DNA from: a virus
Virus record (IMG/VR): IMGVR_UViG_3300037424_000830
Span: 1-64,000 of that record
Strand: one strand, 5' to 3'
Length of the DNA: 64,000 bases
Below, one piece after another: positions 1 to 64,000 of the stretch. The notes below the pieces were generated by a model. The model did no database searches and had not been told where the DNA came from. It was given only the letters and a program-made list of their open reading frames with translations. The stretch's first letter is position 1. Every line of letters begins with the position of its first letter. The translations under genes were made by a program, and so were the position numbers.

Positions 1-534
1 ACGCCATTAGTATCGGCAAGTTATACACTTCTGCCTAGCCTGTTTACAGATGGAGATACATTCTTTAGCCCTACAGTAACTGGTGGAGCAGCTAATCTCT
101 TCCCGTCATTGTTTACCGATGGCGATCTGTTCTACTCACCCACTGTTACGCGTGGTGCAATTACTCTTCTACCTAGTTTGTTCACCGACGCAGACGTATT
201 TTTTACGCCATTAGTAAGCACTTTCAATTCACTTGCACCAAGTTTGTTCAATGATGGAGATCTGTTTTATAGCCCAACTGTTCTCAGGGGGCCAGTTACC
301 CTCAACCCCATATTGTTCACTGATGGTGATCAGTTCTTTAGTCCTACGGTGAGTCCTGGCAGTGTGATTCTTGTACCAGAACTGTTTCTAGATGGTGATC
401 AGTTCTATGGACCAACGATAATACCTGGCGGAGTGTTTCTGTTGCCGGGTTTGTTTACTGATGGAGACCAGTTCTTCTCACCAATAGTTTCTGGCGGCCA
501 GCAGGCGTTTCGACGTATCATGATAATCAGCTAA
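1..534 (+). CDS. Tandem-repeat protein, 5' end outside the window (function unknown, possibly virion-associated)
   Basis: Frame 1 is open from nt 1, so the M at 109 in the ORF track is internal. There are at least seven consecutive 22-23 aa repeats with core LF(T/N/L)D(G/A)DxF(F/Y)(S/T/G)P(T/L/I)V. Stop at 532-534. Confidence 0.6.
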   Translation, partial: TPLVSASYTLLPSLFTDGDTFFSPTVTGGAANLFPSLFTDGDLFYSPTVTRGAITLLPSLFTDADVFFTPLVSTFNSLAPSLFNDGDLFYSPTVLRGPVTLNPILFTDGDQFFSPTVSPGSVILVPELFLDGDQFYGPTIIPGGVFLLPGLFTDGDQFFSPIVSGGQQAFRRIMIIS

Positions 535-554
535 GATAGGAATGGAAATACGAA

Positions 555-842
555 ATGCCTACGCCAAAGAGGTCACAAGAAACAGAACTCGCGGTCCTTT
601 CGAATGACATGAAAAACCTCACACTTCAGATTGCAAGGCTTGACAACGATGTCAAAGGCAAACTTTCTGAACTAACATCGTCTCTAGGAGGTCAGTTCGT
701 CAGTAAAGAAGTGTACATCAAGGAGATCACGGAGATCAAAGCAGATCTAGGGCCAGTTAGACGCTATGTCTTCGCGCAGATTGGCTTGATCCTTCTTGCG
801 TTTGGTACTGCTGTAATCTACCTCGTTGGATGGAAGAACTGA
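555..842 (+). CDS. Small coiled-coil protein with a C-terminal transmembrane anchor
   Basis: 95 aa. Heptad-like N-terminal half (LTLQIARLDNDVKGKLSELT) and hydrophobic C-terminus FAQIGLILLAFGTAVIYLVGW. Confidence 0.55.
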   Translation: MPTPKRSQETELAVLSNDMKNLTLQIARLDNDVKGKLSELTSSLGGQFVSKEVYIKEITEIKADLGPVRRYVFAQIGLILLAFGTAVIYLVGWKN

Positions 843-843
843 C

Positions 844-1377
844 ATGATAAAAGCACTCCTGAATACGTGGCTTCCACGCCTGGGAATTCTGGCGTTTTTT
901 ATACCAACTATTGTAGGTCCGTATTGGTATTTCCAGGATCCTGGAACAATTTATTACTCGCGGAAAATTGTAACACCAATTGTTGCTCCCGGTGAAAATA
1001 TTGTAATCCAGATAAGATCGGTTTCTCACCGAGAGTGTCCTTCTACTGTCAAGCGCACGATCGTCGACTCTGAAGGTTATGAATACACCAAAGTTGACGA
1101 GGATCGTTCAACTGTAGGTCAGTACGACGTAAGTCTTACGATCCCACTTGGAGCCTTCTCTGGACCAGCTACGTATGTTGCAACAGTAATGAGGCGGTGC
1201 AACCCTTTGCAAGAAGTTTTTCCGTCTACAGTGCAACAACCCCCGTTAGGTTTTGTAATCAGGAAACTCGAGACGCAAATGCAACTTCCCGAACAGCAGG
1301 GAATCTACACGGAACCACAAATTCCTTTTGGACCCGAAGCGCCTGAATACCTTAAAAAGCCTGGAGACCAAAAGTGA
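844..1377 (+). CDS. Protein with an N-terminal transmembrane segment, unknown function
   Basis: ATG 844 lies 2 nt after the preceding stop; the ORF-track start at 826 would overlap that gene. Hydrophobic LPRLGILAFFIPTIVGPYWYF near the N-terminus. Confidence 0.5.
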   Translation: MIKALLNTWLPRLGILAFFIPTIVGPYWYFQDPGTIYYSRKIVTPIVAPGENIVIQIRSVSHRECPSTVKRTIVDSEGYEYTKVDEDRSTVGQYDVSLTIPLGAFSGPATYVATVMRRCNPLQEVFPSTVQQPPLGFVIRKLETQMQLPEQQGIYTEPQIPFGPEAPEYLKKPGDQK

Positions 1378-1559
1378 CCGAACTCATACTAGTATATTGC
1401 ATGCTAAAATGGTGTGTTGAGGAGCCAACGCATCTTCGCTTTACGAGCCAGACAGCTTGTATTGTTGGGTCGCAAATAGCCGCAGCAGAGTGGCTAAGAC
1501 TTCACCCGAATCACCATGTTGTCGGAATCAAATGTCGTCCTGTAGGAGTTTCAATTTAG
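1374..1559 (+). CDS. Hypothetical small protein
   Basis: 61 aa. GTG start overlaps the upstream stop (GTGA). No recognisable motif. Confidence 0.3.
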   Translation: MTELILVYCMLKWCVEEPTHLRFTSQTACIVGSQIAAAEWLRLHPNHHVVGIKCRPVGVSI

Positions 1560-1645
1560 GTCACAATGGTCGTACTATTTTTGACCATCAAATTTTGGTT
1601 GACGGACAAAAAGATCTGATGTATAATCAGAATAATAGGACAAGC

Positions 1646-3166
1646 ATGTCGAAAGAACATATTTCTATCATTGCACAGGCTGATATGAGTCTGATCAGGG
1701 AGGACTCGTTTCTTGGTCAAGACTACATTGTCGTCCCTGTTGTAGCGATGATTGAGGGTGTTCGTCTCGGCATGGGTCAAGAAGGTGCCGAGCTAGGTCT
1801 AGCAGAAGAATTTGGGAAGTTCCCAGCTGGATGGAATAATCGTCCAGTCGTGATGAATCATCCCTCAGTAGACGGCACGCTTGTAAGCGCCAACGATCCG
1901 GAAATTCTTACTCAGTTTGCTTTTGGTTTTACAGCCAAGACGTCTTTGGACGGCATCAAACTGAAAACCGAAGCATGGATTAACCCTCAACGAGCCAAGG
2001 AACTTGGTGGAGAAGCCGAAGACGTTTTGACTCGCATTCAGAGTGTTGACGAAGGGGCTGAAGATCCAATTGAGGTCTCCGTTGGCTTCTTCTGCGATGT
2101 CGAGAAGAAATCTGGCAAGTTCAAAGGTCAAGCTTACACGGGCATCTGGAAAAACATTGTGCCTGATCATCTCGCGTTTCTATCTGAGGGTACAAAAGGT
2201 GCATGCTCTGTTGAAATTGGATGTGGCACACCCCGAGTCAATCAAAAAGGTGGAGAATCGCTTGTGGCACAGAAACTGACGACTTCCTCTCCAACTTCTC
2301 CACCAACTCTACAGGCAAAGCAATGCAGCTGCGGTGGAGGGAGTGACGACGTAATTCTGGTTCAGAACCAATTGAATGATGGACTTCACGCACAGGAGTT
2401 TCTTGTTCGCGCATTTGAAGACGCGCTCCTCGATGGCGATGTACGCAAGTTGTTGCGCGACGCTCTCGAGAAGAAAGTTGGGTGCTATTGCTATTTGGTT
2501 GGCTTCACATCTTCGAACGTTGTTTACGAGCGCTCGCAAGATATGGGCAGCTACAAAACCTACCAGCTCAGTTATTCCATTTCTGGAACGACTGTTACAC
2601 TGGGAGAAAATCCTGTCGAGGTGACAGTGGTTATGAAGGTGGTTACGAAAGGAGATCCCATGACTACCCAGACAACGCAGACGGCTTCGACGACAGGCCA
2701 AGAGATGTCGGACGAAGACAAGGCCAAGATGAAGGCCAAAGAGGACGCAAAAAAGGCGAAAGGGCAGGAGGAGCCCGTAGCTCCCACTGTTACACCTATT
2801 GCTCCTACCCCAACGGCACAAACTACTCCAGCTCCTATTGCTCCGGCAGCTCCGGCAGCTCCTCTGACGCTTCAGCAGTATCTCGATGCGGCGCCGGCAG
2901 AGCTGAAGGAAGTCCTTACGAGTGGTCTCAAGATGCATGAAGACCGCAAGAATGGACTCATCAAGGCTCTCAAGGAGAACCCGCGCAACAAGTTTACGGA
3001 AGATACTCTCAAGGGAATGTCCGTCGACATGCTTCAGAACCTTGTTGATCTCGCAACTCTTCCTGACTACAGTGGACGCCGTGGACCAGAAGCACCGACG
3101 ACTCAGGCTGCTGATGAAAGCACCGTTGCGGCGCCGAAAGTGTTCGAGTTCAAGAAGACAGCCTGA
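1646..3166 (+). CDS. Prohead protease/scaffold-like protein (DUF2213-like N-terminal part, Pro/Ala/Thr-rich and helical C-terminal part)
   Basis: Sits directly upstream of the decoration-like and major capsid genes. The C-terminal half is low complexity (PVAPTVTPIAPTPTAQTTPAPIAPAAPAAP) followed by charged helical segments, as in scaffolds. Start is uncertain (ATG 1619 or 1646); the ORF-track start 1457 overlaps the previous ORF. Confidence 0.55.
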   Translation: MSKEHISIIAQADMSLIREDSFLGQDYIVVPVVAMIEGVRLGMGQEGAELGLAEEFGKFPAGWNNRPVVMNHPSVDGTLVSANDPEILTQFAFGFTAKTSLDGIKLKTEAWINPQRAKELGGEAEDVLTRIQSVDEGAEDPIEVSVGFFCDVEKKSGKFKGQAYTGIWKNIVPDHLAFLSEGTKGACSVEIGCGTPRVNQKGGESLVAQKLTTSSPTSPPTLQAKQCSCGGGSDDVILVQNQLNDGLHAQEFLVRAFEDALLDGDVRKLLRDALEKKVGCYCYLVGFTSSNVVYERSQDMGSYKTYQLSYSISGTTVTLGENPVEVTVVMKVVTKGDPMTTQTTQTASTTGQEMSDEDKAKMKAKEDAKKAKGQEEPVAPTVTPIAPTPTAQTTPAPIAPAAPAAPLTLQQYLDAAPAELKEVLTSGLKMHEDRKNGLIKALKENPRNKFTEDTLKGMSVDMLQNLVDLATLPDYSGRRGPEAPTTQAADESTVAAPKVFEFKKTA

Positions 3167-3200
3167 TACCTATTGCCGGCAAGCTCCGGTGTACTAAACC

Positions 3201-3240
3201 GTTCGGATAGCCATGATCTTCAACTCCTGGCTATCCGAAC
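3201..3240 (+). terminator. Stem-loop after the scaffold gene (possible attenuator or terminator)
   Basis: Perfect 12-bp stem gttcggatagcc / ggctatccgaac with a 16-nt loop. The U-tract after it is weak (ttccc). Confidence 0.4.
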
Positions 3241-3269
3241 TTCCCAAACCAATTCTTTGAGGGTTGAAC

Positions 3270-3707
3270 ATGTCAAACACAATTATGCTTAAGGGCCGCC
3301 CAATGCGCAAAGAGGCGTTGGCGTCGGCTACTATCACTCCTGGCATGCTGATCGAACGCTTGTCAACGGGTAAGGTTGCTGCACACGCTACAGCCGGTGG
3401 CTATGGGATTGCAGCGTTTGCAATCGAGAATGAAGTATACGCTGGCCAAGGTGAAGCTCCGACGATTGACACCAACTATGCCGCCGACGATCTCGTGCAG
3501 TATGGTGTCTTCCAGCCTGGGCAGGAGGTGTATGCCCTTCTTGCTGCGAACGCGGCCGCAATTGTGGTCGGCGACAAACTTGTTTCACAAGGCGCTGGCT
3601 ACGTGAAGAAGGTCGTTACCACAGATGTGGTATTGGCGATTGCCCTTCAGGCCGTCGACAACTCTGCAGGGGGTACGCCCGTCCGTATCAAGATCGAAAT
3701 CGTCTAA
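3270..3707 (+). CDS. Head decoration-like protein (DUF2190-like)
   Basis: 145-aa Gly/Ala-rich protein immediately upstream of the capsid gene. GAGGG lies 6 nt before ATG 3270. Confidence 0.5.
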   Translation: MSNTIMLKGRPMRKEALASATITPGMLIERLSTGKVAAHATAGGYGIAAFAIENEVYAGQGEAPTIDTNYAADDLVQYGVFQPGQEVYALLAANAAAIVVGDKLVSQGAGYVKKVVTTDVVLAIALQAVDNSAGGTPVRIKIEIV

Positions 3708-3719
3708 GCTCTGTGTGTC

Positions 3720-3750
3720 TAGCTAGTTAGCTAGGTAGCTAGGTAACTAG
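3720..3750. repeat. Period-4 (TAGN)n stop-codon array
   Basis: tagc tagt tagc tagg tagc tagg taac tag. TAG or TAA recurs every 4 nt, so stops fall in all three + frames. CTAG palindromes also give stops on the - strand. Confidence 0.9.
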
Positions 3751-3792
3751 ACCACATCAACAAGACCGACCCATGAACTAGGAGATTGAAGA

Positions 3793-4803
3793 ATGTCAAC
3801 ACCAGCAAGTATTGATGTGGTCCAGACTACCCAAGCAGGTTCCTCTTCCTTGGGTCCGGTGGCCATGCGTTTGATGCAGTCAGGATTCAACGTCAATTCG
3901 TTGCGCCTGAATGCTGATATCCACGCGCAGGGGATCTTGCGCAAGGAAGAATGGATTCACTTCGATAACGCAGTTATTCCCGTTGCTCGTCAGCGTCTCG
4001 TTGGCATTGGCGACCTCATGTCTCGAGGTCTTACGATGGGGATTCCAGGTGCTCTCGGCGTGACTCGAGTCGAGTGGGAACGTATCTCTGATATGGATCC
4101 TGCTGTGATCAGCATGTCGGGTGTCGTCGACGGCGGCAACGATCGTGTCGTGTACGATCTGGAAGGTATTCCGTTGCCTATCGTGCATCGAGATTTCTTC
4201 CTGAACATTCGTGCTCTCGAAGCATCTCGTCGCAGTGGTACTCCTCTTGATACCACACAAGCACAGCTTGCTGCCAAGCTTGTATCGGAAAAGGTCGAGT
4301 CGATCTTGTATGCCGGCGCCAACATTGTTGGTTCAGCAAATCAGATCTACGGCCTCACGAATCATCCGAATCGCAATACTGGTTCGGTCACCGCAAGCTG
4401 GCTCACGGCAACCGGCGAACAGATCGTTACGGACATCAATCTGATGATTGCATCTGCAATCTCAGACAACATGTTCGGCCCGTTTGTTCTTCACATTCCG
4501 ATCGCCGTTGACAACAAGCTCGACAATGACTTCAAAGTCAACAGCGACATCACGATTCGCGAACGCATCTTGAAGATCCCCTCGATCCTGAAGATCCTCG
4601 CGTCGGCGAATCTCACCACTTCAAATGTTGTCCTCGTGCAGGTTACACCGGATGTCATTGATGTTCTCGATGGTATCCAGCCAACCGTTGTTATGTGGGA
4701 TACTATGGGTGGAATGCAAGTCAACTTCAAAGTGATGGCGATCATCGTCCCGCGTATCAAGGCGACCTACACGAATCAGTCTGGTTTGGTTCACTACTCT
4801 TAA
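3793..4803 (+). CDS. Major capsid protein
   Basis: 336 aa with an AGGAG RBS. It follows the scaffold-like and decoration-like genes and precedes a strong hairpin. The call rests on size and gene order, not on a search. Confidence 0.7.
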   Translation: MSTPASIDVVQTTQAGSSSLGPVAMRLMQSGFNVNSLRLNADIHAQGILRKEEWIHFDNAVIPVARQRLVGIGDLMSRGLTMGIPGALGVTRVEWERISDMDPAVISMSGVVDGGNDRVVYDLEGIPLPIVHRDFFLNIRALEASRRSGTPLDTTQAQLAAKLVSEKVESILYAGANIVGSANQIYGLTNHPNRNTGSVTASWLTATGEQIVTDINLMIASAISDNMFGPFVLHIPIAVDNKLDNDFKVNSDITIRERILKIPSILKILASANLTTSNVVLVQVTPDVIDVLDGIQPTVVMWDTMGGMQVNFKVMAIIVPRIKATYTNQSGLVHYS

Positions 4804-4818
4804 TCGGGTGGTGATTTC

Positions 4819-4860
4819 AAGTGGGTTCAACACCGTAGTTCCCTATTGTTGAACCCACTT
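4819..4860 (+). terminator. Stem-loop/terminator after the major capsid gene
   Basis: Perfect 14-bp stem aagtgggttcaaca / tgttgaacccactt with a 14-nt loop, followed by gtctcagttctc. Confidence 0.5.
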
Positions 4861-4901
4861 GTCTCAGTTCTCGAAACACTATACGAAACATGGAGGTTAT
4901 T

Positions 4902-5225
4902 ATGGCAAAGAACACGAGCGTCTACGTTCTTACGCACGGTAAGCACTGGCGGACGAACGCAAAAGGTGTTCACGAGCGCATGAAGGTTGGCGACGCTATC
5001 GAGCACACTCCTGAGCAGGCTGCAGCCTTCGGCGATCGGTTCAAGGCTGCGAGTGTCGTCGCAGCTGAAGCAAAAGTTGCTAGTGAGATGTCAAAAGCCG
5101 CAGAAGCCGAAGCTGCAAAGGTGAAGGCTGAAGCTGAAGCAAGCTCCAAAACGGCGGCAGCAGGAACGGGAACTCCGGGAACAACGGCGAATCCGCCTGC
5201 TACTCCGCCACCTCCCAAACCGTAG
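4902..5225 (+). CDS. Hypothetical Ala/Pro-rich protein
   Basis: ATG 4902 is preceded by GGAGGTTATT. The C-terminal half is Ala/Glu/Lys-rich and then Pro/Thr-rich. It shares a 20-nt initiation region with the gene at 47739 (-). Confidence 0.5.
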   Translation: MAKNTSVYVLTHGKHWRTNAKGVHERMKVGDAIEHTPEQAAAFGDRFKAASVVAAEAKVASEMSKAAEAEAAKVKAEAEASSKTAAAGTGTPGTTANPPATPPPPKP

Positions 5226-5281
5226 GGAGGTATCCAATTGACTCAGGTTAACACTCCAGGAGCCCACGAGAAGTTGGTTCG

Positions 5282-5653
5282 ATGACAGCGCTTGTAACAA
5301 ATGCGGAAGTTCAAGCACTCGTGCTCGATGGTGAAATCGACATGGGCGCTTTCATCAATACCGCTGACACTATAGTGTCGGAGCTTCTCTTGGGTGCTGG
5401 ATTGTCGACGAATCGCCTTAAGCAAATTGAGCTCTATCTCGCTGGACACTTCTATGTAGTCTCCATCGAGAAGGGTGGAATGACAAAGCAGAACATTGGT
5501 GAAGCTGAAGAGCGTTACCGTATTATTCCTGATACCGAGACGGGTCTAGCGCAAACACGTTTTGGCGCACAAGCACTCGCATTGGATTCCTCAGGGATCT
5601 TGGCTGAACAATTCAGTGGGAAAACAATCAAGGCACTATTCACGGTTATTTGA
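5282..5653 (+). CDS. Head-tail adaptor/connector-like protein
   Basis: 123 aa in the neck position. IELYLAGHFY resembles the conserved helix of gp6/DUF4054-type adaptors. The call is mostly by position. Confidence 0.45.
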   Translation: MTALVTNAEVQALVLDGEIDMGAFINTADTIVSELLLGAGLSTNRLKQIELYLAGHFYVVSIEKGGMTKQNIGEAEERYRIIPDTETGLAQTRFGAQALALDSSGILAEQFSGKTIKALFTVI

Positions 5654-5659
5654 ACACAC

Positions 5660-5989
5660 ATGCTCTACGGTCAGAAATATAACCACGATGTGACGTACTG
5701 GGGAAACCCAGCAACAAATGGTTATGGCGCTAAGACGTTTGATCCTCCAGTGAACCTCAAAGGACGCTGGGAAGAGAAAGCTGAGCGTTTTATTGGGCAG
5801 AGTGGTGAGGATCTCGTGAGTCAGGCTGTTGTGTATCTTGAAGGAGATGTTGACACCAACGGGTATCTATACTTGGGGATCTCTACAGAAACAAACCCAA
5901 CTATCATAAACGGAGCGTTCAAGATCAATGCGTTTAATAAGATCCCAGATATCAGGGGTCTGCAATTTACACGGAAGGCGCTTCTCTAA
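5660..5989 (+). CDS. Hypothetical neck/head-closure protein
   Basis: 109 aa. Tightly packed between the adaptor-like and gp10-like genes. No motif recognised. Confidence 0.4.
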   Translation: MLYGQKYNHDVTYWGNPATNGYGAKTFDPPVNLKGRWEEKAERFIGQSGEDLVSQAVVYLEGDVDTNGYLYLGISTETNPTIINGAFKINAFNKIPDIRGLQFTRKALL

Positions 5990-6432
5990 TGGCGATTGGA
6001 GCACGTTTCAGAGTAGGTCGTGTAGGTGCAAAGGGAGATGTTGTCGCACAGTTTAAGGCAATTGAACGGAACTTTACAAGCTTTGTCAACCATGTTCGAA
6101 ATGTGACACCACTGATTATGATTGAGGCTCTTCAACCAACATACAAGAAGTCTCACGTCTACGTCCCGAAAGATACCGGTGCACTCGATTCTAGTGGGTA
6201 CTTGGAGGTCACCAACACTGGAAGGAATCCACGAGTCGAGATGGGTTACGGCAAAGGTGGCAAGCCTAACTACGCTGTAATCGTCCATGAGAAAGTGGAG
6301 TATTTACACGCCGAGCCAACTCGTGCGAAGTATCTCCAGACTGCAATGCTCGAGGATATCAACGAGATTCGTATTCGGTTGATCACCAACTTCAGGCGCC
6401 TCACGGCCGGCGGAAGTGGGGGCGTCCGATGA
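5989..6432 (+). CDS. HK97 gp10-family neck/tail-completion protein
   Basis: YVPKDTGALDSSGY matches the conserved P.dTGaL.sS motif of the HK97 gp10 family. ATG overlaps the upstream stop (TAATG). Confidence 0.6.
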   Translation: MAIGARFRVGRVGAKGDVVAQFKAIERNFTSFVNHVRNVTPLIMIEALQPTYKKSHVYVPKDTGALDSSGYLEVTNTGRNPRVEMGYGKGGKPNYAVIVHEKVEYLHAEPTRAKYLQTAMLEDINEIRIRLITNFRRLTAGGSGGVR

Positions 6433-6872
6433 CAATGATTTCCGAAGGTATCAAAGACATTCTGGTCGAGAAAACGGTTGGAGCTTTTGGACCACAAGTA
6501 AGCACCTCGACTTGGGCTATCTACATCGGTAAGCAACCCGACGAGAATCATGATCGTGTTCTGACGATATATGATATTGTGGGACAACCAGCAAATCCAC
6601 GGTATCTTCTTGACTTTCCTGCAATCATGATCAATATCCGCGGCGAGCAGAATGCTTACGTCGAAACATATAACAAAGCTGTGCATGTTAAGTCCGCACT
6701 ACTTGGTTATATCCCACACGATCGCGGTGGTGATCGTTGGGATGCAATTAACATGCTTGGTGATGTTGGCTTTATTGGGTACGATAAAAACAATCGACCC
6801 GAGTTCTCTACAAATTTTGCATTGATAATTGAACCAGCAGCTCCGACAGGAACGAATCGTGAACCCTTGTAG
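6429..6872 (+). CDS. Hypothetical tail terminator/neck protein
   Basis: 147 aa. ATGA overlap with the upstream gene. Last gene before the major tail gene. Confidence 0.4.
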   Translation: MTMISEGIKDILVEKTVGAFGPQVSTSTWAIYIGKQPDENHDRVLTIYDIVGQPANPRYLLDFPAIMINIRGEQNAYVETYNKAVHVKSALLGYIPHDRGGDRWDAINMLGDVGFIGYDKNNRPEFSTNFALIIEPAAPTGTNREPL

Positions 6873-6893
6873 ACCTAAGTAAGGAGAATACAG

Positions 6894-7931
6894 ATGGCCG
6901 CCAAAAGAATTAAAGTCTCGAGTGATGACATTACGTATTACACCTTGCCAGGTAATACGGGATCGATCTCGAACGAATCCGGTGAAATTGATGACACTGT
7001 CTTCGGACAGAACTTCAAGTCGTCAGAGTCAGGGCTGATCAATTGGTCAGTCAGCGCTCAAGCGTTCTACAAAGGCTTTGTCGGGTACGTTGCCGATCTT
7101 CACAAAGCCAGTGTGCCAACAGTTGCAAACGGCGAAGCGATGACGCTGGTTTCCGGTAAGACTTATCGGGTTACTGATTCGGCAAAGGATATCTGGGATT
7201 ATGCAGATCCTCCGGTTGTCTACGACAATGCTGTCGATCACACCTCTGATGTTGAAAGCATCGACTATCTATTCGGTCGTGTCACTTTCAACTCGACGTA
7301 CACTGTCACAGGCCCAGTGACAGTGGATATCACCTATTTCGCAACTCTTACACAACTCGCCGGTTACAAGAGCTTTACGCTCACACAAACCGAGGAAGCA
7401 ATCGACACTACGACGATTCCAGTTGCCCAAGGTAACTCGGGTCACATGACTTACACTGGCGACGGATTGAAAACGGTCGCATTGGAGCTCAGTGGCCTCT
7501 ATGCTTCAGCAAACGGTTATCGAGCATCACTCGTCGCTCGAGAAATTGTGATCGTCAAGATCAATCCTGATGGTGTCGGCAAGTCTGTCGCCCGTGGCTA
7601 CTTCAAGTTTGGCAGCCAGGGTCAGGACGGCGATGTTGGTGCACTCGAGGAAGAGAATGTCACACTTCGTTTGAATGTTCCGGATATTCAGAATATGACT
7701 CGACCTTTTGGTTGGGTTCATACTGCATCGACAATCAATCTGGGCGTCAAAGCGGCTCTCGACGCTTGGGAAGCTGGTACACTTGTATACGTCCAGTATC
7801 TTCCAGACGGTGTCAACGGTGTCCAAGGTCAGGCAGCTGTAACAGACATCTCACTGTCGGCTGGCTTGGAAACGATGAACGAATTTACAGTTCAACTGCA
7901 AGGAACAGGTGCCTTAGCAGTCGAGCCGTAA
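6894..7931 (+). CDS. Major tail protein
   Basis: 345 aa with an AAGGAG RBS. It is followed by a terminator and then the chaperone pair and tape measure gene. The call is by position. Confidence 0.55.
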   Translation: MAAKRIKVSSDDITYYTLPGNTGSISNESGEIDDTVFGQNFKSSESGLINWSVSAQAFYKGFVGYVADLHKASVPTVANGEAMTLVSGKTYRVTDSAKDIWDYADPPVVYDNAVDHTSDVESIDYLFGRVTFNSTYTVTGPVTVDITYFATLTQLAGYKSFTLTQTEEAIDTTTIPVAQGNSGHMTYTGDGLKTVALELSGLYASANGYRASLVAREIVIVKINPDGVGKSVARGYFKFGSQGQDGDVGALEEENVTLRLNVPDIQNMTRPFGWVHTASTINLGVKAALDAWEAGTLVYVQYLPDGVNGVQGQAAVTDISLSAGLETMNEFTVQLQGTGALAVEP

Positions 7932-7946
7932 TCGAACCCCAAACTT

Positions 7947-7996
7947 GGTGGAAGAGCCCGCACTCACCTTCTCAACACTCTTCCACCACTTTTTGG
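7947..7996 (+). terminator. Rho-independent terminator after the major tail gene
   Basis: Stem ggtggaagag (7947-7956) / ctcttccacc (7978-7987), followed by actttttggg. Confidence 0.6.
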
Positions 7997-8022
7997 GTTG
8001 TGCTTTAGTTGAAGTGCAGTGC

Positions 8023-8052
8023 TGTAAGTGTAAGTGTAAGTGTAAGTGTAAG
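8023..8052. repeat. (TGTAAG)5 microsatellite
   Basis: Five perfect tandem hexamers in the gap between the major tail gene and the chaperone gene. Confidence 0.95.
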
Positions 8053-8073
8053 TGCCAAACATAGGAGGCTTTA

Positions 8074-8478
8074 ATGACTGATACTACCGAAGTGCCAAAC
8101 ACGAACGTGATCCCGATAAACCACCCATTGACGCGCGAGCAAATTCGTGCCGCGATCTTTACCGATGAGCGACGCAAACCAAAGTCGAAACTGATCACTG
8201 CCTTCGGAGTGAGCTTCGAAATCCGGCAGCCCTCAGTTGGTGCGTTCCTTGCATCGCCTACCGACGATGACGAGGAGCATACCGATCCGGTGAGCAAAAT
8301 ACGTGCACTTCATCTTCTGGTGAATAACTCGTATGTGCCAGGAACTGAAGAGAAGGTCTTCAACCAGGAAGATTACGCCGCGTTCGTTTCAATGCCCTTC
8401 TCAAATGATTTTGTCACAGTTATCACAGCATTCAACGAGATCTCAGGCGCCAACCCGAAGGAGAAGCAAAAAAACTAA
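8074..8478 (+). CDS. Tail assembly chaperone (G-like)
   Basis: 134 aa with an AGGAGG RBS. Sits immediately upstream of the tape measure gene and ends at a slippery heptamer. Confidence 0.65.
   Translation: MTDTTEVPNTNVIPINHPLTREQIRAAIFTDERRKPKSKLITAFGVSFEIRQPSVGAFLASPTDDDEEHTDPVSKIRALHLLVNNSYVPGTEEKVFNQEDYAAFVSMPFSNDFVTVITAFNEISGANPKEKQKN
8469..8475 (+). promoter_or_regulatory. Programmed -1 frameshift slippery site A_AAA_AAC
   Basis: Zero-frame codons are cA AAA AAC TAA. The -1 frame is open from 8475 through ORF 8502-8762 (cta att agc aac ccg gct ctt tgg aac ttg ...). Confidence 0.65.
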
Positions 8479-8762
8479 TTAGCAACCCGGCTCTTTGGAA
8501 CTTGTTCTTAGTTGCATACGAGTTTGGGTTGCCAGTACAGAAAGTCGAGCAAATGTCTCCTGGCGAGTTTGCATATCATCTGGCCTTCATTAACGAGTAT
8601 CAGAAGCGTTCTAGTCGTGCTGATGCGCTCATGTTAAAGCGAGGTAGATCCAAAACTAAAGGTCGGTCGAGGAACTTAATACCAGGTGAGAATGCTTTCA
8701 CGACCAAGAGATCTGAGACTAGTTCCACACCTAAAGCAAAGCATGACTTCTCTGACACCTGA
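8475..8762 (+). CDS. T-extension of the tail assembly chaperone (expressed as a G-T fusion by the -1 frameshift)
   Basis: The downstream ORF is in the -1 frame relative to 8074-8478. It has no convincing start or RBS of its own. This is the canonical position before the tape measure gene. Confidence 0.55.
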   Translation, partial: LISNPALWNLFLVAYEFGLPVQKVEQMSPGEFAYHLAFINEYQKRSSRADALMLKRGRSKTKGRSRNLIPGENAFTTKRSETSSTPKAKHDFSDT

Positions 8763-8777
8763 TACCTGATACCTAAT
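8757..8777. repeat. Heptamer repeat ACCTGAT ACCTGAT ACCTAAT (stops in three frames)
   Basis: TGA at 8760, TGA at 8767 and TAA at 8774 fall in frames 0, 1 and 2. The first is the stop of the T-extension. Confidence 0.9.
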
Positions 8778-8811
8778 ATAAACAAGCCCTTGAGTGGGAC
8801 GGAGCCGTTTG

Positions 8812-11800
8812 ATGGCAATTAGTTTAGGCGATATCAATTTCGGTCTTGGGGCCGATACGTCTTCACTTGATAGAGCCATCAAACGGCTTCAGTCATTTGG
8901 CACCGAGGTTGATAGAGCTTCGAAGCGGCAGTCTGAGGGATCGCGTAGAATAGAGGCTGACTTACGCAGGCAGGAAGCCGCAATGGTTTCCATGACCAGC
9001 AAAGTCTTGAAGATGAATGACGCTTTTCGCAAGGAAACATTCGGCGAGAAGTATGTTACCGATGCCAACAAAGCTCTCAACTCTTATGTCGCCACGCTCT
9101 CTAAGGGTCAGACTGGTGCTCTCAACTTTCAACGCGCAAACGAAAAGCTCGTAACAGAGCTGCAGCGCTTACAACGCGAGTTCAAGAAAGCTAGTTCTGG
9201 TAGCACTCAAGTCGGTCCAAAGGTATCCGATATAATCAAGCTTGAGACCACTCTTGCAGGTGTTACCCGCAAAGTCCAAGATATGAACGCTGCCTTCGCC
9301 AGGCATCCCAAAGGCGCAAAGTTTATCGACGAAGCAACAGCAGCACTTAAACGCTTTGAGGCGCAAACAGCGCATACTCAAGTCAAGCCGTTAGACTTCA
9401 GTCGTTTCCACAACCAACTCAGGAATGATCTAGCGAGAGTCCAACGTGAGTTTCGCAACGCTAAACTTGCCCCAACCATTGATACGCAAGGTCTCACAAA
9501 GTTCCAGAAAGCTCTTGTAACGATCCGGGAGTCATCACAACTCACTTTTGGTCCACTAAGCGGTGTTGGATATCGTATCGGTCTTTTCACAAGTATCTTG
9601 GACGAAGGTGGTTCTAAAGGGTTAGCATTTGCTGCGGGTGTTGCAGCAGGTGGATACGCTATCTACCAGATAGGAAAGAAATCGCTCACAGCGGGTGTTG
9701 AGCTTCAAAAGATCAACACTATATTCCAGACTGTTTCTGAAAGCCAAATTCAAGCACTGCAATCGCTTGGACGAGTTGGTAAGTTGGCATTTGAAACTGG
9801 TGGTGATATTTCATCGCTGGCTACAATGCTTGCCAATCTTGAGTCATCGACGAAAGGTACAGCAATTGCCGGTGCAAAGACATTCCAGATCTTTGAGTCA
9901 ATTGTTAAAGCTGGAGCAAAGTTACAACTTCCAGCACAAAAGATCGAGCTCGCTTTACTAGCAATTGAGCAGATGGCTTCGAAGGGTACAGTCACTCTCG
10001 AGGAAATGAAGAGGCAGTTAGGCGACCAGTTGCCTGGAGCGATGCAGATAGGTGCTCGAGCTTGGGCAAAGCTGAGCGGTCAAGTCGGTCAAAGCTCGCA
10101 AGAGATGTCGGCTGCATTCTTAGCGGCCTTAAAAGATGGCCAAGTGATATCTGAAGTCTTTCTACCTGCTCTACAAGAAGAAATCGACAAAACATTCAAC
10201 AATGCACAGAACCAGAAGATCGATAACTTCACTGCAGCTCTAGGGCGTGCTAAACAAGGGTCCTTCTTACTCTGGGGTGAGATAGACAGAGGTACCGGAG
10301 TTACTAGTACTGCAACCAAAGCTCTAGACGGCTTCGCAAACGGTCTACTCCTTCTAGCAAAAGGAATGCGCGCAATTACGGGAGCCGGTGGCGAGACAAA
10401 CGATATCCTGATAGCTATAGAACAAGGTGTTCAAGGTAACACTGACGGTTGGGTAGCTTCTTCAAAGGCATTGGATGAGTACATCAATAAGCAAGGCAAA
10501 TTTGAAGCCGCGAGCAAAAAGGTTACAGAGAACTTCCTGCGACAAGTTGCACAACGTCGACTTGCTCTTGAAACAGAGCTTGAAGAAGCGCAGCGTCGAC
10601 TTGACACAATGGAGACCGTTCACGACATTGATCCGTTCAATCTCCTTACTAAAGCGCTCAATGCAGTTTTCGGGGTTGAATGGAATCTCAATGTCAACAA
10701 CAAACCGTTGGATGAAGCTCGTGTCAAAGTTGAAGAGCTCTCTAAAGCTATCAAAGAGCAGTTAAGGCTTACCGAAGAGCTCCAGAAAGTCTGGCAAAAA
10801 CAAGAACTGGCAATACCGCAAGCGGATACCACATTTGGTGGTGCACGCCTCTTACAAGAATTCCCGAACATAAACACTCGCGATATTGCTGTCAATGCGC
10901 GAAACCAACCCGACTCACCACTCTTTGAATCAGGCGAGAAGTTTGGCGCGCCATCTAAGAACATTGAAGATGTGCGCGAATCAATTGAGGTTATGGATAG
11001 GAAGAGTCGAGAGATCTTAGCTGAAATCAACAACGCTTTCGGTCCCGACTTTATTGATCTCGAAGAGCTTGACGACGCCTACAAGAAACTAACTGAAGTT
11101 AGGACTGCAGCAGAAAAGCTTCGCAGCACTACAGTCAATCCCAAAGTTTCAGATCTTTCACCTCTTATTGAGAAGCTACACGACGCCCGCTTGGAGTTCC
11201 AAGATCTCGTCGATATGATGCAATATGCGATGGAGGAAGAGGGTTCTAACGTCCCGCCCAGTTGGATTGTGGCGATGGACCTTCTCAAGCTGAATGCGGG
11301 CAACGCACAAAAGGAGTTCGAAGGGTTAAAAAATTCCTTTGGAGATGCAACAGTTAACATTGCAAGAGACGCAACTCGTCTCCACGATAAACTGAGCGCA
11401 ACGGAAGTTACTGATATTGTAGGCAAGTTGAACGCTGGGGAACTCCAAGGGTCTACTAGTCGGGTTGATCGCCTTGCTGAGTCTGTAGGCAAGCTGTTTG
11501 AGAACCTTGAGCAACTTAATGATGCAACACTCGCTGGAATTGGTAAGAAGCTTCAGGAAGGCTTTACTAATGCCAAGTTGGATCTGTCTGAAGTCACTGC
11601 TAACATAACTAAGCCAGGAGACATTTCTCACCTTGAAGCGATCATAGAAAAGATTCACGACTACGAATGGGCATTGAACAACTTGAAAGTTGCTTCAACT
11701 ACAAACGTGGACAAATCCTTTATAGACCAACTCGACCAGACTGCAGGTTCTTACACAAAGCTTGGCAATTCTCAGTCTGAATTTGTGAAGCTAGTATCTG

Positions 11801-14094
11801 AGAACCTCGGTGCACCTTCTAAAAACCTTGAAGATATGACTGGTGCAGTTCTTGGACTCACAGCTGCAGAGCGTGAGCTTCTCTTGTCCTTAACAGCATT
11901 CACTAGTGCAGGTATTGAAGCTTCCCCAATTGATGCTGATACCCTATCTTGGGGTCTTGGAGAGTTGGAGAAGGTTAAGAGTGCATTAAACGAAATCCAT
12001 GAACTTAATCGTACAATGCCGACTGACCAACTTGGCGGCATGCTTGAATCACTTGACACTGCTGGAGTAGTTCTCGATGCACTCGAGGCACGCCTCGCAG
12101 GAGCTGTCAAGAGGATGGCGCCCTTCCCTCCGCCAACGGAGCTCATCCAAGCACTAGATATCCTTAAAGCAAAGTCAAAGGAAGTCAGTAGTGCTGGAGA
12201 AGATATTGAAAACACTTTTGGACCTGCTCTAATCAATATTGGCAGAGCTGCAAGTGAACTCGACCACACCTTTGATGCACTTGAAGTGGGGGATATAGTT
12301 CACAAGCTTAATACAGGAGAGATTGAAACATCAACGGGTCTTATCGACAGACTTGCAATTTCGGTAGGTGACCTATACGAAGCCCTCGAACAATATAATG
12401 ACGCTACTCTCGCAGGTATTGGTAAGAAGCTCTCTGAAGGTCTTGTCCAAGCCCAGACAAAACAACAGCAAATTCTCGCAAGCATTAAACAGCCTGGAGA
12501 TATTCTAAGGCTTGAGGATAATATCGCGCTCATTGATAAATACAAGGAGGCTCTAGATCGTCTGAAAGTTGTGTCTCAACTGAATGCAGATAGTGTTCTA
12601 TCACCCGCTGTTGACCAACTTGATCAGACTGCGGCTTCGTATAAAGAAGTATCCGGAGCGATGCAGCCCCTTATTGACGCCCACACCAATCTCAACTCTA
12701 CCATCCAACCGCTTATCGGTAACTACTCTAGCCTTGCAACCAACACTACAGCTCTTTCTGATGCTCAAATTACAGCAAACACTGCGTTGGATATGTATGC
12801 ACAGAAGCTTACGCAGATTAACACGCTTGTAGAAATAGCGTCTCGTGGTGTAGTCACTCTAACCAGCAACATTAGACAGCTTGGTGATTCCAAGTCATAT
12901 GTTGATGCTCTAACTTCTTCGTTCCAAACTCTTGCGACTGCTAGCAATGTAAGCTTTAACACTGCGATTCAGAACCAATCCAAGCTTAACACTTTGCAAC
13001 AGCAGGGCATTGATCTTAATGAACGTGCAAGAGCTTCAACAATTCAGGTTCCACTTGGCGGTGCAGCTGGATCTGATGAGCTAGGTGGTGGAGCTGGAAC
13101 AGACTTCCTCTCAGGAGGAGCTGGTGCTGACGTCCTTAAGACGCAGGTAGATTCTCTTACGACCGGTCTCAAAATCTATACCGACCAAATCACGCAGTCT
13201 AATAACGAGACCATCATTTTCAAGAATAACCTTGGAACGATGTCGGATGTCATCAAAGATACGGAGCTTCTCCCGTCATTCACCTCTCTGACAGAGAGTA
13301 CCAACGCTCTTGATAGCAGTCTTGGACACCTCGGTGGCGCAGAGGGTCTAGGTGCTCTAGATAGTGCATTCGATAGTGCTAACACTGTTGATGTATTCGG
13401 AGAATCGCTGAATGCTACTGGAGTGGCTGTTGATGACACTACAGGTAAAGTCGACAAGCTGCATAACAGTCTTAATAGACTGCAGGAGACAAAAGCTTCT
13501 GTTGAAGCAGCACAGCAGGCTATGCAACAGTTTGCAGATATCGGTGGTCAGGCAATTGGTACTCTAGCAGATACAATCATTGACGACCTTGTCCACACGG
13601 GCACAATCAACTTGGAACATCTGCGCGAGGTGATGTTAGATGTTGCAGCCGATATCTTGAAAGAGATGTTCAGGATGGCTATCCTCAATCCACTTAAGGG
13701 GGCATTGTTTGGCGGCGCTGTTGGTGGAGGTGCTGGTGGTGGAATCTTTGGTGTCCTCTTCGGTGGTGCCGCTCGTAAAGGTATGGTGCTTGATAGCGGT
13801 AATAACCGAACACGCAAGATGCGTCGAGGTGGGATGATCAACTCACGCAAGATCTTCAATACTCCTAGCGGATTGATCGAAGCTGGCGAAGCTGGACGCG
13901 AAGCAATTATGCCACTCTCTCGGAACTCTCGTGGTGATCTAGGTGTACGAGTTAATGATGGTGGAGGTGACAGAGGAAGTAACAGCTTTGTGATGCACAT
14001 CCACACAGCTGATGCACGAGAGCTAGTGCAGAACAAAGCTCAGGTTGCCACTTCTTTCATGAAGCTAATTCGTAAAGGGAGTGCTTACGCATGA
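8812..14094 (+). CDS. Tail tape measure protein
   Basis: About 1760 aa and largely helical. Internal duplication of about 290 aa. Gly-rich hydrophobic stretch near the C-terminus. C-terminal GLIEAGEAGREAIMPL...GDLGV is typical of tape measure proteins. ATG 8812 has GGAG 7 nt upstream; the ORF-track GTG at 8794 is also possible. Confidence 0.85.
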   Translation: MAISLGDINFGLGADTSSLDRAIKRLQSFGTEVDRASKRQSEGSRRIEADLRRQEAAMVSMTSKVLKMNDAFRKETFGEKYVTDANKALNSYVATLSKGQTGALNFQRANEKLVTELQRLQREFKKASSGSTQVGPKVSDIIKLETTLAGVTRKVQDMNAAFARHPKGAKFIDEATAALKRFEAQTAHTQVKPLDFSRFHNQLRNDLARVQREFRNAKLAPTIDTQGLTKFQKALVTIRESSQLTFGPLSGVGYRIGLFTSILDEGGSKGLAFAAGVAAGGYAIYQIGKKSLTAGVELQKINTIFQTVSESQIQALQSLGRVGKLAFETGGDISSLATMLANLESSTKGTAIAGAKTFQIFESIVKAGAKLQLPAQKIELALLAIEQMASKGTVTLEEMKRQLGDQLPGAMQIGARAWAKLSGQVGQSSQEMSAAFLAALKDGQVISEVFLPALQEEIDKTFNNAQNQKIDNFTAALGRAKQGSFLLWGEIDRGTGVTSTATKALDGFANGLLLLAKGMRAITGAGGETNDILIAIEQGVQGNTDGWVASSKALDEYINKQGKFEAASKKVTENFLRQVAQRRLALETELEEAQRRLDTMETVHDIDPFNLLTKALNAVFGVEWNLNVNNKPLDEARVKVEELSKAIKEQLRLTEELQKVWQKQELAIPQADTTFGGARLLQEFPNINTRDIAVNARNQPDSPLFESGEKFGAPSKNIEDVRESIEVMDRKSREILAEINNAFGPDFIDLEELDDAYKKLTEVRTAAEKLRSTTVNPKVSDLSPLIEKLHDARLEFQDLVDMMQYAMEEEGSNVPPSWIVAMDLLKLNAGNAQKEFEGLKNSFGDATVNIARDATRLHDKLSATEVTDIVGKLNAGELQGSTSRVDRLAESVGKLFENLEQLNDATLAGIGKKLQEGFTNAKLDLSEVTANITKPGDISHLEAIIEKIHDYEWALNNLKVASTTNVDKSFIDQLDQTAGSYTKLGNSQSEFVKLVSENLGAPSKNLEDMTGAVLGLTAAERELLLSLTAFTSAGIEASPIDADTLSWGLGELEKVKSALNEIHELNRTMPTDQLGGMLESLDTAGVVLDALEARLAGAVKRMAPFPPPTELIQALDILKAKSKEVSSAGEDIENTFGPALINIGRAASELDHTFDALEVGDIVHKLNTGEIETSTGLIDRLAISVGDLYEALEQYNDATLAGIGKKLSEGLVQAQTKQQQILASIKQPGDILRLEDNIALIDKYKEALDRLKVVSQLNADSVLSPAVDQLDQTAASYKEVSGAMQPLIDAHTNLNSTIQPLIGNYSSLATNTTALSDAQITANTALDMYAQKLTQINTLVEIASRGVVTLTSNIRQLGDSKSYVDALTSSFQTLATASNVSFNTAIQNQSKLNTLQQQGIDLNERARASTIQVPLGGAAGSDELGGGAGTDFLSGGAGADVLKTQVDSLTTGLKIYTDQITQSNNETIIFKNNLGTMSDVIKDTELLPSFTSLTESTNALDSSLGHLGGAEGLGALDSAFDSANTVDVFGESLNATGVAVDDTTGKVDKLHNSLNRLQETKASVEAAQQAMQQFADIGGQAIGTLADTIIDDLVHTGTINLEHLREVMLDVAADILKEMFRMAILNPLKGALFGGAVGGGAGGGIFGVLFGGAARKGMVLDSGNNRTRKMRRGGMINSRKIFNTPSGLIEAGEAGREAIMPLSRNSRGDLGVRVNDGGGDRGSNSFVMHIHTADARELVQNKAQVATSFMKLIRKGSAYA

Positions 14095-14732
14095 GCTTCA
14101 GTGATAACGTAGTCTTCCCTACAGAGATTTCCTATGGTTCGTCTACCTATTTTGGTGGTAGGCAAGTTCGCATTATTTCACTTCCAGGAAGTGAAAAGCG
14201 TCAATCTCGACGTCTCCACTCCATTAGACGCTTTAATGTCAAGTTCGGTATTAAAACAGAGGACCAACTTAACTCTGTTTTGCATATCTGGGAGTCACAC
14301 GGTCAAACAGAAGAAGGGTTCTTATACAAGGATTTTGCTGACTTCAAATCTTGTATTCCTTCTGGTACGATAACACACACTGACCAACAAATAGGTGTTG
14401 GGGACGGCGCTACAACTGTATTCCAGCTGACAAAGGGATTCATTGCTGGTTCGCAAACGTACAGCAAAGTTATCCTTAAACCCAAGGTTGGTACTACTGT
14501 TGTTGGGAAAGATGGCGTCCTCCAAGGTTCTGGCTTTACAATAAGCACTATTCTAGGTACTGTAACATTCTCAGCTGCACCGGCTGGTGGAGTAATTATC
14601 TCAGCAGGCTTCGAATATTATATTCCTGTGCGTTTTGACATCGAAGAGTTTGAAGTCAATTTGAGCCACTTCAAACGTGGTGAGCTCCCCGATATCATGC
14701 TTAAGGAATTGCTGGACCCTAACGATGCGTAA
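14091..14732 (+). CDS. Distal tail protein, DUF2460 family (RcGTA g12-like)
   Basis: N-terminus FPTEISYGSS...GSEKRQSR...FLYKDFADF follows the DUF2460/TIGR02217 pattern. ATGA overlap with the tape measure stop. Confidence 0.65.
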   Translation: MSFSDNVVFPTEISYGSSTYFGGRQVRIISLPGSEKRQSRRLHSIRRFNVKFGIKTEDQLNSVLHIWESHGQTEEGFLYKDFADFKSCIPSGTITHTDQQIGVGDGATTVFQLTKGFIAGSQTYSKVILKPKVGTTVVGKDGVLQGSGFTISTILGTVTFSAAPAGGVIISAGFEYYIPVRFDIEEFEVNLSHFKRGELPDIMLKELLDPNDA

Positions 14733-15825
14733 TATCCTCTCAGGTATGGCGACTTACTTAGCCAACAAGAAGACGCATCGTCTCGCTTTGTGCTTTAGAA
14801 TTATCCCGATTGCGGTGGGTGCATCGCCTATTGGGTACACAATACACGACAAAGACTTAGTCGTGAATATTGGCGATTCATACGGAGCAATTACCTATCT
14901 TGCCAAGTATGTCGAGAAACATTCTGAAGCAGCGCATAACCTAGGTGGGTCATCAGACAATATCGATGTCACAACAGTTCTGTTCAAGGATGACTCACTT
15001 GATGTCCAACAATCGCGCGCGGGATACTTCGATGATGCACGTGTTGACATTCTAGTTGTAAGGTGGGATGATACAACCCAGTATGTCAAATATCTTACAG
15101 GCTTTGCCGGCGAAGTCAATGTAGACGATCAGACAATCACGATAACTTTCCAGGAGCTTACTGGAAAGTTCAACCAGAATATCCTAAGAGAAATCAAGTA
15201 CAATTGCTCTCATGATCTGTTTGATGACCGTCCCAAGAAGTGTCGCGTTGCTAATAACGTATCTGAATGGGTTGCTTCGACTCTGTATGTTACTCGCACT
15301 CCCAAAGACGCAATTGGCGAAGGCACCCGAATTGTTAAGCCAAAAGTTGCAACGCAGGCGAACCCGAAGTACTGGTTTAGGTGTAAAATCGGTGGTACTT
15401 CTGCGGGTTCCGAACCAGCTTGGCCTTCTACTCTGGGTGCAACTATAGTTGACGGTACAGTAACATGGGAAGCTATCTACGCACGGCGTCGAACAGGTAC
15501 TGTAACTACCGTAACCAACAACTCTGAATTCGCTGCTTCAAGCATTGACTTTGCGCTCAACTATGCTACTGCCGGCTACGTTGAGTGGCTCACAGGTAAC
15601 AACGTAGGAGTCAAGACCGACATATTTGAAGATGATGGTGCAGGCAACATCGAACTCTTTATGCCGATGTTCAAGAATATTCAGGTGGGTGACACCTTTA
15701 TAATCTTCGCCGGTTGCGATAAGCTTGCATCAACATGCTTCAACAAATTCTGGAACATATTCAATCATGGAGGCTTTCCGGATGTTCCCGGCTTACTCGA
15801 CTCTCTCCAAATGGGATCGAAGTGA
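14725..15825 (+). CDS. Tail protein, DUF2163 plus BR0599 C-terminal domain (RcGTA g13-like)
   Basis: HRLALCFRI...GYTIHDKDLV near the N-terminus and FNHGGFPDVPG at the C-terminus. ATG 14725 overlaps the upstream stop. Confidence 0.6.
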   Translation: MRNILSGMATYLANKKTHRLALCFRIIPIAVGASPIGYTIHDKDLVVNIGDSYGAITYLAKYVEKHSEAAHNLGGSSDNIDVTTVLFKDDSLDVQQSRAGYFDDARVDILVVRWDDTTQYVKYLTGFAGEVNVDDQTITITFQELTGKFNQNILREIKYNCSHDLFDDRPKKCRVANNVSEWVASTLYVTRTPKDAIGEGTRIVKPKVATQANPKYWFRCKIGGTSAGSEPAWPSTLGATIVDGTVTWEAIYARRRTGTVTTVTNNSEFAASSIDFALNYATAGYVEWLTGNNVGVKTDIFEDDGAGNIELFMPMFKNIQVGDTFIIFAGCDKLASTCFNKFWNIFNHGGFPDVPGLLDSLQMGSK

Positions 15826-16228
15826 TCTGATCACTGAGATTGCAGTTAGTACTCTTGGGAAACCTTGGGTACATCAGGGTGTTGGGCCTGACGCATTTGA
15901 TTGCGTCGGATTGTTGAGGTATGTCGGTATCGCATCAGGTATCTACAGAGAGGATGAGATAGAGAAACCCAGTTATCGGCGTATCCCAAATGGTTTAGAA
16001 TTGCAAAAGCGTCTCTCTAAGTACCTTCGCATGACGGGGAGCCCGATAATTGGCTGCGCTATCACAGTCCAAATGAAGAACGAGCTACTCACGCATGTTG
16101 GAATACTCACCAATGTCGGGTATATTCATTCTTCATTACCCTTGAAAATGGTGGTCTTTGAACCATGGTCTGAACGTTTGTACAACAGTATTCGTGGGTG
16201 CTACTTGTTTGAGAGGCCAACAGTCTAA
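15782..16228 (+). CDS. NlpC/P60-family cell wall peptidase (RcGTA g14-like)
   Basis: Catalytic-type motifs FDCVGLLRYV (Cys) and LTHVGIL (His). GGAGG lies 8 nt before ATG 15782; alternative start at 15767. Confidence 0.65.
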   Translation: MFPAYSTLSKWDRSDLITEIAVSTLGKPWVHQGVGPDAFDCVGLLRYVGIASGIYREDEIEKPSYRRIPNGLELQKRLSKYLRMTGSPIIGCAITVQMKNELLTHVGILTNVGYIHSSLPLKMVVFEPWSERLYNSIRGCYLFERPTV

Positions 16229-19200
16229 TGGCGATTCTAGGGTTAGCGATTGGTGGTGGTGCAGGAACAGGATTCGTTGCGAATCTTGTGCTTAGTGCTG
16301 GCTTAATCGGGCTATCCTTTTTACTCCCCAGACCCAAGATCGAGGGTCCGAGGCTCGACTCTATTAAAGTTACTGCTGACTCTGTCGGCCAAGCTATTCC
16401 GAAAGTGTGGGGACGCGCACCGATAACTGGGCGTTTAACCTGGATCAAAGACAATGAGCTCCAGGAGGTAAAGGAAACTGAGTCGGGCAAAGGTGGCGGT
16501 CCAACAACTGTTACATGGCTTTACTTCGCGACATTTATGTGTGTCTGCTGTGACAACGAACTATTCGCGTTTGAGAGAATCTGGTTCGACGAACACCTTG
16601 TATATAACATCAACAACGATAGCGGTCCTGTTCTAGGCGAAGGCTTAGACATGACGATCTATCTTGGAACCGACGATCAAGAGCCTGATCCCCTTATGGT
16701 TTCGATTCTTGGCGAGGAAAGAGTTCCAGGGTATCGTGGTGTAGCTCATATTGTAGTAAACAACTACAATCTGGAAAAGCATGGAAACAGAATCCCGAAT
16801 ATTCGCTTTACTACGATCGAACGTGGCACTGCAGACTCTAATATCTACCCATTCGCTGCTCAAGGTTCATCGTTGGCTGTTGACAAGGATCGTAACCTTG
16901 TGTACAGTTGGGTTAACAATCTCGATGGTACCGGCACTCTCTCTTCATGGAACCTTTTTAGCGGAGCATTAGTCGACACGCTTCTCATAACTGTTCCAAG
17001 CGGTACTCAAAATGGCGTGACTCTTTCAACAGATGGTGGTACCGTCTATTTAGGTGGTGGTTCTGGTGGTGCTCCTGGCGAGAATACTGTAGGAGCATCT
17101 GTCGACACTGGTGGAGTATTTATCAACCTTACTACACCCAATGGCTCCATATCACTCAATCACCATGGAGTAGGCTTCTCTCAATATGGTTTTACAGTAA
17201 TAGGGGGCCAAGTAACAGGTTTCTCATTTGCTGATGGGGATGCTACTAAATGGGCCGTAGTAACAAACCTTCTCCAATCAAGTCTCACAGTTGAACTTAG
17301 AAGAGCACATTGTATTGACGTAAGCTTCCACTTCTGGTTTAGCACTGTTGCAGACTATACCGTTAGTAAGGTTCATATCCCAACACTGATTACTGCGGCG
17401 GTAGCAGCAGATCCAACTACGCACTCTATTGACGCTGTACCATATGTGATAACATACTCTCTAGGCACACTCACTGGAGGTCTCACACAACCAAGAATTC
17501 TGTTTGGTGATTACTCTGAGTCTCTAGGACTTATGTGTTGGATCATTTTTGATGCACCAACAGGTAAACACTACGCGCTCAAGACTGACACGAACATGAA
17601 TCTTGTTGCATTCACTGAGATTATGTCTTCAAGCCTTGAAGCTGTAAACTCTCCAAATGTAAGGCTCTCGAATAACCAGGTCGCAATCCAGTCAAGTTCC
17701 TCGACAGCTTACATCTGGAATTTCAACACCATGACGAAGTACATGGATTTCTCCAGTGGCGTTAGCGTTAATTCGTTTTCACCTTATTGGCTTGCTGATA
17801 AGGGTATTATTGTGTATCCAGGATACGGCGGGTCTAATATCGTCGACCTCTTTGGCGCTACACCCACTGAAGTCCCTATTAGTGACATCCTCACAGATAT
17901 GAGCACCTTTGTGGGTATCCCTTCGGCACGAATAGATACCACGCTAATTAACTCCAACCACAAGGTCAATGGCTACTTTATCGATTCTCAATCGGCTATG
18001 CGTGACTCTTTGGATGATGTCAGTCTAATCTGGTTAGTTGACGTTTGCGACGATGGCGATAAACTCAAGTTCATTACACGTGGAAACAACCAAAGTCTGA
18101 GTATCTCTGAAGGTTTTCTTAGACCTGGTGAAAACGAGATAGCTGACAATATTTCAACTGAGAATATGTTGCCTCCTTATACTATTCCAAAGTCAATGAC
18201 GCTGGAACATTACGACCCGCAGAATCGTTTGGAGAAGAGTATTCAGGGTCCTATATCGCGTCCAGCAGTTGTAGTACCCGCCGAGGATCTTATAAAGGTC
18301 TCAACTCGCTGTGTGATGACGCCAAGCAAAGCTGCTCAACAAATGGAGAAGATCTTCAGGGCTTCATGGCGTAAACGCTTCTCGTATACTCTGCCACTGG
18401 ATTATACCTTGATGAGACTTCATCCAGGAGATGTGTTGATCTTTCCGAAGAATGGCGAACTTGTAACGATGCTGATCGATTCTATTCGATCTGACCTAGC
18501 ATTATTCCAGCTCGAAGGGTCAATGGAAGATCTTGCGAGATACGAATCTGATGCTGTGGGTATATCTGGAGGGCATTCGGAAGACATTTTATCGACATAC
18601 GCCAAGACTTTATTCTACTTCCTTGACACACATGCTCTTCGCGAAGAGGATGTCAATCAGCAGTTCTACACAGCGGCTTATCCAGCGTCTATAGCTGCAA
18701 TATGGAGTGGCGCGTCATTCTACCGTTCAACTGACGGCTCGTCGTTTGCTTTCTGGGTAAACACTGATGACAAAGCTATTACAGGTAAGGCTCAAGATGT
18801 CTTGGGGACACATCCTTACTACGAACTCATTGATGAGGTGAACACAGTTACGATATACATCCCTGACACCACTTTTACTCCTGAGTCTGTCGACCTTGCA
18901 ACCTTCATGTCGGATATTCAAATCAATCCTCTTATGCTTCAGTCCAATGGAACAAGTGAGTACGAACTAATCCGGTATAGGACTGTCACCAGTCTTGGTG
19001 GGAATCTTTGGCGGCTCTCTAATCTGAAACGGGGACAACGTGGTACTGAACAGTTTATGACTCATGCAATTAACGACCTTGCGTTCTTCCCTTCACCAAC
19101 CACAATGGATCGCATAGGTGAAGTAGCAGACGTTAATCTCTTGCGGTATTACAAAGCTGTTACTTGGGGTGCTCAACTATCTTCTGCAGCTTCAACATCG

Positions 19201-19572
19201 TTTACCAATACTGGTCGAGGCGTCAGGCCTCTAGCCCCATCGCATGTTAAAGGTGATTGGGATTATAATGCTGGAACAGTGTTGATCTCGTGGAAGAGAC
19301 GCCAGAAGAAGTTTCTCCAACTTGCGTGGGATAATACAACAGGTACAGCCTTGGACGAATCTTTGGAGCACTACAAGCTGGTGATCAAGGATGGTTCCAC
19401 CGTTGTTCGTACAATCGATCCTGTTGCCGACACCACCGAGTACACCTATAGTGCAGCCAACATTCTAAGCGACTTCGGTACTGCAACTCCTGCAACAATC
19501 AATATCGAGGTTCAGACCAAAGGTGACTTGTGGGGCTATGGTCTCAAAGGCTCAGGCGTAGCAACGTATTGA
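16228..19572 (+). CDS. Host specificity/central tail protein (RcGTA g15-like)
   Basis: 1114 aa. Gly-rich hydrophobic N-terminus followed by GPRLDSIKVTADSVGQAIPKVWGRAPITGRLTW, the conserved start of GTA/phage host-specificity proteins. TAATG overlap upstream. Confidence 0.7.
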   Translation: MAILGLAIGGGAGTGFVANLVLSAGLIGLSFLLPRPKIEGPRLDSIKVTADSVGQAIPKVWGRAPITGRLTWIKDNELQEVKETESGKGGGPTTVTWLYFATFMCVCCDNELFAFERIWFDEHLVYNINNDSGPVLGEGLDMTIYLGTDDQEPDPLMVSILGEERVPGYRGVAHIVVNNYNLEKHGNRIPNIRFTTIERGTADSNIYPFAAQGSSLAVDKDRNLVYSWVNNLDGTGTLSSWNLFSGALVDTLLITVPSGTQNGVTLSTDGGTVYLGGGSGGAPGENTVGASVDTGGVFINLTTPNGSISLNHHGVGFSQYGFTVIGGQVTGFSFADGDATKWAVVTNLLQSSLTVELRRAHCIDVSFHFWFSTVADYTVSKVHIPTLITAAVAADPTTHSIDAVPYVITYSLGTLTGGLTQPRILFGDYSESLGLMCWIIFDAPTGKHYALKTDTNMNLVAFTEIMSSSLEAVNSPNVRLSNNQVAIQSSSSTAYIWNFNTMTKYMDFSSGVSVNSFSPYWLADKGIIVYPGYGGSNIVDLFGATPTEVPISDILTDMSTFVGIPSARIDTTLINSNHKVNGYFIDSQSAMRDSLDDVSLIWLVDVCDDGDKLKFITRGNNQSLSISEGFLRPGENEIADNISTENMLPPYTIPKSMTLEHYDPQNRLEKSIQGPISRPAVVVPAEDLIKVSTRCVMTPSKAAQQMEKIFRASWRKRFSYTLPLDYTLMRLHPGDVLIFPKNGELVTMLIDSIRSDLALFQLEGSMEDLARYESDAVGISGGHSEDILSTYAKTLFYFLDTHALREEDVNQQFYTAAYPASIAAIWSGASFYRSTDGSSFAFWVNTDDKAITGKAQDVLGTHPYYELIDEVNTVTIYIPDTTFTPESVDLATFMSDIQINPLMLQSNGTSEYELIRYRTVTSLGGNLWRLSNLKRGQRGTEQFMTHAINDLAFFPSPTTMDRIGEVADVNLLRYYKAVTWGAQLSSAASTSFTNTGRGVRPLAPSHVKGDWDYNAGTVLISWKRRQKKFLQLAWDNTTGTALDESLEHYKLVIKDGSTVVRTIDPVADTTEYTYSAANILSDFGTATPATINIEVQTKGDLWGYGLKGSGVATY

Positions 19573-19598
19573 TGACGATGTGAGATGGAAACAAGCAA

Positions 19599-21251
19599 AT
19601 GACTGACACACCGAATTTACTCCTTCCTTTGATGGATCTCACAACTGGAGATAAGGAAGGCATTTACTCGTCGGCAATGAAGTTCTTGGACTTCTTAGTC
19701 CAGCCAACTGTGATCAGTACTTTAAGTACTCCACCTGGTTCACCTGCAGAAGGTGCAAGATATCTTGTTGGGTCTTCTCCAACTGGTGCATTCGCAGGCC
19801 ATACGAATCACATCGCTTTTTACCTGGGCGGTTGGGTGTTCAGGACGCCTGTAGAAGGTTGGAAAATTTATGACCAAGGTGCAAACACATCAAAGATCTT
19901 TGATGGCGCTACTTGGTTTACCGATACGGGCGGGGGAGCTGGAACACCACCAACGTCATCAGATGACTTCAAAGACCCTTCAGCCAACGTTCGTGTAACA
20001 TCTGTTACTCTAAGTGCTCCGGGTGCTACCTTAGACGGCGTTACTATGGTGGCAGGGGATTCTTTCTTCCTCGATAATGGTGCAGCAACCGCTGGACTAT
20101 ATGATTGGAACGGTGCAGCAACCCCAGCTACACGCCGTGCAGATGCTGACACTAGCGCTGAAGTCACATCTGGAATGATTGTAACTGTAGCTCAGGGGAC
20201 TTCAGCAGGTACTCTATGGCAACTTACAACTCCTGATCCTATCACTCTTGATACTACAGCTCTCACTTTCACACAAGTCTCTGCAGCGACTTCAACCAGC
20301 TTTACAAACCAGGTAATCCAATACTCGGCATTCTCTTCAAATAACCTAAACTTGGCGACTTCTCACCGTAATAAAGTATTGCTAATCAATAATGGTACAA
20401 ACAACGTGACCATTACAGTCAATAGCGGTGTGATGGCAAACAACGCTGAAGTCAAAATTATTCGTCTCGGAACTGGTAAAGTCACAGTTATTGATGGCTC
20501 AGCTTCAATTAACACATCTTCTAGCGGTAGAGCTCTCAAGCGTTACGGTGGCATTCATTTGAAGCGCCGTACAAGCACTGTTTGGGAAACCCAATACATC
20601 GAAGCTTACCCTTCTATTACTGCGGTGAAAACTGCTAACTATACTGCAACAGCATTAGACGATGTTATTCCTTGCGATGCTTCTGGCGGAGCATTCACTG
20701 TTACCTTACCAACCGCAGCAAGTTCAACGGGAAAGATTCTGACCATCAAGAAGGTTGATGCATCACTCTTGCTAGTAACAATCGACGGTGACGGATCTGA
20801 AACGATCGATGGAGAGACAACCATTGCTCTCAACTTCAAGTATGAGAGCCTAACAATTCAGAGTGATGGTACAAACTGGCATGTATTACATGCTAATCGT
20901 GCTGTGCGCCACCAGTTCGCAATCTCTGATGAAACAACTGCACTTACTACAGGTACGGCTAAGCTCACGTTTAATATACCTGGTAAGATGCGTGTAGTAG
21001 CTATTCGGGGTGCTATTAACACTGTGTCTAGTTCTGGCATTCCAACTGTAGACATCAATGAAGCGGGTGTGTCTATTCTTACAGACAAGCTCACAATTGA
21101 CGCAAACGAGAAGTCATCATTAAATGCAGCTACTGCGGCTACTTTCAGTGATACAATTCTTGCGGATGATTCGGAAATAACGGCGGATATTGACGTGGCG
21201 GGTACAGGTGCAAAAGGCTTCAAGGTTACACTCATTGGGTGGTGGATCTGA
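19599..21251 (+). CDS. Tail fibre protein with a DUF2793-like N-terminal domain
   Basis: N-terminus PNLLLPLM...PPGSPAEGARYLVG...GAFAGHTNHIAFYLGGWVFRTPVEGWKIY follows the DUF2793 pattern known next to GTA-type tail genes. The rest is Thr/Ala/Gly-rich and beta-like. Confidence 0.6.
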   Translation: MTDTPNLLLPLMDLTTGDKEGIYSSAMKFLDFLVQPTVISTLSTPPGSPAEGARYLVGSSPTGAFAGHTNHIAFYLGGWVFRTPVEGWKIYDQGANTSKIFDGATWFTDTGGGAGTPPTSSDDFKDPSANVRVTSVTLSAPGATLDGVTMVAGDSFFLDNGAATAGLYDWNGAATPATRRADADTSAEVTSGMIVTVAQGTSAGTLWQLTTPDPITLDTTALTFTQVSAATSTSFTNQVIQYSAFSSNNLNLATSHRNKVLLINNGTNNVTITVNSGVMANNAEVKIIRLGTGKVTVIDGSASINTSSSGRALKRYGGIHLKRRTSTVWETQYIEAYPSITAVKTANYTATALDDVIPCDASGGAFTVTLPTAASSTGKILTIKKVDASLLLVTIDGDGSETIDGETTIALNFKYESLTIQSDGTNWHVLHANRAVRHQFAISDETTALTTGTAKLTFNIPGKMRVVAIRGAINTVSSSGIPTVDINEAGVSILTDKLTIDANEKSSLNAATAATFSDTILADDSEITADIDVAGTGAKGFKVTLIGWWI

Positions 21252-22276
21252 TGTCTCGGTCTTTAATCTTACCAAGACGCGAAAAGCTTATCGGTAGTCT
21301 TCAAGAGCTACACAGAGATGAACGTGGCTATGGGATCCTGAATCCCTTTTTAGTCGCACCGAGTGGTCCGACATTACCAGCACAGTACTGGCGTATTCTT
21401 GTTACCGATACACAAGCAACAGGTTCCGATAGTACAGCTGGTCTTCAAGAGCTCTATTTAGCTGCAAGTGATTTTGGCGCAAATGAAGCGACAACCCCAA
21501 CGAATGCTATCTCGGATAGCGAATTTGATGGTAATTTTGTGAATGATAATGCATTTGATGGAGAGCTCTCTGACAACACAGGTAATGGTTGGGCTTCAAC
21601 CAATACAGCATTTCCACATTATATAGGATATGATTTCGGATCAGGAAATGACATTACTATTGTTGGAATTGCAATTTCTGGACGTGCTGTTACAGGGGCG
21701 TCAATAGAACAAGGTTTCGAAGATTTTGACGTCCAATATAGCAATGACGGTTCTATATGGGCAACATATTGGTCCGAAGCTAGTGTCGTTTGGGCTAAAT
21801 ATAGCTTCAAGTGGTTTCATCACACAGCACCGAGTTATAGTGGTTCACCACATGGAGCCCATTCGTTCTGGCGCATTTTTGTTTTTGAAACTGGCGGCGC
21901 CAATACTAGTGCTTCAGAAATCGAGTTTCTTGACGTGTCCGGTGGTACTGACCAGGCAACAGGTGGAACAGCAGTAGCTGATAGTGTGTTTTCATCTTTT
22001 GTAGCCGCTAATGCATTCGATGATAATACTGGTACGTTCTGGGCTGGTGGTAACGCTGCGGGATGGATGCGCTATGACTTTGCTTCGGCGGTCGAGATCG
22101 GTGCAGTATCATGGCGAGCGCGATCGGATGCTAATCCTGAACAAAGTATTTATTACGGAGTTGTACAATACGCTGACAGTTCAAGTGGCCCATGGCAAAC
22201 AGCATGGGCAATTCAAACTGGTGGTGGCTGGTCAACCAATGAAAAGCGCACCTTCGCTGATCCAAACTACGTCTAA
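21251..22276 (+). CDS. Putative receptor-binding protein with two discoidin/galactose-binding-like repeats
   Basis: Two similar segments: NAFDGELSDNTGNGWAS...YIGYDFG...IVGIAISGRA and NAFDDNTGTFWAGGNAAGWMRYDFASAVEIGAVSWRARSD. ATG 21251 overlaps the upstream stop (TGATG). Confidence 0.5.
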   Translation: MSRSLILPRREKLIGSLQELHRDERGYGILNPFLVAPSGPTLPAQYWRILVTDTQATGSDSTAGLQELYLAASDFGANEATTPTNAISDSEFDGNFVNDNAFDGELSDNTGNGWASTNTAFPHYIGYDFGSGNDITIVGIAISGRAVTGASIEQGFEDFDVQYSNDGSIWATYWSEASVVWAKYSFKWFHHTAPSYSGSPHGAHSFWRIFVFETGGANTSASEIEFLDVSGGTDQATGGTAVADSVFSSFVAANAFDDNTGTFWAGGNAAGWMRYDFASAVEIGAVSWRARSDANPEQSIYYGVVQYADSSSGPWQTAWAIQTGGGWSTNEKRTFADPNYV

Positions 22277-22293
22277 TTACAGGAGGAAATGTT

Positions 22294-23013
22294 ATGGTAA
22301 CTAAAGAGGAAGTTAAGAACTGGCAACGGAGACTCAAAGAGTTAGGCCTTGATCCGGGGCCTATAGATGGAGTCTTTGGCCCACAGACGAAAAAAGCTGT
22401 GCGCGAGTTTCAAAGGATGCACAAACTAAAGGACGACGGAATCGTCGGGCCTTTAACGCACGCTGAAATGTTTCCGCAGCATATTCCAGAGCGTGACAGT
22501 GAGTCCAACGTTGTAGTCGCTCCATCGCTTCCTGGAGTTACAAACTTGTGGCCAGCAGAAGCTGGTGTGGAAAAGTTTTACGGGAAAGTCAATGACATCC
22601 CCAAGTACATGGAGGAGTTTGAGCCTCCTTATCCGTTGTGGTATGCAGGTAACTTAAACTACCGCATCAAGAAGATCGCACTCCACGAAAAAGTTATACG
22701 GTCTGCAGAAAGAGTGTTAATCCGAGTAAAGGATGCCTACGGCGACGAAGTTAAGGAATTGAATCTTGACGTATATGGAGGTGGATACAACAAGAGACTG
22801 AAGCGTGGTGGTACAACGTGGTCTATGCACGCTTATGCCATTGCAATGGATTGGAATCCCGCTGAGAACAAACTTCGTTGGAATCATATGCTGGCTGAGC
22901 TCGCCAAGCCTGCGTATAGTTCTTGGTGGAAACTTTGGCGAGAAGAGGGGTGGGTAGGTCTAGGCCCAACTAGGGACTATGACTGGATGCATGTGCAAGC
23001 AGCGCGTGTATGA
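22294..23013 (+). CDS. Endolysin: PG_binding_1 domain plus M15/LAS-type zinc peptidase
   Basis: GLDPGPIDGVFGPQTKKAVREFQ...DDGIVGP is a peptidoglycan-binding repeat. SMHAYAIAMD (H..D) and DWMHVQ are LAS peptidase metal ligands. Confidence 0.75.
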   Translation: MVTKEEVKNWQRRLKELGLDPGPIDGVFGPQTKKAVREFQRMHKLKDDGIVGPLTHAEMFPQHIPERDSESNVVVAPSLPGVTNLWPAEAGVEKFYGKVNDIPKYMEEFEPPYPLWYAGNLNYRIKKIALHEKVIRSAERVLIRVKDAYGDEVKELNLDVYGGGYNKRLKRGGTTWSMHAYAIAMDWNPAENKLRWNHMLAELAKPAYSSWWKLWREEGWVGLGPTRDYDWMHVQAARV

Positions 23014-23053
23014 CTCGCTCATCATCACTACTTGAAACTTGAAGGAGAATGAA

Positions 23054-23671
23054 ATGAACTGGACAAGAATTGGAACGTATGTACTGGGAGTTGTCCTTGT
23101 ACTCATTGTGCTGTACCTTGTGTGGCCCTATCTGTCTCCGGGGCCCGCAGCAGCTGCAACTCTTGACTCATCTGTTACCGGACCTATATTCGACCTCGTC
23201 AGCACGGCCTTGGCTGCAGTGGTGGGATATATTGTGTGGCTGGTCAAAGGCTGGCTCAACTCGAAAACGGTTCTTACACAAACCGAGATCGATGACCATC
23301 TTGCGGATCGAATCAATGAAATGGCTCACCGTGGTATCGCCTATGCTAAGACGATTGCCGCTGAGAAATTCGGAAAGATCGACATCCCAGTCGACAATTG
23401 GTTTCTCAATATGGCGGCTGAATATGCAATGAGGTCGATTCCTGATACAGTCAAGAAGTACAACATCGGCGAAGATCGTATGATCGAGATCATCAAAGCT
23501 CGACTACCTGAGTACGGGTTCGGAATGACTTCCGATGTAAAGGTATCCACTCCTGCTCCGGATGCCGTAAACAAGACTGTCACAATCAAAGCTTCTGCAC
23601 CATCACCAAAGGTTGGTGCAGCGGTGCCGTCGTCTACAACTTCTCCAGTCTCTACAAAGCCTGGAGCTTGA
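23054..23671 (+). CDS. Holin-like membrane protein
   Basis: Two predicted TM segments (IGTYVLGVVLVLIVLYLVW, STALAAVVGYIVWLVKGW). Directly after the endolysin. AAGGAG RBS before ATG 23054. Confidence 0.5.
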   Translation: MNWTRIGTYVLGVVLVLIVLYLVWPYLSPGPAAAATLDSSVTGPIFDLVSTALAAVVGYIVWLVKGWLNSKTVLTQTEIDDHLADRINEMAHRGIAYAKTIAAEKFGKIDIPVDNWFLNMAAEYAMRSIPDTVKKYNIGEDRMIEIIKARLPEYGFGMTSDVKVSTPAPDAVNKTVTIKASAPSPKVGAAVPSSTTSPVSTKPGA

Positions 23672-23740
23672 ACTAGTTCATACCCTCATGGCACTCAGGG
23701 TATGAAGTTGGGTTGCTGTTACCCTTGATAGCACCCCACG

Positions 23741-23788
23741 CAAAGGGCGAAGTTTCGGTGGAAGCCTCCCGACCGACTTCGCCCTTTG
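23741..23788. terminator. Hairpin at the convergent junction of the + and - gene blocks (bidirectional terminator candidate)
   Basis: 13-bp perfect stem caaagggcgaagt / acttcgccctttg with a 22-nt loop, between stop 23671 (+) and stop 23794 (-). Confidence 0.55.
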
Positions 23789-23793
23789 TCTTC

Positions 23794-24288
23794 TCATGAT
23801 TGATCTGGAACAATGCTAACTCTTGATTCAACGGGACGTTGTTCCTGATCTTGATATGAGCCTTTGTAGGCAAGATCAGTTGGATTTGTAAGCTTGTGAA
23901 AGATGAACTGTGCGATTGGCATCTTGTCGTAGATCTGCACAGTTTCCTTGGAGTGATTAGTAAGCTCCAGAGTGGTATACCCCCGCCAACCAGGTTCCAA
24001 CACAGTGTTCTGGACAGCAATTCCCCGACGAGCCCAGGATGACTTATCATGGACAATCACTAGAAGGTCATCTGGGATCTCCACGCGTTCGACGGTGACT
24101 GCAAGGAGAAAGCCTCCCGGTTCAATATCGACCGATGGTGTGTCAAGGAAGATACGCACATCGTATCCAGCTGGTCCGAGACCATATGAGAGACCCATGA
24201 ATCTGGATCCTGGTTGCTCGAATGGATCGATCACGAGACGACGGCTGTGTCTCACCTGCCAAAGAATATCCTGAGCTGCAAGTATCAT
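23794..24288 (-). CDS. dcd: dCTP deaminase-family protein (dUTPase superfamily)
   Basis: KSSWARRGI and LEPGWRGYTTLELTN match the Dcd motifs (kSs.aRlG, dpGf.G.ltLEl.N). Confidence 0.65.
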   Translation of the reverse strand: MILAAQDILWQVRHSRRLVIDPFEQPGSRFMGLSYGLGPAGYDVRIFLDTPSVDIEPGGFLLAVTVERVEIPDDLLVIVHDKSSWARRGIAVQNTVLEPGWRGYTTLELTNHSKETVQIYDKMPIAQFIFHKLTNPTDLAYKGSYQDQEQRPVESRVSIVPDQS

Positions 24289-24311
24289 GTAGTCCTCCTG
24301 TGTTAAGTGGG

Positions 24312-25001
24312 TTAAGTTTTGGGTTGGTTGATGAGGCTAAGAAGCTCTGAGCGTAAAGAATCAACGGTTCGAAACCTCCCCGACATCTTCGATGTGACTG
24401 TGTCAGAACAGAAATCTTCGATCCCCCGAAACTTGACGCAATAGTGGTCAGCAGTGATGATTACCGCAATGTCGTCGGTCTCGAGTACTACACTCAGGGC
24501 CGCAGATATTTGTTCTGTAAGGCGTTCTTGTACTTGTGGGCGCCGTGAAAAGTACTCCACAATACGGTTGAACTTTGACAAGCCGATCACTTTGTGCGCT
24601 GGAATATACGCAATATGAGCTTTGCCGATAATTGGCATGAAGTGATGTTCACATAGAGATTTCACCTCGATGTTACGCACCAAGATGACCTCGTCGTACT
24701 GGAAACCATTGGGATGGCAAGTGCATTCAGGGAACAGAGTGTAGTTGAGACCCCAGCAAATTTCGTCCAAGTACATCTTTGCAAGGCGTTGAGGAGTGTC
24801 CTTGATCGAAGGATCTTCCATGTTAAGCCCCAGTGTAAAGACAATCGAGTCAAAGTGATTCCCTAGTGCTGAAGCTTGTTCAGCGGCATACTTGGGTTTA
24901 TGAGCAGCTACGAGGTGTTCAGGACGCATCGGCGTTTCAATACCACGCTCGATAAGAAGTCTATGAACTTTAAGGCCGAGATCTCCGTTATAGTCAGTCA
25001 T
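24312..25001 (-). CDS. folE: GTP cyclohydrolase I
   Basis: CEHHFMPIIGKAHIAYIP...VIGLSKFNRIVEYFSRRPQVQERLTEQI is the hallmark FolE core. Confidence 0.85.
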   Translation of the reverse strand: MTDYNGDLGLKVHRLLIERGIETPMRPEHLVAAHKPKYAAEQASALGNHFDSIVFTLGLNMEDPSIKDTPQRLAKMYLDEICWGLNYTLFPECTCHPNGFQYDEVILVRNIEVKSLCEHHFMPIIGKAHIAYIPAHKVIGLSKFNRIVEYFSRRPQVQERLTEQISAALSVVLETDDIAVIITADHYCVKFRGIEDFCSDTVTSKMSGRFRTVDSLRSELLSLINQPKT

Positions 25002-25360
25002 GTGTAGTCTCCTTGAAGTGGTTTAACTTTTTGCTTCTCACGAATGACATCAATTCGTTCCCAGCATTTCTTGAGTTGTTTTTCTGCGGCATCTTCAAGA
25101 CTTATATCGCAAGCTGAACATAACGCAGAGAGTGTAACAATTGTGCCTCCAATCTCGTCAAGCAATTCACCTACTGGACGGCTATAGGTATGACGCACCT
25201 GACCATGTATATCACTCTCAGGAATTCCGAGCGCTTGAGCGACTTCAGTAGCTTCTTCAACAAGACGTAGAACGCGCTCACGTTTGTTCATGGTAACTTT
25301 TTGTCCAAAACATTGTAGAGCCCAAGTTTGGACGAGATTCTGAAACAGTCCTATAGTCAT
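24998..25360 (-). CDS. MazG-like nucleotide pyrophosphohydrolase
   Basis: 120 aa, all helical. RVLRLVEEATEVAQAL is an EExxE-type motif typical of small MazG/NTP-PPase proteins. ATGA overlap with folE. Confidence 0.55.
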   Translation of the reverse strand: MTIGLFQNLVQTWALQCFGQKVTMNKRERVLRLVEEATEVAQALGIPESDIHGQVRHTYSRPVGELLDEIGGTIVTLSALCSACDISLEDAAEKQLKKCWERIDVIREKQKVKPLQGDYT

Positions 25361-25373
25361 GTGTAGCCTCCTG

Positions 25374-26309
25374 TTAAACCTTCTCGTTGGTGAATGTGCA
25401 AGTGCCGTCGTTGTGGATTGTCATATCCTGATAGATACTTGTGAAGAGCTTTTTCATTTGGTTGGCGACATTGAGAAAGATGTCACGCATCTCTTCGTCA
25501 TTTTCGTACTCGCCGAATACTTGTCGAATCTCCTCTTCGGCACCTATTGCAGTTCTCATCGCAATCATATGCCGGATAGCTCGGTGGTTAGCTGTGAAGA
25601 TAATATGCGTTGACATTCCTCCCGGAGCTGTTCTACGGAGGGCTGATGTAAGCTCTTTCTTGATATGGAATGGCATCTTAGGATCGTCAAGCAAAAGACT
25701 CTTGGCAAAGAATGCTACGCGGTCTTCTGCCGTCTTAGATACGATAGTTGTGGCATCAATAAGGAGCTCGCTCATATAGATTGCCCAGTGTCCCGGGTCT
25801 CCATCGAAACCTTCAACGGTTTCTGGGTTCTTAATAAATGGGGCAATGTTTCGCTCAAGCCATCTAGGAGTGAAACATGTTGGTTTGAACATCCCGATGT
25901 CGTCGATACGAACGAAGCGTCCAGACTCTTGCGAGATAGCAACGCCTGCTCTGTGTCGAACAAGTTCGTGGGTGAAGATCCTGGAGACATCAGTACACGC
26001 AAAAGTCACGCTAGCGTGTTCTAGAACCGAGCCGTGTTTTTGTTTGAGGATGTTATGAAGGTAGTCTTTGTTCCCTTCACGGACTTTGTGGACATTAAGG
26101 TTCAGTTGAGGTTTGAAAGAACGGTAGCACAAACGTCCAGCGACTTCGATTACCCATTCACTACCCGTTCTGGCATCAGTAACGAAGCCGTCTTCTACCG
26201 GTTTGTCCTTATCGGTTGTGGCTCCAATTTCTTTTAGGAAGTCCCAAGCGCCTGATGAATGCATCTTGGTTTCTGCAATCACGAATACTTTTGGATTTGT
26301 AAAATGCAT
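25374..26309 (-). CDS. thyX: Flavin-dependent thymidylate synthase
   Basis: ThyX signature HELVRHRAGVAISQESGRF (RHR...S....S.R). Confidence 0.8.
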   Translation of the reverse strand: MHFTNPKVFVIAETKMHSSGAWDFLKEIGATTDKDKPVEDGFVTDARTGSEWVIEVAGRLCYRSFKPQLNLNVHKVREGNKDYLHNILKQKHGSVLEHASVTFACTDVSRIFTHELVRHRAGVAISQESGRFVRIDDIGMFKPTCFTPRWLERNIAPFIKNPETVEGFDGDPGHWAIYMSELLIDATTIVSKTAEDRVAFFAKSLLLDDPKMPFHIKKELTSALRRTAPGGMSTHIIFTANHRAIRHMIAMRTAIGAEEEIRQVFGEYENDEEMRDIFLNVANQMKKLFTSIYQDMTIHNDGTCTFTNEKV

Positions 26310-26310
26310 C

Positions 26311-26889
26311 TTATTCCTCCTGTATTATAAACTGAGCTGGACTACGATCATCAACTCCATGTTTTGTTAGAACGTGTTCCAAGAGCATGAGAAAACAACA
26401 TCCAGCGTGTGCAAGATGGTACAAAGTGCTCTCTTCATCGAAGAATTGGCCCGCCATGTGGTAGTCCATATGACTCTCGGCTGCTCTCAGGAGCCTTGAC
26501 CATGTAAAACCTTCTCCACTATGCCAATTACCAACGCTATATTTCTTTGCGCCGAATGCAAAGACTTTAGCGATCTCCTGTTTACCGAGCAGGAACGCAT
26601 AGCGATCACTAAGCGGGCCAACTACTTCTTGAGCAATGCGTCCTAAAACGATAGTCGTATGTGCAGTCGTATACGCAAGAGTAGAAGCGGAGCCCCCTAC
26701 TTTGAATGTTGTCAAACTAATGTAGGCACCTTCCATCGAGAACTCAAAGTCTCTTGATACGGATGAAATAATACCACGAGACATCTCAACAGCTCGCGCC
26801 GGTAGGAAAAAGATTGGAGGTTTGTCTTTGTCGTGTTTCGTTGCTTGAATCTCGTTGCCAGATACTTCTAGGTGGTTATCCATTATCAT
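26311..26889 (-). CDS. DUF5664-like (dATP/dGTP diphosphohydrolase N-terminal-like) protein
   Basis: KHDKDKPPIFFLP...VFAFGAKKYSVGNWHSG...RAAESHMDYH...HLAHAGCCFLMLLE follows the KHD.gK...fGa.KY..nW...H pattern of this phage family. Confidence 0.55.
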   Translation of the reverse strand: MIMDNHLEVSGNEIQATKHDKDKPPIFFLPARAVEMSRGIISSVSRDFEFSMEGAYISLTTFKVGGSASTLAYTTAHTTIVLGRIAQEVVGPLSDRYAFLLGKQEIAKVFAFGAKKYSVGNWHSGEGFTWSRLLRAAESHMDYHMAGQFFDEESTLYHLAHAGCCFLMLLEHVLTKHGVDDRSPAQFIIQEE

Positions 26890-26895
26890 CCTCCA

Positions 26896-29418
26896 TTAAC
26901 CACACTGTGTGTAGTCGCAATTGGTACACTTCTTACAACCTTCAGCATAGATTACAGCTGGTGCATAACATTTGGGGCACATCTCACCTTTCGGTTCAGA
27001 CCCTTGTTGAATCGGATTCAAGAAGGGAATTGTAGGCTTTTCAGGAGAACTCTCTTCCAAATGATCTTTGCCCCTGTCTTTGTCCTTTACAAGATGACGC
27101 TCGATAACACCTCCAATATAAGCAACAGGACTTGCATAGAATTTACCGTTGATCCATGCAGTATCGTGCATTGAAGTAACTTGTTTCAGCTCTTCTGCCA
27201 CGAATGAAGGGTCAATACCTGACCGCAGAATCCCTGAGATCATCAAGGTTAGTGCTGTCATCCAATCTGAGTGCCTAGCATCCTTAGACGCGAAGAACAT
27301 TTCGTAGGGGCGTCCATCGTCTGACTTGTTGATAGTAATGTACATCGCGGCTGTCATGCTTGGCCAACGTACTTTGTAGGTGTCTCCAGAAAGGACATCA
27401 ACCCTTTTCGCGCGTTCCTTTATCGGGTGCTCATCCGTGGGCCGCAGTTTGGTGTCTGCCAAGCCAATTGATTGTGAGTCCTTGGAGAGATCTTCTAGAA
27501 TAGATCCCCTCACTTTACTTGGACGATATGTTGTGCATCCCTTGCATCCCGTAGCATATGCGAGCTCATACACTGTTATGAACTCATCATATGTCATCTC
27601 CTCAGGACAGTTGACAGTCTTGGATACAGAAGCATCGACCCAAGATTGACATGCCGCTTGCATTCTGATATGTTCAGCTACCGAAAGCTTGCTTGTTGTA
27701 ATCATGTAGTCGGGTAGCTCGGAGGAAAGAGAATCTAACGACATGTCAAGAGAGCGGCCTGTACAGTGTTTCCAGAAGCGGAAAATAAAGCTCTCCTCAT
27801 CATGGTTGACAAAAGAACTATCAGGCTGAAGAATCCTGCGTCTCATTGAATGTGCAAACACTGGTTCAACACCTGAAGAGATGTTTCCGTATGCGAGTGA
27901 AGTCGTGCCCGTTGGTGCAATAGTGTTCAGGACACCGTTGCGAAGACCATGTGTTGCAATACCATCTCGTAGAGTTGAGGGAAGCTTTTTCGCAATGAAA
28001 CCGCAGTCAGTGATCTTCGGGTCGAATAAAGGGAAGCGCTTGCGCTCGATTGCAAGAGCAACAGATGCTTCATAAGAAGCTATTGCAACAGTACGTTGGA
28101 TCTCTTCTGCAATCTTTGCACCCTTGATAGATCCGTATCTGATACCAAGCTGCGCCAAAGCATCAGCTAGCCCAGCAACTCCGAAACCGAGGCGCCGTTT
28201 GTTGAACTCTTCATCGCGCTGGAGATCAAGCGGGTAGTTCGTAACCTCGATGACGTTATCAAGGAAACGGATTCCGAGGAATGTAACTACCTGTAGAAGT
28301 TCAAAGTCGAAGTATGCATCCTCGGTAAATGGGTTCTTAACCATTCTTGATAGTACAGCATGCGCTAGATTGCAGGTACCATATGGTGGAAGGGGTTGTT
28401 CGCCACATGGATTAGTGCAACGTATTGTCTCAACATATTGGAGGTTGTTGAGAGCGTTAACCCGATCAATAAAGATCACACCAGGTTCTGAATACTCGTA
28501 GGTAGTTGTTGTAATCTTTTCCCAGAGATCACGGGCGCGCCAAACGCTATATACGTATTGCTGCACGCCGTCATCGTCTTCAAAGTCGTACTGTTCGAGA
28601 TTTGGGTTTGAACTTAGATCACGAGTAACGGGTGGAATTGTAAAGTGTAACACCCACTCTTCGTCTTCTTGAACAGCTTGCATGAAGGCATCCGATACAA
28701 GGATTGACATATTAAACATTGTCAACCTGCCGGCAGTTTTCTTTGCGTCGATAAACAGTGGTAAGTCGGGATGAGTATCGCTGATTGTAGCCATCATCGC
28801 ACCACGACGAGAACCAGCACTCATAATAGTTTTACACATTGCGTTCCACATATCCATAAATGGAAGTGGACCAGACGCTTGTGCTCCTGGCCCCAATCTA
28901 TGGAGCCGAGCACTGTTTGGACGTAGAGTAGAGAAGTCAGTTCCAATGCCACCACCTTGCTGCATCGTAAGTGCAGCTTCGGTGAGTCCCTGCATTATTC
29001 CTTCCATCGAATCAGGGACTGTCATATTCACATAACAGTTATGTAGCGTCACACGGTTACCAGTTCCGGCTCCAGCGATAATACGACCCCCAGGCATCAA
29101 GAGACCAGACTCCATCGCTGTAAATACCAAGGGTACAAAATCCTGGAGTGGATCCACTTTCTCACCAAAGATTGCTCTAGCTGTCCGGCTTAAAGCTTGC
29201 GTCCACGGGTCCCCAGCAGCAAGCTTTAATTCTGCTGGAGTACAGTATTTGTCGAGACGCACACGCCCTGTCATAGCAGTAGGCGGAAGAGCATTAAAGC
29301 TCTTGTGTAAAGGATCAATGTCACAAATGATGGACAACATATGCGAAATGTCATCCTTTACTGTTGCACGGAAAGAGAACTCTTGGTTCTGGACTTGATT
29401 TTGGTTAAAGATTGACAT
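26896..29418 (-). CDS. nrdJ: Class II (adenosylcobalamin-dependent) ribonucleotide reductase with a C-terminal zinc ribbon
   Basis: RCTNPCGEQPLPPYGTCNLAHAVL active-site block. C-terminal CPKC...CKKCTNC. Confidence 0.8.
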   Translation of the reverse strand: MSIFNQNQVQNQEFSFRATVKDDISHMLSIICDIDPLHKSFNALPPTAMTGRVRLDKYCTPAELKLAAGDPWTQALSRTARAIFGEKVDPLQDFVPLVFTAMESGLLMPGGRIIAGAGTGNRVTLHNCYVNMTVPDSMEGIMQGLTEAALTMQQGGGIGTDFSTLRPNSARLHRLGPGAQASGPLPFMDMWNAMCKTIMSAGSRRGAMMATISDTHPDLPLFIDAKKTAGRLTMFNMSILVSDAFMQAVQEDEEWVLHFTIPPVTRDLSSNPNLEQYDFEDDDGVQQYVYSVWRARDLWEKITTTTYEYSEPGVIFIDRVNALNNLQYVETIRCTNPCGEQPLPPYGTCNLAHAVLSRMVKNPFTEDAYFDFELLQVVTFLGIRFLDNVIEVTNYPLDLQRDEEFNKRRLGFGVAGLADALAQLGIRYGSIKGAKIAEEIQRTVAIASYEASVALAIERKRFPLFDPKITDCGFIAKKLPSTLRDGIATHGLRNGVLNTIAPTGTTSLAYGNISSGVEPVFAHSMRRRILQPDSSFVNHDEESFIFRFWKHCTGRSLDMSLDSLSSELPDYMITTSKLSVAEHIRMQAACQSWVDASVSKTVNCPEEMTYDEFITVYELAYATGCKGCTTYRPSKVRGSILEDLSKDSQSIGLADTKLRPTDEHPIKERAKRVDVLSGDTYKVRWPSMTAAMYITINKSDDGRPYEMFFASKDARHSDWMTALTLMISGILRSGIDPSFVAEELKQVTSMHDTAWINGKFYASPVAYIGGVIERHLVKDKDRGKDHLEESSPEKPTIPFLNPIQQGSEPKGEMCPKCYAPAVIYAEGCKKCTNCDYTQCG

Positions 29419-29421
29419 GGT

Positions 29422-29730
29422 TCAAGAACCTTTGTGGAGTGTTAAGACTTTGGATTCACCTCTTGAAGCTCCTAGAGCCCCATTAGCTCCATTAGCTTGT
29501 GAGTGTTCAGGACGCTTCGTACCATAGATTATTTGTTCTTGGAGAGTATTGAGTTGTCCGAGAAGCGATTTCCGATGAGGCCCGAGAACGTATGTAAGTT
29601 CACGTAAGGCTTTGTTAACATCTGAGACGGTAACTCGGTTAGGATGCCTTCCGTTTACTGCGAGACCAACATGCCAAATTACAAGGGTTTTCGATTCAAG
29701 GGTGTTATTTATCTGTGCTGCAAGATTCAT
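29422..29730 (-). CDS. Hypothetical protein
   Basis: 102 aa. Tightly packed between polA and nrdJ. No motif recognised. Confidence 0.45.
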   Translation of the reverse strand: MNLAAQINNTLESKTLVIWHVGLAVNGRHPNRVTVSDVNKALRELTYVLGPHRKSLLGQLNTLQEQIIYGTKRPEHSQANGANGALGASRGESKVLTLHKGS

Positions 29731-29739
29731 CTCATCACC

Positions 29740-32436
29740 TTAGTGTTGTGTTATGTTGTGTTGCTCTTCAACGCTTTTGATCCACTTACTGAAGTCAGTC
29801 AGATTTCCCCAACGCTCGCCAACTTTAGCATCGGCTTTGAATGGTACTCTTGTAAGACCCATCATCTTAGGTGTAGCACTAAGCTCTTCGGTTACGTAGT
29901 AATACACTTCCTTTATCAACGGGATGTCGTAGGGTGTCTTCAAGAGTATTGAATCGTGGACAGTATTGTTAACGACGGTCTTGAAGTCCTTCTTCAAACG
30001 CTTACGAACCCGAATACCTGTATCTAACACGATATCGGACGCTGTTGATTGGTGTGGGAAGTTAGCATATTCGTTCTGCAAGTCACGAACCTTCTCGTAT
30101 GTGATCAGATTGGGGCGTTTCTTTCGCCCATACACAGTGGTAATTGTCTTCCCGGTACGAGCAGCTTCCATACACATATTGATAAAAGCCTTGGCTTTCG
30201 GAAAGCGTTTGAACCAGGCTCCGATATATTGCTCGGCCGCTGCAACGGGTTGCTCGATTTGTTCAGCAAGACCGAAAGCTGTGATACCATAGACGATCCC
30301 AAAGTTAACATTCTTGGCAATCATCTTCTGTTCACCTAGTACACGCTCCTTGGACTTTTCTGTGTCATCACTATATGCATTGAATTGTTCGACGTATTTG
30401 TCGTAGAGCTCTGGAGACCAATCGGTGTAGTATCCAAAGATTGTTGCACGGACTTCATCGTGAAGTGATAGCCCTTCAGTATTATAGATCCTGCAGAGCT
30501 CTTCATCACCAGACATGCATGCGAGAGATCTTAACTCTGCCTGATTCAAATCAGGTTCGATGTAGATGAATCCCTTTGGAGCTCTATATTGTCCACGAAT
30601 CCAAGGTAGTCGTGGGACGTTTTGGACATTTGGATCAGAAGATGCTAGACGCCCTGTAACAGTTCCAGGGATCTTGTATGTGGTGTGAACTCTTCCATTA
30701 TCTCCAGCACCAACTATCTTTAGGAGAGGTTTTACATACGTAGACTCAAGCTTTTGGATTTTGCGGTATTTAAGGAGGTTAGTAACGAATGGATGAGCAG
30801 GTAGCTTCTCAAGAGTGTCAACATTCGTTGATTGCCCGATGGGTCCAAGCTTGAGTCTTCCGTAGAGGAGTTCTTGAAGTTGTTTGGGTGAGCGTGGGTT
30901 AACGCCGTAACCCATGGTTTCCTTTGCTATTCTATCCATCTCGGACAGAAAAGGTTTTGCTTCTTTCCTGAGACGCTTCAAATTGCCAATCGTCCATTCA
31001 CGATCGAGATCGATACCCTCAAGTTCAATCTCTGCAAGGTATTCTGTGGCTGGAATAAACAATCGAGTGTAGAGCTTCTCGGTATCTTTGTCAGCCTTCA
31101 CAAGAGGTCGGAGAATGTTATGCAGATGCCAAGTCTTGACAACATCATACATCAGATACGGATAGAGTATCTCCTTTGGAATGTATGCATAAGAAGTGGG
31201 TTCCTTCTTTTTCGTTGCTTTCTTTTTCACTCCGATCTTGAGACCTGCTTCTAGTTCTTCCTCATCATCCTCTTCTTCCCAGTCCTCCTTGATAACAACG
31301 CTTTTCACTTTTGGGAGGTGTGTTTCAAGCATATCCTTGTGTTTAGGAGTACCAAGACGATCGGAAGCAACTTGATCCAAGTCGTGAATCCCCCTCCGTT
31401 CGTTAAGGCCATATGACATAAGCATAGTATCTTCATCAACACGGGCATCCATAATACCACGATGCCAGAAGAACTTAATGTCAAACTTACCATTGTGCCA
31501 AACATACTTGAGGTGCTCAGGGAAGAGATAGTTCCCATAGAAGTCTTGCTCTACAATGTAACATGTCTCTCCCCAATACAAACCGAAGCAAAGAATACCG
31601 TTAGAGTTGTACTGACCAACAACTTTGTTGTCTGCTCGATGGCTGAATGAAGCCGTTTCAATATCGCTTCCAACTACCGTTCCCGTTCGAAGAGAGAACA
31701 TCTTTTGACGAAGCTTATGTGCTTTATCCCACGAGTCAATAATTTCGATAGGTGCGTTAATTGTATTACCTAGAAATCTCTTTTCTGCTAGTTCGAGCTT
31801 TTGATTCGCTGCAGCTGCAATCTCCGCCATCTCTTCTTGCATTGTGGTAGTCTTGATCGGGACTTCACTTTGCGGGATCTCTCTATCATTGATTACACAA
31901 GAAATAGCCTGTTGAATGTCTTCACGGAATTGTTTGTAGCTTCCAGTTCCCCTTAGAAGATATGCTGGGTGTACAGTAGGAAAGAAGCCACTAGTAGATG
32001 TCCCCTGTAAGAGCGCTCGATAATGAGTGCCTCGTACTCGTGTAATTTTAAGCCCCAAGTTGCCTGTAATAGACCACAGAGCAGCATTGCCTAAACCTAT
32101 TACTAATGATCTTGGGTACGCTTCAATCTCTGCAAACAATCGCGGTCTGCAATTGAGGCAAGCAGTCTTGAGCTTGTCCTCATCTTTGTTTCTCGGAAAG
32201 CATTCAAGAGCATTGCAGAAGTAAGGTTCAACACGATCGCTCGGCGCGATGTTCAGATTGTCCCAAGCTACTTTCAAAGCTTCGTCAATTACTTTCCCTG
32301 ATGGTCCGACAAATGGTTGTTGCTTGTATAATTCAATAGCTCCCGGAGCTTCACCGACAATTACTAGTGGAGAGTCTTTTGGCCCCCTGCCGTGAACTTT
32401 AAGCCCACCGAAAATGCATTTAGTACAGCTAGTCAT
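29740..32436 (-). CDS. polA: Family A DNA polymerase with 3'-5' exonuclease and an N-terminal family-4 UDG-like domain
   Basis: UDG4-like: CTKC, VIVGEAPG, FVGPSG, HPAYLLR. Exonuclease: SDIETAS, HNGKFD, YLMYD. Polymerase: DLNQAELR, RLASSDPNVQNVP, KNVNFGIVYG, VHDS. Confidence 0.85.
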   Translation of the reverse strand: MTSCTKCIFGGLKVHGRGPKDSPLVIVGEAPGAIELYKQQPFVGPSGKVIDEALKVAWDNLNIAPSDRVEPYFCNALECFPRNKDEDKLKTACLNCRPRLFAEIEAYPRSLVIGLGNAALWSITGNLGLKITRVRGTHYRALLQGTSTSGFFPTVHPAYLLRGTGSYKQFREDIQQAISCVINDREIPQSEVPIKTTTMQEEMAEIAAAANQKLELAEKRFLGNTINAPIEIIDSWDKAHKLRQKMFSLRTGTVVGSDIETASFSHRADNKVVGQYNSNGILCFGLYWGETCYIVEQDFYGNYLFPEHLKYVWHNGKFDIKFFWHRGIMDARVDEDTMLMSYGLNERRGIHDLDQVASDRLGTPKHKDMLETHLPKVKSVVIKEDWEEEDDEEELEAGLKIGVKKKATKKKEPTSYAYIPKEILYPYLMYDVVKTWHLHNILRPLVKADKDTEKLYTRLFIPATEYLAEIELEGIDLDREWTIGNLKRLRKEAKPFLSEMDRIAKETMGYGVNPRSPKQLQELLYGRLKLGPIGQSTNVDTLEKLPAHPFVTNLLKYRKIQKLESTYVKPLLKIVGAGDNGRVHTTYKIPGTVTGRLASSDPNVQNVPRLPWIRGQYRAPKGFIYIEPDLNQAELRSLACMSGDEELCRIYNTEGLSLHDEVRATIFGYYTDWSPELYDKYVEQFNAYSDDTEKSKERVLGEQKMIAKNVNFGIVYGITAFGLAEQIEQPVAAAEQYIGAWFKRFPKAKAFINMCMEAARTGKTITTVYGRKKRPNLITYEKVRDLQNEYANFPHQSTASDIVLDTGIRVRKRLKKDFKTVVNNTVHDSILLKTPYDIPLIKEVYYYVTEELSATPKMMGLTRVPFKADAKVGERWGNLTDFSKWIKSVEEQHNITQH

Positions 32437-32442
32437 CGGATA

Positions 32443-32457
32443 GCTCAGCTCAGTTCA
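32443..32457. repeat. Pentamer repeat (minus strand TGAAC TGAGC TGAGC) giving TGA in three frames
   Basis: Plus strand reads gctca gctca gttca. The middle TGA is the dpdA stop. The array ends 6 nt before the polA start region. Confidence 0.85.
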
Positions 32458-33301
32458 TTTTCTTACCAAGCGGTCTCTCAGCAAAGAGTTCTGCAATAGA
32501 TGGTGTTACTACTTCAAATTTGAAGTCACTTGGATAACCTGAATTATCGCCTATCATGTTGCGAACTCTGACAATGTTAGCTGCAGTTTGTTGTGTGTAG
32601 TTTCCTGTCTCCCACCAGTCACCACGCGATCCAGCATCGTTAGAGATCATAAAGAGAGTTTTGGATCTTAATGGTACAGCACTGTCGATCCCGATCACGC
32701 CTGGTACAAAACAACATCTTAGATCGTCAAAGGGGTTGTCGCTAAAACCCATTAGATGGATTCTCGCTTTGGGTAAGAGCATCCATGTTGCTTGAATTGC
32801 GTCAAGTCTTGAAGGTGCGATACGTCCTGTAATGTTCCGCGGGAGTCCTACCCAAGTGATGTCTGGAAGATTCATTGCGAGAACCTCAAGACACCGAAGC
32901 CAGTCGATCCATGTCTCACCTTGTGGAATTATAAGAGGCTCAACTGAAGTACTGTACTTCTTGCTGAGACGTTGAAATTCTTCGTACCCCTTGAATGTTG
33001 ACTCGACTGTTTCAGCACTCTTCTTGTATACATCGGGTAATGCAATTGTGTCGGCGCGTACAACACTGGCTGCTTCAAACAGCATATCCATCGTCACTGA
33101 ATCACCGAGTTCAACGACAGAGTTATCCATGTGGACGAAACCGTTAACACGCCTCGCAAAGAGTTCGTGATACTCATGTCGGCTCTCTTCACTCTTGATT
33201 ACATCATGCGCGAGAAGTAAAAAGTAACTCCCGAATAGTCTTGGATCCTTCTTGAGTTCGGAATAGATTCTTGGTGGGCATACAGGTGCAAAGAAAGCCA
33301 T
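32450..33301 (-). CDS. dpdA: TGT-like DNA transglycosylase candidate (DpdA-like)
   Basis: 283 aa. Blocks HMDNSVVELGDS, IIPQG, VGLPR, HLMGFS and GIDSAVPLR resemble the TIM-barrel tRNA-guanine transglycosylase/DpdA pattern. Adjacent to queE-queD-queC. Confidence 0.6.
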   Translation of the reverse strand: MAFFAPVCPPRIYSELKKDPRLFGSYFLLLAHDVIKSEESRHEYHELFARRVNGFVHMDNSVVELGDSVTMDMLFEAASVVRADTIALPDVYKKSAETVESTFKGYEEFQRLSKKYSTSVEPLIIPQGETWIDWLRCLEVLAMNLPDITWVGLPRNITGRIAPSRLDAIQATWMLLPKARIHLMGFSDNPFDDLRCCFVPGVIGIDSAVPLRSKTLFMISNDAGSRGDWWETGNYTQQTAANIVRVRNMIGDNSGYPSDFKFEVVTPSIAELFAERPLGKKMN

Positions 33302-33342
33302 GGTTGTCGTCCCGATCTTTGATTTGAATTATTCCAATTTTT

Positions 33343-33376
33343 ATTATAGAATATCACATGGATGAAATCAAGAGTC
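33343..33376 (-). promoter_or_regulatory. Sigma70-like promoter, class I (GGACTC-TTGATT-N17-TATAAT)
   Basis: Minus strand reads ttGGACTCTTGATTtcatccatgtgatattcTATAAT. -10 at 33343-33348, -35 at 33366-33371, GANTC at 33372-33376. Confidence 0.6.
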
Positions 33377-33422
33377 CAAATGATATTCCGTCACAGACGC
33401 ATTCTTACCTACTTACTCACAC

Positions 33423-34340
33423 CTACTTACCACGAGCATTACCCCAAACGAGAACGTGAAGCTGCGGAAGGAAACGATACACCTTGAGTCCGGGATGCTG
33501 AAAGATGTCTTGCGCTGTCAACTCGAAACACTCCATGAGTGTCTGGGTTAGTTCTGCAGTGTTCTTTGGTTCTTGTCCTGTAATACCAAGAGCTATTCCA
33601 GAGCCTGTCTTACCATCAAGTGTTGGTGGGTAAGGATTTCCAAGCGACAGAAACATTCTCCCCTCCTGTTGTAGGGGATGGATAAAGAGTGTTACAATGT
33701 CTGCGATCATTGCTGCGAATTCAAGATCCTGTGCAGAAAAAACTGGGATCTTAATATTGAAACCAGGATGATGTGCAAATTTGTGGCATGCGTCAACAAA
33801 CTTGTCTCGCTCGAACTTCTCTCCCATCCCAGGAGGCTTTGGACTGATGGTAATCGCGTCAAGCATATTTATCCAGCTTGGTGAAAGTGTACCCTGCGTT
33901 TCGACCGCGACTTTGAACTCCATCGTCTGGAGACCTCGAACGAGAAAGCCAAGATCATGGATAGCCGGGTTACCGCCAGAGAGTGTTATCCAAGGTACAA
34001 AAGGGAGATCAGCAACTGCTGAGAGTATTTCAGTAGACTCCATCCACTTAGCGTTAGCTTTCACATATCGGGGGTCAACAGCATGAAGCGAGTCACACAT
34101 TGTGCATCGATAATCACACAACCCGAAACGAATGAAATGTGTCTGTGTTCCAGCGACGAAACCTTCACCCTGGATTGTCGGTCCAAAGATCTCCATTACA
34201 GGGACTTTCTTAACCTTGTCGGGTTTGATTAGTGCTGACTCTGTATCTGAACGCTGACCTTCTGCAACTACCGACTCGTTTACTTCGTCGATTGTTGTCT
34301 TGTAAATATGCGGGTCAGCGTTAGCGTCAGTGTTAGACAT
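33423..34340 (-). CDS. queE: 7-carboxy-7-deazaguanine synthase (radical SAM)
   Basis: CDYRCTMCDS (CxxxCxxC) and ITLSGGNP. ATG 34340 has a GAGGAA RBS; the ORF-track start 34478 would overlap queD. Confidence 0.75.
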   Translation of the reverse strand: MSNTDANADPHIYKTTIDEVNESVVAEGQRSDTESALIKPDKVKKVPVMEIFGPTIQGEGFVAGTQTHFIRFGLCDYRCTMCDSLHAVDPRYVKANAKWMESTEILSAVADLPFVPWITLSGGNPAIHDLGFLVRGLQTMEFKVAVETQGTLSPSWINMLDAITISPKPPGMGEKFERDKFVDACHKFAHHPGFNIKIPVFSAQDLEFAAMIADIVTLFIHPLQQEGRMFLSLGNPYPPTLDGKTGSGIALGITGQEPKNTAELTQTLMECFELTAQDIFQHPGLKVYRFLPQLHVLVWGNARGK

Positions 34341-34353
34341 TTGTTTGGGTTCC

Positions 34354-34905
34354 TCAAGTTTGTTGCGTTTGTTGCGTTTGTCGTGTTTGAGCGTATTCAG
34401 GATAAGGATCTTGGACAAAATAGGATGCAGAGTTGCCTTCATGTTCAGCAACGGTAACTTTGCGAAGTAAGACACCATTGTAGCCGTTATCAGAAATCCA
34501 GCTTTCAGTATACTGATAGATCATGTAAGCCATTGCTTCGCACCCACAAGCGGGAACAATACGCATCAGGATAAGGCCGTCGCGTTGCATCTGATAGAAC
34601 TTGTCAATCATGGGATCGTCAGATGCGACTAAGGTTGTATGGTCGAAAGTACTTTCGAGCCAGCCGCGAAGGCTCTTGAGGGATCCGAAGTCTACAACCC
34701 AATTACGGGCGTCGAGAGTTGATGCCTCAAACGTAAAGTGGACTTTCAACGCATAGCCGTGTAAGAACCTACAGTGAGACTCTGCACGCCACTGACGAAA
34801 GCAACAAGAGAGCCCCACAGAGTGGTTATATGTCTTGGTAGATTCAAACCGTCCAATACGCAAAACTTTGTTGGCATCAGTTTGTTCAAGCGGAAACTTT
34901 TCCAT
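34354..34905 (-). CDS. queD: 6-carboxy-5,6,7,8-tetrahydropterin synthase-like (PTPS/QueD family)
   Basis: CCFRQW...CRFLHGYALKVHFTFE...VVDFGSLK follows the QueD/PTPS pattern. ATG 34905 after AGGAG. Confidence 0.65.
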   Translation of the reverse strand: MEKFPLEQTDANKVLRIGRFESTKTYNHSVGLSCCFRQWRAESHCRFLHGYALKVHFTFEASTLDARNWVVDFGSLKSLRGWLESTFDHTTLVASDDPMIDKFYQMQRDGLILMRIVPACGCEAMAYMIYQYTESWISDNGYNGVLLRKVTVAEHEGNSASYFVQDPYPEYAQTRQTQQTQQT

Positions 34906-34968
34906 AAGGCTCTCCTGGTTCACTAGTTCACAGTCTCACCAACTCATTAGTTTACTGGCTCGTGAGTG

Positions 34969-35865
34969 TCAAGGACGCCTTATTGGGATATCAGCATACT
35001 TTGTCAAGTCCATGATGCCTGCTATTTTGAAGGCTTCTTTACGGGAGCGACAAGTAGGACAGACACCACAATGTAGCTCCTCACCTTTGTAACAAGACCA
35101 AGTGTTTTCGAAAGGAACGCGATGTTTGGCGCCAAGCTCGACAACTTCAGACTTCATCAACCACTGAAGCGGTGTGTGTAAACGTACTGCTCTGTAAGTG
35201 CCAATGTATATAGCGTTTGCCATGGCGCCAATGAACTCTGGTGTGCAATCGGGGTATGCCCAACCACGTGCATCTTCGGAGTGGGCTCCAAAGTAGATCC
35301 CAGCATGAACACTATCCATATCTGGATCGTGAGTAGACTCACCGTGCACATCTTCAAGCTCTTTGAATTGTTTGTTCACCCACTTCTGTGCATGAGCTGT
35401 GATTGCAGAGAGTAAGGTACCGTTACGAAATGGTACATATGTTGGTGACACTCCCTTGATATCATTGTAGGAAATGTTGGGAACCTCAACATTTCCGATA
35501 CTTTCTGCGGAGAGCATAACGGACTCTCCAGACAGAAGCTTTCCAACGTCGAGAATAGTATGTTTGATCCCCAATTGAATGCAGGTTCGGGCAGCATATT
35601 CAATCTCCTTTTTGTGCCTTTGGCCGTAGTCAATTGATACAGCCTCGACCCAATTTACTAGAGACAGAGCTTTGCAACGTTCAATTGCAATCACGTTCGT
35701 AGCGTCAGGTGCATAGTCATCGATAGCTTTGTAAAGGCACGTAGTGGAGTCGAGGCCACCTGAAAGAAGCACGAATGCTTTCGAACGTGGAAGTTCATCA
35801 AAGACGAAAATCTTCTCGACTTGGTCAGCTACAACTTCTTCATCGCTAACTTTGTAAATGTTCAT
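34969..35865 (-). CDS. queC: 7-cyano-7-deazaguanine synthase
   Basis: PP-loop VLLSGGLDSTT, DYGQRH, YVPFRN, YPDCTPEF, and the C-terminal zinc site CYKGEELHCGVCPTCRSR. Confidence 0.8.
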   Translation of the reverse strand: MNIYKVSDEEVVADQVEKIFVFDELPRSKAFVLLSGGLDSTTCLYKAIDDYAPDATNVIAIERCKALSLVNWVEAVSIDYGQRHKKEIEYAARTCIQLGIKHTILDVGKLLSGESVMLSAESIGNVEVPNISYNDIKGVSPTYVPFRNGTLLSAITAHAQKWVNKQFKELEDVHGESTHDPDMDSVHAGIYFGAHSEDARGWAYPDCTPEFIGAMANAIYIGTYRAVRLHTPLQWLMKSEVVELGAKHRVPFENTWSCYKGEELHCGVCPTCRSRKEAFKIAGIMDLTKYADIPIRRP

Positions 35866-36248
35866 GTTTCTGACTCCTTTGGGTCGGGTAGCTCATCTGG
35901 TAAGTTCGCAGTTCTAACTAATCTGAGCTGCGGTCTAAGAAGATGTTGTGATTGTGGTTGGTCTGATTCCAAATTCGGCACAGATGTAGACACTGTGGAG
36001 ATTGGGGCTGAAGTTGGATACTTCGAAGGATCCCAGTTTCCATCAGCGATAAAGCGGGTGACTTCCTCTCTATGAATCCGATAAGTACATCCGACAGTGA
36101 ATGCCCGAATTTTGTTCTCACGAACCATTGCTAGAGCTGTGGGGTATGAAACATATCGTTCCGGGAAATCTGCACGAAGGTACTTTACGAGCTCGTTAAG
36201 AGAAAGCCACCCCCTCTCGGCGAGCTTATTAGCCAGGGAGGAAGCCAT
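35862..36248 (-). CDS. Excisionase/MerR-type HTH DNA-binding protein
   Basis: LSLNELVKYLR...YPTALAMVRENKIRAFTVGCTYRIHREEVTRFI resembles the excisionase-family HTH. Start is ATG 36248 or GTG 36269. Confidence 0.5.
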   Translation of the reverse strand: MASSLANKLAERGWLSLNELVKYLRADFPERYVSYPTALAMVRENKIRAFTVGCTYRIHREEVTRFIADGNWDPSKYPTSAPISTVSTSVPNLESDQPQSQHLLRPQLRLVRTANLPDELPDPKESET

Positions 36249-36753
36249 CGCCGCCGGATACTCCACCACGAGGCGCCATGATATCCTTCACGCGATTGCG
36301 CATCTGAACAGGTTGTCCTTCTGGCTTGTAGGGTTCGATATCGACTTTGATACGAACCGGCTTGCCAATAAGATAACCTTCGTCGGCAATCTTCTTCGCA
36401 TTGAATGGGCCGGCGAGAAGTTCAGGAGCGAACTGCTTGATCTGGCGCTTTGTGCCGCCGAGAGCTTTCTCCGAGAACGAAACATATGTGAACTGTTTGC
36501 GGTTGGCAAATTCACCTTCGACGACCGCAAATCGCATCGACCACATCGGCTTGGAAGAATTCTTGCTGATCTCGTACTTGCATTCGTCGATGACAGCGTC
36601 GTAGATTCCTTTGGGAATATTTTCCCATGACATTTCCTTGACGTCGGTAAGGTCGACAACAAGACCTTCGTCTTCCTGCGAGATTCCAATACCCTGCGTT
36701 TCGAATTCACCGCCAGATGCCGTTTCAGGATCTCCATCGTTCATGATAGTCAT
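36229..36753 (-). CDS. DUF669-family (SSB-like) protein
   Basis: IPKGIYDAVIDECKYEISKNSSKPMWSMRFAVVEGEFANRKQF matches the DUF669 core. Adjacent to the Sak4-like ATPase, as is usual for this family. Confidence 0.6.
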   Translation of the reverse strand: MTIMNDGDPETASGGEFETQGIGISQEDEGLVVDLTDVKEMSWENIPKGIYDAVIDECKYEISKNSSKPMWSMRFAVVEGEFANRKQFTYVSFSEKALGGTKRQIKQFAPELLAGPFNAKKIADEGYLIGKPVRIKVDIEPYKPEGQPVQMRNRVKDIMAPRGGVSGGDGFLPG

Positions 36754-36816
36754 TGTACTATTTCTCCTTGTTGGGTTTGCAATTTGAACTTGAACTCGAG
36801 ACTTGAATGCACTACA

Positions 36817-37797
36817 CTACTGTTTTGGTTTGAGCGCCTCCATTATAGAACCCATCGTTGGGTCGTCGAAAAAAGCCCCTTTGAATGCCGCCTTTCGGTT
36901 CTTAGCGTCAAAGTTTCCAATTGGTTGGACGTAAAGACGACGTCGTGCATCCGGTGCACCTTCAGTCATCTTAGCAACCATCAAGAATCCAACGATGTCG
37001 ACGAAACCTTGAATTTGACCCGAGAGTTGTCCAGTGAGCTTCGGACCATAGTGAAATTTCTTCAACTCATCCTGGGTGTAGAAACTTGAACACACCATGA
37101 TGACATTCATTGGGAGGTCACGATAAGCTCTCGATAAGAGCTGCATCATCTGGTTGTTCTTACGATACTCGGCGAATTGTGCAACATCAAGATCATTGTC
37201 GACAATCTTGGTATCTGCAGTAATGTTCAGAAGTGAATACATACTGTACTGGTCAACTTCTGTCAAGGAGTCGATAATGACAGTACGATATATCTTTGGT
37301 GTCTCGATTTCGTCGACCGGAACACCGGTAAACATTGATTCCAACCTTTTCAAGGACTCCATATCCTTGTTGTCTCGGTATCGACAATGCGCCTTCAGGA
37401 ACTCTTGAACGTGACCAACTTGCATGAAATTGGTAATTCGGATCCTACTGATATCTGCAAAGCCCTTGATCCGCGGCGAGTCTTCGATTGCCATATCACC
37501 AGACTCTGCGTCGACGAAAAGAACATCTTTGAGCTCAGGAACATCAACAGCACTTGCTGCAAGTGTTGTCTTACCAGAGCCATACTGCCCATAAATCAAG
37601 AGCTTCAGATATCTGTTGCGATTTACAGGCGTAGTAATCATAAAGGCAGGAGCCTTGATAGCCACAACTGTAGGTGCCTTGGTAGGATTGATGCTAGGCA
37701 TCACAGATACCTTAGCTCCTAGAGTGTTGGGCTGCTGCTGGATTGGCTGTCCAGAAGGAGCTGTTGGTGTTGGGGCTGTACCAGATATTTCCGCCAT
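36817..37797 (-). CDS. Sak4-like single-strand annealing/RecA-like ATPase (AAA_24)
   Basis: Walker A LLIYGQYGSGKTTL and Walker B-like VIIDSLTE. An alternative start at ATG 37701 avoids a 79-nt overlap with the nuclease gene. Confidence 0.65.
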   Translation of the reverse strand: MAEISGTAPTPTAPSGQPIQQQPNTLGAKVSVMPSINPTKAPTVVAIKAPAFMITTPVNRNRYLKLLIYGQYGSGKTTLAASAVDVPELKDVLFVDAESGDMAIEDSPRIKGFADISRIRITNFMQVGHVQEFLKAHCRYRDNKDMESLKRLESMFTGVPVDEIETPKIYRTVIIDSLTEVDQYSMYSLLNITADTKIVDNDLDVAQFAEYRKNNQMMQLLSRAYRDLPMNVIMVCSSFYTQDELKKFHYGPKLTGQLSGQIQGFVDIVGFLMVAKMTEGAPDARRRLYVQPIGNFDAKNRKAAFKGAFFDDPTMGSIMEALKPKQ

Positions 37798-38975
37798 GAG
37801 TCGTACTCCAATTCTCTTGATATTGTTGACTGTTCTAACTCGTACTCAAAGTCGCCACCGTCGTCCAAAGATACACATGGACTAAGGAATGGGCAATCGA
37901 ACGCACAATTCCTTGTTGGGTTTGGATAAAGCCCAAGCTCGGGATTTAGCATCTCGTCGATCTCCATCATAATCTTTTGGCCTTCAGCTTGGATGGAGTA
38001 TTCATTCCTGTAGATGTAATCGCGCCGAATAAACGGATCGTGACGCGGTTGCTCAAGCGATGCAAGCTCATTGAGATATCGCACATTAGCGTTTGGAGCT
38101 CTCGAGACATCGCCATAAACTCGTCCAAGGACTTCTCTGTACGCACGGTGTGATGTGATCTGGTTAGCCGCTGTTGAGATAGTTCCGTTCGCAAGGATTC
38201 GAGGTTCCTTAGGAAGAGTCTTTCGGTGCTGTTGGTAAATAACTCCACCGATAGGACGATCGTAGATACAGGATGCTGCCCAACAGTATGAAGTAATTTG
38301 CGAGTCCGTTTGGTAATGGGTGGTAGAGATTGCTTTGGCTGTTTTATACTCAACAATCCAAAGAAACCCCGACTCGTCAATGACGACACGGTCAATCTGA
38401 CCTGAGTAGACAACTTCATCGATTCCATACTTCCCAACTTCCCAGGGAAGGGTAAGTTTGAAGTTAACCTCGACTTGTGGTTTACCCTCATGGACATATG
38501 TTTCTAAAGGGTCTCGAGCTTGCAACCAAAGCTCGTAATAATCCATCATCCCAACGCCAAGTTCAATCGACTCGTCGAGGTCTTCCGGAAGATTCATTCC
38601 GCGAGATTGCTTTAGAGTAGCTTGAACGTAAGCTCTGAAAGCGTCTGCAGCAGTGGGGTAGAGTCTTACTGAGTGAAAGTCTTCAAGGGCAAAATGCACA
38701 CCCGAGCCCAACCACAAGGGGGCTGCTTTCCTGATGGGGCCAAGGTTGTAACGAAGATGTGATTGCCAGCCCCACCTTCTTCGGCAGCGGCGAAATAGAA
38801 TGCGGTCTGATGTACGGACGACAGCTCTGATGGTTTTGCTGATGTCAGGATTAAGGAGTTCATCCTCGGTAGTTGCGTTCTCATCACCAACCTCGATGCC
38901 CTTTGCATTTGCTGCTTCAGTGATCTGATCACGCTCTGGTAGAATGTCTTCAAAGTCTTCTCCCCATCCGGCCAT
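37719..38975 (-). CDS. PD-(D/E)XK nuclease, Cas4/RecB-like with an Fe-S cysteine set
   Basis: QIDRVV...IVEYKTAK (D...ExK). N-terminal CRRRW Cys plus C-terminal NCAFDCPFLSPC. ATG 38975; the ORF-track TTG 39017 is possible. Confidence 0.65.
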   Translation of the reverse strand: MAGWGEDFEDILPERDQITEAANAKGIEVGDENATTEDELLNPDISKTIRAVVRTSDRILFRRCRRRWGWQSHLRYNLGPIRKAAPLWLGSGVHFALEDFHSVRLYPTAADAFRAYVQATLKQSRGMNLPEDLDESIELGVGMMDYYELWLQARDPLETYVHEGKPQVEVNFKLTLPWEVGKYGIDEVVYSGQIDRVVIDESGFLWIVEYKTAKAISTTHYQTDSQITSYCWAASCIYDRPIGGVIYQQHRKTLPKEPRILANGTISTAANQITSHRAYREVLGRVYGDVSRAPNANVRYLNELASLEQPRHDPFIRRDYIYRNEYSIQAEGQKIMMEIDEMLNPELGLYPNPTRNCAFDCPFLSPCVSLDDGGDFEYELEQSTISRELEYDSWRKYLVQPQHQQLLLDSQSSSSPTL

Positions 38976-39040
38976 CTTAGGTGCCCTTACTTTGTTTTGT
39001 GCTGCATTTGTAAGCAATACTAAACTGAACTAATGCTTCT

Positions 39041-39069
39041 ATTATAAAGGATTATTAAGTGCTTTTCAA
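39041..39069 (-). promoter_or_regulatory. Sigma70-like promoter TTGAAA-N17-TATAAT
   Basis: Minus strand reads cTTGAAAagcacttaataatccttTATAAT. It overlaps the helicase stop and lies upstream of the nuclease gene. Confidence 0.5.
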
Positions 39070-40535
39070 GAGGAATATATTGGTCGGACGAACATTCTAA
39101 ACTCTTCAAAGTTCTTAAACATCGCACTGACATTGTAGTATTTACCGTTAAGAATTTCCTCAACATGTTCTTCAACCGTATTCATATGCTTGATGTAGTA
39201 AGCATTAGATATCCCCTTAGTAGTCAACCTTCTTATCCGGCCTTCAGCTTGCATCATGTTGTTGAAGTCCCAATCGAAGCCAGCCATGAACGCAGTATTC
39301 ATTGTTTCCAACTCGAAGGACTGCGCATACAATGTCGAGCACAACATAATCCCACGCGTCTCTTTACACTCTCGCACAATATCAGACATCACTTTGCTAG
39401 GCATTCCACCATAAAGCATGTATACGTTGGTGAAACCGTTCGCCAGCAAGTGTTTCTCGTAGTGGTTAAGCGCATCTAGCCAAGGAGTAAAGATTATACA
39501 GTGTCTCATCGCTCCAGTTTCGTCATCAGCAATTTTGTCAAGGATCCAAGGAAGCATCTCTCCTATTCCAAGAGATGGAAACAGGATTGCTGGACACACT
39601 AAGAGTTGTCTCAGTCGAATCGTAAGGACGAGTTGGTTTTGCGCGAGAATGATAGAGTCCTCGACCCAGTGAACCATATCAGCAACGAGGTTGTCATAGG
39701 CTTTTTGCACAGCATCTGACATCTTGATAGGTATTACATGCCGAACTACTTTTTCAAGACCCGCTTCAACTTCAGTGATCCGATAGATATACGGCTTTAC
39801 AAGCTGTGCAAGCTCTGCAACTCTTTGGACACCTGTAATCTCCTTACCGAAGAAGTTGTCTTCAACGATGCAAAACATATAGACAAACTTCCAATACGAG
39901 GAAAAGAACTTGGGATCCAAAGTGTGTAGGAACCCCCAAAGATCTTGAGGTCCTCTTCCAGAGAGCGTACCAGACATCATTATTAGTCTCGGCCATACTC
40001 CTCCAGTCGACGTCTTATAGCGTGGGCGTGCTAAAGCGAATACAGCCTCAAAGGTTTTTATTTTACGGTTTCGAACCTTGTGACACTCATCGACAATAAT
40101 ACAATCAAAGCCAGCTTTTTCTGCATATACAATGTCACGCAGAAGACTTTGGAAGGTAATAATGTAGACGAACTTGTCTCCTTTCTCCGCAGCCCGCTTC
40201 CACATTACTTCTCGCACAACTTTTGTCTCTTCAAACACCAACACTTCGTCGTGTGTTGCGATTTCGGGATACCACTTGTGGAGTTCTTTACGCCATGTGT
40301 ATATAGCGTTCTTGGAACAGATGATCAATACGCGCTTCGCTTTGTAATGCACCATTGCAGAGAGTCCAATGAGGGTCTTACCTGACCCAGTAGGTGCATC
40401 AAGAATCCAGCGTGTTCGTGTGGAGCCGAAGCTAATCGCATTCTGTTGGTGCTTCTTAGCTAGCCTGAAAACTCTTGCCCCAATCTCCGGGAGGTTCTCA
40501 TACCGATCTTGACCTCGTTCTCGATCTTCAGTCAT
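39066..40535 (-). CDS. SNF2-family helicase
   Basis: Motif I DAPTGSGKTL and motif II IIVDECHKVRN. C-terminal helicase lobe with QAEGRIRR. Confidence 0.75.
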   Translation of the reverse strand: MTEDRERGQDRYENLPEIGARVFRLAKKHQQNAISFGSTRTRWILDAPTGSGKTLIGLSAMVHYKAKRVLIICSKNAIYTWRKELHKWYPEIATHDEVLVFEETKVVREVMWKRAAEKGDKFVYIITFQSLLRDIVYAEKAGFDCIIVDECHKVRNRKIKTFEAVFALARPRYKTSTGGVWPRLIMMSGTLSGRGPQDLWGFLHTLDPKFFSSYWKFVYMFCIVEDNFFGKEITGVQRVAELAQLVKPYIYRITEVEAGLEKVVRHVIPIKMSDAVQKAYDNLVADMVHWVEDSIILAQNQLVLTIRLRQLLVCPAILFPSLGIGEMLPWILDKIADDETGAMRHCIIFTPWLDALNHYEKHLLANGFTNVYMLYGGMPSKVMSDIVRECKETRGIMLCSTLYAQSFELETMNTAFMAGFDWDFNNMMQAEGRIRRLTTKGISNAYYIKHMNTVEEHVEEILNGKYYNVSAMFKNFEEFRMFVRPIYSS

Positions 40536-40891
40536 GTAACACCTGTTGTCAAATCCTTTTCTTCTTTGTGCATTTGTATCAAGGCGAGGGACATCATTTG
40601 TGAAAGACGCTTCTCTCGAGCCTGCAATATCAGAAGGTATTTCTTGCTTCGGGCTAAAAAGGACTCGTAGGCTTCACGTCTTGTCGGACACGCAAATCGT
40701 TTGGCTGCTGTATTGAGAATGAATCGATTGTGGTTGTTAATCCGCACGCCCTTGGGTGTAAGCTTGATGACCTCGAATTCGCATAGACGAAGATCTGAAC
40801 GTCCATAACCAACAGGTTCACCCCATTCATCTAATGGAGGTGCATACCTTATGTGTTCAACGCGATACCAAATGTCTCCAACTTTAACCAT
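40532..40891 (-). CDS. Hypothetical protein
   Basis: 119 aa. ATGA overlap with the helicase start region. No motif recognised. Confidence 0.5.
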   Translation of the reverse strand: MVKVGDIWYRVEHIRYAPPLDEWGEPVGYGRSDLRLCEFEVIKLTPKGVRINNHNRFILNTAAKRFACPTRREAYESFLARSKKYLLILQAREKRLSQMMSLALIQMHKEEKDLTTGVT

Positions 40892-41316
40892 CAGGTGTCA
40901 TACTCCTTGTAGTCATCGTTATCATTGGTATTGTTCGACACAAGACTATCTGGAGGATCTTCCCAGGGTGGCGTTGGATCATCTTCGTCAACGATCACCG
41001 AAGTAACTTGCTTCCCGACAATTTCCGGTTTATCGAGTAGAGACTTGGTACGGTTCTTGATAAAACCGAGGAGATCTTTATGCGTCCCGAAGTACATGTG
41101 GTTCTTGAATGACCACTTCCCAGTTGATGGCCACCAATTAACAAGCTCTCCGTCAATCTTGAGCTGGAAGTGATAAGGAGAGCATTGACGGAATTCAAGT
41201 GTTTCGAGGTGTTCAAAGAGCTCGCGGTACTCTGCGTTGAAGGAGGCTAACCGTTTAGACTTAGCTTCCTTCTTTGCTTCGTTCCACTCCCGAAATATGT
41301 CTCCCATGTCACCCAT
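40891..41316 (-). CDS. Hypothetical protein
   Basis: 141 aa. 1-nt overlap with the downstream gene. Acidic C-terminus. Confidence 0.5.
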   Translation of the reverse strand: MGDMGDIFREWNEAKKEAKSKRLASFNAEYRELFEHLETLEFRQCSPYHFQLKIDGELVNWWPSTGKWSFKNHMYFGTHKDLLGFIKNRTKSLLDKPEIVGKQVTSVIVDEDDPTPPWEDPPDSLVSNNTNDNDDYKEYDT

Positions 41317-41329
41317 GATAGTCTTCTTC

Positions 41330-41653
41330 CTACCTGACTGAGCGCCTCAAAGGCCGAAAAGCTTTCTTGCTGAAGACTTTGTGCCTACTTGCGAAGGTTA
41401 TTTCTTTCCCACACTGAGTAACGGTAATGTGGCGCCCATCTTTGATTGCTGCCGTAATCTCTGCGGCTACAGTTGTTCGAGGATTCAAACGACGAAAGCC
41501 TCTTGTTGCATGCAACCACAGTCCTTGTTCGGCAAGAACATTGTTGGCAGCTTCGAGGCGCTTACCTTTCTCAGACTCAACAGGTAGAAATACACCGCTA
41601 AGACCTGGAGGGTTACGTCCCCTGAGGAACGAGCGAACTTCAGTCTTTGTCAT
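41330..41653 (-). CDS. Hypothetical basic protein
   Basis: 107 aa, Arg/Lys-rich. ATGA overlap with the upstream small ORF. Confidence 0.45.
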   Translation of the reverse strand: MTKTEVRSFLRGRNPPGLSGVFLPVESEKGKRLEAANNVLAEQGLWLHATRGFRRLNPRTTVAAEITAAIKDGRHITVTQCGKEITFASRHKVFSKKAFRPLRRSVR

Positions 41654-41811
41654 TTGCCTTGTCTTTCCATAAATTCAACCATCGCAGCCATCGCATCGCT
41701 GTCACTGGCATTAGGCGGAATGTTGTGGGCGAAGTCTAATGGAGTTGGTTCTCCACCAACTTCCCCGCGCCAACGTGCGAGAAATTTTGTGACAAACTCC
41801 TTAACAGTCAT
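41650..41811 (-). CDS. Hypothetical small protein
   Basis: 53 aa from ATG 41811, with GGAG upstream, starting 1 nt after the upstream stop. The longer ORF-track version (to 41985) overlaps the neighbouring gene. Confidence 0.4.
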   Translation of the reverse strand: MTVKEFVTKFLARWRGEVGGEPTPLDFAHNIPPNASDSDAMAAMVEFMERQGK

Positions 41812-41812
41812 A

Positions 41813-42046
41813 TCAATTCTCCGCCCCACCCTCACGCCTCCAAATTTCAAAGAGACGTAACCTAGCCAAGTCAACAGCAGACAAGAAGTCTTCTTTTTTA
41901 AGACATCTGTGCAAGGCCCACTCTTTAGCTTCGGCAGAACTCTTGACGATAGCCAGTGCGGCGGTGCACTCTTCAAGTGTGTCATAATCTTTGATCATGA
42001 CAGGTTCACCTGCCAGGATATAGAACAGTATAAAGGCTTTAGTCAT
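41813..42046 (-). CDS. Hypothetical small protein
   Basis: 77 aa from ATG 42046. AGGAG RBS. ATGA overlap with the upstream stop. Confidence 0.45.
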   Translation of the reverse strand: MTKAFILFYILAGEPVMIKDYDTLEECTAALAIVKSSAEAKEWALHRCLKKEDFLSAVDLARLRLFEIWRREGGAEN

Positions 42047-42750
42047 TTCACTCTCCTTTTTTGTAGAGTACGGATAGCATCTGCGATGCGGAATTTCCCG
42101 TAGTGATCTGGACACGCCATGATTATGTTTATCACGTCCTCAAGCGCTCTTACTGTCGCTATGTTTGCAATTTCGACATTGAGCGCATTCACCTTCACGG
42201 CACTGTCAATGCGGGCGAGGTTCTCAGCCTTGGCTCGCGCCTCAGCCTCTCGCAAGTCTTTCATGCGTGCTGTCGCTATGTCAGACAATGGCATGTCTTT
42301 GGGAAGCGATGCTATGTCAGACCCAGCAAGTATGATCACCGCCTCTTGCACTCTTGCTTGCAAGACAAACGCGGTTTGAACAGTCTCTTGCTCGCGCTTT
42401 ACAATTGTTTCAATTTCTGTCAACGCATCTCGCACTCTTGCTTGCAGAGTGGTGATGGCGTTGATGGCTAGGTATAGGAAGTTCCACAGATAGAACTCTT
42501 TGACTTTGCTGTTGAGAACATGGCCAGGGATCGCTTCCAGTGTTTGCCCGCCCTTGTGCCGCTTGTCAGCAAACCATGTCAAAGCCTTCACCAGTTCATC
42601 GAACTCGCCCGGCTCTTCTGGCTGTGCTTTGGCCTGAGCATAGGCGGCGAGGGCTTCGTCAATTGTGTGTTCTTGCCAAATAGTTAACAGCGGAGAAAAC
42701 TCTCGGAGATTTTTCAGCGCCTCTGCCAGCTTGTCTGTAGTGTCAGTCAT
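42043..42750 (-). CDS. Hypothetical helical protein
   Basis: 235 aa, Ala/Glu/Leu-rich and coiled-coil-like. No motif recognised. Confidence 0.5.
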   Translation of the reverse strand: MTDTTDKLAEALKNLREFSPLLTIWQEHTIDEALAAYAQAKAQPEEPGEFDELVKALTWFADKRHKGGQTLEAIPGHVLNSKVKEFYLWNFLYLAINAITTLQARVRDALTEIETIVKREQETVQTAFVLQARVQEAVIILAGSDIASLPKDMPLSDIATARMKDLREAEARAKAENLARIDSAVKVNALNVEIANIATVRALEDVINIIMACPDHYGKFRIADAIRTLQKRRVK

Positions 42751-42759
42751 AGCTTAGTC

Positions 42760-42963
42760 TTAGTCTCCACAGTTCGGATCACGTGGGCAATAACCTTTGC
42801 CTGCGCACAAAGCCGGATCACGGCACCATTCACCGTATGGAGAGTTCTTCTTCGATGGCTTCGAAGGCAAACAGCCGATGTGATAAGGATACCCCCGGTA
42901 GGTTGCGTAGGCTTGTGAGCAGTCGCCACCACAACCACTACATTGAACTTTCATGTTGGACAT
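42760..42963 (-). CDS. Small cysteine-rich protein
   Basis: 67 aa with 10 Cys (CSGCGGDC, HIGC, WC, LCAGKGYC, PNC). The start at 42963 is directly preceded by the same 18-nt leader as the DUF2493 gene. Confidence 0.5.
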   Translation of the reverse strand: MSNMKVQCSGCGGDCSQAYATYRGYPYHIGCLPSKPSKKNSPYGEWCRDPALCAGKGYCPRDPNCGD

Positions 42964-43301
42964 GGTTTAACCCTGACTTCAATAACTTCAATTCCTGCGG
43001 CCTTTCCACGTCGTACCATATCAGCAGTACCACGACCACCAGGAAATGCGATAATAACGTCTGGTTTCATATCAAGCATTTCCTGGTTCCGTATTGGCCC
43101 CGCAGTTTTTCCGTAAGCGTTCCAATTTGCTTTGACAGTAGTCAACTTAATGTCTTCATGCTTTCGTGCATACTGAGCAGCGTGGTAATCTGCACCATGA
43201 GCGCCGCCTTCGATGATTTCTGTCAGTTCAAGTTTGGATAGGAAATTCTCGATCGCTACCCAGTCATGGAAGTTCCGTCCGCCGCAAACTATCGCCCTCA
43301 C
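42951..43301 (-). CDS. DUF2493/SLOG-family protein (YspA/DprA-like Rossmannoid fold)
   Basis: IVCGGRNF...IIEGGAHGADYHA...IIAFPGGRGTADM follows the SLOG GGxxGaD / PGG.GT pattern. GTG start. Confidence 0.6.
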   Translation of the reverse strand: MRAIVCGGRNFHDWVAIENFLSKLELTEIIEGGAHGADYHAAQYARKHEDIKLTTVKANWNAYGKTAGPIRNQEMLDMKPDVIIAFPGGRGTADMVRRGKAAGIEVIEVRVKPCPT

Positions 43302-43323
43302 GGTTTCACCCTGACTTCACAGA

Positions 43324-43470
43324 TCATTTGGTTTTGATTTTGGACTTCTTGGCTTCGCGAGCAGCTTTGGCACGCTCAGCTTCGATAGCATCCTGTACAG
43401 AACGTTGGTTTCGCTTGCCATACTTTGCAACATTCTTATGGCGTGCGGCTTTGGTTTGTGCGGCAGTCAT
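43324..43470 (-). CDS. Small basic protein (below the ORF-track cutoff)
   Basis: 48 aa: MTAAQTKAARHKNVAKYGKRNQRSVQDAIEAERAKAAREAKKSKIKTK. GAGGAG RBS 7 nt upstream of ATG 43470. Confidence 0.45.
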   Translation of the reverse strand: MTAAQTKAARHKNVAKYGKRNQRSVQDAIEAERAKAAREAKKSKIKTK

Positions 43471-43497
43471 AGTAGGCTCCTCTAGTGTTAAACTTAA

Positions 43498-43532
43498 GAA
43501 GGTGATGGTAGGCGCTTACAGCCTACACCTTC
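43498..43532 (-). terminator. Interrupted stem-loop (attenuator/terminator candidate)
   Basis: gaaggt..gtaggc / gcctac accttc (6+6 bp with a 4-nt bulge). On the minus strand it is followed by TTAAGTTTAA. Confidence 0.35.
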
Positions 43533-43602
43533 CACGACGCAGAGTCAACCAACAACCCTCTGTCCTGGATGTCCTATTCAATTAAACGACATCACCCTTT
43601 GA

Positions 43603-43953
43603 CTAGCTATTCTCCTCCGGTCCAAACGGGGGCTTTTCACTAGTCAATCTCTGTAGTTGCTGTTCGGTAATCTCCTTTGCTCTCGCAAGGTAACTTCTCG
43701 TTGTAGATTCGTGCTCGTCAACCCAGTTTCGAAAATCGTCAAAAGTCTTGTCAAGAGCTTCCGACATCTTTTGGATTTCAGTCAGCGCATTGACAAGATG
43801 TTTTCGCTCGAAGTCGTGGTGATCAACAAGCTCATTCAAGAGCTCCGCCTGAGTCTTAGTGCTAGTGTTGGTGTTGTCTTCGTTGGTTGCCACTGTGTAA
43901 CTCCGTTGGTTTGTTAATTGACCTCTGGGGGTAGATCGCTCGTTATGGCTCAT
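43603..43953 (-). CDS. Hypothetical coiled-coil protein
   Basis: 116 aa. The start codon lies inside a 14-bp hairpin (43923-43965). Confidence 0.5.
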   Translation of the reverse strand: MSHNERSTPRGQLTNQRSYTVATNEDNTNTSTKTQAELLNELVDHHDFERKHLVNALTEIQKMSEALDKTFDDFRNWVDEHESTTRSYLARAKEITEQQLQRLTSEKPPFGPEENS

Positions 43954-44098
43954 CTACCCCCAGAGCAAGGTTAACGTAGTTACCTTTGCTACTCCTTGTC
44001 GTCACCCCACAAGGAACGGGACACTCTCGATCTGTGAGGCAAGAGCCTCTGCCTTCCCTGTACATTCGACCCAGCTGTGGCGATCGAGCATGTGTTCG

Positions 44099-44350
44099 TC
44101 AACACTGATGCAGATCACCACGAGACTGGAAAAATTCTTCGGGTGAGTAGGTACTGACTTGGGGTTGTAAGGTTGCACATACCGCTTTGACTTCGACGAC
44201 GAAGAGCGTTACACTCTTGCTCGGATTCGAACATATCTGGTTTCGAATCAAGCTGTGTGCATGCATCTCGGCTTTGTGCTGTTCATCGAACCAAGTTCGT
44301 GTGACGGTACAGGAGCTTGACTTATCAGCTATAACACAAAATTTTCTCAT
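44099..44350 (-). CDS. Hypothetical protein
   Basis: 83 aa. First gene after promoter 44422-44450. CAACCA-rich leader. Confidence 0.45.
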   Translation of the reverse strand: MRKFCVIADKSSSCTVTRTWFDEQHKAEMHAHSLIRNQICSNPSKSVTLFVVEVKAVCATLQPQVSTYSPEEFFQSRGDLHQC

Positions 44351-44421
44351 TGGTTGAATCCTTCACTGGTTGATACTGGTTGATTTCGTACACTGTACAA
44401 TACACACTTTCTATTATGAAC

Positions 44422-44450
44422 ATTATAGCTGATTTCAAGAAAACCCTCAA
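44422..44450 (-). promoter_or_regulatory. Sigma70-like promoter, class II (TTGAGGGT-N-TATAAT)
   Basis: Minus strand reads cTCTTGAGGgttttcttgaaatcagcTATAAT, with a 17-nt spacer. Confidence 0.55.
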
Positions 44451-44797
44451 GAGGCAAAATTAGTGTCGACGCTAATTTTTATTGGTGCGCGAACCATTAC
44501 TTCTCCAGGTAAGAAACCATAGCGAGTATACCATTCAATGAGTTGCTCCCTTGTAAGAGGTCCAGAAGAGTAAATCTCAAGAAACAGCACGATCTTATGT
44601 ATGTCTGCATATCCGATAGCTTGCTTAAGCAACTTGCTACCAATCCCTTTACTACGATGTGGGGTAGGTACATTAATGCGTGTAATTATTAAGCCCCGAT
44701 TGTAATAGTTACACCAGTCCAAAACAGCTAACCCAAATGGGTTCTCCAGCTTCTCGTAAAAGCCTGATGGGTACATACATTCGTAACTAGCAGTCAT
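44447..44797 (-). CDS. GNAT-family acetyltransferase
   Basis: HRSKGIGSKLLKQAIGYA matches the acetyl-CoA binding motif (R/Q)xxGxG/A. 116 aa. Confidence 0.6.
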   Translation of the reverse strand: MTASYECMYPSGFYEKLENPFGLAVLDWCNYYNRGLIITRINVPTPHRSKGIGSKLLKQAIGYADIHKIVLFLEIYSSGPLTREQLIEWYTRYGFLPGEVMVRAPIKISVDTNFAS

Positions 44798-45092
44798 GAT
44801 CAGAGCTTCCTAGCGGTGCATAGAACTCATCCTTGTTGAGACTGTAGAGCATATAGAAAGAGGTGTTGTTAGCAAACATCCTCTTCAAGATCTTGACATG
44901 CTTACAGGGATATACACGCGCTGGACAAGAACAGATAAAGTTCTGTTCACCACCTCTCGAAGGTAATGGTGAGATAGTGTAAGTCTGGAGGACATCATAA
45001 TCCTCATCCATCTTGTATACAGTCCAACCATCTGTGATCGGTGACAAACGATACAGGGTATCCTTCTTCGATCTACGCTTAACTAGGTTCAT
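44787..45092 (-). CDS. SWIM zinc-finger protein
   Basis: CSCPARVYPCKHV (CxC...CxH). ATG 45092 is preceded by GGAGG. The longer ORF-track version overlaps the upstream gene. Confidence 0.55.
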   Translation of the reverse strand: MNLVKRRSKKDTLYRLSPITDGWTVYKMDEDYDVLQTYTISPLPSRGGEQNFICSCPARVYPCKHVKILKRMFANNTSFYMLYSLNKDEFYAPLGSSDHDC

Positions 45093-45438
45093 TTTGTCCT
45101 CCATCTCCTGTAGCAAGCTGACTACGCTTCTGTAAACGCTCGGGTTGCCTTTCAACCATTTCATCATGGGTTTCAAGATCGAGGAGAAACGCAGCACATA
45201 TGATGTATATCGAGAGGTTGTTAAAGTCGTGAAGCCGTCGAATCTCCGAAGCCGAAGCACCCAAACACTTGGCTTGAAGGAGAAACTTCAAGAAATGGAA
45301 CGCCGACTGTTGGAAACTCCAAGCACTCCATACACCTCGTACAAAGGGGCTCGAGCTGTCTACACCACCATGCGGTTTGTAGATCAACTCTCCATTGTCG
45401 TGGAGGTAATACTGCGACTGAGGGTGTAAACTTGTCAT
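45079..45438 (-). CDS. Hypothetical protein
   Basis: 119 aa. No motif recognised. Competes with the long version of the SWIM ORF. Confidence 0.4.
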   Translation of the reverse strand: MTSLHPQSQYYLHDNGELIYKPHGGVDSSSPFVRGVWSAWSFQQSAFHFLKFLLQAKCLGASASEIRRLHDFNNLSIYIICAAFLLDLETHDEMVERQPERLQKRSQLATGDGGQNEPS

Positions 45439-45508
45439 TTGGTTGTCCTTCTTGATTTAAGCTGCAAGGTTTATACGGTCCCACGACTCCGTTTAATGCG
45501 CGGCCTCA

Positions 45509-46057
45509 TCATCCGCAGCAGTTTTTTGGGTGCCTAAGCTCATGACGCTTCTTGTCTGAACGTTTGTTACGTGCTTGTTCTTTCATTGTAGCCCAGCGAC
45601 ACTTTCCTGGGCCATAATTACTATCTGGATCCTTTCGATCGAGCGTGTGTTTCTTTGAAGGTGCTGGACCCATATCGGAGAGAAAACGTTCAAAGCCGTC
45701 GTAGGGAAGGGCTTCATCGGCTGTGGAGTCAAGCCATTCAGGATCCACTCTGATTCCTCGTCCTCCATAGTCCTTCCATGAGACGTGTTTAGGATTCGAA
45801 GTACGGACTTGCATCATACACCAGATACCATATTCACGTTTGAATGTTGTCCTATTGGATCTACGTTGGCAACCGCATGATGTTTTAGGGTTTGGACGAG
45901 TAAGGTAATTCTGGCGCAGAGTCTCTCGTGTACCGCATATACACTCGACGCGCCAGCGTTTGGTCTCGCATGCAGGTGTATACACAGATTGGATCACAGT
46001 AAAGAAGCCAATCTTGGCTCCTACATAAACCTTAGTTTGCTTTGGTGGTTGTTTCAT
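45509..46057 (-). CDS. Putative DNA-binding/HNH-like protein (YGGRGI motif family)
   Basis: REYGIWCMMQVRTSNPKHVSWKDYGGRGIRVDPEW...LDRKDPDSNYGPGKCRWAT resembles a phage family often annotated as HNH endonuclease-like. N-terminal Cys pairs. Confidence 0.45.
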   Translation of the reverse strand: MKQPPKQTKVYVGAKIGFFTVIQSVYTPACETKRWRVECICGTRETLRQNYLTRPNPKTSCGCQRRSNRTTFKREYGIWCMMQVRTSNPKHVSWKDYGGRGIRVDPEWLDSTADEALPYDGFERFLSDMGPAPSKKHTLDRKDPDSNYGPGKCRWATMKEQARNKRSDKKRHELRHPKNCCG

Positions 46058-46260
46058 TTGTCAACACGTATTTTAAGCTGCTCTTGAAGGTCAATCAACA
46101 TCTCTTCAATTGTAACTGCAACTTCCTTTGTACGAAGTGTTGTAGTCGAAGCGTTTATTATAGCGCGCATATTCGCTTGTGCCATCGCTACTGCACCGAA
46201 GAAGCCGTTATGTCGCCACCGTTTGAGGCGTCTTTCAAATTGTTCTGGTGTTTCTGGCAT
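46054..46260 (-). CDS. Hypothetical small protein
   Basis: 68 aa from ATG 46260, with an AAGGAG RBS. ATGA overlap with the downstream gene. Confidence 0.45.
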   Translation of the reverse strand: MPETPEQFERRLKRWRHNGFFGAVAMAQANMRAIINASTTTLRTKEVAVTIEEMLIDLQEQLKIRVDK

Positions 46261-46270
46261 TGCCAGCTCC

Positions 46271-46363
46271 TTATAGAGGGAGTATGAGCACGAGGATGTA
46301 GAGCCCAATAAGGAATCCGCATCCCCAGATGAAACCCATAAAGAAAGCTTTGAGGTAAACCAT
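46271..46363 (-). CDS. Possible 30-aa hydrophobic peptide (below the ORF-track cutoff)
   Basis: MVYLKAFFMGFIWGCGFLIGLYILVLILPL. ATG lies 2 nt after the upstream stop. GAGAGG 5 nt upstream. Confidence 0.3.
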   Translation of the reverse strand: MVYLKAFFMGFIWGCGFLIGLYILVLILPL

Positions 46364-46365
46364 GA

Positions 46366-46566
46366 CTACCTCTCGTGGCTTCGCACCGTAATGTTGGTAA
46401 CTTTGTTGGGTCCAAACAGTGGATCGCCTTTCCAGCCGTTCTCTTCTCTTGGAGGTTCAAGAGAACCTCCCCAAGAGCTGAGAGCTTCGTTGACAAACGA
46501 TTTCACCTGTTCGAGTGTGGGAGTGAAGTCTGGAACGTTGAGAGTGCAGTGGATACGGTATTTCAT
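46366..46566 (-). CDS. Hypothetical small protein
   Basis: 66 aa. First gene after promoter 46604-46640. Confidence 0.45.
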   Translation of the reverse strand: MKYRIHCTLNVPDFTPTLEQVKSFVNEALSSWGGSLEPPREENGWKGDPLFGPNKVTNITVRSHER

Positions 46567-46603
46567 GTTGGTTGCTCGCTAGTTGTTTTAGATTGCCTAT
46601 ATG

Positions 46604-46640
46604 ATTATATTATAGCAAAAATAGGAGTCAATCAAGAGTC
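46604..46640 (-). promoter_or_regulatory. Sigma70-like promoter, class I, with three GANTC sites and a 10-bp inverted repeat
   Basis: Minus strand reads GACTCTTGATTGACTCctatttttgcTATAATATAAT. The inverted repeat atcaagagtc (46631-40) / gactcttgat (46653-62) flanks it. Confidence 0.5.
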
Positions 46641-46678
46641 AAAATTATGGTCGACTCTTGATCTTGGTGTTGTCATTG

Positions 46679-47224
46679 CTATAACTCTTCTTTGACTCCT
46701 GGGAAGTGTGGAGAGTGTCCTGGTTTGAAGTGGTTGAAGAGCAGGTAGAAAACAGCATGACGTATGGCATCACGTCCATGCCGTATACTCGGAAAGTACC
46801 AGCCCCACTCTTGAAGCTTCTTGTCGGTACAGAACCCTTTAGCAACTTGAGCAGTTTGTTTGACATATACTATGCCTCGTTGAATACACAGTGTTTCGAT
46901 GCAGCCGATGACTCTTGGTGTGTGTAAACCACTCCACTTATGGTCATCAGCTTTCCACGCGTATATCCTGTAGTCCTCTATTACGACAACTTGTGGTGTG
47001 AAGACATCGAAGTACTCTGTTAGTGCTTTGACCGCTTTGTCCATATCATCAGTATCGAGGTGTCCAGCATGTTTAAGATTCGGAATCGAATCTAATGTCA
47101 TTGCATCTCTACCCATAGCACATGCACCTGTAGTTTCGCCTGGATCAAGCGCTGTAATTGAAAGGGGTAGACGTGCAATAACATCTGGCTTTTGGAAAGC
47201 TTTGAGAAGTCCTTCGAAGTCCAC
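46679..47224 (-). CDS. RuvC-like Holliday junction resolvase
   Basis: ITALDPGETTGA (first catalytic Asp), VVVIEDYRIY (Glu/Asp) and RHGRDAIRHA near the C-terminus. GTG start. Confidence 0.6.
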   Translation of the reverse strand: MDFEGLLKAFQKPDVIARLPLSITALDPGETTGACAMGRDAMTLDSIPNLKHAGHLDTDDMDKAVKALTEYFDVFTPQVVVIEDYRIYAWKADDHKWSGLHTPRVIGCIETLCIQRGIVYVKQTAQVAKGFCTDKKLQEWGWYFPSIRHGRDAIRHAVFYLLFNHFKPGHSPHFPGVKEEL

Positions 47225-47257
47225 GTTGGTTGACCTTATTACCTGGTTTGTTAATGT

Positions 47258-47291
47258 AAAAAAGGCGGATTACCTTTGACAGTAACCCGCC
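47258..47291 (-). terminator. Rho-independent terminator
   Basis: Minus strand reads GGCGGGTTACtgtcaaagGTAATCCGCC followed by TTTTTT. Lies downstream of stop 47350. Confidence 0.65.
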
Positions 47292-47349
47292 TCTACAACC
47301 AGTCACGCCGCGAGTCGCGCTGGAAGTATTCAGTTCCAGTTTGGTTCAG

Positions 47350-47739
47350 TTATGTCGTAACGCCGCCGGCGGGATTCGGAGGAGCTACGGGCGCAACTGC
47401 GGCGGCCGGCGCTTTGTCGGGACCACCGGGAACACCCTTGGTCGCAGCGAAGATGATCTGATAAGGAACTTTCTTGCCCGCGAACTCGGAGACTTCCTTG
47501 GTAATTTGGGACCTAGAAGCTTTCTCAGCCCAACGGCGCCGAATGTAGTCGATGCGCTTCTCCTGCTTCGTCGTTCCATCCGAATATTTCACCGTCAGAA
47601 GCTTGAAACGCTCGTCAGATGAAGCTCCAGTCGTTGGCACCACAGGAGTAGCTCCAGTCGAGGGAGTTGCAGGAGTGGCCGGCGTTGCGGGTTCGGTTCC
47701 AGATGCGGTATTTGATTCGTCACGTGGCGATTTTGCCAT
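47350..47739 (-). CDS. Hypothetical protein, Pro/Ala/Thr-rich ends and a basic core
   Basis: ATG 47739 follows GGAGGTTATT, a 20-nt initiation region identical to the gene at 4902. The core KRIDYIRRRWAEKASRSQITKEV may be DNA-binding. Confidence 0.5.
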   Translation of the reverse strand: MAKSPRDESNTASGTEPATPATPATPSTGATPVVPTTGASSDERFKLLTVKYSDGTTKQEKRIDYIRRRWAEKASRSQITKEVSEFAGKKVPYQIIFAATKGVPGGPDKAPAAAVAPVAPPNPAGGVTT

Positions 47740-47808
47740 AATAACCTCCATTGTTGATCAAGTAACTCCTCCAACCAAGGTATGGTGTGGATTCGTTATA
47801 CAAGATAT

Positions 47809-47837
47809 AATATATAGCATCACTCGAGAACCCTCAA
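47809..47837 (-). promoter_or_regulatory. Sigma70-like promoter, class II (TTGAGGGT-N-TATATT)
   Basis: Minus strand reads cgTTGAGGgttctcgagtgatgctaTATATT, with a 17-nt spacer. Confidence 0.5.
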
Positions 47838-47879
47838 CGATTATTTTGTGGTCGACACAAAGATTTTTTGCTGCTGTCG

Positions 47880-48341
47880 TTATCGCTTCTCCGCCTGTAG
47901 GTAGTTGACCAGTTGATGTTGGGTGCAGATTAGGGCGTCACACATTAGGTACATCAAGTCATAGTCATCGAGGGATATATCTGTCGGATAGTATATAATC
48001 GTTTTCTTACCTCGGCCAGAGCAATACCCAAGCTCGAGGTGTGCTGAACGTCCTCCAGGCATCTGAAGAATGCAGTAATCACACCAGTCAAGAGCTGCTT
48101 TGTCTCGCAGATATGCGCTTCGGACTTCTGGGTTAGTGTAGAGAGTTCTTGTGTATTCCTTGAATGTCCATTCCTTGTAATCCTTAGAGATCTGTTGCCA
48201 TTTGAATCCATCGACTTGCCATGGGCCAGAGTTAGGATTGGTAAAATCATAAACTTGGTGGTTATCGTCACGAAGAGCACTAACGGTCTTCGCGATTGCA
48301 TCGACATTCTTCCACGACGACGCTAAGTAAATACGTGCCAT
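47880..48341 (-). CDS. Nucleoside 2-deoxyribosyltransferase-like protein
   Basis: IYLASSW...DWCDYCILQMPGGRSAHLELGYCSGRGKKTIIY resembles the NDT/DNPH1-like fold (Rossmannoid, GS..ElG). ATG 48341 after AGGAGG. Confidence 0.5.
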   Translation of the reverse strand: MARIYLASSWKNVDAIAKTVSALRDDNHQVYDFTNPNSGPWQVDGFKWQQISKDYKEWTFKEYTRTLYTNPEVRSAYLRDKAALDWCDYCILQMPGGRSAHLELGYCSGRGKKTIIYYPTDISLDDYDLMYLMCDALICTQHQLVNYLQAEKR

Positions 48342-48363
48342 GCTAATTCTAAGCCTCCTGTTA

Positions 48364-50874
48364 TCACTGTGAAGTCGGTTGTGTAGCCTTGGTGGATCTG
48401 ATAATGTACATTTGTCTGTTGGCGTATTTTCGAGCTTCGTGGATCCCCGCAACAGATGCTATCATGTGTTTGTGCATCTGCATGTATCTCCCAAGCCTAC
48501 GAGCGTTAACAAGTTGAATACACTCTTTGTAGTCATCTTCTGTTGAAGCCCACGATGCAATATCAGCAGCGGTGAACTCGGGGATGTCGACTATCCTCTT
48601 GTAAGGTGTTGAAGCAGCCTCAACGTATGCTCTTATCCCCTCGAACGCCCAATCAGCTTCGGTTACATGTGCGTTTGTGGTAGTAACAAGGTGTTGAGGG
48701 ATCCACGATGTGTCGATACCAAATACGCTTTGGCCAACAATCATGAGGATCTGTTCAAGGTTGATCAGACGATGCGTGGCTCTATAAGTTGTGCTCCACA
48801 TAGTGTCTGCAGCTTTGAAAAAGCGTTCCAACACATATAGGTGATGTGCCATCCACCCAATGCGTCCACCAAACTTCTCCAGCTGCCTAAAGCGCCATCG
48901 GGAGTCATAGGTGATCTGACTTTGACCAAGATCGAAACCATTGATGTTAGCTTGGGTTTGGGTTTGGGCTTGAAGAAAAGATGAAGGAGCTTTGTCAAAG
49001 TCCAAGATGATGGCACGTTGGAGCAAGTCAGCATTGATAAATGGTTGCTTGATCGCCGTAAATGCAAAGACGGCGTTCACTGGGATCTGAATGAGGTCTG
49101 TGTTGGTATAATATTTACGCATTTCAACATGCGGGTCTGGTTCAGTAATTAAACGACAGATCTCGTCTGACAATCTTTGCTGCATTTGTTTGTCAATTAG
49201 CTGGACATTATCTGTGACATGTAGACCACCGGTGTTTACAACGCTGGCATGCCAATCCTTTAAGTCCTGTGGTGCATTGCGTAGAGTAGCTATGCCTGTA
49301 AGAATATCGAGCCTCAACTCCATCAAGGTTGATTTACCAGAACCCGACTCACCTATAATAAGCTCTACAGGTAGTTGGGTACCACGCCATCTGAATAGCC
49401 AAGGCGAAATGTAGTATAACAGTGAGTTGAGGATTGCAGAGTTCCCATGGTCTTTTAGACGGACTTCTCGCAAAACCTCAGCCCACTGATTTGGTACGGG
49501 CTTATTATGCCACAATTTAGAGATACGCTCATACTCAGCTAGCAGTTCAGAAGCATCTAGAGGGCTTACAACTTCAGACTCGAACAAGATCCCTTCAGAA
49601 CCGTTATCGAACACTTCTAAACCGTCCTTTGAAACCTTGACGAACTGGCTGTCATTGATCTGGTAGTTAACGAAGTCGTCTTCGAATTTGTCACGAGCAA
49701 AAACTCTGTGTGGTGTAACATTATCGATAGGATCTTCTGCTGCGAACTGCGCGCCTATCCATTGCATCAGGCGGGCATCCGCCGAAGGCGAGATTCCGAA
49801 GTCGTTATAAAGCAACTTACCGAATATAGTCTCCTGGAGCTGTTCACGTGTTGCAATGTTTACAGGAGCCTTCATTAGCTTGTTAACATCATTGTCGAAG
49901 TAGTACATTTGTCCCGCATCGACAGAAAACATACGTTGACCCTTGGCATCAAGCTCTGAAATCACTGCTAATGACAGGGCTTGCATATCCTTACGCGTGA
50001 GTCTTGTGTTCTGGAGCTTCTTGTTGACAAACTCTCTTACGTTCGGATTACGTGGGAATGCCTTACGCTTCTCCATCACTACTTTAATCAGGTTGTGGAA
50101 TGCTACAGATCCCTGTGGTATATACGTGATGTAGTCATCGATTGATGATTTGTCTAGACCTTCGATTGGTGGAAGTACGAGCTGTCTGATTTGGTGGATC
50201 TTGAAGCCCCTAAAGCGGAGCTCATACGCAAGCCTACTAGCAGCGCGTTGTACTTCAGGCTTGACTCCAATAGCTCTGTCGGAGTCATATGTGATGATGA
50301 AAGTAGCTTTGAAAGTCATTGCAAAGTCTAGCAGCTCTTGGAATCCTCTTGCAAGGGGTGAAGCATCGAAAGACTCGCGATCATGAGCGTTGTCTGGTAC
50401 CCTAATGTTAAGTGTTTTGCGGTCACCACTTAGTTGGTTAGAAGTGATCTCAGCATCGCCCGGAATTGTAATGAGTTTGTTTTGCCAAGAATCCACACCG
50501 CCAAACGCGATTGTCGGGATTCCAATCTTACATGCGCATGCAGCTTTCTTCTCACCTTCGGTAATAACAATGTACTTCCCGTCTTTGGGTAGCGCTACGA
50601 AGCTTGCTAGAAAGTTAAGTGGGAAGTAAACATGATTGGGAGAGTTCTTGACTTGTTTATATTTAGGCTTGTAGTCAAATAGCTTTGCTCTGAAATACGG
50701 AATTGGTTGCCCATGCAAATCAAAGTAAGGGATTACATAGCCTTCAATTGCTGGAGGTATGTTACAGGAAGCACGCTCGGGACTCTCTAGAAATCGAGCC
50801 CTCATGTCTTGGATCTCGAGGCCAGACTTCTTCAGGTCTGATTCAATTAGCGAAATTTGCTCTGTCGTCGACAT
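48364..50874 (-). CDS. Toprim-type primase fused to a P-loop NTPase (putative primase/helicase)
   Basis: N-terminal IVITEGEKKAACACKIGIPTIAFGGVDSW (Toprim-like EGE.K). Central Walker A IIGESGSGKSTL. Confidence 0.6.
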   Translation of the reverse strand: MSTTEQISLIESDLKKSGLEIQDMRARFLESPERASCNIPPAIEGYVIPYFDLHGQPIPYFRAKLFDYKPKYKQVKNSPNHVYFPLNFLASFVALPKDGKYIVITEGEKKAACACKIGIPTIAFGGVDSWQNKLITIPGDAEITSNQLSGDRKTLNIRVPDNAHDRESFDASPLARGFQELLDFAMTFKATFIITYDSDRAIGVKPEVQRAASRLAYELRFRGFKIHQIRQLVLPPIEGLDKSSIDDYITYIPQGSVAFHNLIKVVMEKRKAFPRNPNVREFVNKKLQNTRLTRKDMQALSLAVISELDAKGQRMFSVDAGQMYYFDNDVNKLMKAPVNIATREQLQETIFGKLLYNDFGISPSADARLMQWIGAQFAAEDPIDNVTPHRVFARDKFEDDFVNYQINDSQFVKVSKDGLEVFDNGSEGILFESEVVSPLDASELLAEYERISKLWHNKPVPNQWAEVLREVRLKDHGNSAILNSLLYYISPWLFRWRGTQLPVELIIGESGSGKSTLMELRLDILTGIATLRNAPQDLKDWHASVVNTGGLHVTDNVQLIDKQMQQRLSDEICRLITEPDPHVEMRKYYTNTDLIQIPVNAVFAFTAIKQPFINADLLQRAIILDFDKAPSSFLQAQTQTQANINGFDLGQSQITYDSRWRFRQLEKFGGRIGWMAHHLYVLERFFKAADTMWSTTYRATHRLINLEQILMIVGQSVFGIDTSWIPQHLVTTTNAHVTEADWAFEGIRAYVEAASTPYKRIVDIPEFTAADIASWASTEDDYKECIQLVNARRLGRYMQMHKHMIASVAGIHEARKYANRQMYIIRSTKATQPTSQ

Positions 50875-50935
50875 TCAACCCCGTCCACTTTGTCAACTGG
50901 CCAACTAGCTCGTAACTTGGGCTCGTAACCAGGGC

Positions 50936-51301
50936 TCAGAAGGAGCTGGGTAGTATTTGAGTACCTGTTACGTCCGTACTTCCGTCTTCGACAAACTTTG
51001 CAGGAGTCAGAGACAAGATGGTGTACAGCTTGTTGCGATGACCGACAGATTCGATGTTGATAAACTCACGAGATACAACATCAGCCTTGATGAGTTCCTC
51101 AAGAACAGGGTTCCACAATCTCGAAGGAATGTAAGGTCCAATACCCATTCCAAGCATTGTCGGGTTGAGTTTGGGATACACAGACAATGTGTGGATAATC
51201 CTCTCACGGATCTCGTCTTTGCCGATGTGATCGTAAGACATATCACCACGATTGACTCTATAGCGATTGTCCTGAGTTGCATTTGTGTTTGAATCAGTCA
51301 T
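50936..51301 (-). CDS. Hypothetical protein
   Basis: 121 aa. Overlaps the upstream membrane protein gene by 8 nt. Confidence 0.45.
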   Translation of the reverse strand: MTDSNTNATQDNRYRVNRGDMSYDHIGKDEIRERIIHTLSVYPKLNPTMLGMGIGPYIPSRLWNPVLEELIKADVVSREFINIESVGHRNKLYTILSLTPAKFVEDGSTDVTGTQILPSSF

Positions 51302-51557
51302 TGTTTAACCCTTCATGTTGTTTAGCACGACGTTTGTAATCACTATAAATGAGCATTGGGACGCCTATAGGCCATACCAAACTACTCAGAAATAACCCGA
51401 AATAGGCGAATATTGCAATCTTGAATGCTGTAACACCGCGCTTGATATCCCTTAGTCCAAGATGAACTACCCATATTCCCCCGTAAAATGTAACAGCTAC
51501 ACCATCAATGTAGAGTTGCAGTAGTCTTTCAAGCCAAATGTTCCAACTAGCAGTCAT
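51294..51557 (-). CDS. Small membrane protein
   Basis: 87 aa with two or three hydrophobic segments (VAVTFYGGIWVVHLGL, IAIFAYFGLFLSSLVWPIGVPMLIY). Confidence 0.5.
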   Translation of the reverse strand: MTASWNIWLERLLQLYIDGVAVTFYGGIWVVHLGLRDIKRGVTAFKIAIFAYFGLFLSSLVWPIGVPMLIYSDYKRRAKQHEGLNND

Positions 51558-51694
51558 TGGCTACCTTTTCCATCTATAAACAGCGTCAAAGCTGCCGTTA
51601 TGGAGCCCGCAACGAACATCGCGAAAAAGGGACCGCTATCGACGAACACTAGCCCGCAGACAATCCCAATCAACAATGATCGTGTCGCTGTCAT
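51554..51694 (-). CDS. Small membrane protein (below the ORF-track cutoff)
   Basis: 46 aa: MTATRSLLIGIVCGLVFVDSGPFFAMFVAGSITAALTLFIDGKGSQ. ATGA overlap with the next gene. Confidence 0.45.
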   Translation of the reverse strand: MTATRSLLIGIVCGLVFVDSGPFFAMFVAGSITAALTLFIDGKGSQ

Positions 51695-51708
51695 CGCCTG
51701 TTGCTTGT

Positions 51709-52122
51709 CTACTTGTTGGCTTTCACAGACACTTTGAAGCCTTTGCCTTCGGTAGCTTTAAGATGGTCTGCCCACCATTCGAGACCCATCTCACCTTTCA
51801 CCCTCTCTTGGTCAAGTACCATCGAACCGTAAGGTTCGACAATGACTTTGAACTTCGCTTCGGGCCAGGAGAACTCTCCGAACGGGGCAACATCTTCGGA
51901 ATGCACTTTGGGAAGCTTTGCCAGTAAGGCTGCTGTGTAAAGGCCTTCATACTTTTTCAAAGCCTTCAAACGGTTCTTGATCTTCCCAAGCTCGTCCGTG
52001 AGGAAAAGGGGTGTTGCGTTCCCGAAGTTGGGAACGACAAACTTTGGGTCCTCCATCTCCTCTGTTTCAGGATCATTCGGAAGACTTGGGTTTGGATTTG
52101 GGTCGTTTTGGGTTGTGTTCAT
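51709..52122 (-). CDS. Hypothetical protein
   Basis: 137 aa from ATG 52122, with GAGGA 7 nt upstream. Acidic Pro/Asn-rich N-terminus. Confidence 0.45.
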   Translation of the reverse strand: MNTTQNDPNPNPSLPNDPETEEMEDPKFVVPNFGNATPLFLTDELGKIKNRLKALKKYEGLYTAALLAKLPKVHSEDVAPFGEFSWPEAKFKVIVEPYGSMVLDQERVKGEMGLEWWADHLKATEGKGFKVSVKANK

Positions 52123-52339
52123 AGTTGATCCTCGGGAGTTTATAGCCGTACTTACGTTTTTCCTCAATGTTTCTCAGACGGTAGTAAGTACTCCTACCCA
52201 TTCCAAGAATTATCGCAATTTGTGTCGTTGACATCGATTGTGACAATTTAAGTTCCGCAAGATGAATAACGTCCAAGATGATATCATCCATCTTGCGGAA
52301 GTGGCCTCCTACTGTAACTGGCACTCGATGATCTTTCAT
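52073..52339 (-). CDS. Small HTH DNA-binding protein
   Basis: SMSTTQIAIILGMGRSTYYRLRN is a resolvase/sigma-r4-type helix-turn-helix. Confidence 0.5.
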   Translation of the reverse strand: MKDHRVPVTVGGHFRKMDDIILDVIHLAELKLSQSMSTTQIAIILGMGRSTYYRLRNIEEKRKYGYKLPRINYEHNPKRPKSKPKSSE

Positions 52340-52354
52340 TGTTTCAGGTTGACT

Positions 52355-53338
52355 CTAGTCGTGACGTAATCCTTTGAAGATTGGAAAGCGTGGTGCATCT
52401 TTGGAGCCGTGCTGTTGGTACTTGAAGGTCACAACTCTCCCAATCATGTCCGATAACCAGAATTTGCTGCGTGTTGAAGAGTCGAACCCCGAACCAATAT
52501 CGACTTCACAACCTTCGAATGGACCAGTAAGTACCCTTACTTTTAGAGCTCCAAGAGTGCCGCCTGGAACAAGGTTTTCCTGATTTGTTGCCCGTTTGGC
52601 GAGCCCAAAATTGTTCAATTCTTGCTTGTTGTTGTTATGCATGAGTTCAATCACACCAATGATTTCACCCTCAGCATCAGTCATTCGCTTAATCTTACCA
52701 AGGTAAAGCTCTTTCAATGTTGAACGGCCGTACTTGTAACGATCGAATGATCGTCGGATCATAATTCCTTCATAACCCATCGAGAGACACTTCTCCTCGT
52801 ACTCTAACACCTCATCAACAGTTGTTACCCAAGGACTGTTGATGGCAATAACATTTACATAATTGCTGTAACCCCGCACTTCGATTTCATCTCTCAATTG
52901 GTCAACAAACCTTTTAGCAGATTGTAGTCGGAGGGCATAAAGATCGTCTGGCATAATAAAACTATCGAAAGCTACGTAGGTAAAGGATGTAATGTAGTCA
53001 AAAGGGTGATGAGTCATTACTGCCGATTGAGTAATGCTAAAGACATCCGCCGCAGTTGGTTCGCCCACGAGAATCTCGCCATCGAGATACTTTCCTGCAG
53101 AGTGTCCGAGAATCCAACGGATAAACTCGTTGTTAACGGGCTTCAAAGAACGTGTTACTGGACCCTTTGTCGGATGACACAGCACTCTGATACCATCATA
53201 CTTTGGTGACAAGTAGAGTGGAGTAATGCTATCACCGTAACGAGAAGGACGAAAAGCTTTCTCCAGATCAGTGTTGTCATCGCTGTCACAAACTGTTGCA
53301 GCAAGCATTGGTCGAAACTTTGGATCAGCTGTTAGCAT
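52355..53338 (-). CDS. ATP-dependent DNA ligase
   Basis: Adenylation motif I LSPKYDGIRV (KxDG). Further blocks EGIMIR and a C-terminal OB-like part. Confidence 0.7.
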   Translation of the reverse strand: MLTADPKFRPMLAATVCDSDDNTDLEKAFRPSRYGDSITPLYLSPKYDGIRVLCHPTKGPVTRSLKPVNNEFIRWILGHSAGKYLDGEILVGEPTAADVFSITQSAVMTHHPFDYITSFTYVAFDSFIMPDDLYALRLQSAKRFVDQLRDEIEVRGYSNYVNVIAINSPWVTTVDEVLEYEEKCLSMGYEGIMIRRSFDRYKYGRSTLKELYLGKIKRMTDAEGEIIGVIELMHNNNKQELNNFGLAKRATNQENLVPGGTLGALKVRVLTGPFEGCEVDIGSGFDSSTRSKFWLSDMIGRVVTFKYQQHGSKDAPRFPIFKGLRHD

Positions 53339-53591
53339 CGTCTTCCGGCTCCCTTGGTGTTGGTTCTTCTGATGTTGGTGAAGCGTTCTTCGCTGCTTTG
53401 AGCGCTCTTTGACGTTCTAACATTTCATCGACTGAAAGAACGAGCTTAGCAGTCTTCTTCATTCTCGGTTCTTGACTTTGAAGACGGTGCTCGTTAGAGT
53501 CGTACCTCACTTGAAGCTTTGTTTTTGCCTTCATGTTACGAGGGTTCTTAGTAACGTCTTCTACGCGCCTCCGTGTCATCGTCTTATCCAA
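53325..53591 (-). CDS. Hypothetical basic protein
   Basis: 88 aa, Lys/Arg-rich. First gene after promoter 53632-53665. Confidence 0.45.
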   Translation of the reverse strand: MDKTMTRRRVEDVTKNPRNMKAKTKLQVRYDSNEHRLQSQEPRMKKTAKLVLSVDEMLERQRALKAAKNASPTSEEPTPREPEDDANS

Positions 53592-53631
53592 CTCTTACCC
53601 TTTGTTATTCTGAGCTCCAATTAACTCATTC

Positions 53632-53665
53632 ATTATAATGTATCTTAAGAGGTAAATCAAGAGTC
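53632..53665 (-). promoter_or_regulatory. Sigma70-like promoter, class I
   Basis: Minus strand reads aaGGACTCTTGATTtacctcttaagatacatTATAAT, with a 17-nt spacer. Confidence 0.6.
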
Positions 53666-53699
53666 CTTCGTTAATGCGACGATTAAATTCAATTTAGGT

Positions 53700-53730
53700 A
53701 ACAGAATAAGGTGCTCCGAAGAACACCTTA
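53700..53730 (-). terminator. Terminator hairpin with a UUCG tetraloop
   Basis: Minus strand reads TAAGGTGtTC-TTCG-GAgCACCTTA followed by TTCTGTT. Lies downstream of stop 53752. Confidence 0.5.
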
Positions 53731-53751
53731 CTTGTTGGTTGAAATGCGGTT

Positions 53752-53961
53752 TCAAACTGTTGGTATCGTGTGTGATACAGTAACCGCAATGCGTTCGGGT
53801 GGTTTGCCTGCAAACGCACTTTTGCGGACATATAGCGCACCGATCATCGACTTACGATAATCGTTGATAGCGTCACCATTGATGCCAAGCTCTTCGTAGA
53901 GCATTGCACCTTTGGTTTCACGTTTGGCTGCGAAGATAACGGTGAACAAAGTTGTAGACAT
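53752..53961 (-). CDS. Hypothetical small protein
   Basis: 69 aa from ATG 53961, with an AAGGAA RBS. Confidence 0.45.
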   Translation of the reverse strand: MSTTLFTVIFAAKRETKGAMLYEELGINGDAINDYRKSMIGALYVRKSAFAGKPPERIAVTVSHTIPTV

Positions 53962-54025
53962 TGGGTATTCCTTTTCAGATGGTTTGGTTTCAAATGGTAA
54001 GCACTGCACTACTCACGTTAGTCAA

Positions 54026-54229
54026 CTACTCGCGAAATATTCGGTCTTGGCACCCCTGACACATGCCGCTGATTTCGTATTCGCGTTCGGAGAGACGATC
54101 TCTGAACCCTCCGATAGGATTGCTGCATAGAGGACACCTGTGTTCCGCAATCGCTTTCGCTGTTCCAGGAAAGAGGCTCTCGATAGCATCTTTCATCTCC
54201 TGCGTCTTCTCTGACATTGGTGTTTTCAT
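54026..54229 (-). CDS. Small zinc-ribbon protein
   Basis: 67 aa with CPLC...CQGC. GAGGAGGCTATT before ATG 54229. Confidence 0.5.
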   Translation of the reverse strand: MKTPMSEKTQEMKDAIESLFPGTAKAIAEHRCPLCSNPIGGFRDRLSEREYEISGMCQGCQDRIFRE

Positions 54230-54239
54230 AATAGCCTCC

Positions 54240-54485
54240 TCAGTTTGGTTCAACGGTGATTTTGGAGTCGAGCTTCTTGACAACACGCTCGACTTCGGTG
54301 TTGAGAACCTTGAAGTAGTTCTCATACTCAGGCGTCTCCTCGTTTCGTTCGTCAAGAAGGAAGAGCTCGTCGATTCCAAGCGCTGGTCGAACGTACTCGA
54401 TAACCATCGAGCAGATACTGTCGTATGCGATCGTTGCAAGGGTTTCAACAGCTGTTTCAGTCAATGAAAATTCTTTCGTTGTCAT
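54240..54485 (-). CDS. Hypothetical small acidic protein
   Basis: 81 aa from ATG 54485, with an AAGGAG RBS. It loosely resembles the paralog pair at 58437 and 58937 (TIAYDSIC versus DTICD/DTICE). Confidence 0.45.
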   Translation of the reverse strand: MTTKEFSLTETAVETLATIAYDSICSMVIEYVRPALGIDELFLLDERNEETPEYENYFKVLNTEVERVVKKLDSKITVEPN

Positions 54486-54513
54486 GGTAGGCTCCTTAGT
54501 AAGTTGGTTGACA

Positions 54514-54714
54514 TCAGATGTCCCACCCTTGTTCACGTTTGGTTGCACAAGAGTCGCAGTAAGCGTAGTCAGGCATGATCTTCACCATGCGACCACAACC
54601 CTGACATTTCTTGCGTACACTGTTGCGCTGGACGTGACGATAGAACTCGACGTCCTCCTCGTCCTGCATGTCCCAGTGTCCGAAGTTGTCATCGTAGTAA
54701 GATCTTGGACTCAT
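54514..54714 (-). CDS. Small zinc-ribbon protein
   Basis: 66 aa with YYDDNFGHW and CQGC...CDSC. GAGGAG RBS. ATGA overlap upstream. Confidence 0.5.
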   Translation of the reverse strand: MSPRSYYDDNFGHWDMQDEEDVEFYRHVQRNSVRKKCQGCGRMVKIMPDYAYCDSCATKREQGWDI

Positions 54715-54971
54715 GTTGAATACTCCTCTTCTTTGAGCGATGGGAAGTTCATTCGAGCTTCCACAAAGCGGGCTGGATTTCCAAAACGTTGGACCCACAT
54801 TACAAAACCTTCGTAATGTGGGTCTGCAACACTATTGTCTGGTACAATAGCACTATACACTTTGTAAGTGCCTTCTACCCTCTTGCACAGCACAGATAAC
54901 ACCACAAACCCTAGTGGGTTATCTACGATAGTCGGGTAGCGCCGTGCGCTATAACCGACGATTTGACTCAT
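54711..54971 (-). CDS. Hypothetical small protein
   Basis: 86 aa from ATG 54971, with an AGGAG RBS. Confidence 0.45.
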   Translation of the reverse strand: MSQIVGYSARRYPTIVDNPLGFVVLSVLCKRVEGTYKVYSAIVPDNSVADPHYEGFVMWVQRFGNPARFVEARMNFPSLKEEEYST

Positions 54972-55003
54972 TTTGCTCTCCTGTTTGGTAGTTTGGTTGG
55001 ATG

Positions 55004-55294
55004 TTAACGTTTGGTTGACCAATTCTTCTTGAGTTTGTCAGACCCTTCGGTCGCTAAGGTCTGATTGAATTCGGGTGATCTACGCCAGAATGCCATCTTA
55101 CGTTCCGCAATCACAAGCTCCTTACGTGCTTGATGTTGTTCAATGCGATCGTCAGAGTTCATCGCAATGAACTGTAAGTACAAGAAGTTTTCGAAGTGCT
55201 TCAGGTAAGCTCTCGTCGGATTGATTCTCGACATCGAACCACGGTAAGTGGAGCCTGATGCTCTTGTCTGTTCTTCGTCGTAACATATTGACAT
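55004..55294 (-). CDS. Hypothetical small protein
   Basis: 96 aa from ATG 55294; TTG 55303 is possible. Confidence 0.4.
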   Translation of the reverse strand: MSICYDEEQTRASGSTYRGSMSRINPTRAYLKHFENFLYLQFIAMNSDDRIEQHQARKELVIAERKMAFWRRSPEFNQTLATEGSDKLKKNWSTKR

Positions 55295-55309
55295 TTTTAT
55301 CAAGCCTTG

Positions 55310-55531
55310 TTATTTGATTGGTGTTGGTGTTTTGTCGTACCATACATTGTGATGCATATCCTTACGTTTTAGAACTACGAGATCCTTGAACGGATAACAT
55401 CCGATTCCTGGTTGGTTTAGGTAGGCAATTAGCACCGTTCCGTTTTCTTTATGGTTCGCGAACACTACCCCCTCTTCGCCTTGCGATGTTCGAACGTGAA
55501 GTAGAGAACCTTTCAAGAGCTGTTGAGACAT
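55310..55531 (-). CDS. Hypothetical small protein
   Basis: 73 aa from ATG 55531. First gene after promoter 55571-55604. Confidence 0.45.
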   Translation of the reverse strand: MSQQLLKGSLLHVRTSQGEEGVVFANHKENGTVLIAYLNQPGIGCYPFKDLVVLKRKDMHHNVWYDKTPTPIK

Positions 55532-55570
55532 ATTTGAATCCTCGTCCTGTGTGATCTTGTTATTATAGAT

Positions 55571-55604
55571 ATTATATAGTGTTTTTAAGGGCAAATCAAG
55601 AGTC
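55571..55604 (-). promoter_or_regulatory. Sigma70-like promoter, class I
   Basis: Minus strand reads ttGGACTCTTGATTtgcccttaaaaacactaTATAAT, with a 17-nt spacer. Confidence 0.6.
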
Positions 55605-55690
55605 CAAATAGTGGTAAGTCTTATGTAGTTCGGAACTACTTTTTTAGGAATTTCCTCTTACAAGGCAGTAATTAAGTCTTAGAACTTTTT

Positions 55691-55740
55691 ATAGGTCCTT
55701 TTTAGAGTCCTTTAGTGTCGTTTAGCGTGGTCTTAGGTTG
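55691..55740. repeat. Five 10-bp phased boxes (TTTAGNGTSS)
   Basis: ataggtcctt tttagagtcc tttagtgtcg tttagcgtgg tcttaggttg. The second box carries AGAGTCC, the core of the class I promoters. Confidence 0.75.
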
Positions 55741-55860
55741 CAATACTAGGTTACGACGCGTCCTTGACACCGAAAGCAAGTGTTAAAGATGGTAAGTAGT
55801 CAGTAGTGAGGGGTAGTATTTCTAAGGGTAAGCATTCAAAAGCGTTAAGACTTTGAGAGA

Positions 55861-55880
55861 GGACTCTAAAGGACTCTAAA
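55861..55880. repeat. Tandem 10-bp direct repeat GGACTCTAAA x2 (reverse complement of the box at 55701)
   Basis: ggactctaaa ggactctaaa. Each copy contains a GANTC site (GACTC). Confidence 0.9.
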
Positions 55881-55914
55881 GGCAGGGTTACATAGTTAAC
55901 TTGTTGATTTTATT

Positions 55915-56105
55915 AGGGAATTTACTACTTTTACTTACTTTACTTAAGTTGATGTCGAAATTGAGAGAAAGATGTTGGATCCGGAAGGCACTGTAAAGAA
56001 CTAATGTAAAAAGACTATACTTTCCTTGTACAATCCTCACCCAACATCTTTTAAGTAAAAAGACTCCCAAAATAAGTAAACTAAGTAAACAAGTAAACGG
56101 CATTC
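55915..56105. repeat. Large imperfect dyad: TTTACTT x3 | AAAGATGTTGG ... CCAACATCTTT | AAGTAAA x4
   Basis: TTTACT(T) at 55921, 55930 and 55939. The 11-bp inverted repeat sits at 55968-55978 and 56041-56051. AAGTAAA at 56053, 56074, 56083 and 56091. The symmetry centre is near 56010. Confidence 0.75.
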
Positions 56106-56338
56106 CTATTTCAGGAAGAAAATCTTAAAACCTCGAGAAAACTAGTTTATACAGCTTTATACGGTTTTCGGTGGAAACTGAGGGCCCAGTCCACCAACCC
56201 ACCATGCCGAAAATTCTGAACTATCAAAAGATTTTTAGGTCATAAACCTGATGCATGTGGCGGGGTAATGGATAGCAGTAACGACGTCGGTCCTCTTGAA
56301 GGTCAACTAAAGCCGTATTGGACTAGAGGTTAACCTAG

Positions 56339-56575
56339 TCAGCGATCGATTATTACGGTAGCTGACTCACCAATTGCGTTGTATAGCTCGAACTTCACCT
56401 CCTGTAATGTTATAACGGAAGACTTTAAGAACCAATCTGAACGAGTCGGATCAGGGATCATAGGGAGAACTGCACGAGCACCCCTAAACCAAGCAGATAG
56501 TTCAGGTCGACTAGGTGTTGGCATTGGCTTAGTAAGAGTCGGGTCTAGGTTCTTAGTAAGGGCTACAACGGGCAT
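56339..56575 (-). CDS. Hypothetical small protein
   Basis: 78 aa from ATG 56575, with GGAGG 6 nt upstream. Confidence 0.45.
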   Translation of the reverse strand: MPVVALTKNLDPTLTKPMPTPSRPELSAWFRGARAVLPMIPDPTRSDWFLKSSVITLQEVKFELYNAIGESATVIIDR

Positions 56576-56596
56576 CTTATCCTCCAATTGAACCTT

Positions 56597-56626
56597 ATTA
56601 TACTACAAAGGTCATTAGTCAATCAA
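56597..56626 (-). promoter_or_regulatory. Sigma70-like promoter (class I variant, no GANTC)
   Basis: Minus strand reads tttGACATCTTGATTgactaatgacctttgtagTATAAT, with an 18-nt spacer. Confidence 0.45.
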
Positions 56627-56655
56627 GATGTCAAATAATGTGCGGTCAAGTCATT

Positions 56656-56754
56656 GGTTGACTAATTTGGGATATGGAATATGAGTGCGTCCCCGTCATT
56701 AGTAACCTAAAACTGACTGGTCAAACGGCGGCCCCCCGTAGTCGGGCCTAGAAG
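56656..56754. repeat. Intergenic module copy A (GGTTGACTAATT ... AACCTAAA ... CTAGAAG)
   Basis: Same 99-nt length and same anchor spacing (36 nt and 44 nt) as copy B at 58779-58877. The GC-rich half is about 70 percent identical after gapping. Confidence 0.7.
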
Positions 56755-56757
56755 CAT

Positions 56758-56784
56758 AAAAAAGGAGACCCACTAAGGGTCTCC
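56758..56784 (-). terminator. Rho-independent terminator
   Basis: Minus strand reads GGAGACCCttagtGGGTCTCC followed by TTTTTT. Lies downstream of stop 56805. Confidence 0.75.
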
Positions 56785-56804
56785 AGTCGCACCACCACAG
56801 GTGT

Positions 56805-57050
56805 TCAGTGATCGGAATTCAAAAGGGCTCTGGCTGCCGCGCGTTCAGCAGCGATTAGACGTTTCTGTGGTGTGACTAACACTTTACGCACATGTTGGTA
56901 ACGAATGTCAAGGAATCTCGCAATAGCGGCTCGCGCATAGCCTTTAGAGTCGAGGTAACGAATGATCTGACTCTTGTTCTTGGCGTCAGCTTGAGCCAAC
57001 TGTTCAAGCGTAAGGTCCACTTCTTGCTTCTTGTCCTTCTCAGGTGTCAT
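56805..57050 (-). CDS. HTH protein, paralog 1 of 3
   Basis: SQIIRYLDSKGYARAAIARFLDIRYQHVRKVL. The same motif occurs in the genes at 57960 and 59204. Confidence 0.55.
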   Translation of the reverse strand: MTPEKDKKQEVDLTLEQLAQADAKNKSQIIRYLDSKGYARAAIARFLDIRYQHVRKVLVTPQKRLIAAERAAARALLNSDH

Positions 57051-57307
57051 GTTGGTGTTTCACCTCCTTCTTCGATCTTACGTTCAGGGAAACAGTAGTT
57101 AAACCAAGCGGTAGCAGGAAAGCCTTGGACACCAGCTAACGAAGCGAAAGCTTGAAACCTCTGAAGCGTCATTTCAGGGAGTTTCCTGAATTCTTCAGTG
57201 ATCTCGTCGAATTTCGGCTGACCCATATATTCGACAGTGTCAGCGATCGCTTTGTCAAGTTTGGCTTGTCCAGTAAGGTTTGAGTAGTCCACAGTATAGT
57301 GTGTCAT
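57047..57307 (-). CDS. Hypothetical small protein
   Basis: 86 aa. ATGA overlaps on both sides. Confidence 0.45.
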   Translation of the reverse strand: MTHYTVDYSNLTGQAKLDKAIADTVEYMGQPKFDEITEEFRKLPEMTLQRFQAFASLAGVQGFPATAWFNYCFPERKIEEGGETPT

Positions 57308-57489
57308 GTGAAGTCAACTCCTTGAATCAAGGGTTCGTCTGAACAGAGAAGAAGCGTTGTCAAGATCTCGTGTCGATTCGTACACTCACGATCTTCAAGG
57401 TCGTAAGAGTAAACCTCAGTCTTCAAGACCCACCCATCTCTTGTTTCGGTCTTGTGGATTTCGACATACACTCTTGTTTTCTTGGACAT
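57304..57489 (-). CDS. Hypothetical small protein
   Basis: 61 aa with a CAACCA-rich leader. Confidence 0.4.
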   Translation of the reverse strand: MSKKTRVYVEIHKTETRDGWVLKTEVYSYDLEDRECTNRHEILTTLLLCSDEPLIQGVDFT

Positions 57490-57521
57490 TTATGTTTCCT
57501 GTGGTTGGTTGTTGGATGAGT

Positions 57522-57549
57522 GGGTACGGTCTTTTAATCGACCGTACCC
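57522..57549 (-). terminator. Stem-loop without a U-tract (RNA stability or processing element, or a weak terminator)
   Basis: gggtacggtc / gaccgtaccc, 10-bp perfect stem with an 8-nt loop. Lies between stop 57560 and the next gene. Confidence 0.35.
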
Positions 57550-57559
57550 GTTGTTGTAA

Positions 57560-57784
57560 TTACTTGGCTGCGGCGAGCAGCTTGATCAAGTCGGTAGCCG
57601 AGAGCTTGTCGATGTAGGCTTTCTCGAGCTGCTCCCGCGTCATCAACTTAATCGCTTGCGTAATGGAAGTCTGGGTCGCTACCGGTAAGTCGGTGAACTT
57701 GACCTTCTTCGCGTCCGCCAGTGAAGAGTAAGACACGAGAAGGATCGCGACGATCGAAGCGATTGCAAAACGGTTCTTGGGCAT
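57560..57784 (-). CDS. Small secreted or membrane-anchored protein (signal-peptide-like N-terminus)
   Basis: MPKNRFAIASIVAILLVSYSSLADA followed by a hydrophilic domain. AGGAGATTATT before ATG 57784. Confidence 0.5.
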   Translation of the reverse strand: MPKNRFAIASIVAILLVSYSSLADAKKVKFTDLPVATQTSITQAIKLMTREQLEKAYIDKLSATDLIKLLAAAK

Positions 57785-57959
57785 AATAATCTCCTGTTGG
57801 TTGATGTTGGTTGTAGACAAGTACGGTCGACTAGAGATCGCGATCGTACTCTGTTGTTGTAAGTTACATGTTACGAACCGAATCGATTACACGTAACAGA
57901 GCGATGAATGACGAGAACGTCAAGAACACTCCGAACATGAACCATCGGATCATCGTTCG

Positions 57960-58331
57960 TTACGAAGCCTTCGACTTCGACGAAGCGATCTGAGTCAACA
58001 CGTTCCGGACGTGCTGATAGCGAACCAGCTTACCGTACTGAGCGGTAAGATGCTTCGAGATCTCAGCACGCTTGTGGCCGAGCGAATCCAGGTACTTGAT
58101 CTGAGAACTCTTGGTCATGAGCTTCAGCTCGTTCATCTCCTTCAGAGTCGGGAGACTGGTCTTCGGCGCTTCGGTCGGAACCGGAGTCGTAACCTCGATC
58201 ACCGAGTTCGGCTCGAGAGTCTGCTCCAGGTTGTTCGATTCGAGAACGGTCGGTTCCACTTCTGTCTGCGGTTCAACGATCGCGACCGCAGCGTTCTGGT
58301 TGGACTTGTGATTCTTGTGAGCACGTGACAT
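57960..58331 (-). CDS. HTH protein, paralog 2 of 3
   Basis: SQIKYLDSLGHKRAEISKHLTAQYGKLVRYQHVRNVL. Its initiation region AGGAGAATACTATGTC is identical to that of the gene at 59497. Confidence 0.55.
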   Translation of the reverse strand: MSRAHKNHKSNQNAAVAIVEPQTEVEPTVLESNNLEQTLEPNSVIEVTTPVPTEAPKTSLPTLKEMNELKLMTKSSQIKYLDSLGHKRAEISKHLTAQYGKLVRYQHVRNVLTQIASSKSKAS

Positions 58332-58436
58332 AGTATTCTCCTGTTGGTTGGTTCAAACTCGATCGTTATTGATCTCGTCAGCTACCGCATTACGGTAGGA
58401 GCGTCTCACGACGCTTTCGATCTCTCGATCTCGATC

Positions 58437-58655
58437 TTAGCTGGTCGGTTGCGTTGGTTGTTCTCTACCAGCTTGATCGACCACTTTGAGCTGTTCGATC
58501 GTACTTGTAACGAGCAGCGCGATCTCATTCCAATGTTCTTCGGTTGGATCACCAATGACCGCGAACGTTCCTTTGTATTCGTTCACAGCTCGATCACAAA
58601 TCGTATCGTACACATCGTTCGCGATCTTGTAGATCAGGTTGTTAAGATCTCTCAT
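58437..58655 (-). CDS. Small acidic protein, paralog of 58937-59137
   Basis: LIYKIANDVYDTICDRAVNEYK...VIGDPTEEHWNEIALLVT compares with LIHKIAINTYDTICEQVVQEYK...IIGDPTEEHWDEIAIIVT. Confidence 0.55.
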   Translation of the reverse strand: MRDLNNLIYKIANDVYDTICDRAVNEYKGTFAVIGDPTEEHWNEIALLVTSTIEQLKVVDQAGREQPTQPTS

Positions 58656-58725
58656 TGTAAGTTCCTTTGGTTGAACGGTTAAGTTATGTAACTAGTAACG
58701 TACTGTTCTTATTTTTATTATAGTA

Positions 58726-58754
58726 ATTATAGCTCAATTTTTAAGGACCCTCAA
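58726..58754 (-). promoter_or_regulatory. Sigma70-like promoter, class II
   Basis: Minus strand reads gagTTGAGGgtccttaaaaattgagcTATAAT, with a 17-nt spacer. Confidence 0.55.
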
Positions 58755-58778
58755 CTCTCAAAATTACGGTCTCTTTGC

Positions 58779-58877
58779 GGTTGACTAATTCGATCCGGTA
58801 AGTCCTTCGCAGTCGGTCGTCCAAACAACCTAAACGGACTGACTCAAACCGGTCCGGCCCGTCTCGGCCCCTAGAAG
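58779..58877. repeat. Intergenic module copy B
   Basis: GGTTGACTAATT at 58779-58790, AACCTAAA at 58827-58834 and CTAGAAG at 58871-58877. The spacing is identical to copy A. Confidence 0.7.
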
Positions 58878-58917
58878 AAAAGAGATCAGCTAGTACATTA
58901 GTGGTACTAGCTGATCT
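58874..58917 (-). terminator. Rho-independent terminator
   Basis: 14-bp perfect stem agatcagctagtac / gtactagctgatct. On the minus strand it is followed by CTTTTCTTC. Lies downstream of stop 58937. Confidence 0.7.
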
Positions 58918-58936
58918 GATCTTCGATCAGAGATAA

Positions 58937-59137
58937 CTAGTTACGGTAACCTCTGTTAACTCTATCGAGTTTAGTAACTACCCACGTAACTATGATCGCG
59001 ATCTCATCCCAGTGTTCCTCAGTGGGATCGCCAATGATCGCATTCACACATTTGTACTCTTGTACGACTTGTTCACAGATCGTATCGTAAGTATTGATCG
59101 CGATCTTGTGTATGAGTTCTTCACGCTTGTTGGTCAT
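58937..59137 (-). CDS. Small acidic protein, paralog of 58437-58655
   Basis: 66 aa from ATG 59137. See the paralog alignment under 58437-58655. Confidence 0.55.
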   Translation of the reverse strand: MTNKREELIHKIAINTYDTICEQVVQEYKCVNAIIGDPTEEHWDEIAIIVTWVVTKLDRVNRGYRN

Positions 59138-59203
59138 AGTGGTTTCCTTAGTTGGTTGGTAGAGGAGTGTGAGAGATCGATCTCTCACACTCGTTGTTGT
59201 TAC

Positions 59204-59497
59204 TTATTTCAATCCATCGATCGATGGTGCGCTATTTGGATCGATCATCGATTCGATCTTAGCGGTTGTGATAACGATCGTTGGTTGTTCGATCGCTTTC
59301 TTCGGTACTCTCAACAACTCGTTACGAACGTGTTGGTAGATAATGTTGAGATGTTTCGCGATCTCAGATCTGGTGAATCCTTTCGAATCGAGATACCTGA
59401 TCTGAGATACTTTCGTTACGAGACCCGCTTCGATCATCTGAGAGATGGTTGGAAGAGAGTTGGTCGTTGTGGTGGTTGAAGCGATAATCGTAGACAT
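59204..59497 (-). CDS. HTH protein, paralog 3 of 3 (first leftward early gene)
   Basis: SQIRYLDSKGFTRSEIAKHLNIIYQHVRNELL. AGGAGAATACT before ATG 59497. Confidence 0.55.
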   Translation of the reverse strand: MSTIIASTTTTTNSLPTISQMIEAGLVTKVSQIRYLDSKGFTRSEIAKHLNIIYQHVRNELLRVPKKAIEQPTIVITTAKIESMIDPNSAPSIDGLK

Positions 59498-59588
59498 AGT
59501 ATTCTCCTTTCGAGAGAGAGTTGTGGTTGGTTGGTACTTTATATTTAGTTTCTTATTTAATTTCTTATTTATTATTTATTATGAGTTA

Positions 59589-59617
59589 ATTATATATTAA
59601 ATTTATATGTGTCTCAA
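59589..59617 (-). promoter_or_regulatory. Leftward early promoter TTGAGA-N17-TATAAT
   Basis: -35 at 59612-59617 (plus strand tctcaa) and -10 at 59589-59594 (plus strand attata). It lies in the AT-rich divergent region. Confidence 0.5.
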
Positions 59618-59835
59618 TAAGCAAATTTATATTCCTAGAGAAATCTTTAGAAAAGAATATAATACTATTAGATATCTTTATATTACTATTTCAATAATTT
59701 TCTAGTACGGAATTACTAGCGATAGGAATTTATAGCACTCAGACCCTACTATTTCCTAAAATTTTTTGCAAAACCTGTTGACACCCTGTAAGCACTGAAT
59801 ATTTTCCTAAAAAAATTTCTGGTACAACCTTTAGG

Positions 59836-59856
59836 CACCTAACACCTAACACCTAA
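59836..59856. repeat. (CACCTAA)3 heptamer repeat
   Basis: Three perfect copies. TAA is placed in three successive frames. Confidence 0.9.
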
Positions 59857-59920
59857 CACTAGCTTTTAGTGTTCAGGACGCATCATCTAAAATTTTTAGT
59901 GGTCAGCCCTACTATTCCTA

Positions 59921-59949
59921 TTGATATGCCTTGTAAGATACTGTATAAT
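59921..59949 (+). promoter_or_regulatory. Rightward promoter TTGATA-N17-TATAAT upstream of the packaging genes
   Basis: TTGATA at 59921-59926 and TATAAT at 59944-59949, about 36 nt upstream of ATG 59985. Confidence 0.6.
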
Positions 59950-59984
59950 ATTGAGAAACCAGACCGAGTTAATCGAGGTTTCGT

Positions 59985-60968
59985 ATGAATATGGAAGTTC
60001 TTGCACCGAAGAAACTCTCGCGGGAAGTCATTTCGGCGCATCGGGATTTCATAGGTAAAGCCAATACCATCCTGGAAGAGCGTGAGAATGGCCTCAAAAC
60101 GCGGGTCGAAGTATTTCGGGAGTTATGCTCTCGTGTACCAACCAGTGAGTTGGGATTACCTGCATATCTGTATCGGATCGATTTGATCCCCGGCGATTTC
60201 GACACATACGAACCTGATCAGAAGGCTGCAATCCTCCAAGCTGCTTCGATCGGGATTGACCTTGACGATGGGATTCCTCGCCTCGACACAGGTGCAGTCT
60301 TGTGGGATAAGTTTCCTTGGGAATCTGATTCGGCATATGAGTACTTCCATCGGTATGTAGACATGCCGAATCTGCAGTCCTCTGTTAATGAACCATCCGC
60401 AGAGTCTGAGCGCGCTAAGATCCAGATCTCGATTCGTGATATACGAGTTCTTGCCGAGCTTTATCGTCAAGCTCCTGGAGCTCTAGATGTCGCCACGATC
60501 CAAGAATTTGCAGTTTCATACAACTGGCAAGTGCGAGTTAAAGCCTACGACTTGTATATTGCCGCAGCCTATCGCAAATACCGCGAACGTGAGCAGTATT
60601 CAGTTGAGACTCAACACTATCGGATGGCTGGGAAACTACTAGCCAAGGCGAACGATGAACTCGTACGGCGCCTTGAAAGCGAAGATCTTCGCACCGACAT
60701 GAAGGAGCGAGACCTCATTGATTTGGTCAAGTCAATGACTCAGATCCAGCGTGTTTCCATCGGCCTTAGCACAGGCCAAGGAAAGAACGACGTTGAAAGC
60801 GAAACACCTCGCAATGCTTCGCTGGAACTTACTTTGCGTACTATTGCAAAGAATGCCGGCGAACAAGCAAAGGAAATCCAAGATGATGATAGAATCCAAG
60901 CGATCTTAGAGGATCCTGAAGCCTTGATCCAAGCTCAAGAGCTTATCATCAAGCTCAACCGCAAATAA
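59985..60968 (+). CDS. Putative terminase small subunit
   Basis: 327 aa and largely helical. It is the first gene of the rightward operon, two small ORFs upstream of terL. The call is by position only. Confidence 0.4.
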   Translation: MNMEVLAPKKLSREVISAHRDFIGKANTILEERENGLKTRVEVFRELCSRVPTSELGLPAYLYRIDLIPGDFDTYEPDQKAAILQAASIGIDLDDGIPRLDTGAVLWDKFPWESDSAYEYFHRYVDMPNLQSSVNEPSAESERAKIQISIRDIRVLAELYRQAPGALDVATIQEFAVSYNWQVRVKAYDLYIAAAYRKYREREQYSVETQHYRMAGKLLAKANDELVRRLESEDLRTDMKERDLIDLVKSMTQIQRVSIGLSTGQGKNDVESETPRNASLELTLRTIAKNAGEQAKEIQDDDRIQAILEDPEALIQAQELIIKLNRK

Positions 60969-60991
60969 CTGAGTGTAAACAGGAGGTTCTC

Positions 60992-61210
60992 ATGACAACG
61001 GATGTACGCATTACAGTGCCAGATCACGTATCGCGTGAAAATGGCGTCAAAATTGAAGTCCAAGAACAACTCCCCAACGGAGAATGGAAGACTACACAGC
61101 TCCTTGACCCACTTCAATCTGGCCAAGGGGCTACGAAGTACCTTCACTCGACTAACCGTATTGTCCTCACCGCAGTTAACGTCGTGAACCCCTTTATGAA
61201 GGCTTCTTAA
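60992..61210 (+). CDS. Hypothetical small protein
   Basis: 72 aa with an AGGAGG RBS. Confidence 0.5.
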   Translation: MTTDVRITVPDHVSRENGVKIEVQEQLPNGEWKTTQLLDPLQSGQGATKYLHSTNRIVLTAVNVVNPFMKAS

Positions 61211-61238
61211 CTCGTTAAACACTTGAAAGGAGACACAA

Positions 61239-61409
61239 ATGAGTGTTATCACGCTTGTTGTCATCGTTTGCCTCATCGGCTTCGGTGTATACATCACCAA
61301 CAGATCAAATTGGCCAGAACCAGCCAAGTGGGGCGCATACGCTGTATGCTTCATAGTCGTTATATTTCTTGTCCTCAGGATCAGCGGTATCGATCTTGGG
61401 TCAATCTAG
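61239..61409 (+). CDS. Small membrane protein (below the ORF-track cutoff)
   Basis: 56 aa: MSVITLVVIVCLIGFGVYITN...YAVCFIVVIFLVLRISG, giving two TM segments. AAAGGAG RBS. Confidence 0.5.
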   Translation: MSVITLVVIVCLIGFGVYITNRSNWPEPAKWGAYAVCFIVVIFLVLRISGIDLGSI

Positions 61410-61491
61410 CTCGTTAAACGCACGCCTCCGGCGGAAGTAGCTGTGTTCACTCTCCGTCATAGGATGTTTCAAGACTCAAGGTTAAATTTGG

Positions 61492-62976
61492 ATGTATGCG
61501 CAAGAACAGTTAGCACAAATGGCGCGGAATTACAGGTTAACACCTGCGACTCTGAACGTCAAGCTTGATCCTGACTGGATACCCGCTAAACATCTGCAAT
61601 ACATCTCGGCTCGCGTAGCTGGCGCCATTATTAGAGGTAATGGGCGCCTCATTATTTCAGCACCTCCCCGCCATGGGAAATCGGAGCTTATCACAAAAGC
61701 TGTCCCGATTTGGGCACTTGAGAAGTTTGGTGACAGAGAAGTTATCCTTACGACCTATGGAGGCGAGCTTTCTGCAGACTTCGGACGCGCCGTTCGTGAC
61801 AAAATTATTGACAACGCCGAGCTCTTAAATACGCGTATTCGTCGAGATTCTTCCAAAGTCTCTAACTGGATGACAGCTCTTGGCGGATCGATGAGATCAG
61901 TAGGTGTTGGTGGGCCAATTACAGGCCGAGGTGCTGATATTCTCCTGGTTGACGACTACCTCAAGGAAATCAAGGAGGCAATGTCTGAGGTTACGCGTGA
62001 ATACATCTGGAATTGGTTCGTGACAACAGCATTTACACGTCTGGAACCCAACGCAACAGTCATTATTATCGCTACGCGGTGGCATCATGATGACTTAATT
62101 GGTCGCATTTTGAAGCATAAGGATATCCTTGGAAACTGGGAATATATCAGAATTCCTGCGATTGCAGAAGAAAATGACATCCTCGGACGTGAAAAAGGCG
62201 CACCTTTGTTCCCAGAACGTTACAATCTAGCTGCTCTTGAAGAGCGTAAAGCGATTCTTGGAACGTTCTTCTTCAATGCGATGTACCAACAAGACCCATC
62301 TGATGATGAATCTGCGCTCACTGACGTCAAGTGGCTGAAGTATGTCGATAACTTGCCTGACGAATCAATGCGTACTTTACGGATTTGGGATCTAGCTGCG
62401 ACCGAGGGCGGTGGAGACTATATGGTCGGCACCAAAATGTCGTATAGTCTCAAAACGCAGAGAGTTTTCTTGTGCAACATCATCCGCAAGCAGCTTTCAC
62501 CTGGTGGTGTTGAGCGACAAGTTCGCGACACAGCGATTGCTGACGGTCCAAGTGTGGAAGTCTACATTGAACAGGAGCCTGGGTCTGCAGGTAAAAGCTT
62601 GATCCACATGTATGCAACAACGGTTTTACCTGAATTCAAGGTAGAAGCCGTCCCAACAGTGACAAACAAAGTTGTCCGCGCACAGCCCTTCTTAGCGGGT
62701 TGCGAAGCTGGAAAAGTATTCTTATTGAAGGGGTCATGGAATAAAGCTTTTGCTGACGAGTTTGAATTCTTCCCTGTTGGAGCGTATGATGACCAAATTG
62801 ACACTGCAGGTGCTGGATACGAGAAACTTGTAGGTAAAGTACACTTATCTCCTTCATGGGGGCGTGGTACGACGCAAAGCTTCACAAGGACTTCAAGTGG
62901 TCTTGTAGTTCCTAACAAAGGTCTCTACAGGCGTACACCAATCAAAGTCACATTCGGACGAGGAGCTCAACAATGA
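61492..62976 (+). CDS. terL: Terminase large subunit
   Basis: Walker A-like ISAPPRHGKSE and Walker B ILLVDDY. IIATRWHHDDL. The nuclease part has IWDLAAT and YDDQIDT. Confidence 0.8.
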   Translation: MYAQEQLAQMARNYRLTPATLNVKLDPDWIPAKHLQYISARVAGAIIRGNGRLIISAPPRHGKSELITKAVPIWALEKFGDREVILTTYGGELSADFGRAVRDKIIDNAELLNTRIRRDSSKVSNWMTALGGSMRSVGVGGPITGRGADILLVDDYLKEIKEAMSEVTREYIWNWFVTTAFTRLEPNATVIIIATRWHHDDLIGRILKHKDILGNWEYIRIPAIAEENDILGREKGAPLFPERYNLAALEERKAILGTFFFNAMYQQDPSDDESALTDVKWLKYVDNLPDESMRTLRIWDLAATEGGGDYMVGTKMSYSLKTQRVFLCNIIRKQLSPGGVERQVRDTAIADGPSVEVYIEQEPGSAGKSLIHMYATTVLPEFKVEAVPTVTNKVVRAQPFLAGCEAGKVFLLKGSWNKAFADEFEFFPVGAYDDQIDTAGAGYEKLVGKVHLSPSWGRGTTQSFTRTSSGLVVPNKGLYRRTPIKVTFGRGAQQ

Positions 62977-64000
62977 ATGTACAAGTATCAAGTTCAAGTT
63001 CGGGACCCAAAGGTCTCTTTCGCAATCTGTCTGCACTTCTCCAAAGGTCTCTACTGGCATCGCGCGCTGGATTTCTATTCGGTGGCGCTCGTGATATGTA
63101 TGGTGTATTCGGGTACGCGCGGGTACCAGACTACAAAGACTTTCTTGCGAAGTATATGCGCCAAGATATCGCAGCCCGTGCAATTGAGGCGCCATCATCA
63201 GCGATCTGGAGCAATCCTCCGGCGATTACTTCAACCAGTGAAGAGTGGAATACTGCTTGGAATAACCTTATTCAGCGACATAAGCTATTCCATGTTCTCA
63301 ACAGACTCGATATCTTGGCGGGTCTCGGACGCTATGCAGTCCTATACATCGGGTTTAGTGACACAAGCATTGTACAGCAGCCAGTTAGAATGCGAAAGAC
63401 TGCACCTTTGGACGTGCTATATCTGCAGCCATATGCAGAGCCTGCGGCAGTTATTGTCAAACTTGTGGACGACAAATTCAACGATCGTTACTTGCAGCCT
63501 GAAATGTATGATCTTCGACCCTACTTGAACCAACCAGCAATCTTGGGCTCTCCAGCTTTGCAGACTGCTCCATTCAGAGTACATGCTTCAAGGTGTCTTC
63601 ATGTTGCTGAAGGGATCTTGGAAGACGGTATTATTGGACGTCCGCGGATGGAGAGAATCTCCAACTTGTTAGACGATATGCTAAAGGTTTCTGGTGGTAC
63701 AGCTGAAACGTTTTGGCTGACGGCTAATCGCGGAATGCAGGCTGATATCGAGAAGGATATGGATCTTTCACCAGAGGATGAAGCAGCACTCTCGAGTGAG
63801 TTAGAGGAATATCAGAATCAGCTTCGCCGTTGGATCAGAACACGCGGTGTCAAGATTAACTCACTCGGATCAGATACTCCTGATCCTCGTGGAGTCTTCC
63901 AACTTCTCTTATCACTCCTATCTTCCGCAACAGGTATTCCACAGAGAGTCTTGACTGGTGCTGAAGCAGGACAGCTTGCTTCTGAACAAGATCGTGCAAA
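62973..64000 (+). CDS. Portal protein (DUF1073-like), 3' end outside the window
   Basis: ATG 62973 overlaps the terL stop (ATGA), with AGGAG 7 nt upstream. I translated this frame and it stays open to nt 64000 (MNVQVSSSSSGPKGLFRNL...GIPQRVLTGAEAGQLASEQDRA). It is absent from the ORF track because it has no stop in the window. Confidence 0.75.
   Translation, partial: MNVQVSSSSSGPKGLFRNLSALLQRSLLASRAGFLFGGARDMYGVFGYARVPDYKDFLAKYMRQDIAARAIEAPSSAIWSNPPAITSTSEEWNTAWNNLIQRHKLFHVLNRLDILAGLGRYAVLYIGFSDTSIVQQPVRMRKTAPLDVLYLQPYAEPAAVIVKLVDDKFNDRYLQPEMYDLRPYLNQPAILGSPALQTAPFRVHASRCLHVAEGILEDGIIGRPRMERISNLLDDMLKVSGGTAETFWLTANRGMQADIEKDMDLSPEDEAALSSELEEYQNQLRRWIRTRGVKINSLGSDTPDPRGVFQLLLSLLSSATGIPQRVLTGAEAGQLASEQDRA

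What the first reader, a model, noticed from the sequence alone, without database searches (positions are those of the whole stretch)
23794..35865. Full preQ0 pathway plus a TGT-like DpdA candidate: predicted 7-deazaguanine modification of the phage DNA
The minus strand encodes four enzymes of preQ0 synthesis:
- FolE (24312-25001, CEHHFMPI...QVQERLT)
- a QueD/PTPS-like protein (34354-34905)
- radical-SAM QueE (33423-34340, CDYRCTMC)
- QueC (34969-35865, SGGLDS ... CGVCPTCRSR)

Directly downstream of queE, behind its own promoter, is a 283-aa protein (32450-33301). Its blocks HMDNSVVELGDS, HLMGFS and GIDSAVPLR fit the tRNA-guanine-transglycosylase/DpdA pattern.

In phages, FolE+QueD+QueE+QueC+DpdA is the established route to replacing dG with 2'-deoxy-7-cyano-7-deazaguanosine or derivatives, which protects against restriction. 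I see no QueF, no amidotransferase-QueC fusion and no ArcS-like gene. The simplest prediction is therefore dPreQ0, or a derivative made by an unrecognised enzyme.

Three points are atypical:
- folE lies about 7.5 kb away from dpdA-queEDC, separated by thyX, nrdJ and polA.
- QueC is 298 aa, against about 220-230 aa for bacterial enzymes. It has an N-terminal extension and an apparent insertion around 35280-35380.
- The QueD-like protein reads HGY where I expect the metal-binding HGH.
Basis: partly seen in the sequence, partly recalled or inferred. Interest (0 to 1): 0.78.

Follow-up and report, generated by a model that had tools for sequence, protein, structure and literature searches.

The report
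Phage preQ0 pathway with DpdA3-like transglycosylase
This phage carries the four genes that make the modified base preQ0 and, next to its DNA polymerase gene, an unannotated relative of the enzymes that swap guanine for such bases in DNA, so its genome is very probably chemically disguised against host restriction enzymes.

Summary
FolE, QueD, QueE and QueC lie at the stated coordinates and match their families.

The 283-aa protein (32450-33301, minus strand) has no Pfam, NCBIfam or PHROG match. Three results still place it in the transglycosylase superfamily:
- Its AlphaFold model (pLDDT 92.8) is a (beta/alpha)8 barrel, and its 50 best PDB matches are all tRNA-guanine transglycosylases.
- Its best named viral match is DpdA3 of Cellulophaga phage phiST.
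- Profile-profile comparison with the DpdA3 family gives 99.1% probability (E 1.4e-18).

D59, D90 and D206 are invariant, and D206 aligns with the TGT nucleophile.

In 80 viral contigs the gene always sits between the que genes and a UDG-fused polA. Its clade co-occurs with QueC (38/39 long loci) and never with DpdL. The phiST-type clade shows the reverse (DpdL 46/46, QueC 0/46).

Best reading: guanine in phage DNA is replaced by preQ0 through a QueC-linked sister clade of DpdA3. The final base and the extent of replacement are untested. This is a known kind of system with a distinct, unannotated enzyme clade.

The parts
24312..25001 (-). folE, GTP cyclohydrolase I (229 aa): first step, GTP to dihydroneopterin triphosphate
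   Evidence: Pfam PF01227 1.7e-58. NCBIfam NF006824 260.6 bits (cut-off 202) and TIGR00063 211 bits (cut-off 181.6). FolE was found in 38 of 39 long loci of the family.
34354..34905 (-). queD, 6-carboxytetrahydropterin synthase (183 aa), with the motif CxxxHGY
   Evidence: Pfam PTPS 4.3e-17 and PHROG 2389 6.8e-44. The catalytic Cys and two His are kept. HGY instead of HGH is shared with four related phages and with phiST QueD.
33423..34340 (-). queE, radical-SAM 7-carboxy-7-deazaguanine synthase (305 aa)
   Evidence: TIGR03365 196.6 bits (cut-off 206.1), PHROG 2076 1.5e-35, and the CDYRCTMC cluster motif.
34969..35865 (-). queC, 7-cyano-7-deazaguanine (preQ0) synthase (298 aa)
   Evidence: Pfam PF06508 6.2e-50 and TIGR00364 147.8 bits (cut-off 150.3). 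The PP-loop SGGLDS and the Zn motif C..CGVCPTC are present. The internal insertions are shared with related phage QueCs.
32450..33301 (-). DpdA3-like minimal TGT-fold transglycosylase (283 aa). Predicted catalytic residues: D59 (acid/base), D90 and Q127-G128 (base recognition), D206 (nucleophile)
   Evidence: AF2 model pLDDT 92.8 with eight beta-strands alternating with helices. Foldseek PDB top 50 are all TGT. BFVD hit to phiST DpdA3, E 6e-13. hhalign against the DpdA3 family: 99.1%, E 1.4e-18. Invariant residues. D206 aligns with ArcTGT D249 and E. coli D264. Synteny.
33343..33371 (-). Promoter-like site (TTGATT, 17 nt, TATAAT) in the 121-nt gap between queE and the transglycosylase gene
   Evidence: Best consensus match in 32300-36400 (10 of 12), but the count of sites in the region is not above the shuffled expectation. 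Sequence read. This is a consensus match only.

Best explanation
The phage makes preQ0 from GTP with its own FolE, QueD, QueE and QueC. The 283-aa protein next to the DNA polymerase gene is a stripped-down tRNA-guanine-transglycosylase-fold enzyme of the DpdA3 lineage. It exchanges guanine in phage DNA for preQ0, giving 2'-deoxy-7-cyano-7-deazaguanosine, which shields the genome from restriction enzymes and similar defences.

By analogy with TGT and bacterial DpdA, the inferred chemistry is as follows. D206 attacks C1' and forms a covalent enzyme-DNA intermediate while guanine leaves. D59 acts as general acid/base. D90 and Q127/G128 read the Watson-Crick and 2-amino edge of the base. preQ0 then displaces the enzyme.

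Shown here: gene identities, fold, homology to DpdA3, conserved residues, and strict genomic linkage to QueC-containing pathways. Inferred: DNA as the substrate, preQ0 as the inserted base, the roles of D59 and D90, and the protective function. The fraction of G replaced is unknown; characterised DpdA3 phages replace all of it (PMC10516641).
For: Pathway enzymes match their families.

Fold:
- The AF2 model has pLDDT 92.8 and is an eight-stranded beta/alpha barrel.
- The 50 best PDB matches are all TGTs, E 2.5e-7 to 6e-6.
- BFVD matches include phiST DpdA3 (E 6e-13), Vibrio phage nt-1 DpdA2 and mycobacteriophage 'queuine tRNA-ribosyltransferases'.

Homology to DpdA3:
- hhalign against phiST DpdA3 alone: 96.4%, E 1.3e-9.
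- hhalign against the DpdA3 family: 99.1%, E 1.4e-18 over 226 columns.
- A plain HMM of the family hits phiST DpdA3 at 1e-11 and Bacillus phage BSP7_057 at 1e-26.
- phiST DpdA3 itself matches Pfam TGT at 98.8% by HHpred (PMC10516641).

Active site:
- Twelve residues are invariant across both clades, including three Asp (D59, D90, D206), Q127-G128 and H182..G185. They sit at or just after the C-terminal ends of successive strands in the model.
- D206 aligns with ArcTGT D249 and E. coli TGT D264. Both are the known nucleophile position.

Genomic context, 80 IMG/VR loci:
- polA lies within 4 kb downstream in 56 of 56 loci with enough flank.
- Of 39 loci of 15 kb or more, FolE, QueD, QueE and QueC were each found in 38, and DpdL in none.
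- The same order is seen in Brevundimonas phage MaInes and in three other metagenomic phages that are 36-38% identical.
- The remote Bacillus phage BSP7 homologue also sits in a queC-queD-queE-folE ... X-polA cluster.
- No QueF, Gat-QueC, ArcS, DpdL, DpdM or DpdN was found in the window.
Against: - There is no significant sequence match to Pfam TGT, NCBIfam or PHROGs. Residue-level matches to solved TGTs are sub-threshold (E 0.067 and 0.27).
- No similarity to the experimentally validated DpdA1 of phage 9g is detectable.
- The Zn site conserved in TGT and bacterial DpdA is absent.
- No member of the DpdA3 lineage has been shown to work in vitro or in E. coli: the authors report that their attempts failed (PMC10516641).
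- Predictions of the final base from gene content have been wrong before: fdPreQ1 was found instead of dPreQ1, and dCDG instead of dG+ (PMC10516641).
- About 4.8 kb of the source contig (68,823 bp) lies outside the window and could not be read.
Confidence: 0.72

Rival explanations
1. Same genes and same transglycosylase, but the base finally present in the DNA is not preQ0. It could be ADG or CDG (for example if the enzyme prefers an earlier intermediate or the nitrile is hydrated), or a further derivative made by an unrecognised phage or host enzyme.
For: Gene-content predictions have failed for related systems. Flavobacterium phage immuto_2-6A was expected to carry dPreQ1 but carries fdPreQ1, and STSV-2 was expected to carry dG+ but carries dCDG. 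The authors also judged DpdA3 'unlikely to insert preQ0' (PMC10516641). Many window ORFs have no family match, and 4.8 kb of the contig is unseen.
Against: QueC is kept in 38 of 39 long loci of this clade and is absent from all 46 long loci of the DpdL-linked clade. This argues that the nitrile product is what this clade uses. Clustering of 80 loci found no further conserved unknown gene near the cluster. No QueF or Gat-QueC fusion was found in the window or in the 80 loci.
Confidence: 0.15
2. The enzyme does not act on finished DNA. It exchanges the base on a free deoxynucleotide (dGMP or dGTP), and the phage's own polymerase then incorporates the modified dNTP. This would be a pre-replicative route.
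For: - The gene lies directly upstream of polA in every locus with enough flank (56/56).
- Characterised DpdA3 phages replace 100% of G, and DpdA3 expressed in E. coli did not modify plasmid DNA.
- The ADG nucleoside was seen in cells infected with CP220 (PMC10516641).
- The window also encodes a MazG-like protein overlapping the folE start, and a protein with the dATP/dGTP diphosphohydrolase domain.
- MaInes has a dNMP kinase and a phosphoribosyltransferase flanking folE.
Against: - No TGT-fold enzyme is known to act on mononucleotides.
- The validated DNA enzyme DpdA1 of phage 9g is likewise small, acidic and encoded close to the polymerase gene (separated only by the processivity-factor gene), so these traits do not discriminate.
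- The MazG-like and diphosphohydrolase-domain genes are not conserved across the family (1 and 5 of 80 loci by BLASTP).
- The authors of the DpdA3 work conclude that the modification is post-replicative (PMC10516641).
Confidence: 0.06
3. The que genes are auxiliary metabolic genes that boost queuosine or preQ0 supply for host or phage tRNA. The 283-aa protein would then be a tRNA transglycosylase, or would have nothing to do with DNA modification.
For: The fold family is best known from tRNA enzymes. One source names a homologue 'queuine/archaeosine tRNA-ribosyltransferase'.
Against: - The protein lacks the Zn subdomain and the C-terminal domains that TGTs use to hold tRNA (283 aa against 375-582 aa).
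- No tRNA gene is present in the window.
- No QueF or QueA-type genes are present.
- The gene is embedded in the replication module in all loci.
- Its closest characterised relatives come from phages with fully substituted DNA (PMC10516641).
Confidence: 0.04
4. The protein is an unrelated TIM-barrel enzyme (for example an AP-endonuclease-like or sugar-acting barrel), and its resemblance to TGT is a generic barrel similarity.
For: There are no curated family hits. TM-scores to TGTs are moderate (0.49-0.59). BFVD also lists AP-endonuclease-family and isomerase-like barrels, at E of about 4e-3 or weaker.
Against: - All 50 top PDB hits are TGTs, with no other barrel family among them.
- Homology to DpdA3 is significant at profile and HMM level.
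- The D..D..QG..H.G..DS pattern and its spacing match TGT/DpdA.
- The near-perfect co-occurrence with 7-deazaguanine synthesis genes has no explanation under this reading.
Confidence: 0.03

Closest known systems
DpdA3 of Cellulophaga phage phiST (CGPG_00065) and its family (Cui, Hutinet et al., NAR 2023, PMC10516641)
   Same: - Same size class (259 against 283 aa) and the same minimal barrel without a Zn subdomain.
- hhalign 99.1%, E 1.4e-18.
- Twelve shared invariant residues, including DN, D, PQG, R, H..G and DS.
- Both lie in a 7-deazaguanine synthesis cluster close to the polymerase gene.
   Different: - Only 18-24% identity. Single-sequence searches from either side do not reach the other clade; a family HMM of the window's clade does reach phiST DpdA3.
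- The pathway partner differs without exception. This clade goes with QueC (38/39) and never with DpdL; the phiST clade goes with DpdL (46/46) and never with QueC.
- Clade-specific conserved residues flank the active-site motifs: H32/Q, S61/G, E64/D, R155/K, S187/G, A208/C, R226/P, WW/YF.
- The phiST product is 7-deazaguanine. Here preQ0 is expected.
DpdA1 of Escherichia phages 9g and CAjan (Queuovirinae)
   Same: Same predicted job: it inserts preQ0, made by phage-encoded FolE, QueD, QueE and QueC (Gat-QueC in 9g), into phage DNA. It is also small, acidic and without the CxCxxC Zn motif, and is encoded close to the polymerase gene. Motif logic is similar: LDSGAF / HGFG / CDSSSW against MDNSVVE / HLMGFS / GIDSAVP.
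   Different: No detectable profile similarity (hhalign probability 0.2%). DpdA1 has been shown experimentally to insert preQ0 and modifies 0.1-30% of G at specific motifs (PMC10516641). Nothing is known experimentally for this clade.
Bacterial DpdA (Salmonella Montevideo Dpd system) and tRNA-guanine transglycosylases (TGT, ArcTGT)
   Same: Same TIM-barrel fold, and these are the best structural matches. All have three invariant Asp with similar spacing: 95/130/256 in SmDpdA, 59/90/206 here. The Gln/His-Gly and Gly-loop positions fall at matching distances.
   Different: This protein lacks the CXCX2CX22H Zn site and the large insertions that bind tRNA or DNA in those enzymes (PMC10164549). Bacterial DpdA also needs the ATPase DpdB; no DpdB/ParB-like partner was seen here.
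[quoted passage not shown]
   Same: 36% identical protein and the same gene order, queC-queD-queE-(small ORF)-X-polA ... RNR ... folE, in a genome of about 69 kb. They are the only close homologues among 50,697 phage records.
   Different: They are annotated as hypothetical proteins, and their DNA chemistry has not been examined. They use a class I RNR and have a dNMP kinase and a phosphoribosyltransferase next to folE.

Membership tests
TGT/DpdA superfamily (tRNA-guanine and DNA-guanine transglycosylases) | (beta/alpha)8 barrel whose nearest structural relatives are TGTs | tested here: met
   The AF2 model has pLDDT 92.8 and eight strands. The Foldseek PDB top 50 are all TGT or ArcTGT, E 2.5e-7 to 6e-6, probability 1.00.
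TGT/DpdA superfamily (tRNA-guanine and DNA-guanine transglycosylases) | Invariant nucleophile Asp (Zm D280, Ec D264, ArcTGT D249, SmDpdA D256) | tested here: met
   D206 is invariant in 50 of 50 sequences of both clades. It aligns with ArcTGT D249 in the best PDB profile hit and with Ec D264 in hhalign. Both alignments are sub-threshold overall but agree in register.
TGT/DpdA superfamily (tRNA-guanine and DNA-guanine transglycosylases) | Invariant general acid/base Asp and base-recognition Asp (SmDpdA D95, D130) | tested here: inconclusive
   D59 and D90 are invariant. They lie at or just after the ends of strands 3 and 4 and have TGT-like spacing. No significant residue-level alignment to a solved TGT covers them.
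TGT/DpdA superfamily (tRNA-guanine and DNA-guanine transglycosylases) | Structural Zn site CXCX2CX22H | tested here: not met
   The protein has four Cys, none in this pattern, and ends soon after the barrel. Phage 9g DpdA1, a validated enzyme, also lacks the motif, so this is not defining for phage DpdAs.
TGT/DpdA superfamily (tRNA-guanine and DNA-guanine transglycosylases) | Significant match to the curated TGT profile (Pfam PF01702) | tested here: not met
   No Pfam, NCBIfam or PHROG hit. The precomputed Pfam field is also empty for homologues of 9g DpdA1, so this filter misses known phage DpdAs.
TGT/DpdA superfamily (tRNA-guanine and DNA-guanine transglycosylases) | Guanine / 7-deazaguanine base-exchange activity on nucleic acid | not testable with these tools
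   This needs an exchange assay or mass spectrometry of DNA.
DpdA3 (as defined from phiST CGPG_00065 by HHpred/PSI-BLAST, PMC10516641) | Detectable homology to phiST CGPG_00065 | tested here: met
   BFVD E 6e-13. hhalign 96.4% against the single sequence and 99.1% against the family. The family HMM gives E 1e-11. Bacillus phage BSP7_057 bridges both clades.
DpdA3 (as defined from phiST CGPG_00065 by HHpred/PSI-BLAST, PMC10516641) | Encoded within a phage 7-deazaguanine synthesis cluster | tested here: met
DpdA3 (as defined from phiST CGPG_00065 by HHpred/PSI-BLAST, PMC10516641) | phiST-type context: DpdL present, QueC absent | tested here: not met
   This clade: QueC in 38/39, DpdL in 0/39. 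The phiST clade: DpdL in 46/46, QueC in 0/46. It is therefore a sister clade, not a phiST-type member.
DpdA3 (as defined from phiST CGPG_00065 by HHpred/PSI-BLAST, PMC10516641) | Complete replacement of G in virion DNA | not testable with these tools
   This needs LC-MS/MS. The only hint is that DNA of the cultured relatives MaInes and StAshley survived a dsDNase step (PMC10070969).
DpdA1 / DpdA2 | Sequence-profile similarity to validated DpdA1 (9g) | tested here: not met
   hhalign probability 0.2% with the single sequence and with a 19-sequence profile. DpdA2 of Vibrio phage nt-1 is only a weaker structural match, E 8.5e-6.
preQ0 biosynthesis pathway (FolE, QueD, QueE, QueC) | All four enzymes present with catalytic motifs | tested here: met
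   - FolE is above the equivalog cut-off.
- QueD: PTPS is above the Pfam cut-off; Cys and two His are retained, with HGY in place of HGH as in phiST QueD.
- QueE: 196.6 bits against a cut-off of 206.1, with the CX3CX2C motif.
- QueC: 147.8 bits against a cut-off of 150.3, with the PP-loop and Zn Cys motif.

The most novel reading that the evidence does not exclude
The minimal DpdA3-lineage enzymes, including this QueC-linked clade, may not be post-replicative DNA enzymes at all. They may exchange guanine for the 7-deazapurine on a free deoxynucleotide. The phage's own UDG-fused polymerase, encoded immediately downstream in every locus, would then build a genome in which all G is replaced, here by dPreQ0. 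This would explain the 100% substitution seen in DpdA3 phages and the failure of DpdA3 to modify plasmids in E. coli.
Probability: 0.07. Interest if true: 0.85.

Novelty: new variant of a known kind. Interest (0 to 1): 0.5.

Why it matters
Phage 7-deazaguanine DNA modification is an established counter-defence. Its detection rests on recognising the transglycosylase, and this clade is invisible to Pfam, NCBIfam and PHROGs. It is annotated 'hypothetical' in the two cultured phages that carry it.

The clade is nevertheless large. A profile search of the 50%-identity protein library gave 565 clusters at E 1e-30 or better and 4566 at E 1e-3 or better.

The clean split between a QueC-linked clade and a DpdL-linked clade gives a natural experiment on how a minimal TGT barrel chooses its 7-substituent, together with a short list of candidate specificity residues. 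It also bears on the published view that DpdA3 enzymes are unlikely to insert preQ0.

If the DpdA3 habit of complete replacement holds here, these would be the first genomes fully substituted with dPreQ0. That would be relevant to restriction, CRISPR evasion and sequencing artefacts.

Pipelines that use DpdA HMMs to separate nucleic-acid modification from secondary metabolism would probably misfile such clusters, because this clade matched no curated profile tested here.

Tried and rejected
- Curated profile libraries (Pfam, NCBIfam, PHROGs) gave nothing for the 283-aa protein. Single-sequence and family-profile searches of PDB sequences gave only sub-threshold TGT hits.
- hhalign against E. 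coli TGT and against 9g DpdA1, alone or as a profile, was not significant. The DpdA1 profile had low diversity, with all hits at least 70% identical.
- I considered an acidic pI (5.6; family median 5.5) as an argument against DNA binding. I dropped it because the validated DNA enzyme 9g DpdA1 (pI 5.64) and E. coli TGT (5.97) are equally acidic.
- I considered adjacency to polA as an argument for a nucleotide-level role. It does not discriminate, because 9g dpdA1 also lies close to the polymerase gene.
- Megablast of the cluster against 50,697 phage genomes found no match.
- Attempts to read the unseen 4.8 kb of the source contig failed. The ORFs at the window end are not on record with those start codons, and only a 1.4-kb contig was retrievable for the exact protein.
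- A search of the first 50 kb of Campylobacter phage CP220 for its DpdA3 found nothing. The rest of that genome was not fetched, so the distance to the Campylobacter and Flavobacterium DpdA3 branches is unknown.
- MazG-like and dATP/dGTP-diphosphohydrolase-domain genes were considered as parts of the system. They are not conserved with the family.
- The supplementary tables of the DpdA3 paper are not held. Whether the authors' DpdA3 list already includes the Brevundimonas phage proteins could not be checked.

Full report
**1. What is in the sequence**

The minus strand between 23.8 and 36.3 kb carries a replication and nucleotide-metabolism module. The genes, in order of increasing window coordinate:

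| Coordinates | Product |
|---|---|
| 23794-24288 | dCTP-deaminase-like protein |
| 24312-25001 | FolE |
| 24998-25360 | MazG-like protein |
| 25374-26309 | ThyX |
| 26311-26889 | protein with the dATP/dGTP-diphosphohydrolase N-terminal domain |
| 26896-29418 | RNR with a TSCPD domain |
| 29740-32436 | family A DNA polymerase with an N-terminal UDG domain |
| 32450-33301 | the 283-aa candidate |
| 33423-34340 | QueE |
| 34354-34905 | QueD |
| 34969-35865 | QueC |

- FolE passes the NCBIfam equivalog cut-off.
- QueE (196.6 against 206.1 bits) and QueC (147.8 against 150.3 bits) fall just below theirs. Both match the phage QueE-like and QueC-like PHROGs strongly and keep their cofactor motifs.

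The window is most of a phage genome. It has an RcGTA-like siphovirus tail module and a terminase. The identical protein is on record from a 68.8-kb metagenomic contig.

**2. The candidate protein**

It has no hit in Pfam, NCBIfam or PHROGs.

A database search found 124 homologues, none with a Pfam domain. An exhaustive profile search found 4566 cluster representatives at E 1e-3 or better and 565 at 1e-30 or better.

An AlphaFold2 model built on 50 homologues is confident (pLDDT 92.8, pTM 0.89). It shows eight strands alternating with helices.

Foldseek against the PDB returns tRNA-guanine transglycosylases in all 50 top places.

Against predicted viral structures, the second-best match (E 6e-13) is a 259-aa protein of Cellulophaga phage phiST. 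I identified it as CGPG_00065 by its length (259 aa) and its position in the que gene cluster of the phiST genome. CGPG_00065 is the founding member of the DpdA3 subfamily (PMC10516641).

Sequence comparison agrees:
- hhalign of the family against phiST DpdA3 alone gives 96.4% (E 1.3e-9).
- hhalign against a 38-sequence DpdA3 alignment gives 99.1% (E 1.4e-18 over 226 columns).
- A plain HMM of the family finds phiST DpdA3 at 1e-11.
- A remote homologue in Bacillus phage BSP7 is hit by both family HMMs, at 1e-26 and 7e-19.

No similarity to DpdA1 of phage 9g is detectable.

**3. Active site**

Across both clades, 12 positions are invariant: L30, Y44, D59, N60, D90, Q127, G128, R165, H182, G185, D206 and S207. 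In the model, the polar ones among them lie at or just after the C-terminal ends of successive strands, which is the catalytic face of a TIM barrel.

TGTs and bacterial DpdA have three invariant aspartates: acid/base, base recognition and nucleophile. A Gln/His-Gly pair and a Gly-rich loop follow at characteristic spacings (PMC10164549).
- The spacings here are 59, 90, 127, 152, 184 and 206.
- Salmonella DpdA has 95, 130, 181, 206, 236 and 256, so the two patterns track each other.
- The merged profile's best PDB sequence hit is archaeosine TGT (E 0.067). It aligns the xIDSA motif with FDSA, whose Asp is D249, the nucleophile.
- hhalign with E. coli TGT places D206 on D264.
- These residue-level alignments are individually below significance. 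The roles of D59 and D90 rest on position and conservation only.

The Zn site of TGT and bacterial DpdA is absent, as it is in 9g DpdA1.

**4. Genomic context**

Brevundimonas phage MaInes carries a 36% identical 'hypothetical protein' in the order queC-queD-queE-small ORF-X-polA ... RNR ... dNMP kinase-folE. Three metagenomic phages with 36-38% identical homologues show the same order.

Counts from 80 IMG/VR loci:

| Feature | Count |
|---|---|
| polA within 4 kb downstream | 56 of 56 loci with enough flank |
| FolE, QueD, QueE, QueC (each) | 38 of 39 loci of at least 15 kb |

All four genes occur together in 35 of those 39 loci.

Clustering all ORFs of these loci showed no further conserved unknown gene. 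It also showed that folE usually lies directly upstream of X; the distal position seen in the window is a frequent alternative.

The remote Bacillus phage homologue also lies in a queC-queD-queE-folE ... X-polA cluster.

**5. A clade split by pathway end point**

I repeated the survey on 74 loci of the phiST-type DpdA3 clade. Results for loci of at least 15 kb:

| Clade | Long loci | QueC | DpdL |
|---|---|---|---|
| Window's clade | 39 | 38 | 0 |
| phiST-type DpdA3 | 46 | 0 | 46 |

DpdL is the QueD paralogue proposed to decarboxylate CDG to 7-deazaguanine.

The two sister clades therefore pair with different final bases. This supports preQ0 as the substrate here. It also singles out clade-specific conserved residues next to the active-site motifs as candidate specificity determinants.

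No E. coli-type QueF and no Gat-QueC-length fusion occurs in the window or in the 80 loci. Pfam found no QueF, ArcS, formyltransferase or DUF3109 in the window.

**6.

- *folE at a distance.* This is a common arrangement in the group.
- *Long QueC.*
  - The insertion at about residues 163-196 (35280-35380) is present in all five aligned group QueCs.
  - A second variable insertion, at residues 52-73, is shared with two of them.
  - Only the 24-residue N-terminal extension is particular to the window, and it may reflect start-codon choice.
- *QueD HGY.* CxxxHGY is found in all five QueDs of this phage group that I aligned and in phiST QueD. phiST DNA is fully substituted with a CDG-derived base, so that QueD must work (PMC10516641).

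**7. Mechanism and its limits**

The best-supported reading is post-replicative exchange of G for preQ0 in phage DNA, by a covalent Asp206 intermediate, giving dPreQ0 as protection against restriction. The fold, the homology, the conserved residues and the genomic linkage are shown. The substrate, the product and the extent of replacement are inferred.

No DpdA3-lineage enzyme has yet been reconstituted (PMC10516641). Product predictions from gene content have been wrong before.

One literature hint is worth recording. In the study that isolated MaInes and StAshley, all contigs of the winter 'ssDNA virome' mapped to these two dsDNA phages. That virome was made by removing dsDNA with a dsDNase (PMC10070969). 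This fits nuclease-refractory DNA but proves nothing.

**8. Comparison and novelty**

The system is a member of the known class of phage 7-deazaguanine DNA-modification systems. Its transglycosylase belongs to the DpdA3 lineage in the broad sense. However:
- It forms a separate clade, 18-24% identical to the phiST type.
- It has a different and exclusive pathway partner.
- It is missed by all curated profile libraries.
- It is known in only two cultured phages among 50,697 records.

I rate it a new variant of a known kind, bordering on 'new member'. Interest is moderate. It is not surprising in principle, but it is widespread and directly testable in culturable phages, and it is informative about substrate choice in a minimal TGT scaffold.

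Noticed in passing
window 29740-32436 (-): The family A DNA polymerase carries an N-terminal uracil-DNA-glycosylase-superfamily domain (PF03167, 8e-20) and a weak 3'-5' exonuclease match. The same fusion follows the transglycosylase gene in the related loci inspected. A 2025 preprint describes UDG-fused phage PolA as a subfamily (10.1101/2025.03.26.645540).
   Followed up: partly
window 24998-25360 (-) and 26311-26889 (-): A 120-aa MazG-like protein (weak Pfam hit; PHROG 8593, 3.7e-36) overlaps the folE start by 4 nt. A 192-aa protein carries the dATP/dGTP diphosphohydrolase N-terminal domain (PF18909, 3.3e-19). phiST also has a MazG/dUTPase-like gene overlapping folE (PMC10516641). By BLASTP these genes are not conserved across the family (1 and 5 of 80 loci). 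Any role in guanine-nucleotide pool control is open.
   Followed up: partly
L001 (Brevundimonas phage MaInes) 17302-19135: In the cultured relative, folE is flanked by a dNMP kinase and a gene annotated as xanthine phosphoribosyltransferase. A purine phosphoribosyltransferase beside a 7-deazapurine pathway could in principle make a preQ0 nucleotide. No homologue was seen in the window.
   Followed up: no
literature on L001 relatives (PMC10070969): MaInes and StAshley have about 50% GC, whereas the other Brevundimonas phages in that study have 59-66%. They were the only dsDNA phages recovered from the dsDNase-treated 'ssDNA' fraction of the winter sample. The window itself has about 46% GC.
   Followed up: partly
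window 1-23671 (+): The structural module has an RcGTA-like tail set (DUF2460, Phage_BR0599, Phage-tail_3, Rcc01698_C), a 1766-aa ORF (8794-14094) that is presumably the source of the tape-measure Pfam hits, a protein with F5/8 type C domains, and an endolysin with PG_binding_1 plus Peptidase_M15_4. This tail type, together with the Brevundimonas relatives, suggests an alphaproteobacterial host. The host was not tested.
   Followed up: no
L009 (Bacillus phage BSP7) 6851-7639; also Bacillus BSTP phages and Weizmannia phage Youna2: A third, remote branch of the same minimal TGT-like superfamily is annotated as hypothetical or mis-annotated (NadR, integrase, polynucleotide kinase in the BSTP records). 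It sits in a queC-queD-queE-folE ... X-polA cluster. These cultured Bacillus phages are further candidates for 7-deazaguanine DNA.
   Followed up: partly
window 48364-50874 (-), 52355-53338 (-), 44447-44797 (-): Other replication-module genes: an 836-aa DUF3854 plus P-loop protein (probable primase-helicase), an ATP-dependent DNA ligase, and a small GNAT acetyltransferase. About 20 further ORFs on this strand have no family match.
   Followed up: no
window 34354-34390 (-), C-terminus of QueD: QueD ends in a glutamine/threonine-rich tail (QTRQTQQTQQT) that is absent from the aligned homologues. Its significance is unknown.
   Followed up: no

What the first reader, a model, noticed from the sequence alone, without database searches (positions are those of the whole stretch)
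55605..56338. A 750-nt non-coding region with phased iterons and a large dyad: candidate replication origin or regulatory hub
This is the longest gene-free stretch in the window. It lies between the small early genes and the operon that starts at promoter 55571-55604. It contains:
- five 10-bp phased boxes TTTAGNGTSS (55691-55740), the second being TTTAGAGTCC
- the exact reverse complement repeated in tandem 150 bp away (GGACTCTAAA x2, 55861-55880)
- an imperfect dyad of about 190 bp centred near 56010, made of TTTACTT x3 at 9-bp spacing, an 11-bp inverted repeat AAAGATGTTGG/CCAACATCTTT, and AAGTAAA x4

The AGAGTCC/GGACTCT core is the same one attached to the class I promoters. One DNA-binding protein may therefore recognise both. 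Helical phasing, inverted arrays and AT-richness are what iteron-type origins and complex operators look like. The only ORF here (55888-56103) looks like an artefact.
Basis: seen in the sequence. Interest (0 to 1): 0.62.

Follow-up and report, generated by a model that had tools for sequence, protein, structure and literature searches.

The report
Conserved gene-free repeat module in phage
A roughly 800-base stretch without genes, between the early genes and the replication genes of an uncultivated 69-kb phage, is a real and conserved element built from short repeated boxes and two large inverted repeats; it is most likely a DNA control site such as a replication origin, but its function is not shown.

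Summary
Positions 55532-56338 carry no gene. They hold 3+2 inverted 10-bp boxes (not 5+2), a second ~190-bp dyad made of TTTACTT/AAGTAAA units, and an inner 11-bp inverted repeat.

The main new result is comparative. About ten related uncultivated phages (primase 50-65% identical) keep a gene-free 0.5-1.2 kb module in their early-gene region. It has the same order of parts:
- a GC-rich block
- a long inverted repeat whose arms differ between phages
- a CU-rich spacer
- a nearly invariant 22-nt motif, CTAATnAnnTCAAC(A/T)AGTTAAC, which contains the genome's only perfect IHF consensus
- a second dyad
- a sigma70-type promoter

I found no conserved ORF, Rfam match, tRNA or DnaA box, and no integrase, ParA/ParB or phage RNA polymerase gene.

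Neither strand shows a G·U bias, and box units are swapped between the arms. Both points favour a DNA-level protein-binding site, such as an origin or early/middle control region, over an RNA, but an RNA role is not excluded. A more AT-rich repeat region at 59.5-60.0 kb is a rival origin site.

The scan had not noted this element on other DNA.

The parts
55532..56338 (-). Whole gene-free module. 'Sense' means the minus strand, the direction of the early and middle operons.
   Evidence: ORF lists. No tRNA or Rfam match. Homologous gene-free gaps in relatives. No conserved reading frame.
56140..56236 (-). Block 1. Sense strand reads AAAAATCTTTTGA...GGTGGACTGGGCCCTCAGTTTCCACC...AAGCTGTATAAAC, a conserved A5-T4 junction followed by a GC-rich palindromic core.
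   Evidence: Aligned in alignments A1 and A6 with L044, L046, L047, L048, L069 and L072.
55921..56098 (.). Dyad 2. TTTACTT-type boxes on one arm (56053-56098, read on the minus strand) face AAGTAAA-type boxes on the other (55921-55951).
   Evidence: Folds: minus strand -56.7 kcal/mol (z -5.25), plus strand -43.3 kcal/mol (z -2.7). An equivalent inverted repeat lies in the same place in 8 related loci.
55963..56051 (.). Inner helix of dyad 2 (AAAGATGTTGG 55968-78 / CCAACATCTTT 56041-51), together with the conserved pyrimidine block CCAACATCTTTCTCTC on the sense strand (55963-55978).
   Evidence: Relatives pair GAGTG(GG)/(CC)CACTC at the aligned place, which is a change on both sides. The CCTACCACTCTTTCTC block is conserved.
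55895..55916 (-). Nearly invariant 22-nt motif CTAATAAAATCAACAAGTTAAC. It contains AATCAACAAGTTA, which matches the IHF consensus WATCAANNNNTTR.
   Evidence: TCAAC(A/T/G)AGTTA is invariant in 8 aligned phages and occurs once per locus, twice in L069 and L070. It is the only perfect IHF consensus in the 68.7-kb genome.
55701..55880 (.). Dyad 1. Three 10-bp boxes TTTAGNGTSS (55701-55730) face two boxes GGACTCTAAA (55861-55880).
   Evidence: Folds: plus strand z -3.5, minus strand z -2.9. L072 carries the same 2+2 GGACTC boxes at 10-bp spacing, but there they flank the other dyad.
55755..55770 (-). Degenerate copy (GTGTCAAGGACGCGTC) of the 13-16-nt motif M1, GTGTTCAGGACGC, at the centre of dyad 1.
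   Evidence: Exact M1 lies at the aligned position in L044 and L048, with one change in L047.
55571..55605 (-). Class I promoter GGACTC-TTGATT-N17-TATAAT, which starts the operon leading to the ligase and primase genes.
   Evidence: A promoter is conserved at the downstream end of the module in L044, L046, L069, L070 and L072, and weakly in L048.
55626..55646 (+). Small hairpin GTAGTT-CGG-AACTAC followed by T6, terminator-like on the plus strand only.
   Evidence: Read. It falls below the scanner's GC threshold. Its significance is unknown.
56339..56587 (-). Gene for an 82-aa (or 78-aa) protein that lies immediately upstream of the module in most relatives.
   Evidence: Homologs lie directly before the gap in L044, L046, L047, L048, L054 and L072, but not in L069, L070 or L071. 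The predicted fold has no significant match.
56805..57050 (-). The helix-turn-helix (HTH) paralog nearest the module, a candidate box-binding protein.
   Evidence: 54-63% identical to relatives. The family motif KTKSxxIRYLxSxGxxRxxIAxxLxxxYQHVRNVL is conserved. The model has a three-helix HTH that superposes on the IstA N-terminal HTH at 0.9 A over 37 residues.

Best explanation
The stretch is a conserved, non-coding DNA module that acts in cis. It marks the boundary between the early genes and the replication-gene operon of a strictly lytic, host-RNA-polymerase-dependent phage.

My preferred mechanism is an origin-type nucleoprotein site:
1. Short boxes (TTTAST, GGACTC/TTTAGNGT) on both arms of two cruciform-prone dyads are bound cooperatively by a phage early DNA-binding protein. 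Candidates are the helix-turn-helix (HTH) paralogs encoded just upstream, or the C-terminal part of the primase-helicase.
2. The invariant 22-nt motif between the dyads is a bending site for a host IHF-like protein and brings the arms together.
3. The AT-rich arms (71-72% AT) melt or extrude.
4. The class I promoter next door fires away from the module. This supplies negative supercoiling and expresses the ligase and primase-helicase genes.

What is shown: the anatomy, its statistical non-randomness, its conservation and synteny, the absence of coding potential, and the absence of hallmarks of other systems.

What is inferred: DNA-level rather than RNA-level action, which protein binds, and replication initiation itself.
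For: - Gene-free in this phage and in relatives. nhmmer finds a homologous core in 10 loci, including two that were not used to build the profile (L070 at 1e-7, L051 at 0.003). tblastx similarity between gaps appears in several frames and on both strands, so it is nucleotide-level conservation.
- The order of parts is conserved: GC block, inverted repeat, CU-rich spacer, 22-nt motif, second dyad, promoter.
- The inverted repeat is the top-scoring one in its locus in 4 of 8 loci, and within the top 1.2% of windows in a fifth (L044).
- Boxes are concentrated here. L051 has 6-9 tandem 10-bp units TAGTAAACCS/TATCAAACCS with no arm of equal length opposite them.
- In L044 the TTTACTT and TTTAGTT units are swapped between the arms. 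This breaks base pairing but keeps the boxes.
- There is no strand bias in G·U pairs, and the antisense fold is as stable or more stable in 7 of 8 phages.
- The motif M1 and the box TTTAGTGT recur in the divergent promoter region upstream of the small terminase gene (terS). M1 also recurs inside genes, in either orientation relative to their transcription, so it acts as a DNA signal.
- The genome's only perfect IHF consensus lies in the invariant motif.
- Three of the five most AT-rich 100-bp windows lie in or at the edge of the module: 55877-55976 and 56049-56148 within it, and 55554-55653 spanning the class I promoter.
- The replication genes lie directly downstream.
Against: - There are no replication data of any kind.
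- No DnaA boxes.
- Cumulative GC skew has no clear turning point here.
- The boxes are 7-10 bp units at 6-10 bp spacing, not classical 17-22 bp iterons.
- Box sequences and arm sequences differ between relatives.
- The 59.5-60.0 kb divergent region is more AT-rich (87%), also carries repeats and M1, and adjoins a GATC cluster, so it is at least as good an origin or pac candidate.
- Changes on both sides of the inner helix show selection for pairing. An RNA would explain that as well as a cruciform would.
- In L054 no promoter separates the module from the next gene, so there it is probably transcribed.
Confidence: 0.35

Rival explanations
1. The module acts as RNA. It would be a long structured 3' UTR or intercistronic element of the early transcript, such as an RNase III-type processing and stability site as in the T7 early region, or a stand-alone large non-coding RNA. 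Its CU-rich, anti-Shine-Dalgarno-like internal loop and its invariant 22-nt tail would be the functional single-stranded parts.
For: - In this phage no terminator lies between the 82-aa gene and the module.
- The minus-strand fold of dyad 2 has z -5.25 and the whole region z -4.2.
- Long near-perfect helices of 13-18 bp, nested, lie at the same place in all relatives.
- The inner helix changes on both sides between phages.
- The pyrimidine block is always on the sense strand.
- In L054 the module must be read through to express the next gene.
Against: - No Rfam match in this phage or its relatives.
- RNAalifold finds no consensus structure on the sequence alignment.
- There is no excess of G·U over A·C on the sense strand, and the antisense fold is as good or better in 7 of 8 phages.
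- Strong intrinsic terminators sit at the start of the module in L072 and L051, and a terminator-like hairpin is seen by eye in L069, though the scan did not call it.
- No conserved internal promoter.
- Swapped box units in L044 break pairing.
- The same boxes and M1 recur at DNA sites in either orientation.
Confidence: 0.25
2. The module is a transcriptional control region for the early-to-middle switch. It would be an extended operator, silencer or insulator on which an early HTH protein polymerises from the box arrays. The protein would either repress read-through from the early promoters or activate or repress the class I promoters, which carry the same GGACTC box.
For: - The 10-mer GACTCTTGAT occurs 5 times in the genome, always at promoter-like sites.
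- GGACTC boxes lie in the module (2+2) and next to the -35 element of the adjacent promoter.
- L072 has the same 2+2 boxes plus a boxed promoter. L048 and L069 have neither.
- HTH paralogs lie directly upstream, in 3-4 copies per phage.
- M1 lies about 40 nt upstream of the rightward promoter's -35 element.
Against: - 0.5-1.2 kb is very large for an operator.
- The clade-wide conserved parts (22-nt motif, inverted repeat, GC block, CU-rich spacer) are not the GGACTC boxes.
- The other class I promoters (33371, 53660) work without such a module.
Confidence: 0.2
3. The module is a DNA-entry or DNA-end element. Either it is a T5-like untranslated repeat region that ends a first-transferred early segment (an injection-stop type site), or it is part of concatemer processing or packaging.
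For: - About 3.5-3.9 kb of small early genes with host-type promoters lie between the divergent region next to the small terminase gene (terS) and this module.
- As in T5-like phages, the untranslated repeat region is better conserved than the neighbouring ORFs and is full of direct and inverted repeats (Davison, bioRxiv 10.1101/866236).
- M1 occurs in inverted orientation at both borders of the early segment, at 55755 (-) and 59869 (+), and likewise in L044.
Against: - It lacks the paired DnaA boxes that define the T5 iss region.
- PHROGs and Pfam matched none of the early proteins tested to any described family, apart from weak HTH hits.
- The physical genome ends are unknown. The 127-bp end overlap looks like a circular-assembly artefact.
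Confidence: 0.1

Closest known systems
Untranslated repeat regions (Repeat Regions 1-3, 'iss') of the first-step-transfer DNA of phage T5 and its relatives (Davison, bioRxiv 10.1101/866236)
   Same: A large (0.2-1.2 kb) untranslated stretch among or after small early genes. It is packed with direct repeats, inverted repeats and palindromes, keeps the same order of elements across related phages, and is better conserved than the neighbouring ORFs. Its function has not been proven by experiment there either.
   Different: No DnaA or DnaA* boxes. No sequence similarity. This phage is unrelated to T5-like phages: its nearest cultured relatives are Brevundimonas siphophages, at 36-44% identity for polymerase and primase. 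Whether the module lies in a terminal repeat is unknown.
Phage and plasmid replication origins built from repeated initiator sites, an AT-rich segment and an IHF site (for example lambda ori, P1 oriR, and P4 ori/crr, which is bound by a primase-helicase). This comparison rests on general knowledge.
   Same: Repeated short sites in direct and inverted arrays, AT-rich arms, an IHF-type consensus, an adjacent promoter, and replication genes next door. These include a P4-alpha-like combination of a Toprim-like domain (DUF3854) and a P-loop region in one 836-aa protein.
   Different: The units are 7-10 bp rather than 17-22 bp, with irregular spacing. The module is not inside an initiator gene. No initiator has been identified. 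The primase gives no significant match to any solved structure. There is no replication evidence.
RNase III processing hairpins between early genes of T7-like phages. This comparison rests on general knowledge.
   Same: Long imperfect hairpins between cistrons of a host-RNA-polymerase early operon, with stem sequence free to vary while pairing is kept.
   Different: The element is 150-230 nt with a 50-150-nt unpaired, conserved spacer, against roughly 60 nt in T7. In some relatives terminators precede the module. There is no G·U strand signature.

Membership tests
Iteron-type replication origin | Three or more direct repeats of about 17-22 bp, in helical phase, that bind the initiator | tested here: not met
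   The units are 7-10 bp. There are 3+2 at a 10-bp period in dyad 1, and an 8-9 bp period in dyad 2 (6-9 bp in relatives). L051 has 6-9 tandem 10-bp units.
Iteron-type replication origin | An adjacent AT-rich DNA-unwinding segment | tested here: inconclusive
   Three of the five most AT-rich 100-bp windows (71-72% AT) lie in or at the edge of the module. The richest window (87%) is at 59538-59637.
Iteron-type replication origin | Host-factor sites (DnaA boxes, IHF) | tested here: inconclusive
   No DnaA or DnaA* box in the module or in any relative's gap. There is one perfect IHF consensus, the only one in the genome, inside the invariant motif. It is perfect in 3 of 8 phages and one base off in the others.
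Iteron-type replication origin | Replication starts here, and the initiator binds the repeats | not testable with these tools
GC skew is uninformative.
T5-type injection-stop / FST repeat region | A conserved untranslated repeat region within the early (pre-early) segment | tested here: met
   compared.
T5-type injection-stop / FST repeat region | Paired DnaA/DnaA* boxes in the inverted repeats | tested here: not met
T5-type injection-stop / FST repeat region | Located inside a long terminal repeat, with two-step DNA transfer | not testable with these tools
   Only a 127-bp assembly overlap is seen. No read data were available.
Any described RNA family (Rfam 15, including GOLLD, ROOL, tRNA and tmRNA) | A covariance-model match | tested here: not met
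   No hit at gathering score in the window. Only chance-level hits at E<=5 in the region and at E<=1 in three relatives. No tRNA or tmRNA.
Structured RNA in general | A consensus structure with covariation and a strand-specific G·U signature | tested here: inconclusive
   Each sequence alone forms a hairpin, and the inner helix changes on both sides between phages. RNAalifold finds nothing on the MAFFT alignment, and there is no G·U strand bias.
attP integration site | An integrase or recombinase gene in the genome | tested here: not met
   No PF00589 match in the 68.8-kb genome. I did not search for a serine recombinase. None appeared among the proteins scanned.
Partition centromere (parS/parC type) | ParA/ParB-type partner genes | tested here: not met
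   No ParB_N or AAA_31 match.

The most novel reading that the evidence does not exclude
The module is transcribed and is a new family of large (350-700 nt) structured phage RNA. It would consist of a GC-rich clamp, a 150-230-nt hairpin that exposes a conserved CU-rich, anti-Shine-Dalgarno-like segment, and an invariant 22-nt single-stranded tail. It would act in trans, for example to shut off translation of early or host mRNAs, or to bind a host protein.
Probability: 0.15. Interest if true: 0.7.

Novelty: new member of a known kind. Interest (0 to 1): 0.42.

Why it matters
Origins, packaging sites and control regions of uncultivated phages are almost never annotated, because they have no protein signature. 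This work delimits one such cis element and resolves it into parts. It is shown to be conserved across a clade of 60-73 kb phages (contig lengths) known almost only from metagenomes. That gives concrete probes: the 22-nt motif, the TTTAST and GGACTC boxes, and the M1 13-mer. It also gives candidate binding proteins for experiments. If the module is the origin, it would define how a P4-alpha-like primase-helicase phage starts replication without DnaA boxes. If it is an RNA, it would be a new large phage RNA.

Tried and rejected
- **tRNA, tmRNA and Rfam families:** none found.
- **Missed protein gene:** the only ORF is unconserved, and similarity between gaps is independent of frame and strand.
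- **Close relatives:** none in the phage database, IMG/VR or JGI contigs by DNA, by the flanking small proteins or by the ligase. Relatives were reached only through the primase in the large protein collection.
- **The exact 20-mer GGACTCTAAAGGACTCTAAA:** it hit only an unrelated giant-virus contig, which I treat as chance.
- **CcrM/GANTC reading of the GACTC core:** GANTC sites are not enriched.
- **DnaA-dependent origin or a T5-like iss:** no DnaA boxes.
- **attP, centromere, or phage RNA polymerase or sigma-factor promoter:** no integrase, ParA/ParB, single-subunit RNA polymerase or sigma region 4.
- **M1 as a host uptake or REP-type repeat:** the genome-collection scan gave only single scattered hits across unrelated taxa.
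- **A conserved internal sigma70 promoter,** for example around TATATACC: found in single phages only (L046 antisense, L069 and L070 sense), not conserved by position.
- **Structures of the 82-aa protein and the helix-turn-helix (HTH) paralog:** no fold match for the first and only a generic HTH for the second.
- **PDB or NCBIfam homologs** of the primase, small terminase (TerS) or large terminase (TerL) that might indicate initiator or packaging type: none.
- **Brevundimonas phage StAshley:** too distant, and no homologous module.
Full report
**Context**

The window is the first 64 kb of a 68,823-bp IMG/VR virus record. Its two ends overlap by 127 bp. I read that as a circular-assembly overlap, so the physical ends are unknown.

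- Genes run on the minus strand from about 59.5 kb down to 23.8 kb. These are small early genes followed by ligase, an 836-aa primase-helicase-like protein, an SNF2 helicase, an exonuclease, Sak4, PolA, RNR and preQ0 genes.
- Genes run on the plus strand from 59,985 onward: a small terminase-like gene, TerL, portal and structural genes.
- No integrase, single-subunit RNA polymerase, sigma region 4, ParB or ParA was found. The phage therefore appears lytic and dependent on the host RNA polymerase.
- The nearest cultured relatives are Brevundimonas siphophages StAshley and MaInes, at only 36% (PolA) and 44% (primase) identity.

**The observation**

The stretch between the 82-aa gene (56339-56587, minus strand) and the next gene is free of credible ORFs.

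- The next gene probably starts at the ATG at 55531, behind an AGGACGAGGA ribosome-binding site. The listed TTG at 55594 sits inside the promoter GGACTC-TTGATT-N17-TATAAT (55605-55571). The gap is therefore 55532-56338.
- The repeat finder confirms GGACTCTAAA x2 (55861-80). It also confirms the complement TTTAGAGTCC (55701) within a 35-nt, 77% inverted repeat, and the second dyad with arms 55921-51/56068-98 and inner arms 55968-85/56034-51.
- Only three boxes match TTTAGNGTSS.
- Motif counts show strong local concentration: 5 of 10 TTTAGNGT sites and 6 of 12 TTTACTT/AAGTAAA sites in the genome lie here.
- GANTC sites are not enriched.

**Known classes**

- ARAGORN and Rfam find nothing in the window, in the region at relaxed thresholds, or in three relatives.
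- There are no DnaA boxes.
- The only perfect IHF consensus of the whole genome is AATCAACAAGTTA at 55897.

**Relatives**

DNA and small-protein searches in the phage database, IMG/VR and JGI contigs found nothing close. The primase has hundreds of homologs in the large protein collection, the closest at 61-65% identity. I fetched contigs for several of them, and for homologs of the 82-aa protein.

- Synteny holds. A helix-turn-helix (HTH) paralog is followed by the 82/87-aa gene and then by a gene-free gap. The gap is 964 nt in L046, 1197 nt in L047, 1072 nt in L048, about 800-1250 nt in L044, 480 nt in L054 and 640 nt in L072.
- In L069 and L070 the same element lies 1.2-1.5 kb upstream of that gene.

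**Conserved anatomy, read on the sense strand (the window's minus strand)**

Alignments A1, A3 and A6 show the following order of parts:
1. An A5-T4 junction and a GC-rich palindromic block.
2. A long inverted repeat.
3. Inside its spacer, TATATACC...CCTAC(C)ACTCTTTCTC, always pyrimidine-rich on the sense strand.
4. A nearly invariant motif CTAATnAnnTCAAC(A/T)AGTTAAC. The 13-mer TCAAC(A/T/G)AGTTA(A/G)(C/G) occurs once per locus, and twice in L069 and L070.
5. A second dyad. In L044, L047, L048 and this phage it is centred on GTGTTCAGGACGC, which I call M1.
6. A TTGAT(T/G)-N17/18-TATAAT promoter.

An nhmmer profile of part of this core detects all the sequences used to build it. It also detects L073 (nearly identical to L072), L070 (E 1e-7) and L051 (E 0.003). 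It does not detect L052, L053, L071 or the Brevundimonas phage. tblastx similarity between gaps appears in several frames and on both strands, so no protein is encoded. The flanking proteins are only 35-63% identical, so the 22-nt motif is under strong constraint.

**DNA or RNA?**

In favour of a structure:
- Every phage has a strong hairpin at the same place. Examples are nested perfect helices of 13 and 18 bp in L054, 18 bp in L072 and 16 bp in L069.
- The inverted-repeat score exceeds every other window of the locus in 4 of 8 loci, and all but 1.2% of windows in a fifth, L044.
- The inner helix differs on both sides between this phage (AAAGATGTTGG/CCAACATCTTT) and L044, L047 and L048 (GAGTG(GG)/(CC)CACTC).

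In favour of DNA-level protein binding rather than RNA:
- G·U pairs are no more frequent on the sense strand than on the antisense strand. The antisense strand folds as well or better in 7 of 8 phages, although in this phage dyad 2 favours the sense strand.
- The arms are made of repeated units (TTTACTT, TTTAGTT, TTAGTTA), not arbitrary sequence. In L044 two units are swapped between the arms, which costs base pairs but keeps the boxes.
- L051 carries 6-9 tandem 10-bp units with no matching opposite arm.
- L072 has the same 2+2 GGACTC boxes at 10-bp spacing as this phage, but placed around the other dyad.
- TTTAGTGT and M1 recur in the divergent promoter region upstream of the small terminase gene (terS) (59864-59910). 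That position is conserved in L044 and L060.
- M1 also occurs inside coding regions in either orientation relative to transcription.
- Strong intrinsic terminators precede the module in L072 and L051. A terminator-like hairpin is seen by eye in L069, though the scan did not call it.
- There is no positionally conserved internal promoter.
- RNAalifold finds no consensus fold on the sequence alignment. This is weak evidence, because MAFFT cannot align arms that differ in sequence.

Against an exclusively DNA-level reading:
- In this phage no terminator separates the 82-aa gene from the module.
- In L054 no promoter separates the module from the next gene. The module is therefore probably transcribed at least in some phages.

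**Which DNA function?**

The module resembles an origin in several ways:
- boxes in inverted arrays
- AT-rich arms: three of the five most AT-rich 100-bp windows lie in or at its edge
- an IHF-type site
- a neighbouring outward-firing promoter
- replication genes just downstream

On the other hand, there are no replication data and GC skew is uninformative. The divergent region at 59.5-60.0 kb is a serious rival. It has the most AT-rich 100 bp of the genome (87%), repeats, M1 and an adjoining GATC cluster.

A regulatory reading is supported by the GGACTC box shared with five GACTCTTGAT promoter-like sites. It is also supported by a loose co-occurrence of box arrays with boxed promoters among relatives. 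It does not explain the size of the module or its clade-wide parts.

The closest described analogue is the set of untranslated repeat regions in the first-transferred DNA of T5-like phages. These are likewise better conserved than the ORFs around them, but they are defined by paired DnaA boxes, which are absent here.

**Candidate binding proteins**

- The HTH paralogs have three copies here and up to four in L044, and share the motif KTKSxxIRYL...YQHVRNVL.
- The model of the nearest paralog has a three-helix HTH that superposes on the IstA N-terminal HTH.
- The 82-aa protein has an alpha/beta model with no significant structural match.
- Neither result identifies the function.

**Verdict**

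This is a real, conserved, non-coding cis module. I give about 0.35 to an origin-type nucleoprotein site, 0.25 to an RNA role, 0.2 to a transcription-control region and 0.1 to a DNA-entry or packaging role. I leave the remaining 0.1 unassigned. The decisive data are read coverage and termini, transcription, protein binding and replication mapping, and none could be obtained here.

Noticed in passing
window 19836-19851 (+), 24915-24930 (+), 29503-29518 (+), 59869-59884 (+), 55755-55770 (-): A 13-mer, GTGTTCAGGACGC ('M1'), occurs four times exactly, all on the plus strand, plus one degenerate copy on the minus strand. About 0.002 copies are expected by chance. Three copies lie inside genes, in either orientation relative to their transcription. 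The copy about 100 nt upstream of the small terminase gene (terS) is conserved in position in relatives L044 and L060, and a relative's structural region (G001) has two copies on one strand. It is not a repeat of any host genome scanned. It could be a nick, packaging or protein-binding signal.
   Followed up: partly
window 59498-59984: The divergent control region holds the most AT-rich 100 bp of the genome (59538-59637, 87% AT). It also holds CACCTAA x3, two TTTTAGTG(T/G)TCAG boxes 31 bp apart, and back-to-back near-consensus promoters. It is a rival candidate for the origin or the pac site.
   Followed up: partly
window 57000-61000: GATC is enriched 2-4 fold, at 12-23 sites per kb against about 5.5 elsewhere. 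CGATCG is also frequent.
   Followed up: partly
genome ends (window 1-127 and genome 68697-68823): The 'direct terminal repeat' is exactly 127 bp, a size typical of an assembler k-mer overlap. The true ends and packaging mode are unknown.
   Followed up: no
window 55310-55594 (-): The listed TTG start overlaps the promoter. The real start is probably the ATG at 55531, behind an AGGACGAGGA ribosome-binding site, which gives a 73-aa protein.
   Followed up: partly
L051:2206-2340: A more distant relative carries 6-9 tandem 10-bp units (TAGTAAACCS / TATCAAACCS) in its early-region gap. This is the clearest iteron-like array in the clade.
   Followed up: no
window 56805-57050, 57960-58331, 59204-59497 (-); L044, L046, L047, L048, L054: An expanded family of small early helix-turn-helix proteins shares the motif KTKSxxIRYLxSxGxxRxxIAxxLxxxYQHVRNVL. 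There are 3-4 copies per phage. No Pfam, PHROG or NCBIfam assignment passes its threshold.
   Followed up: partly
L043:4284-4339 (giant-virus MAG contig): An unrelated giant-virus contig contains the identical tandem GGACTCTAAAGGACTCTAAA in an AT-rich intergenic context. I treat this as coincidence.
   Followed up: partly
window 46631-46662: Two copies of the class I -35 box GACTCTTGAT lie on opposite strands 22 bp apart, suggesting a divergent promoter pair.
   Followed up: no
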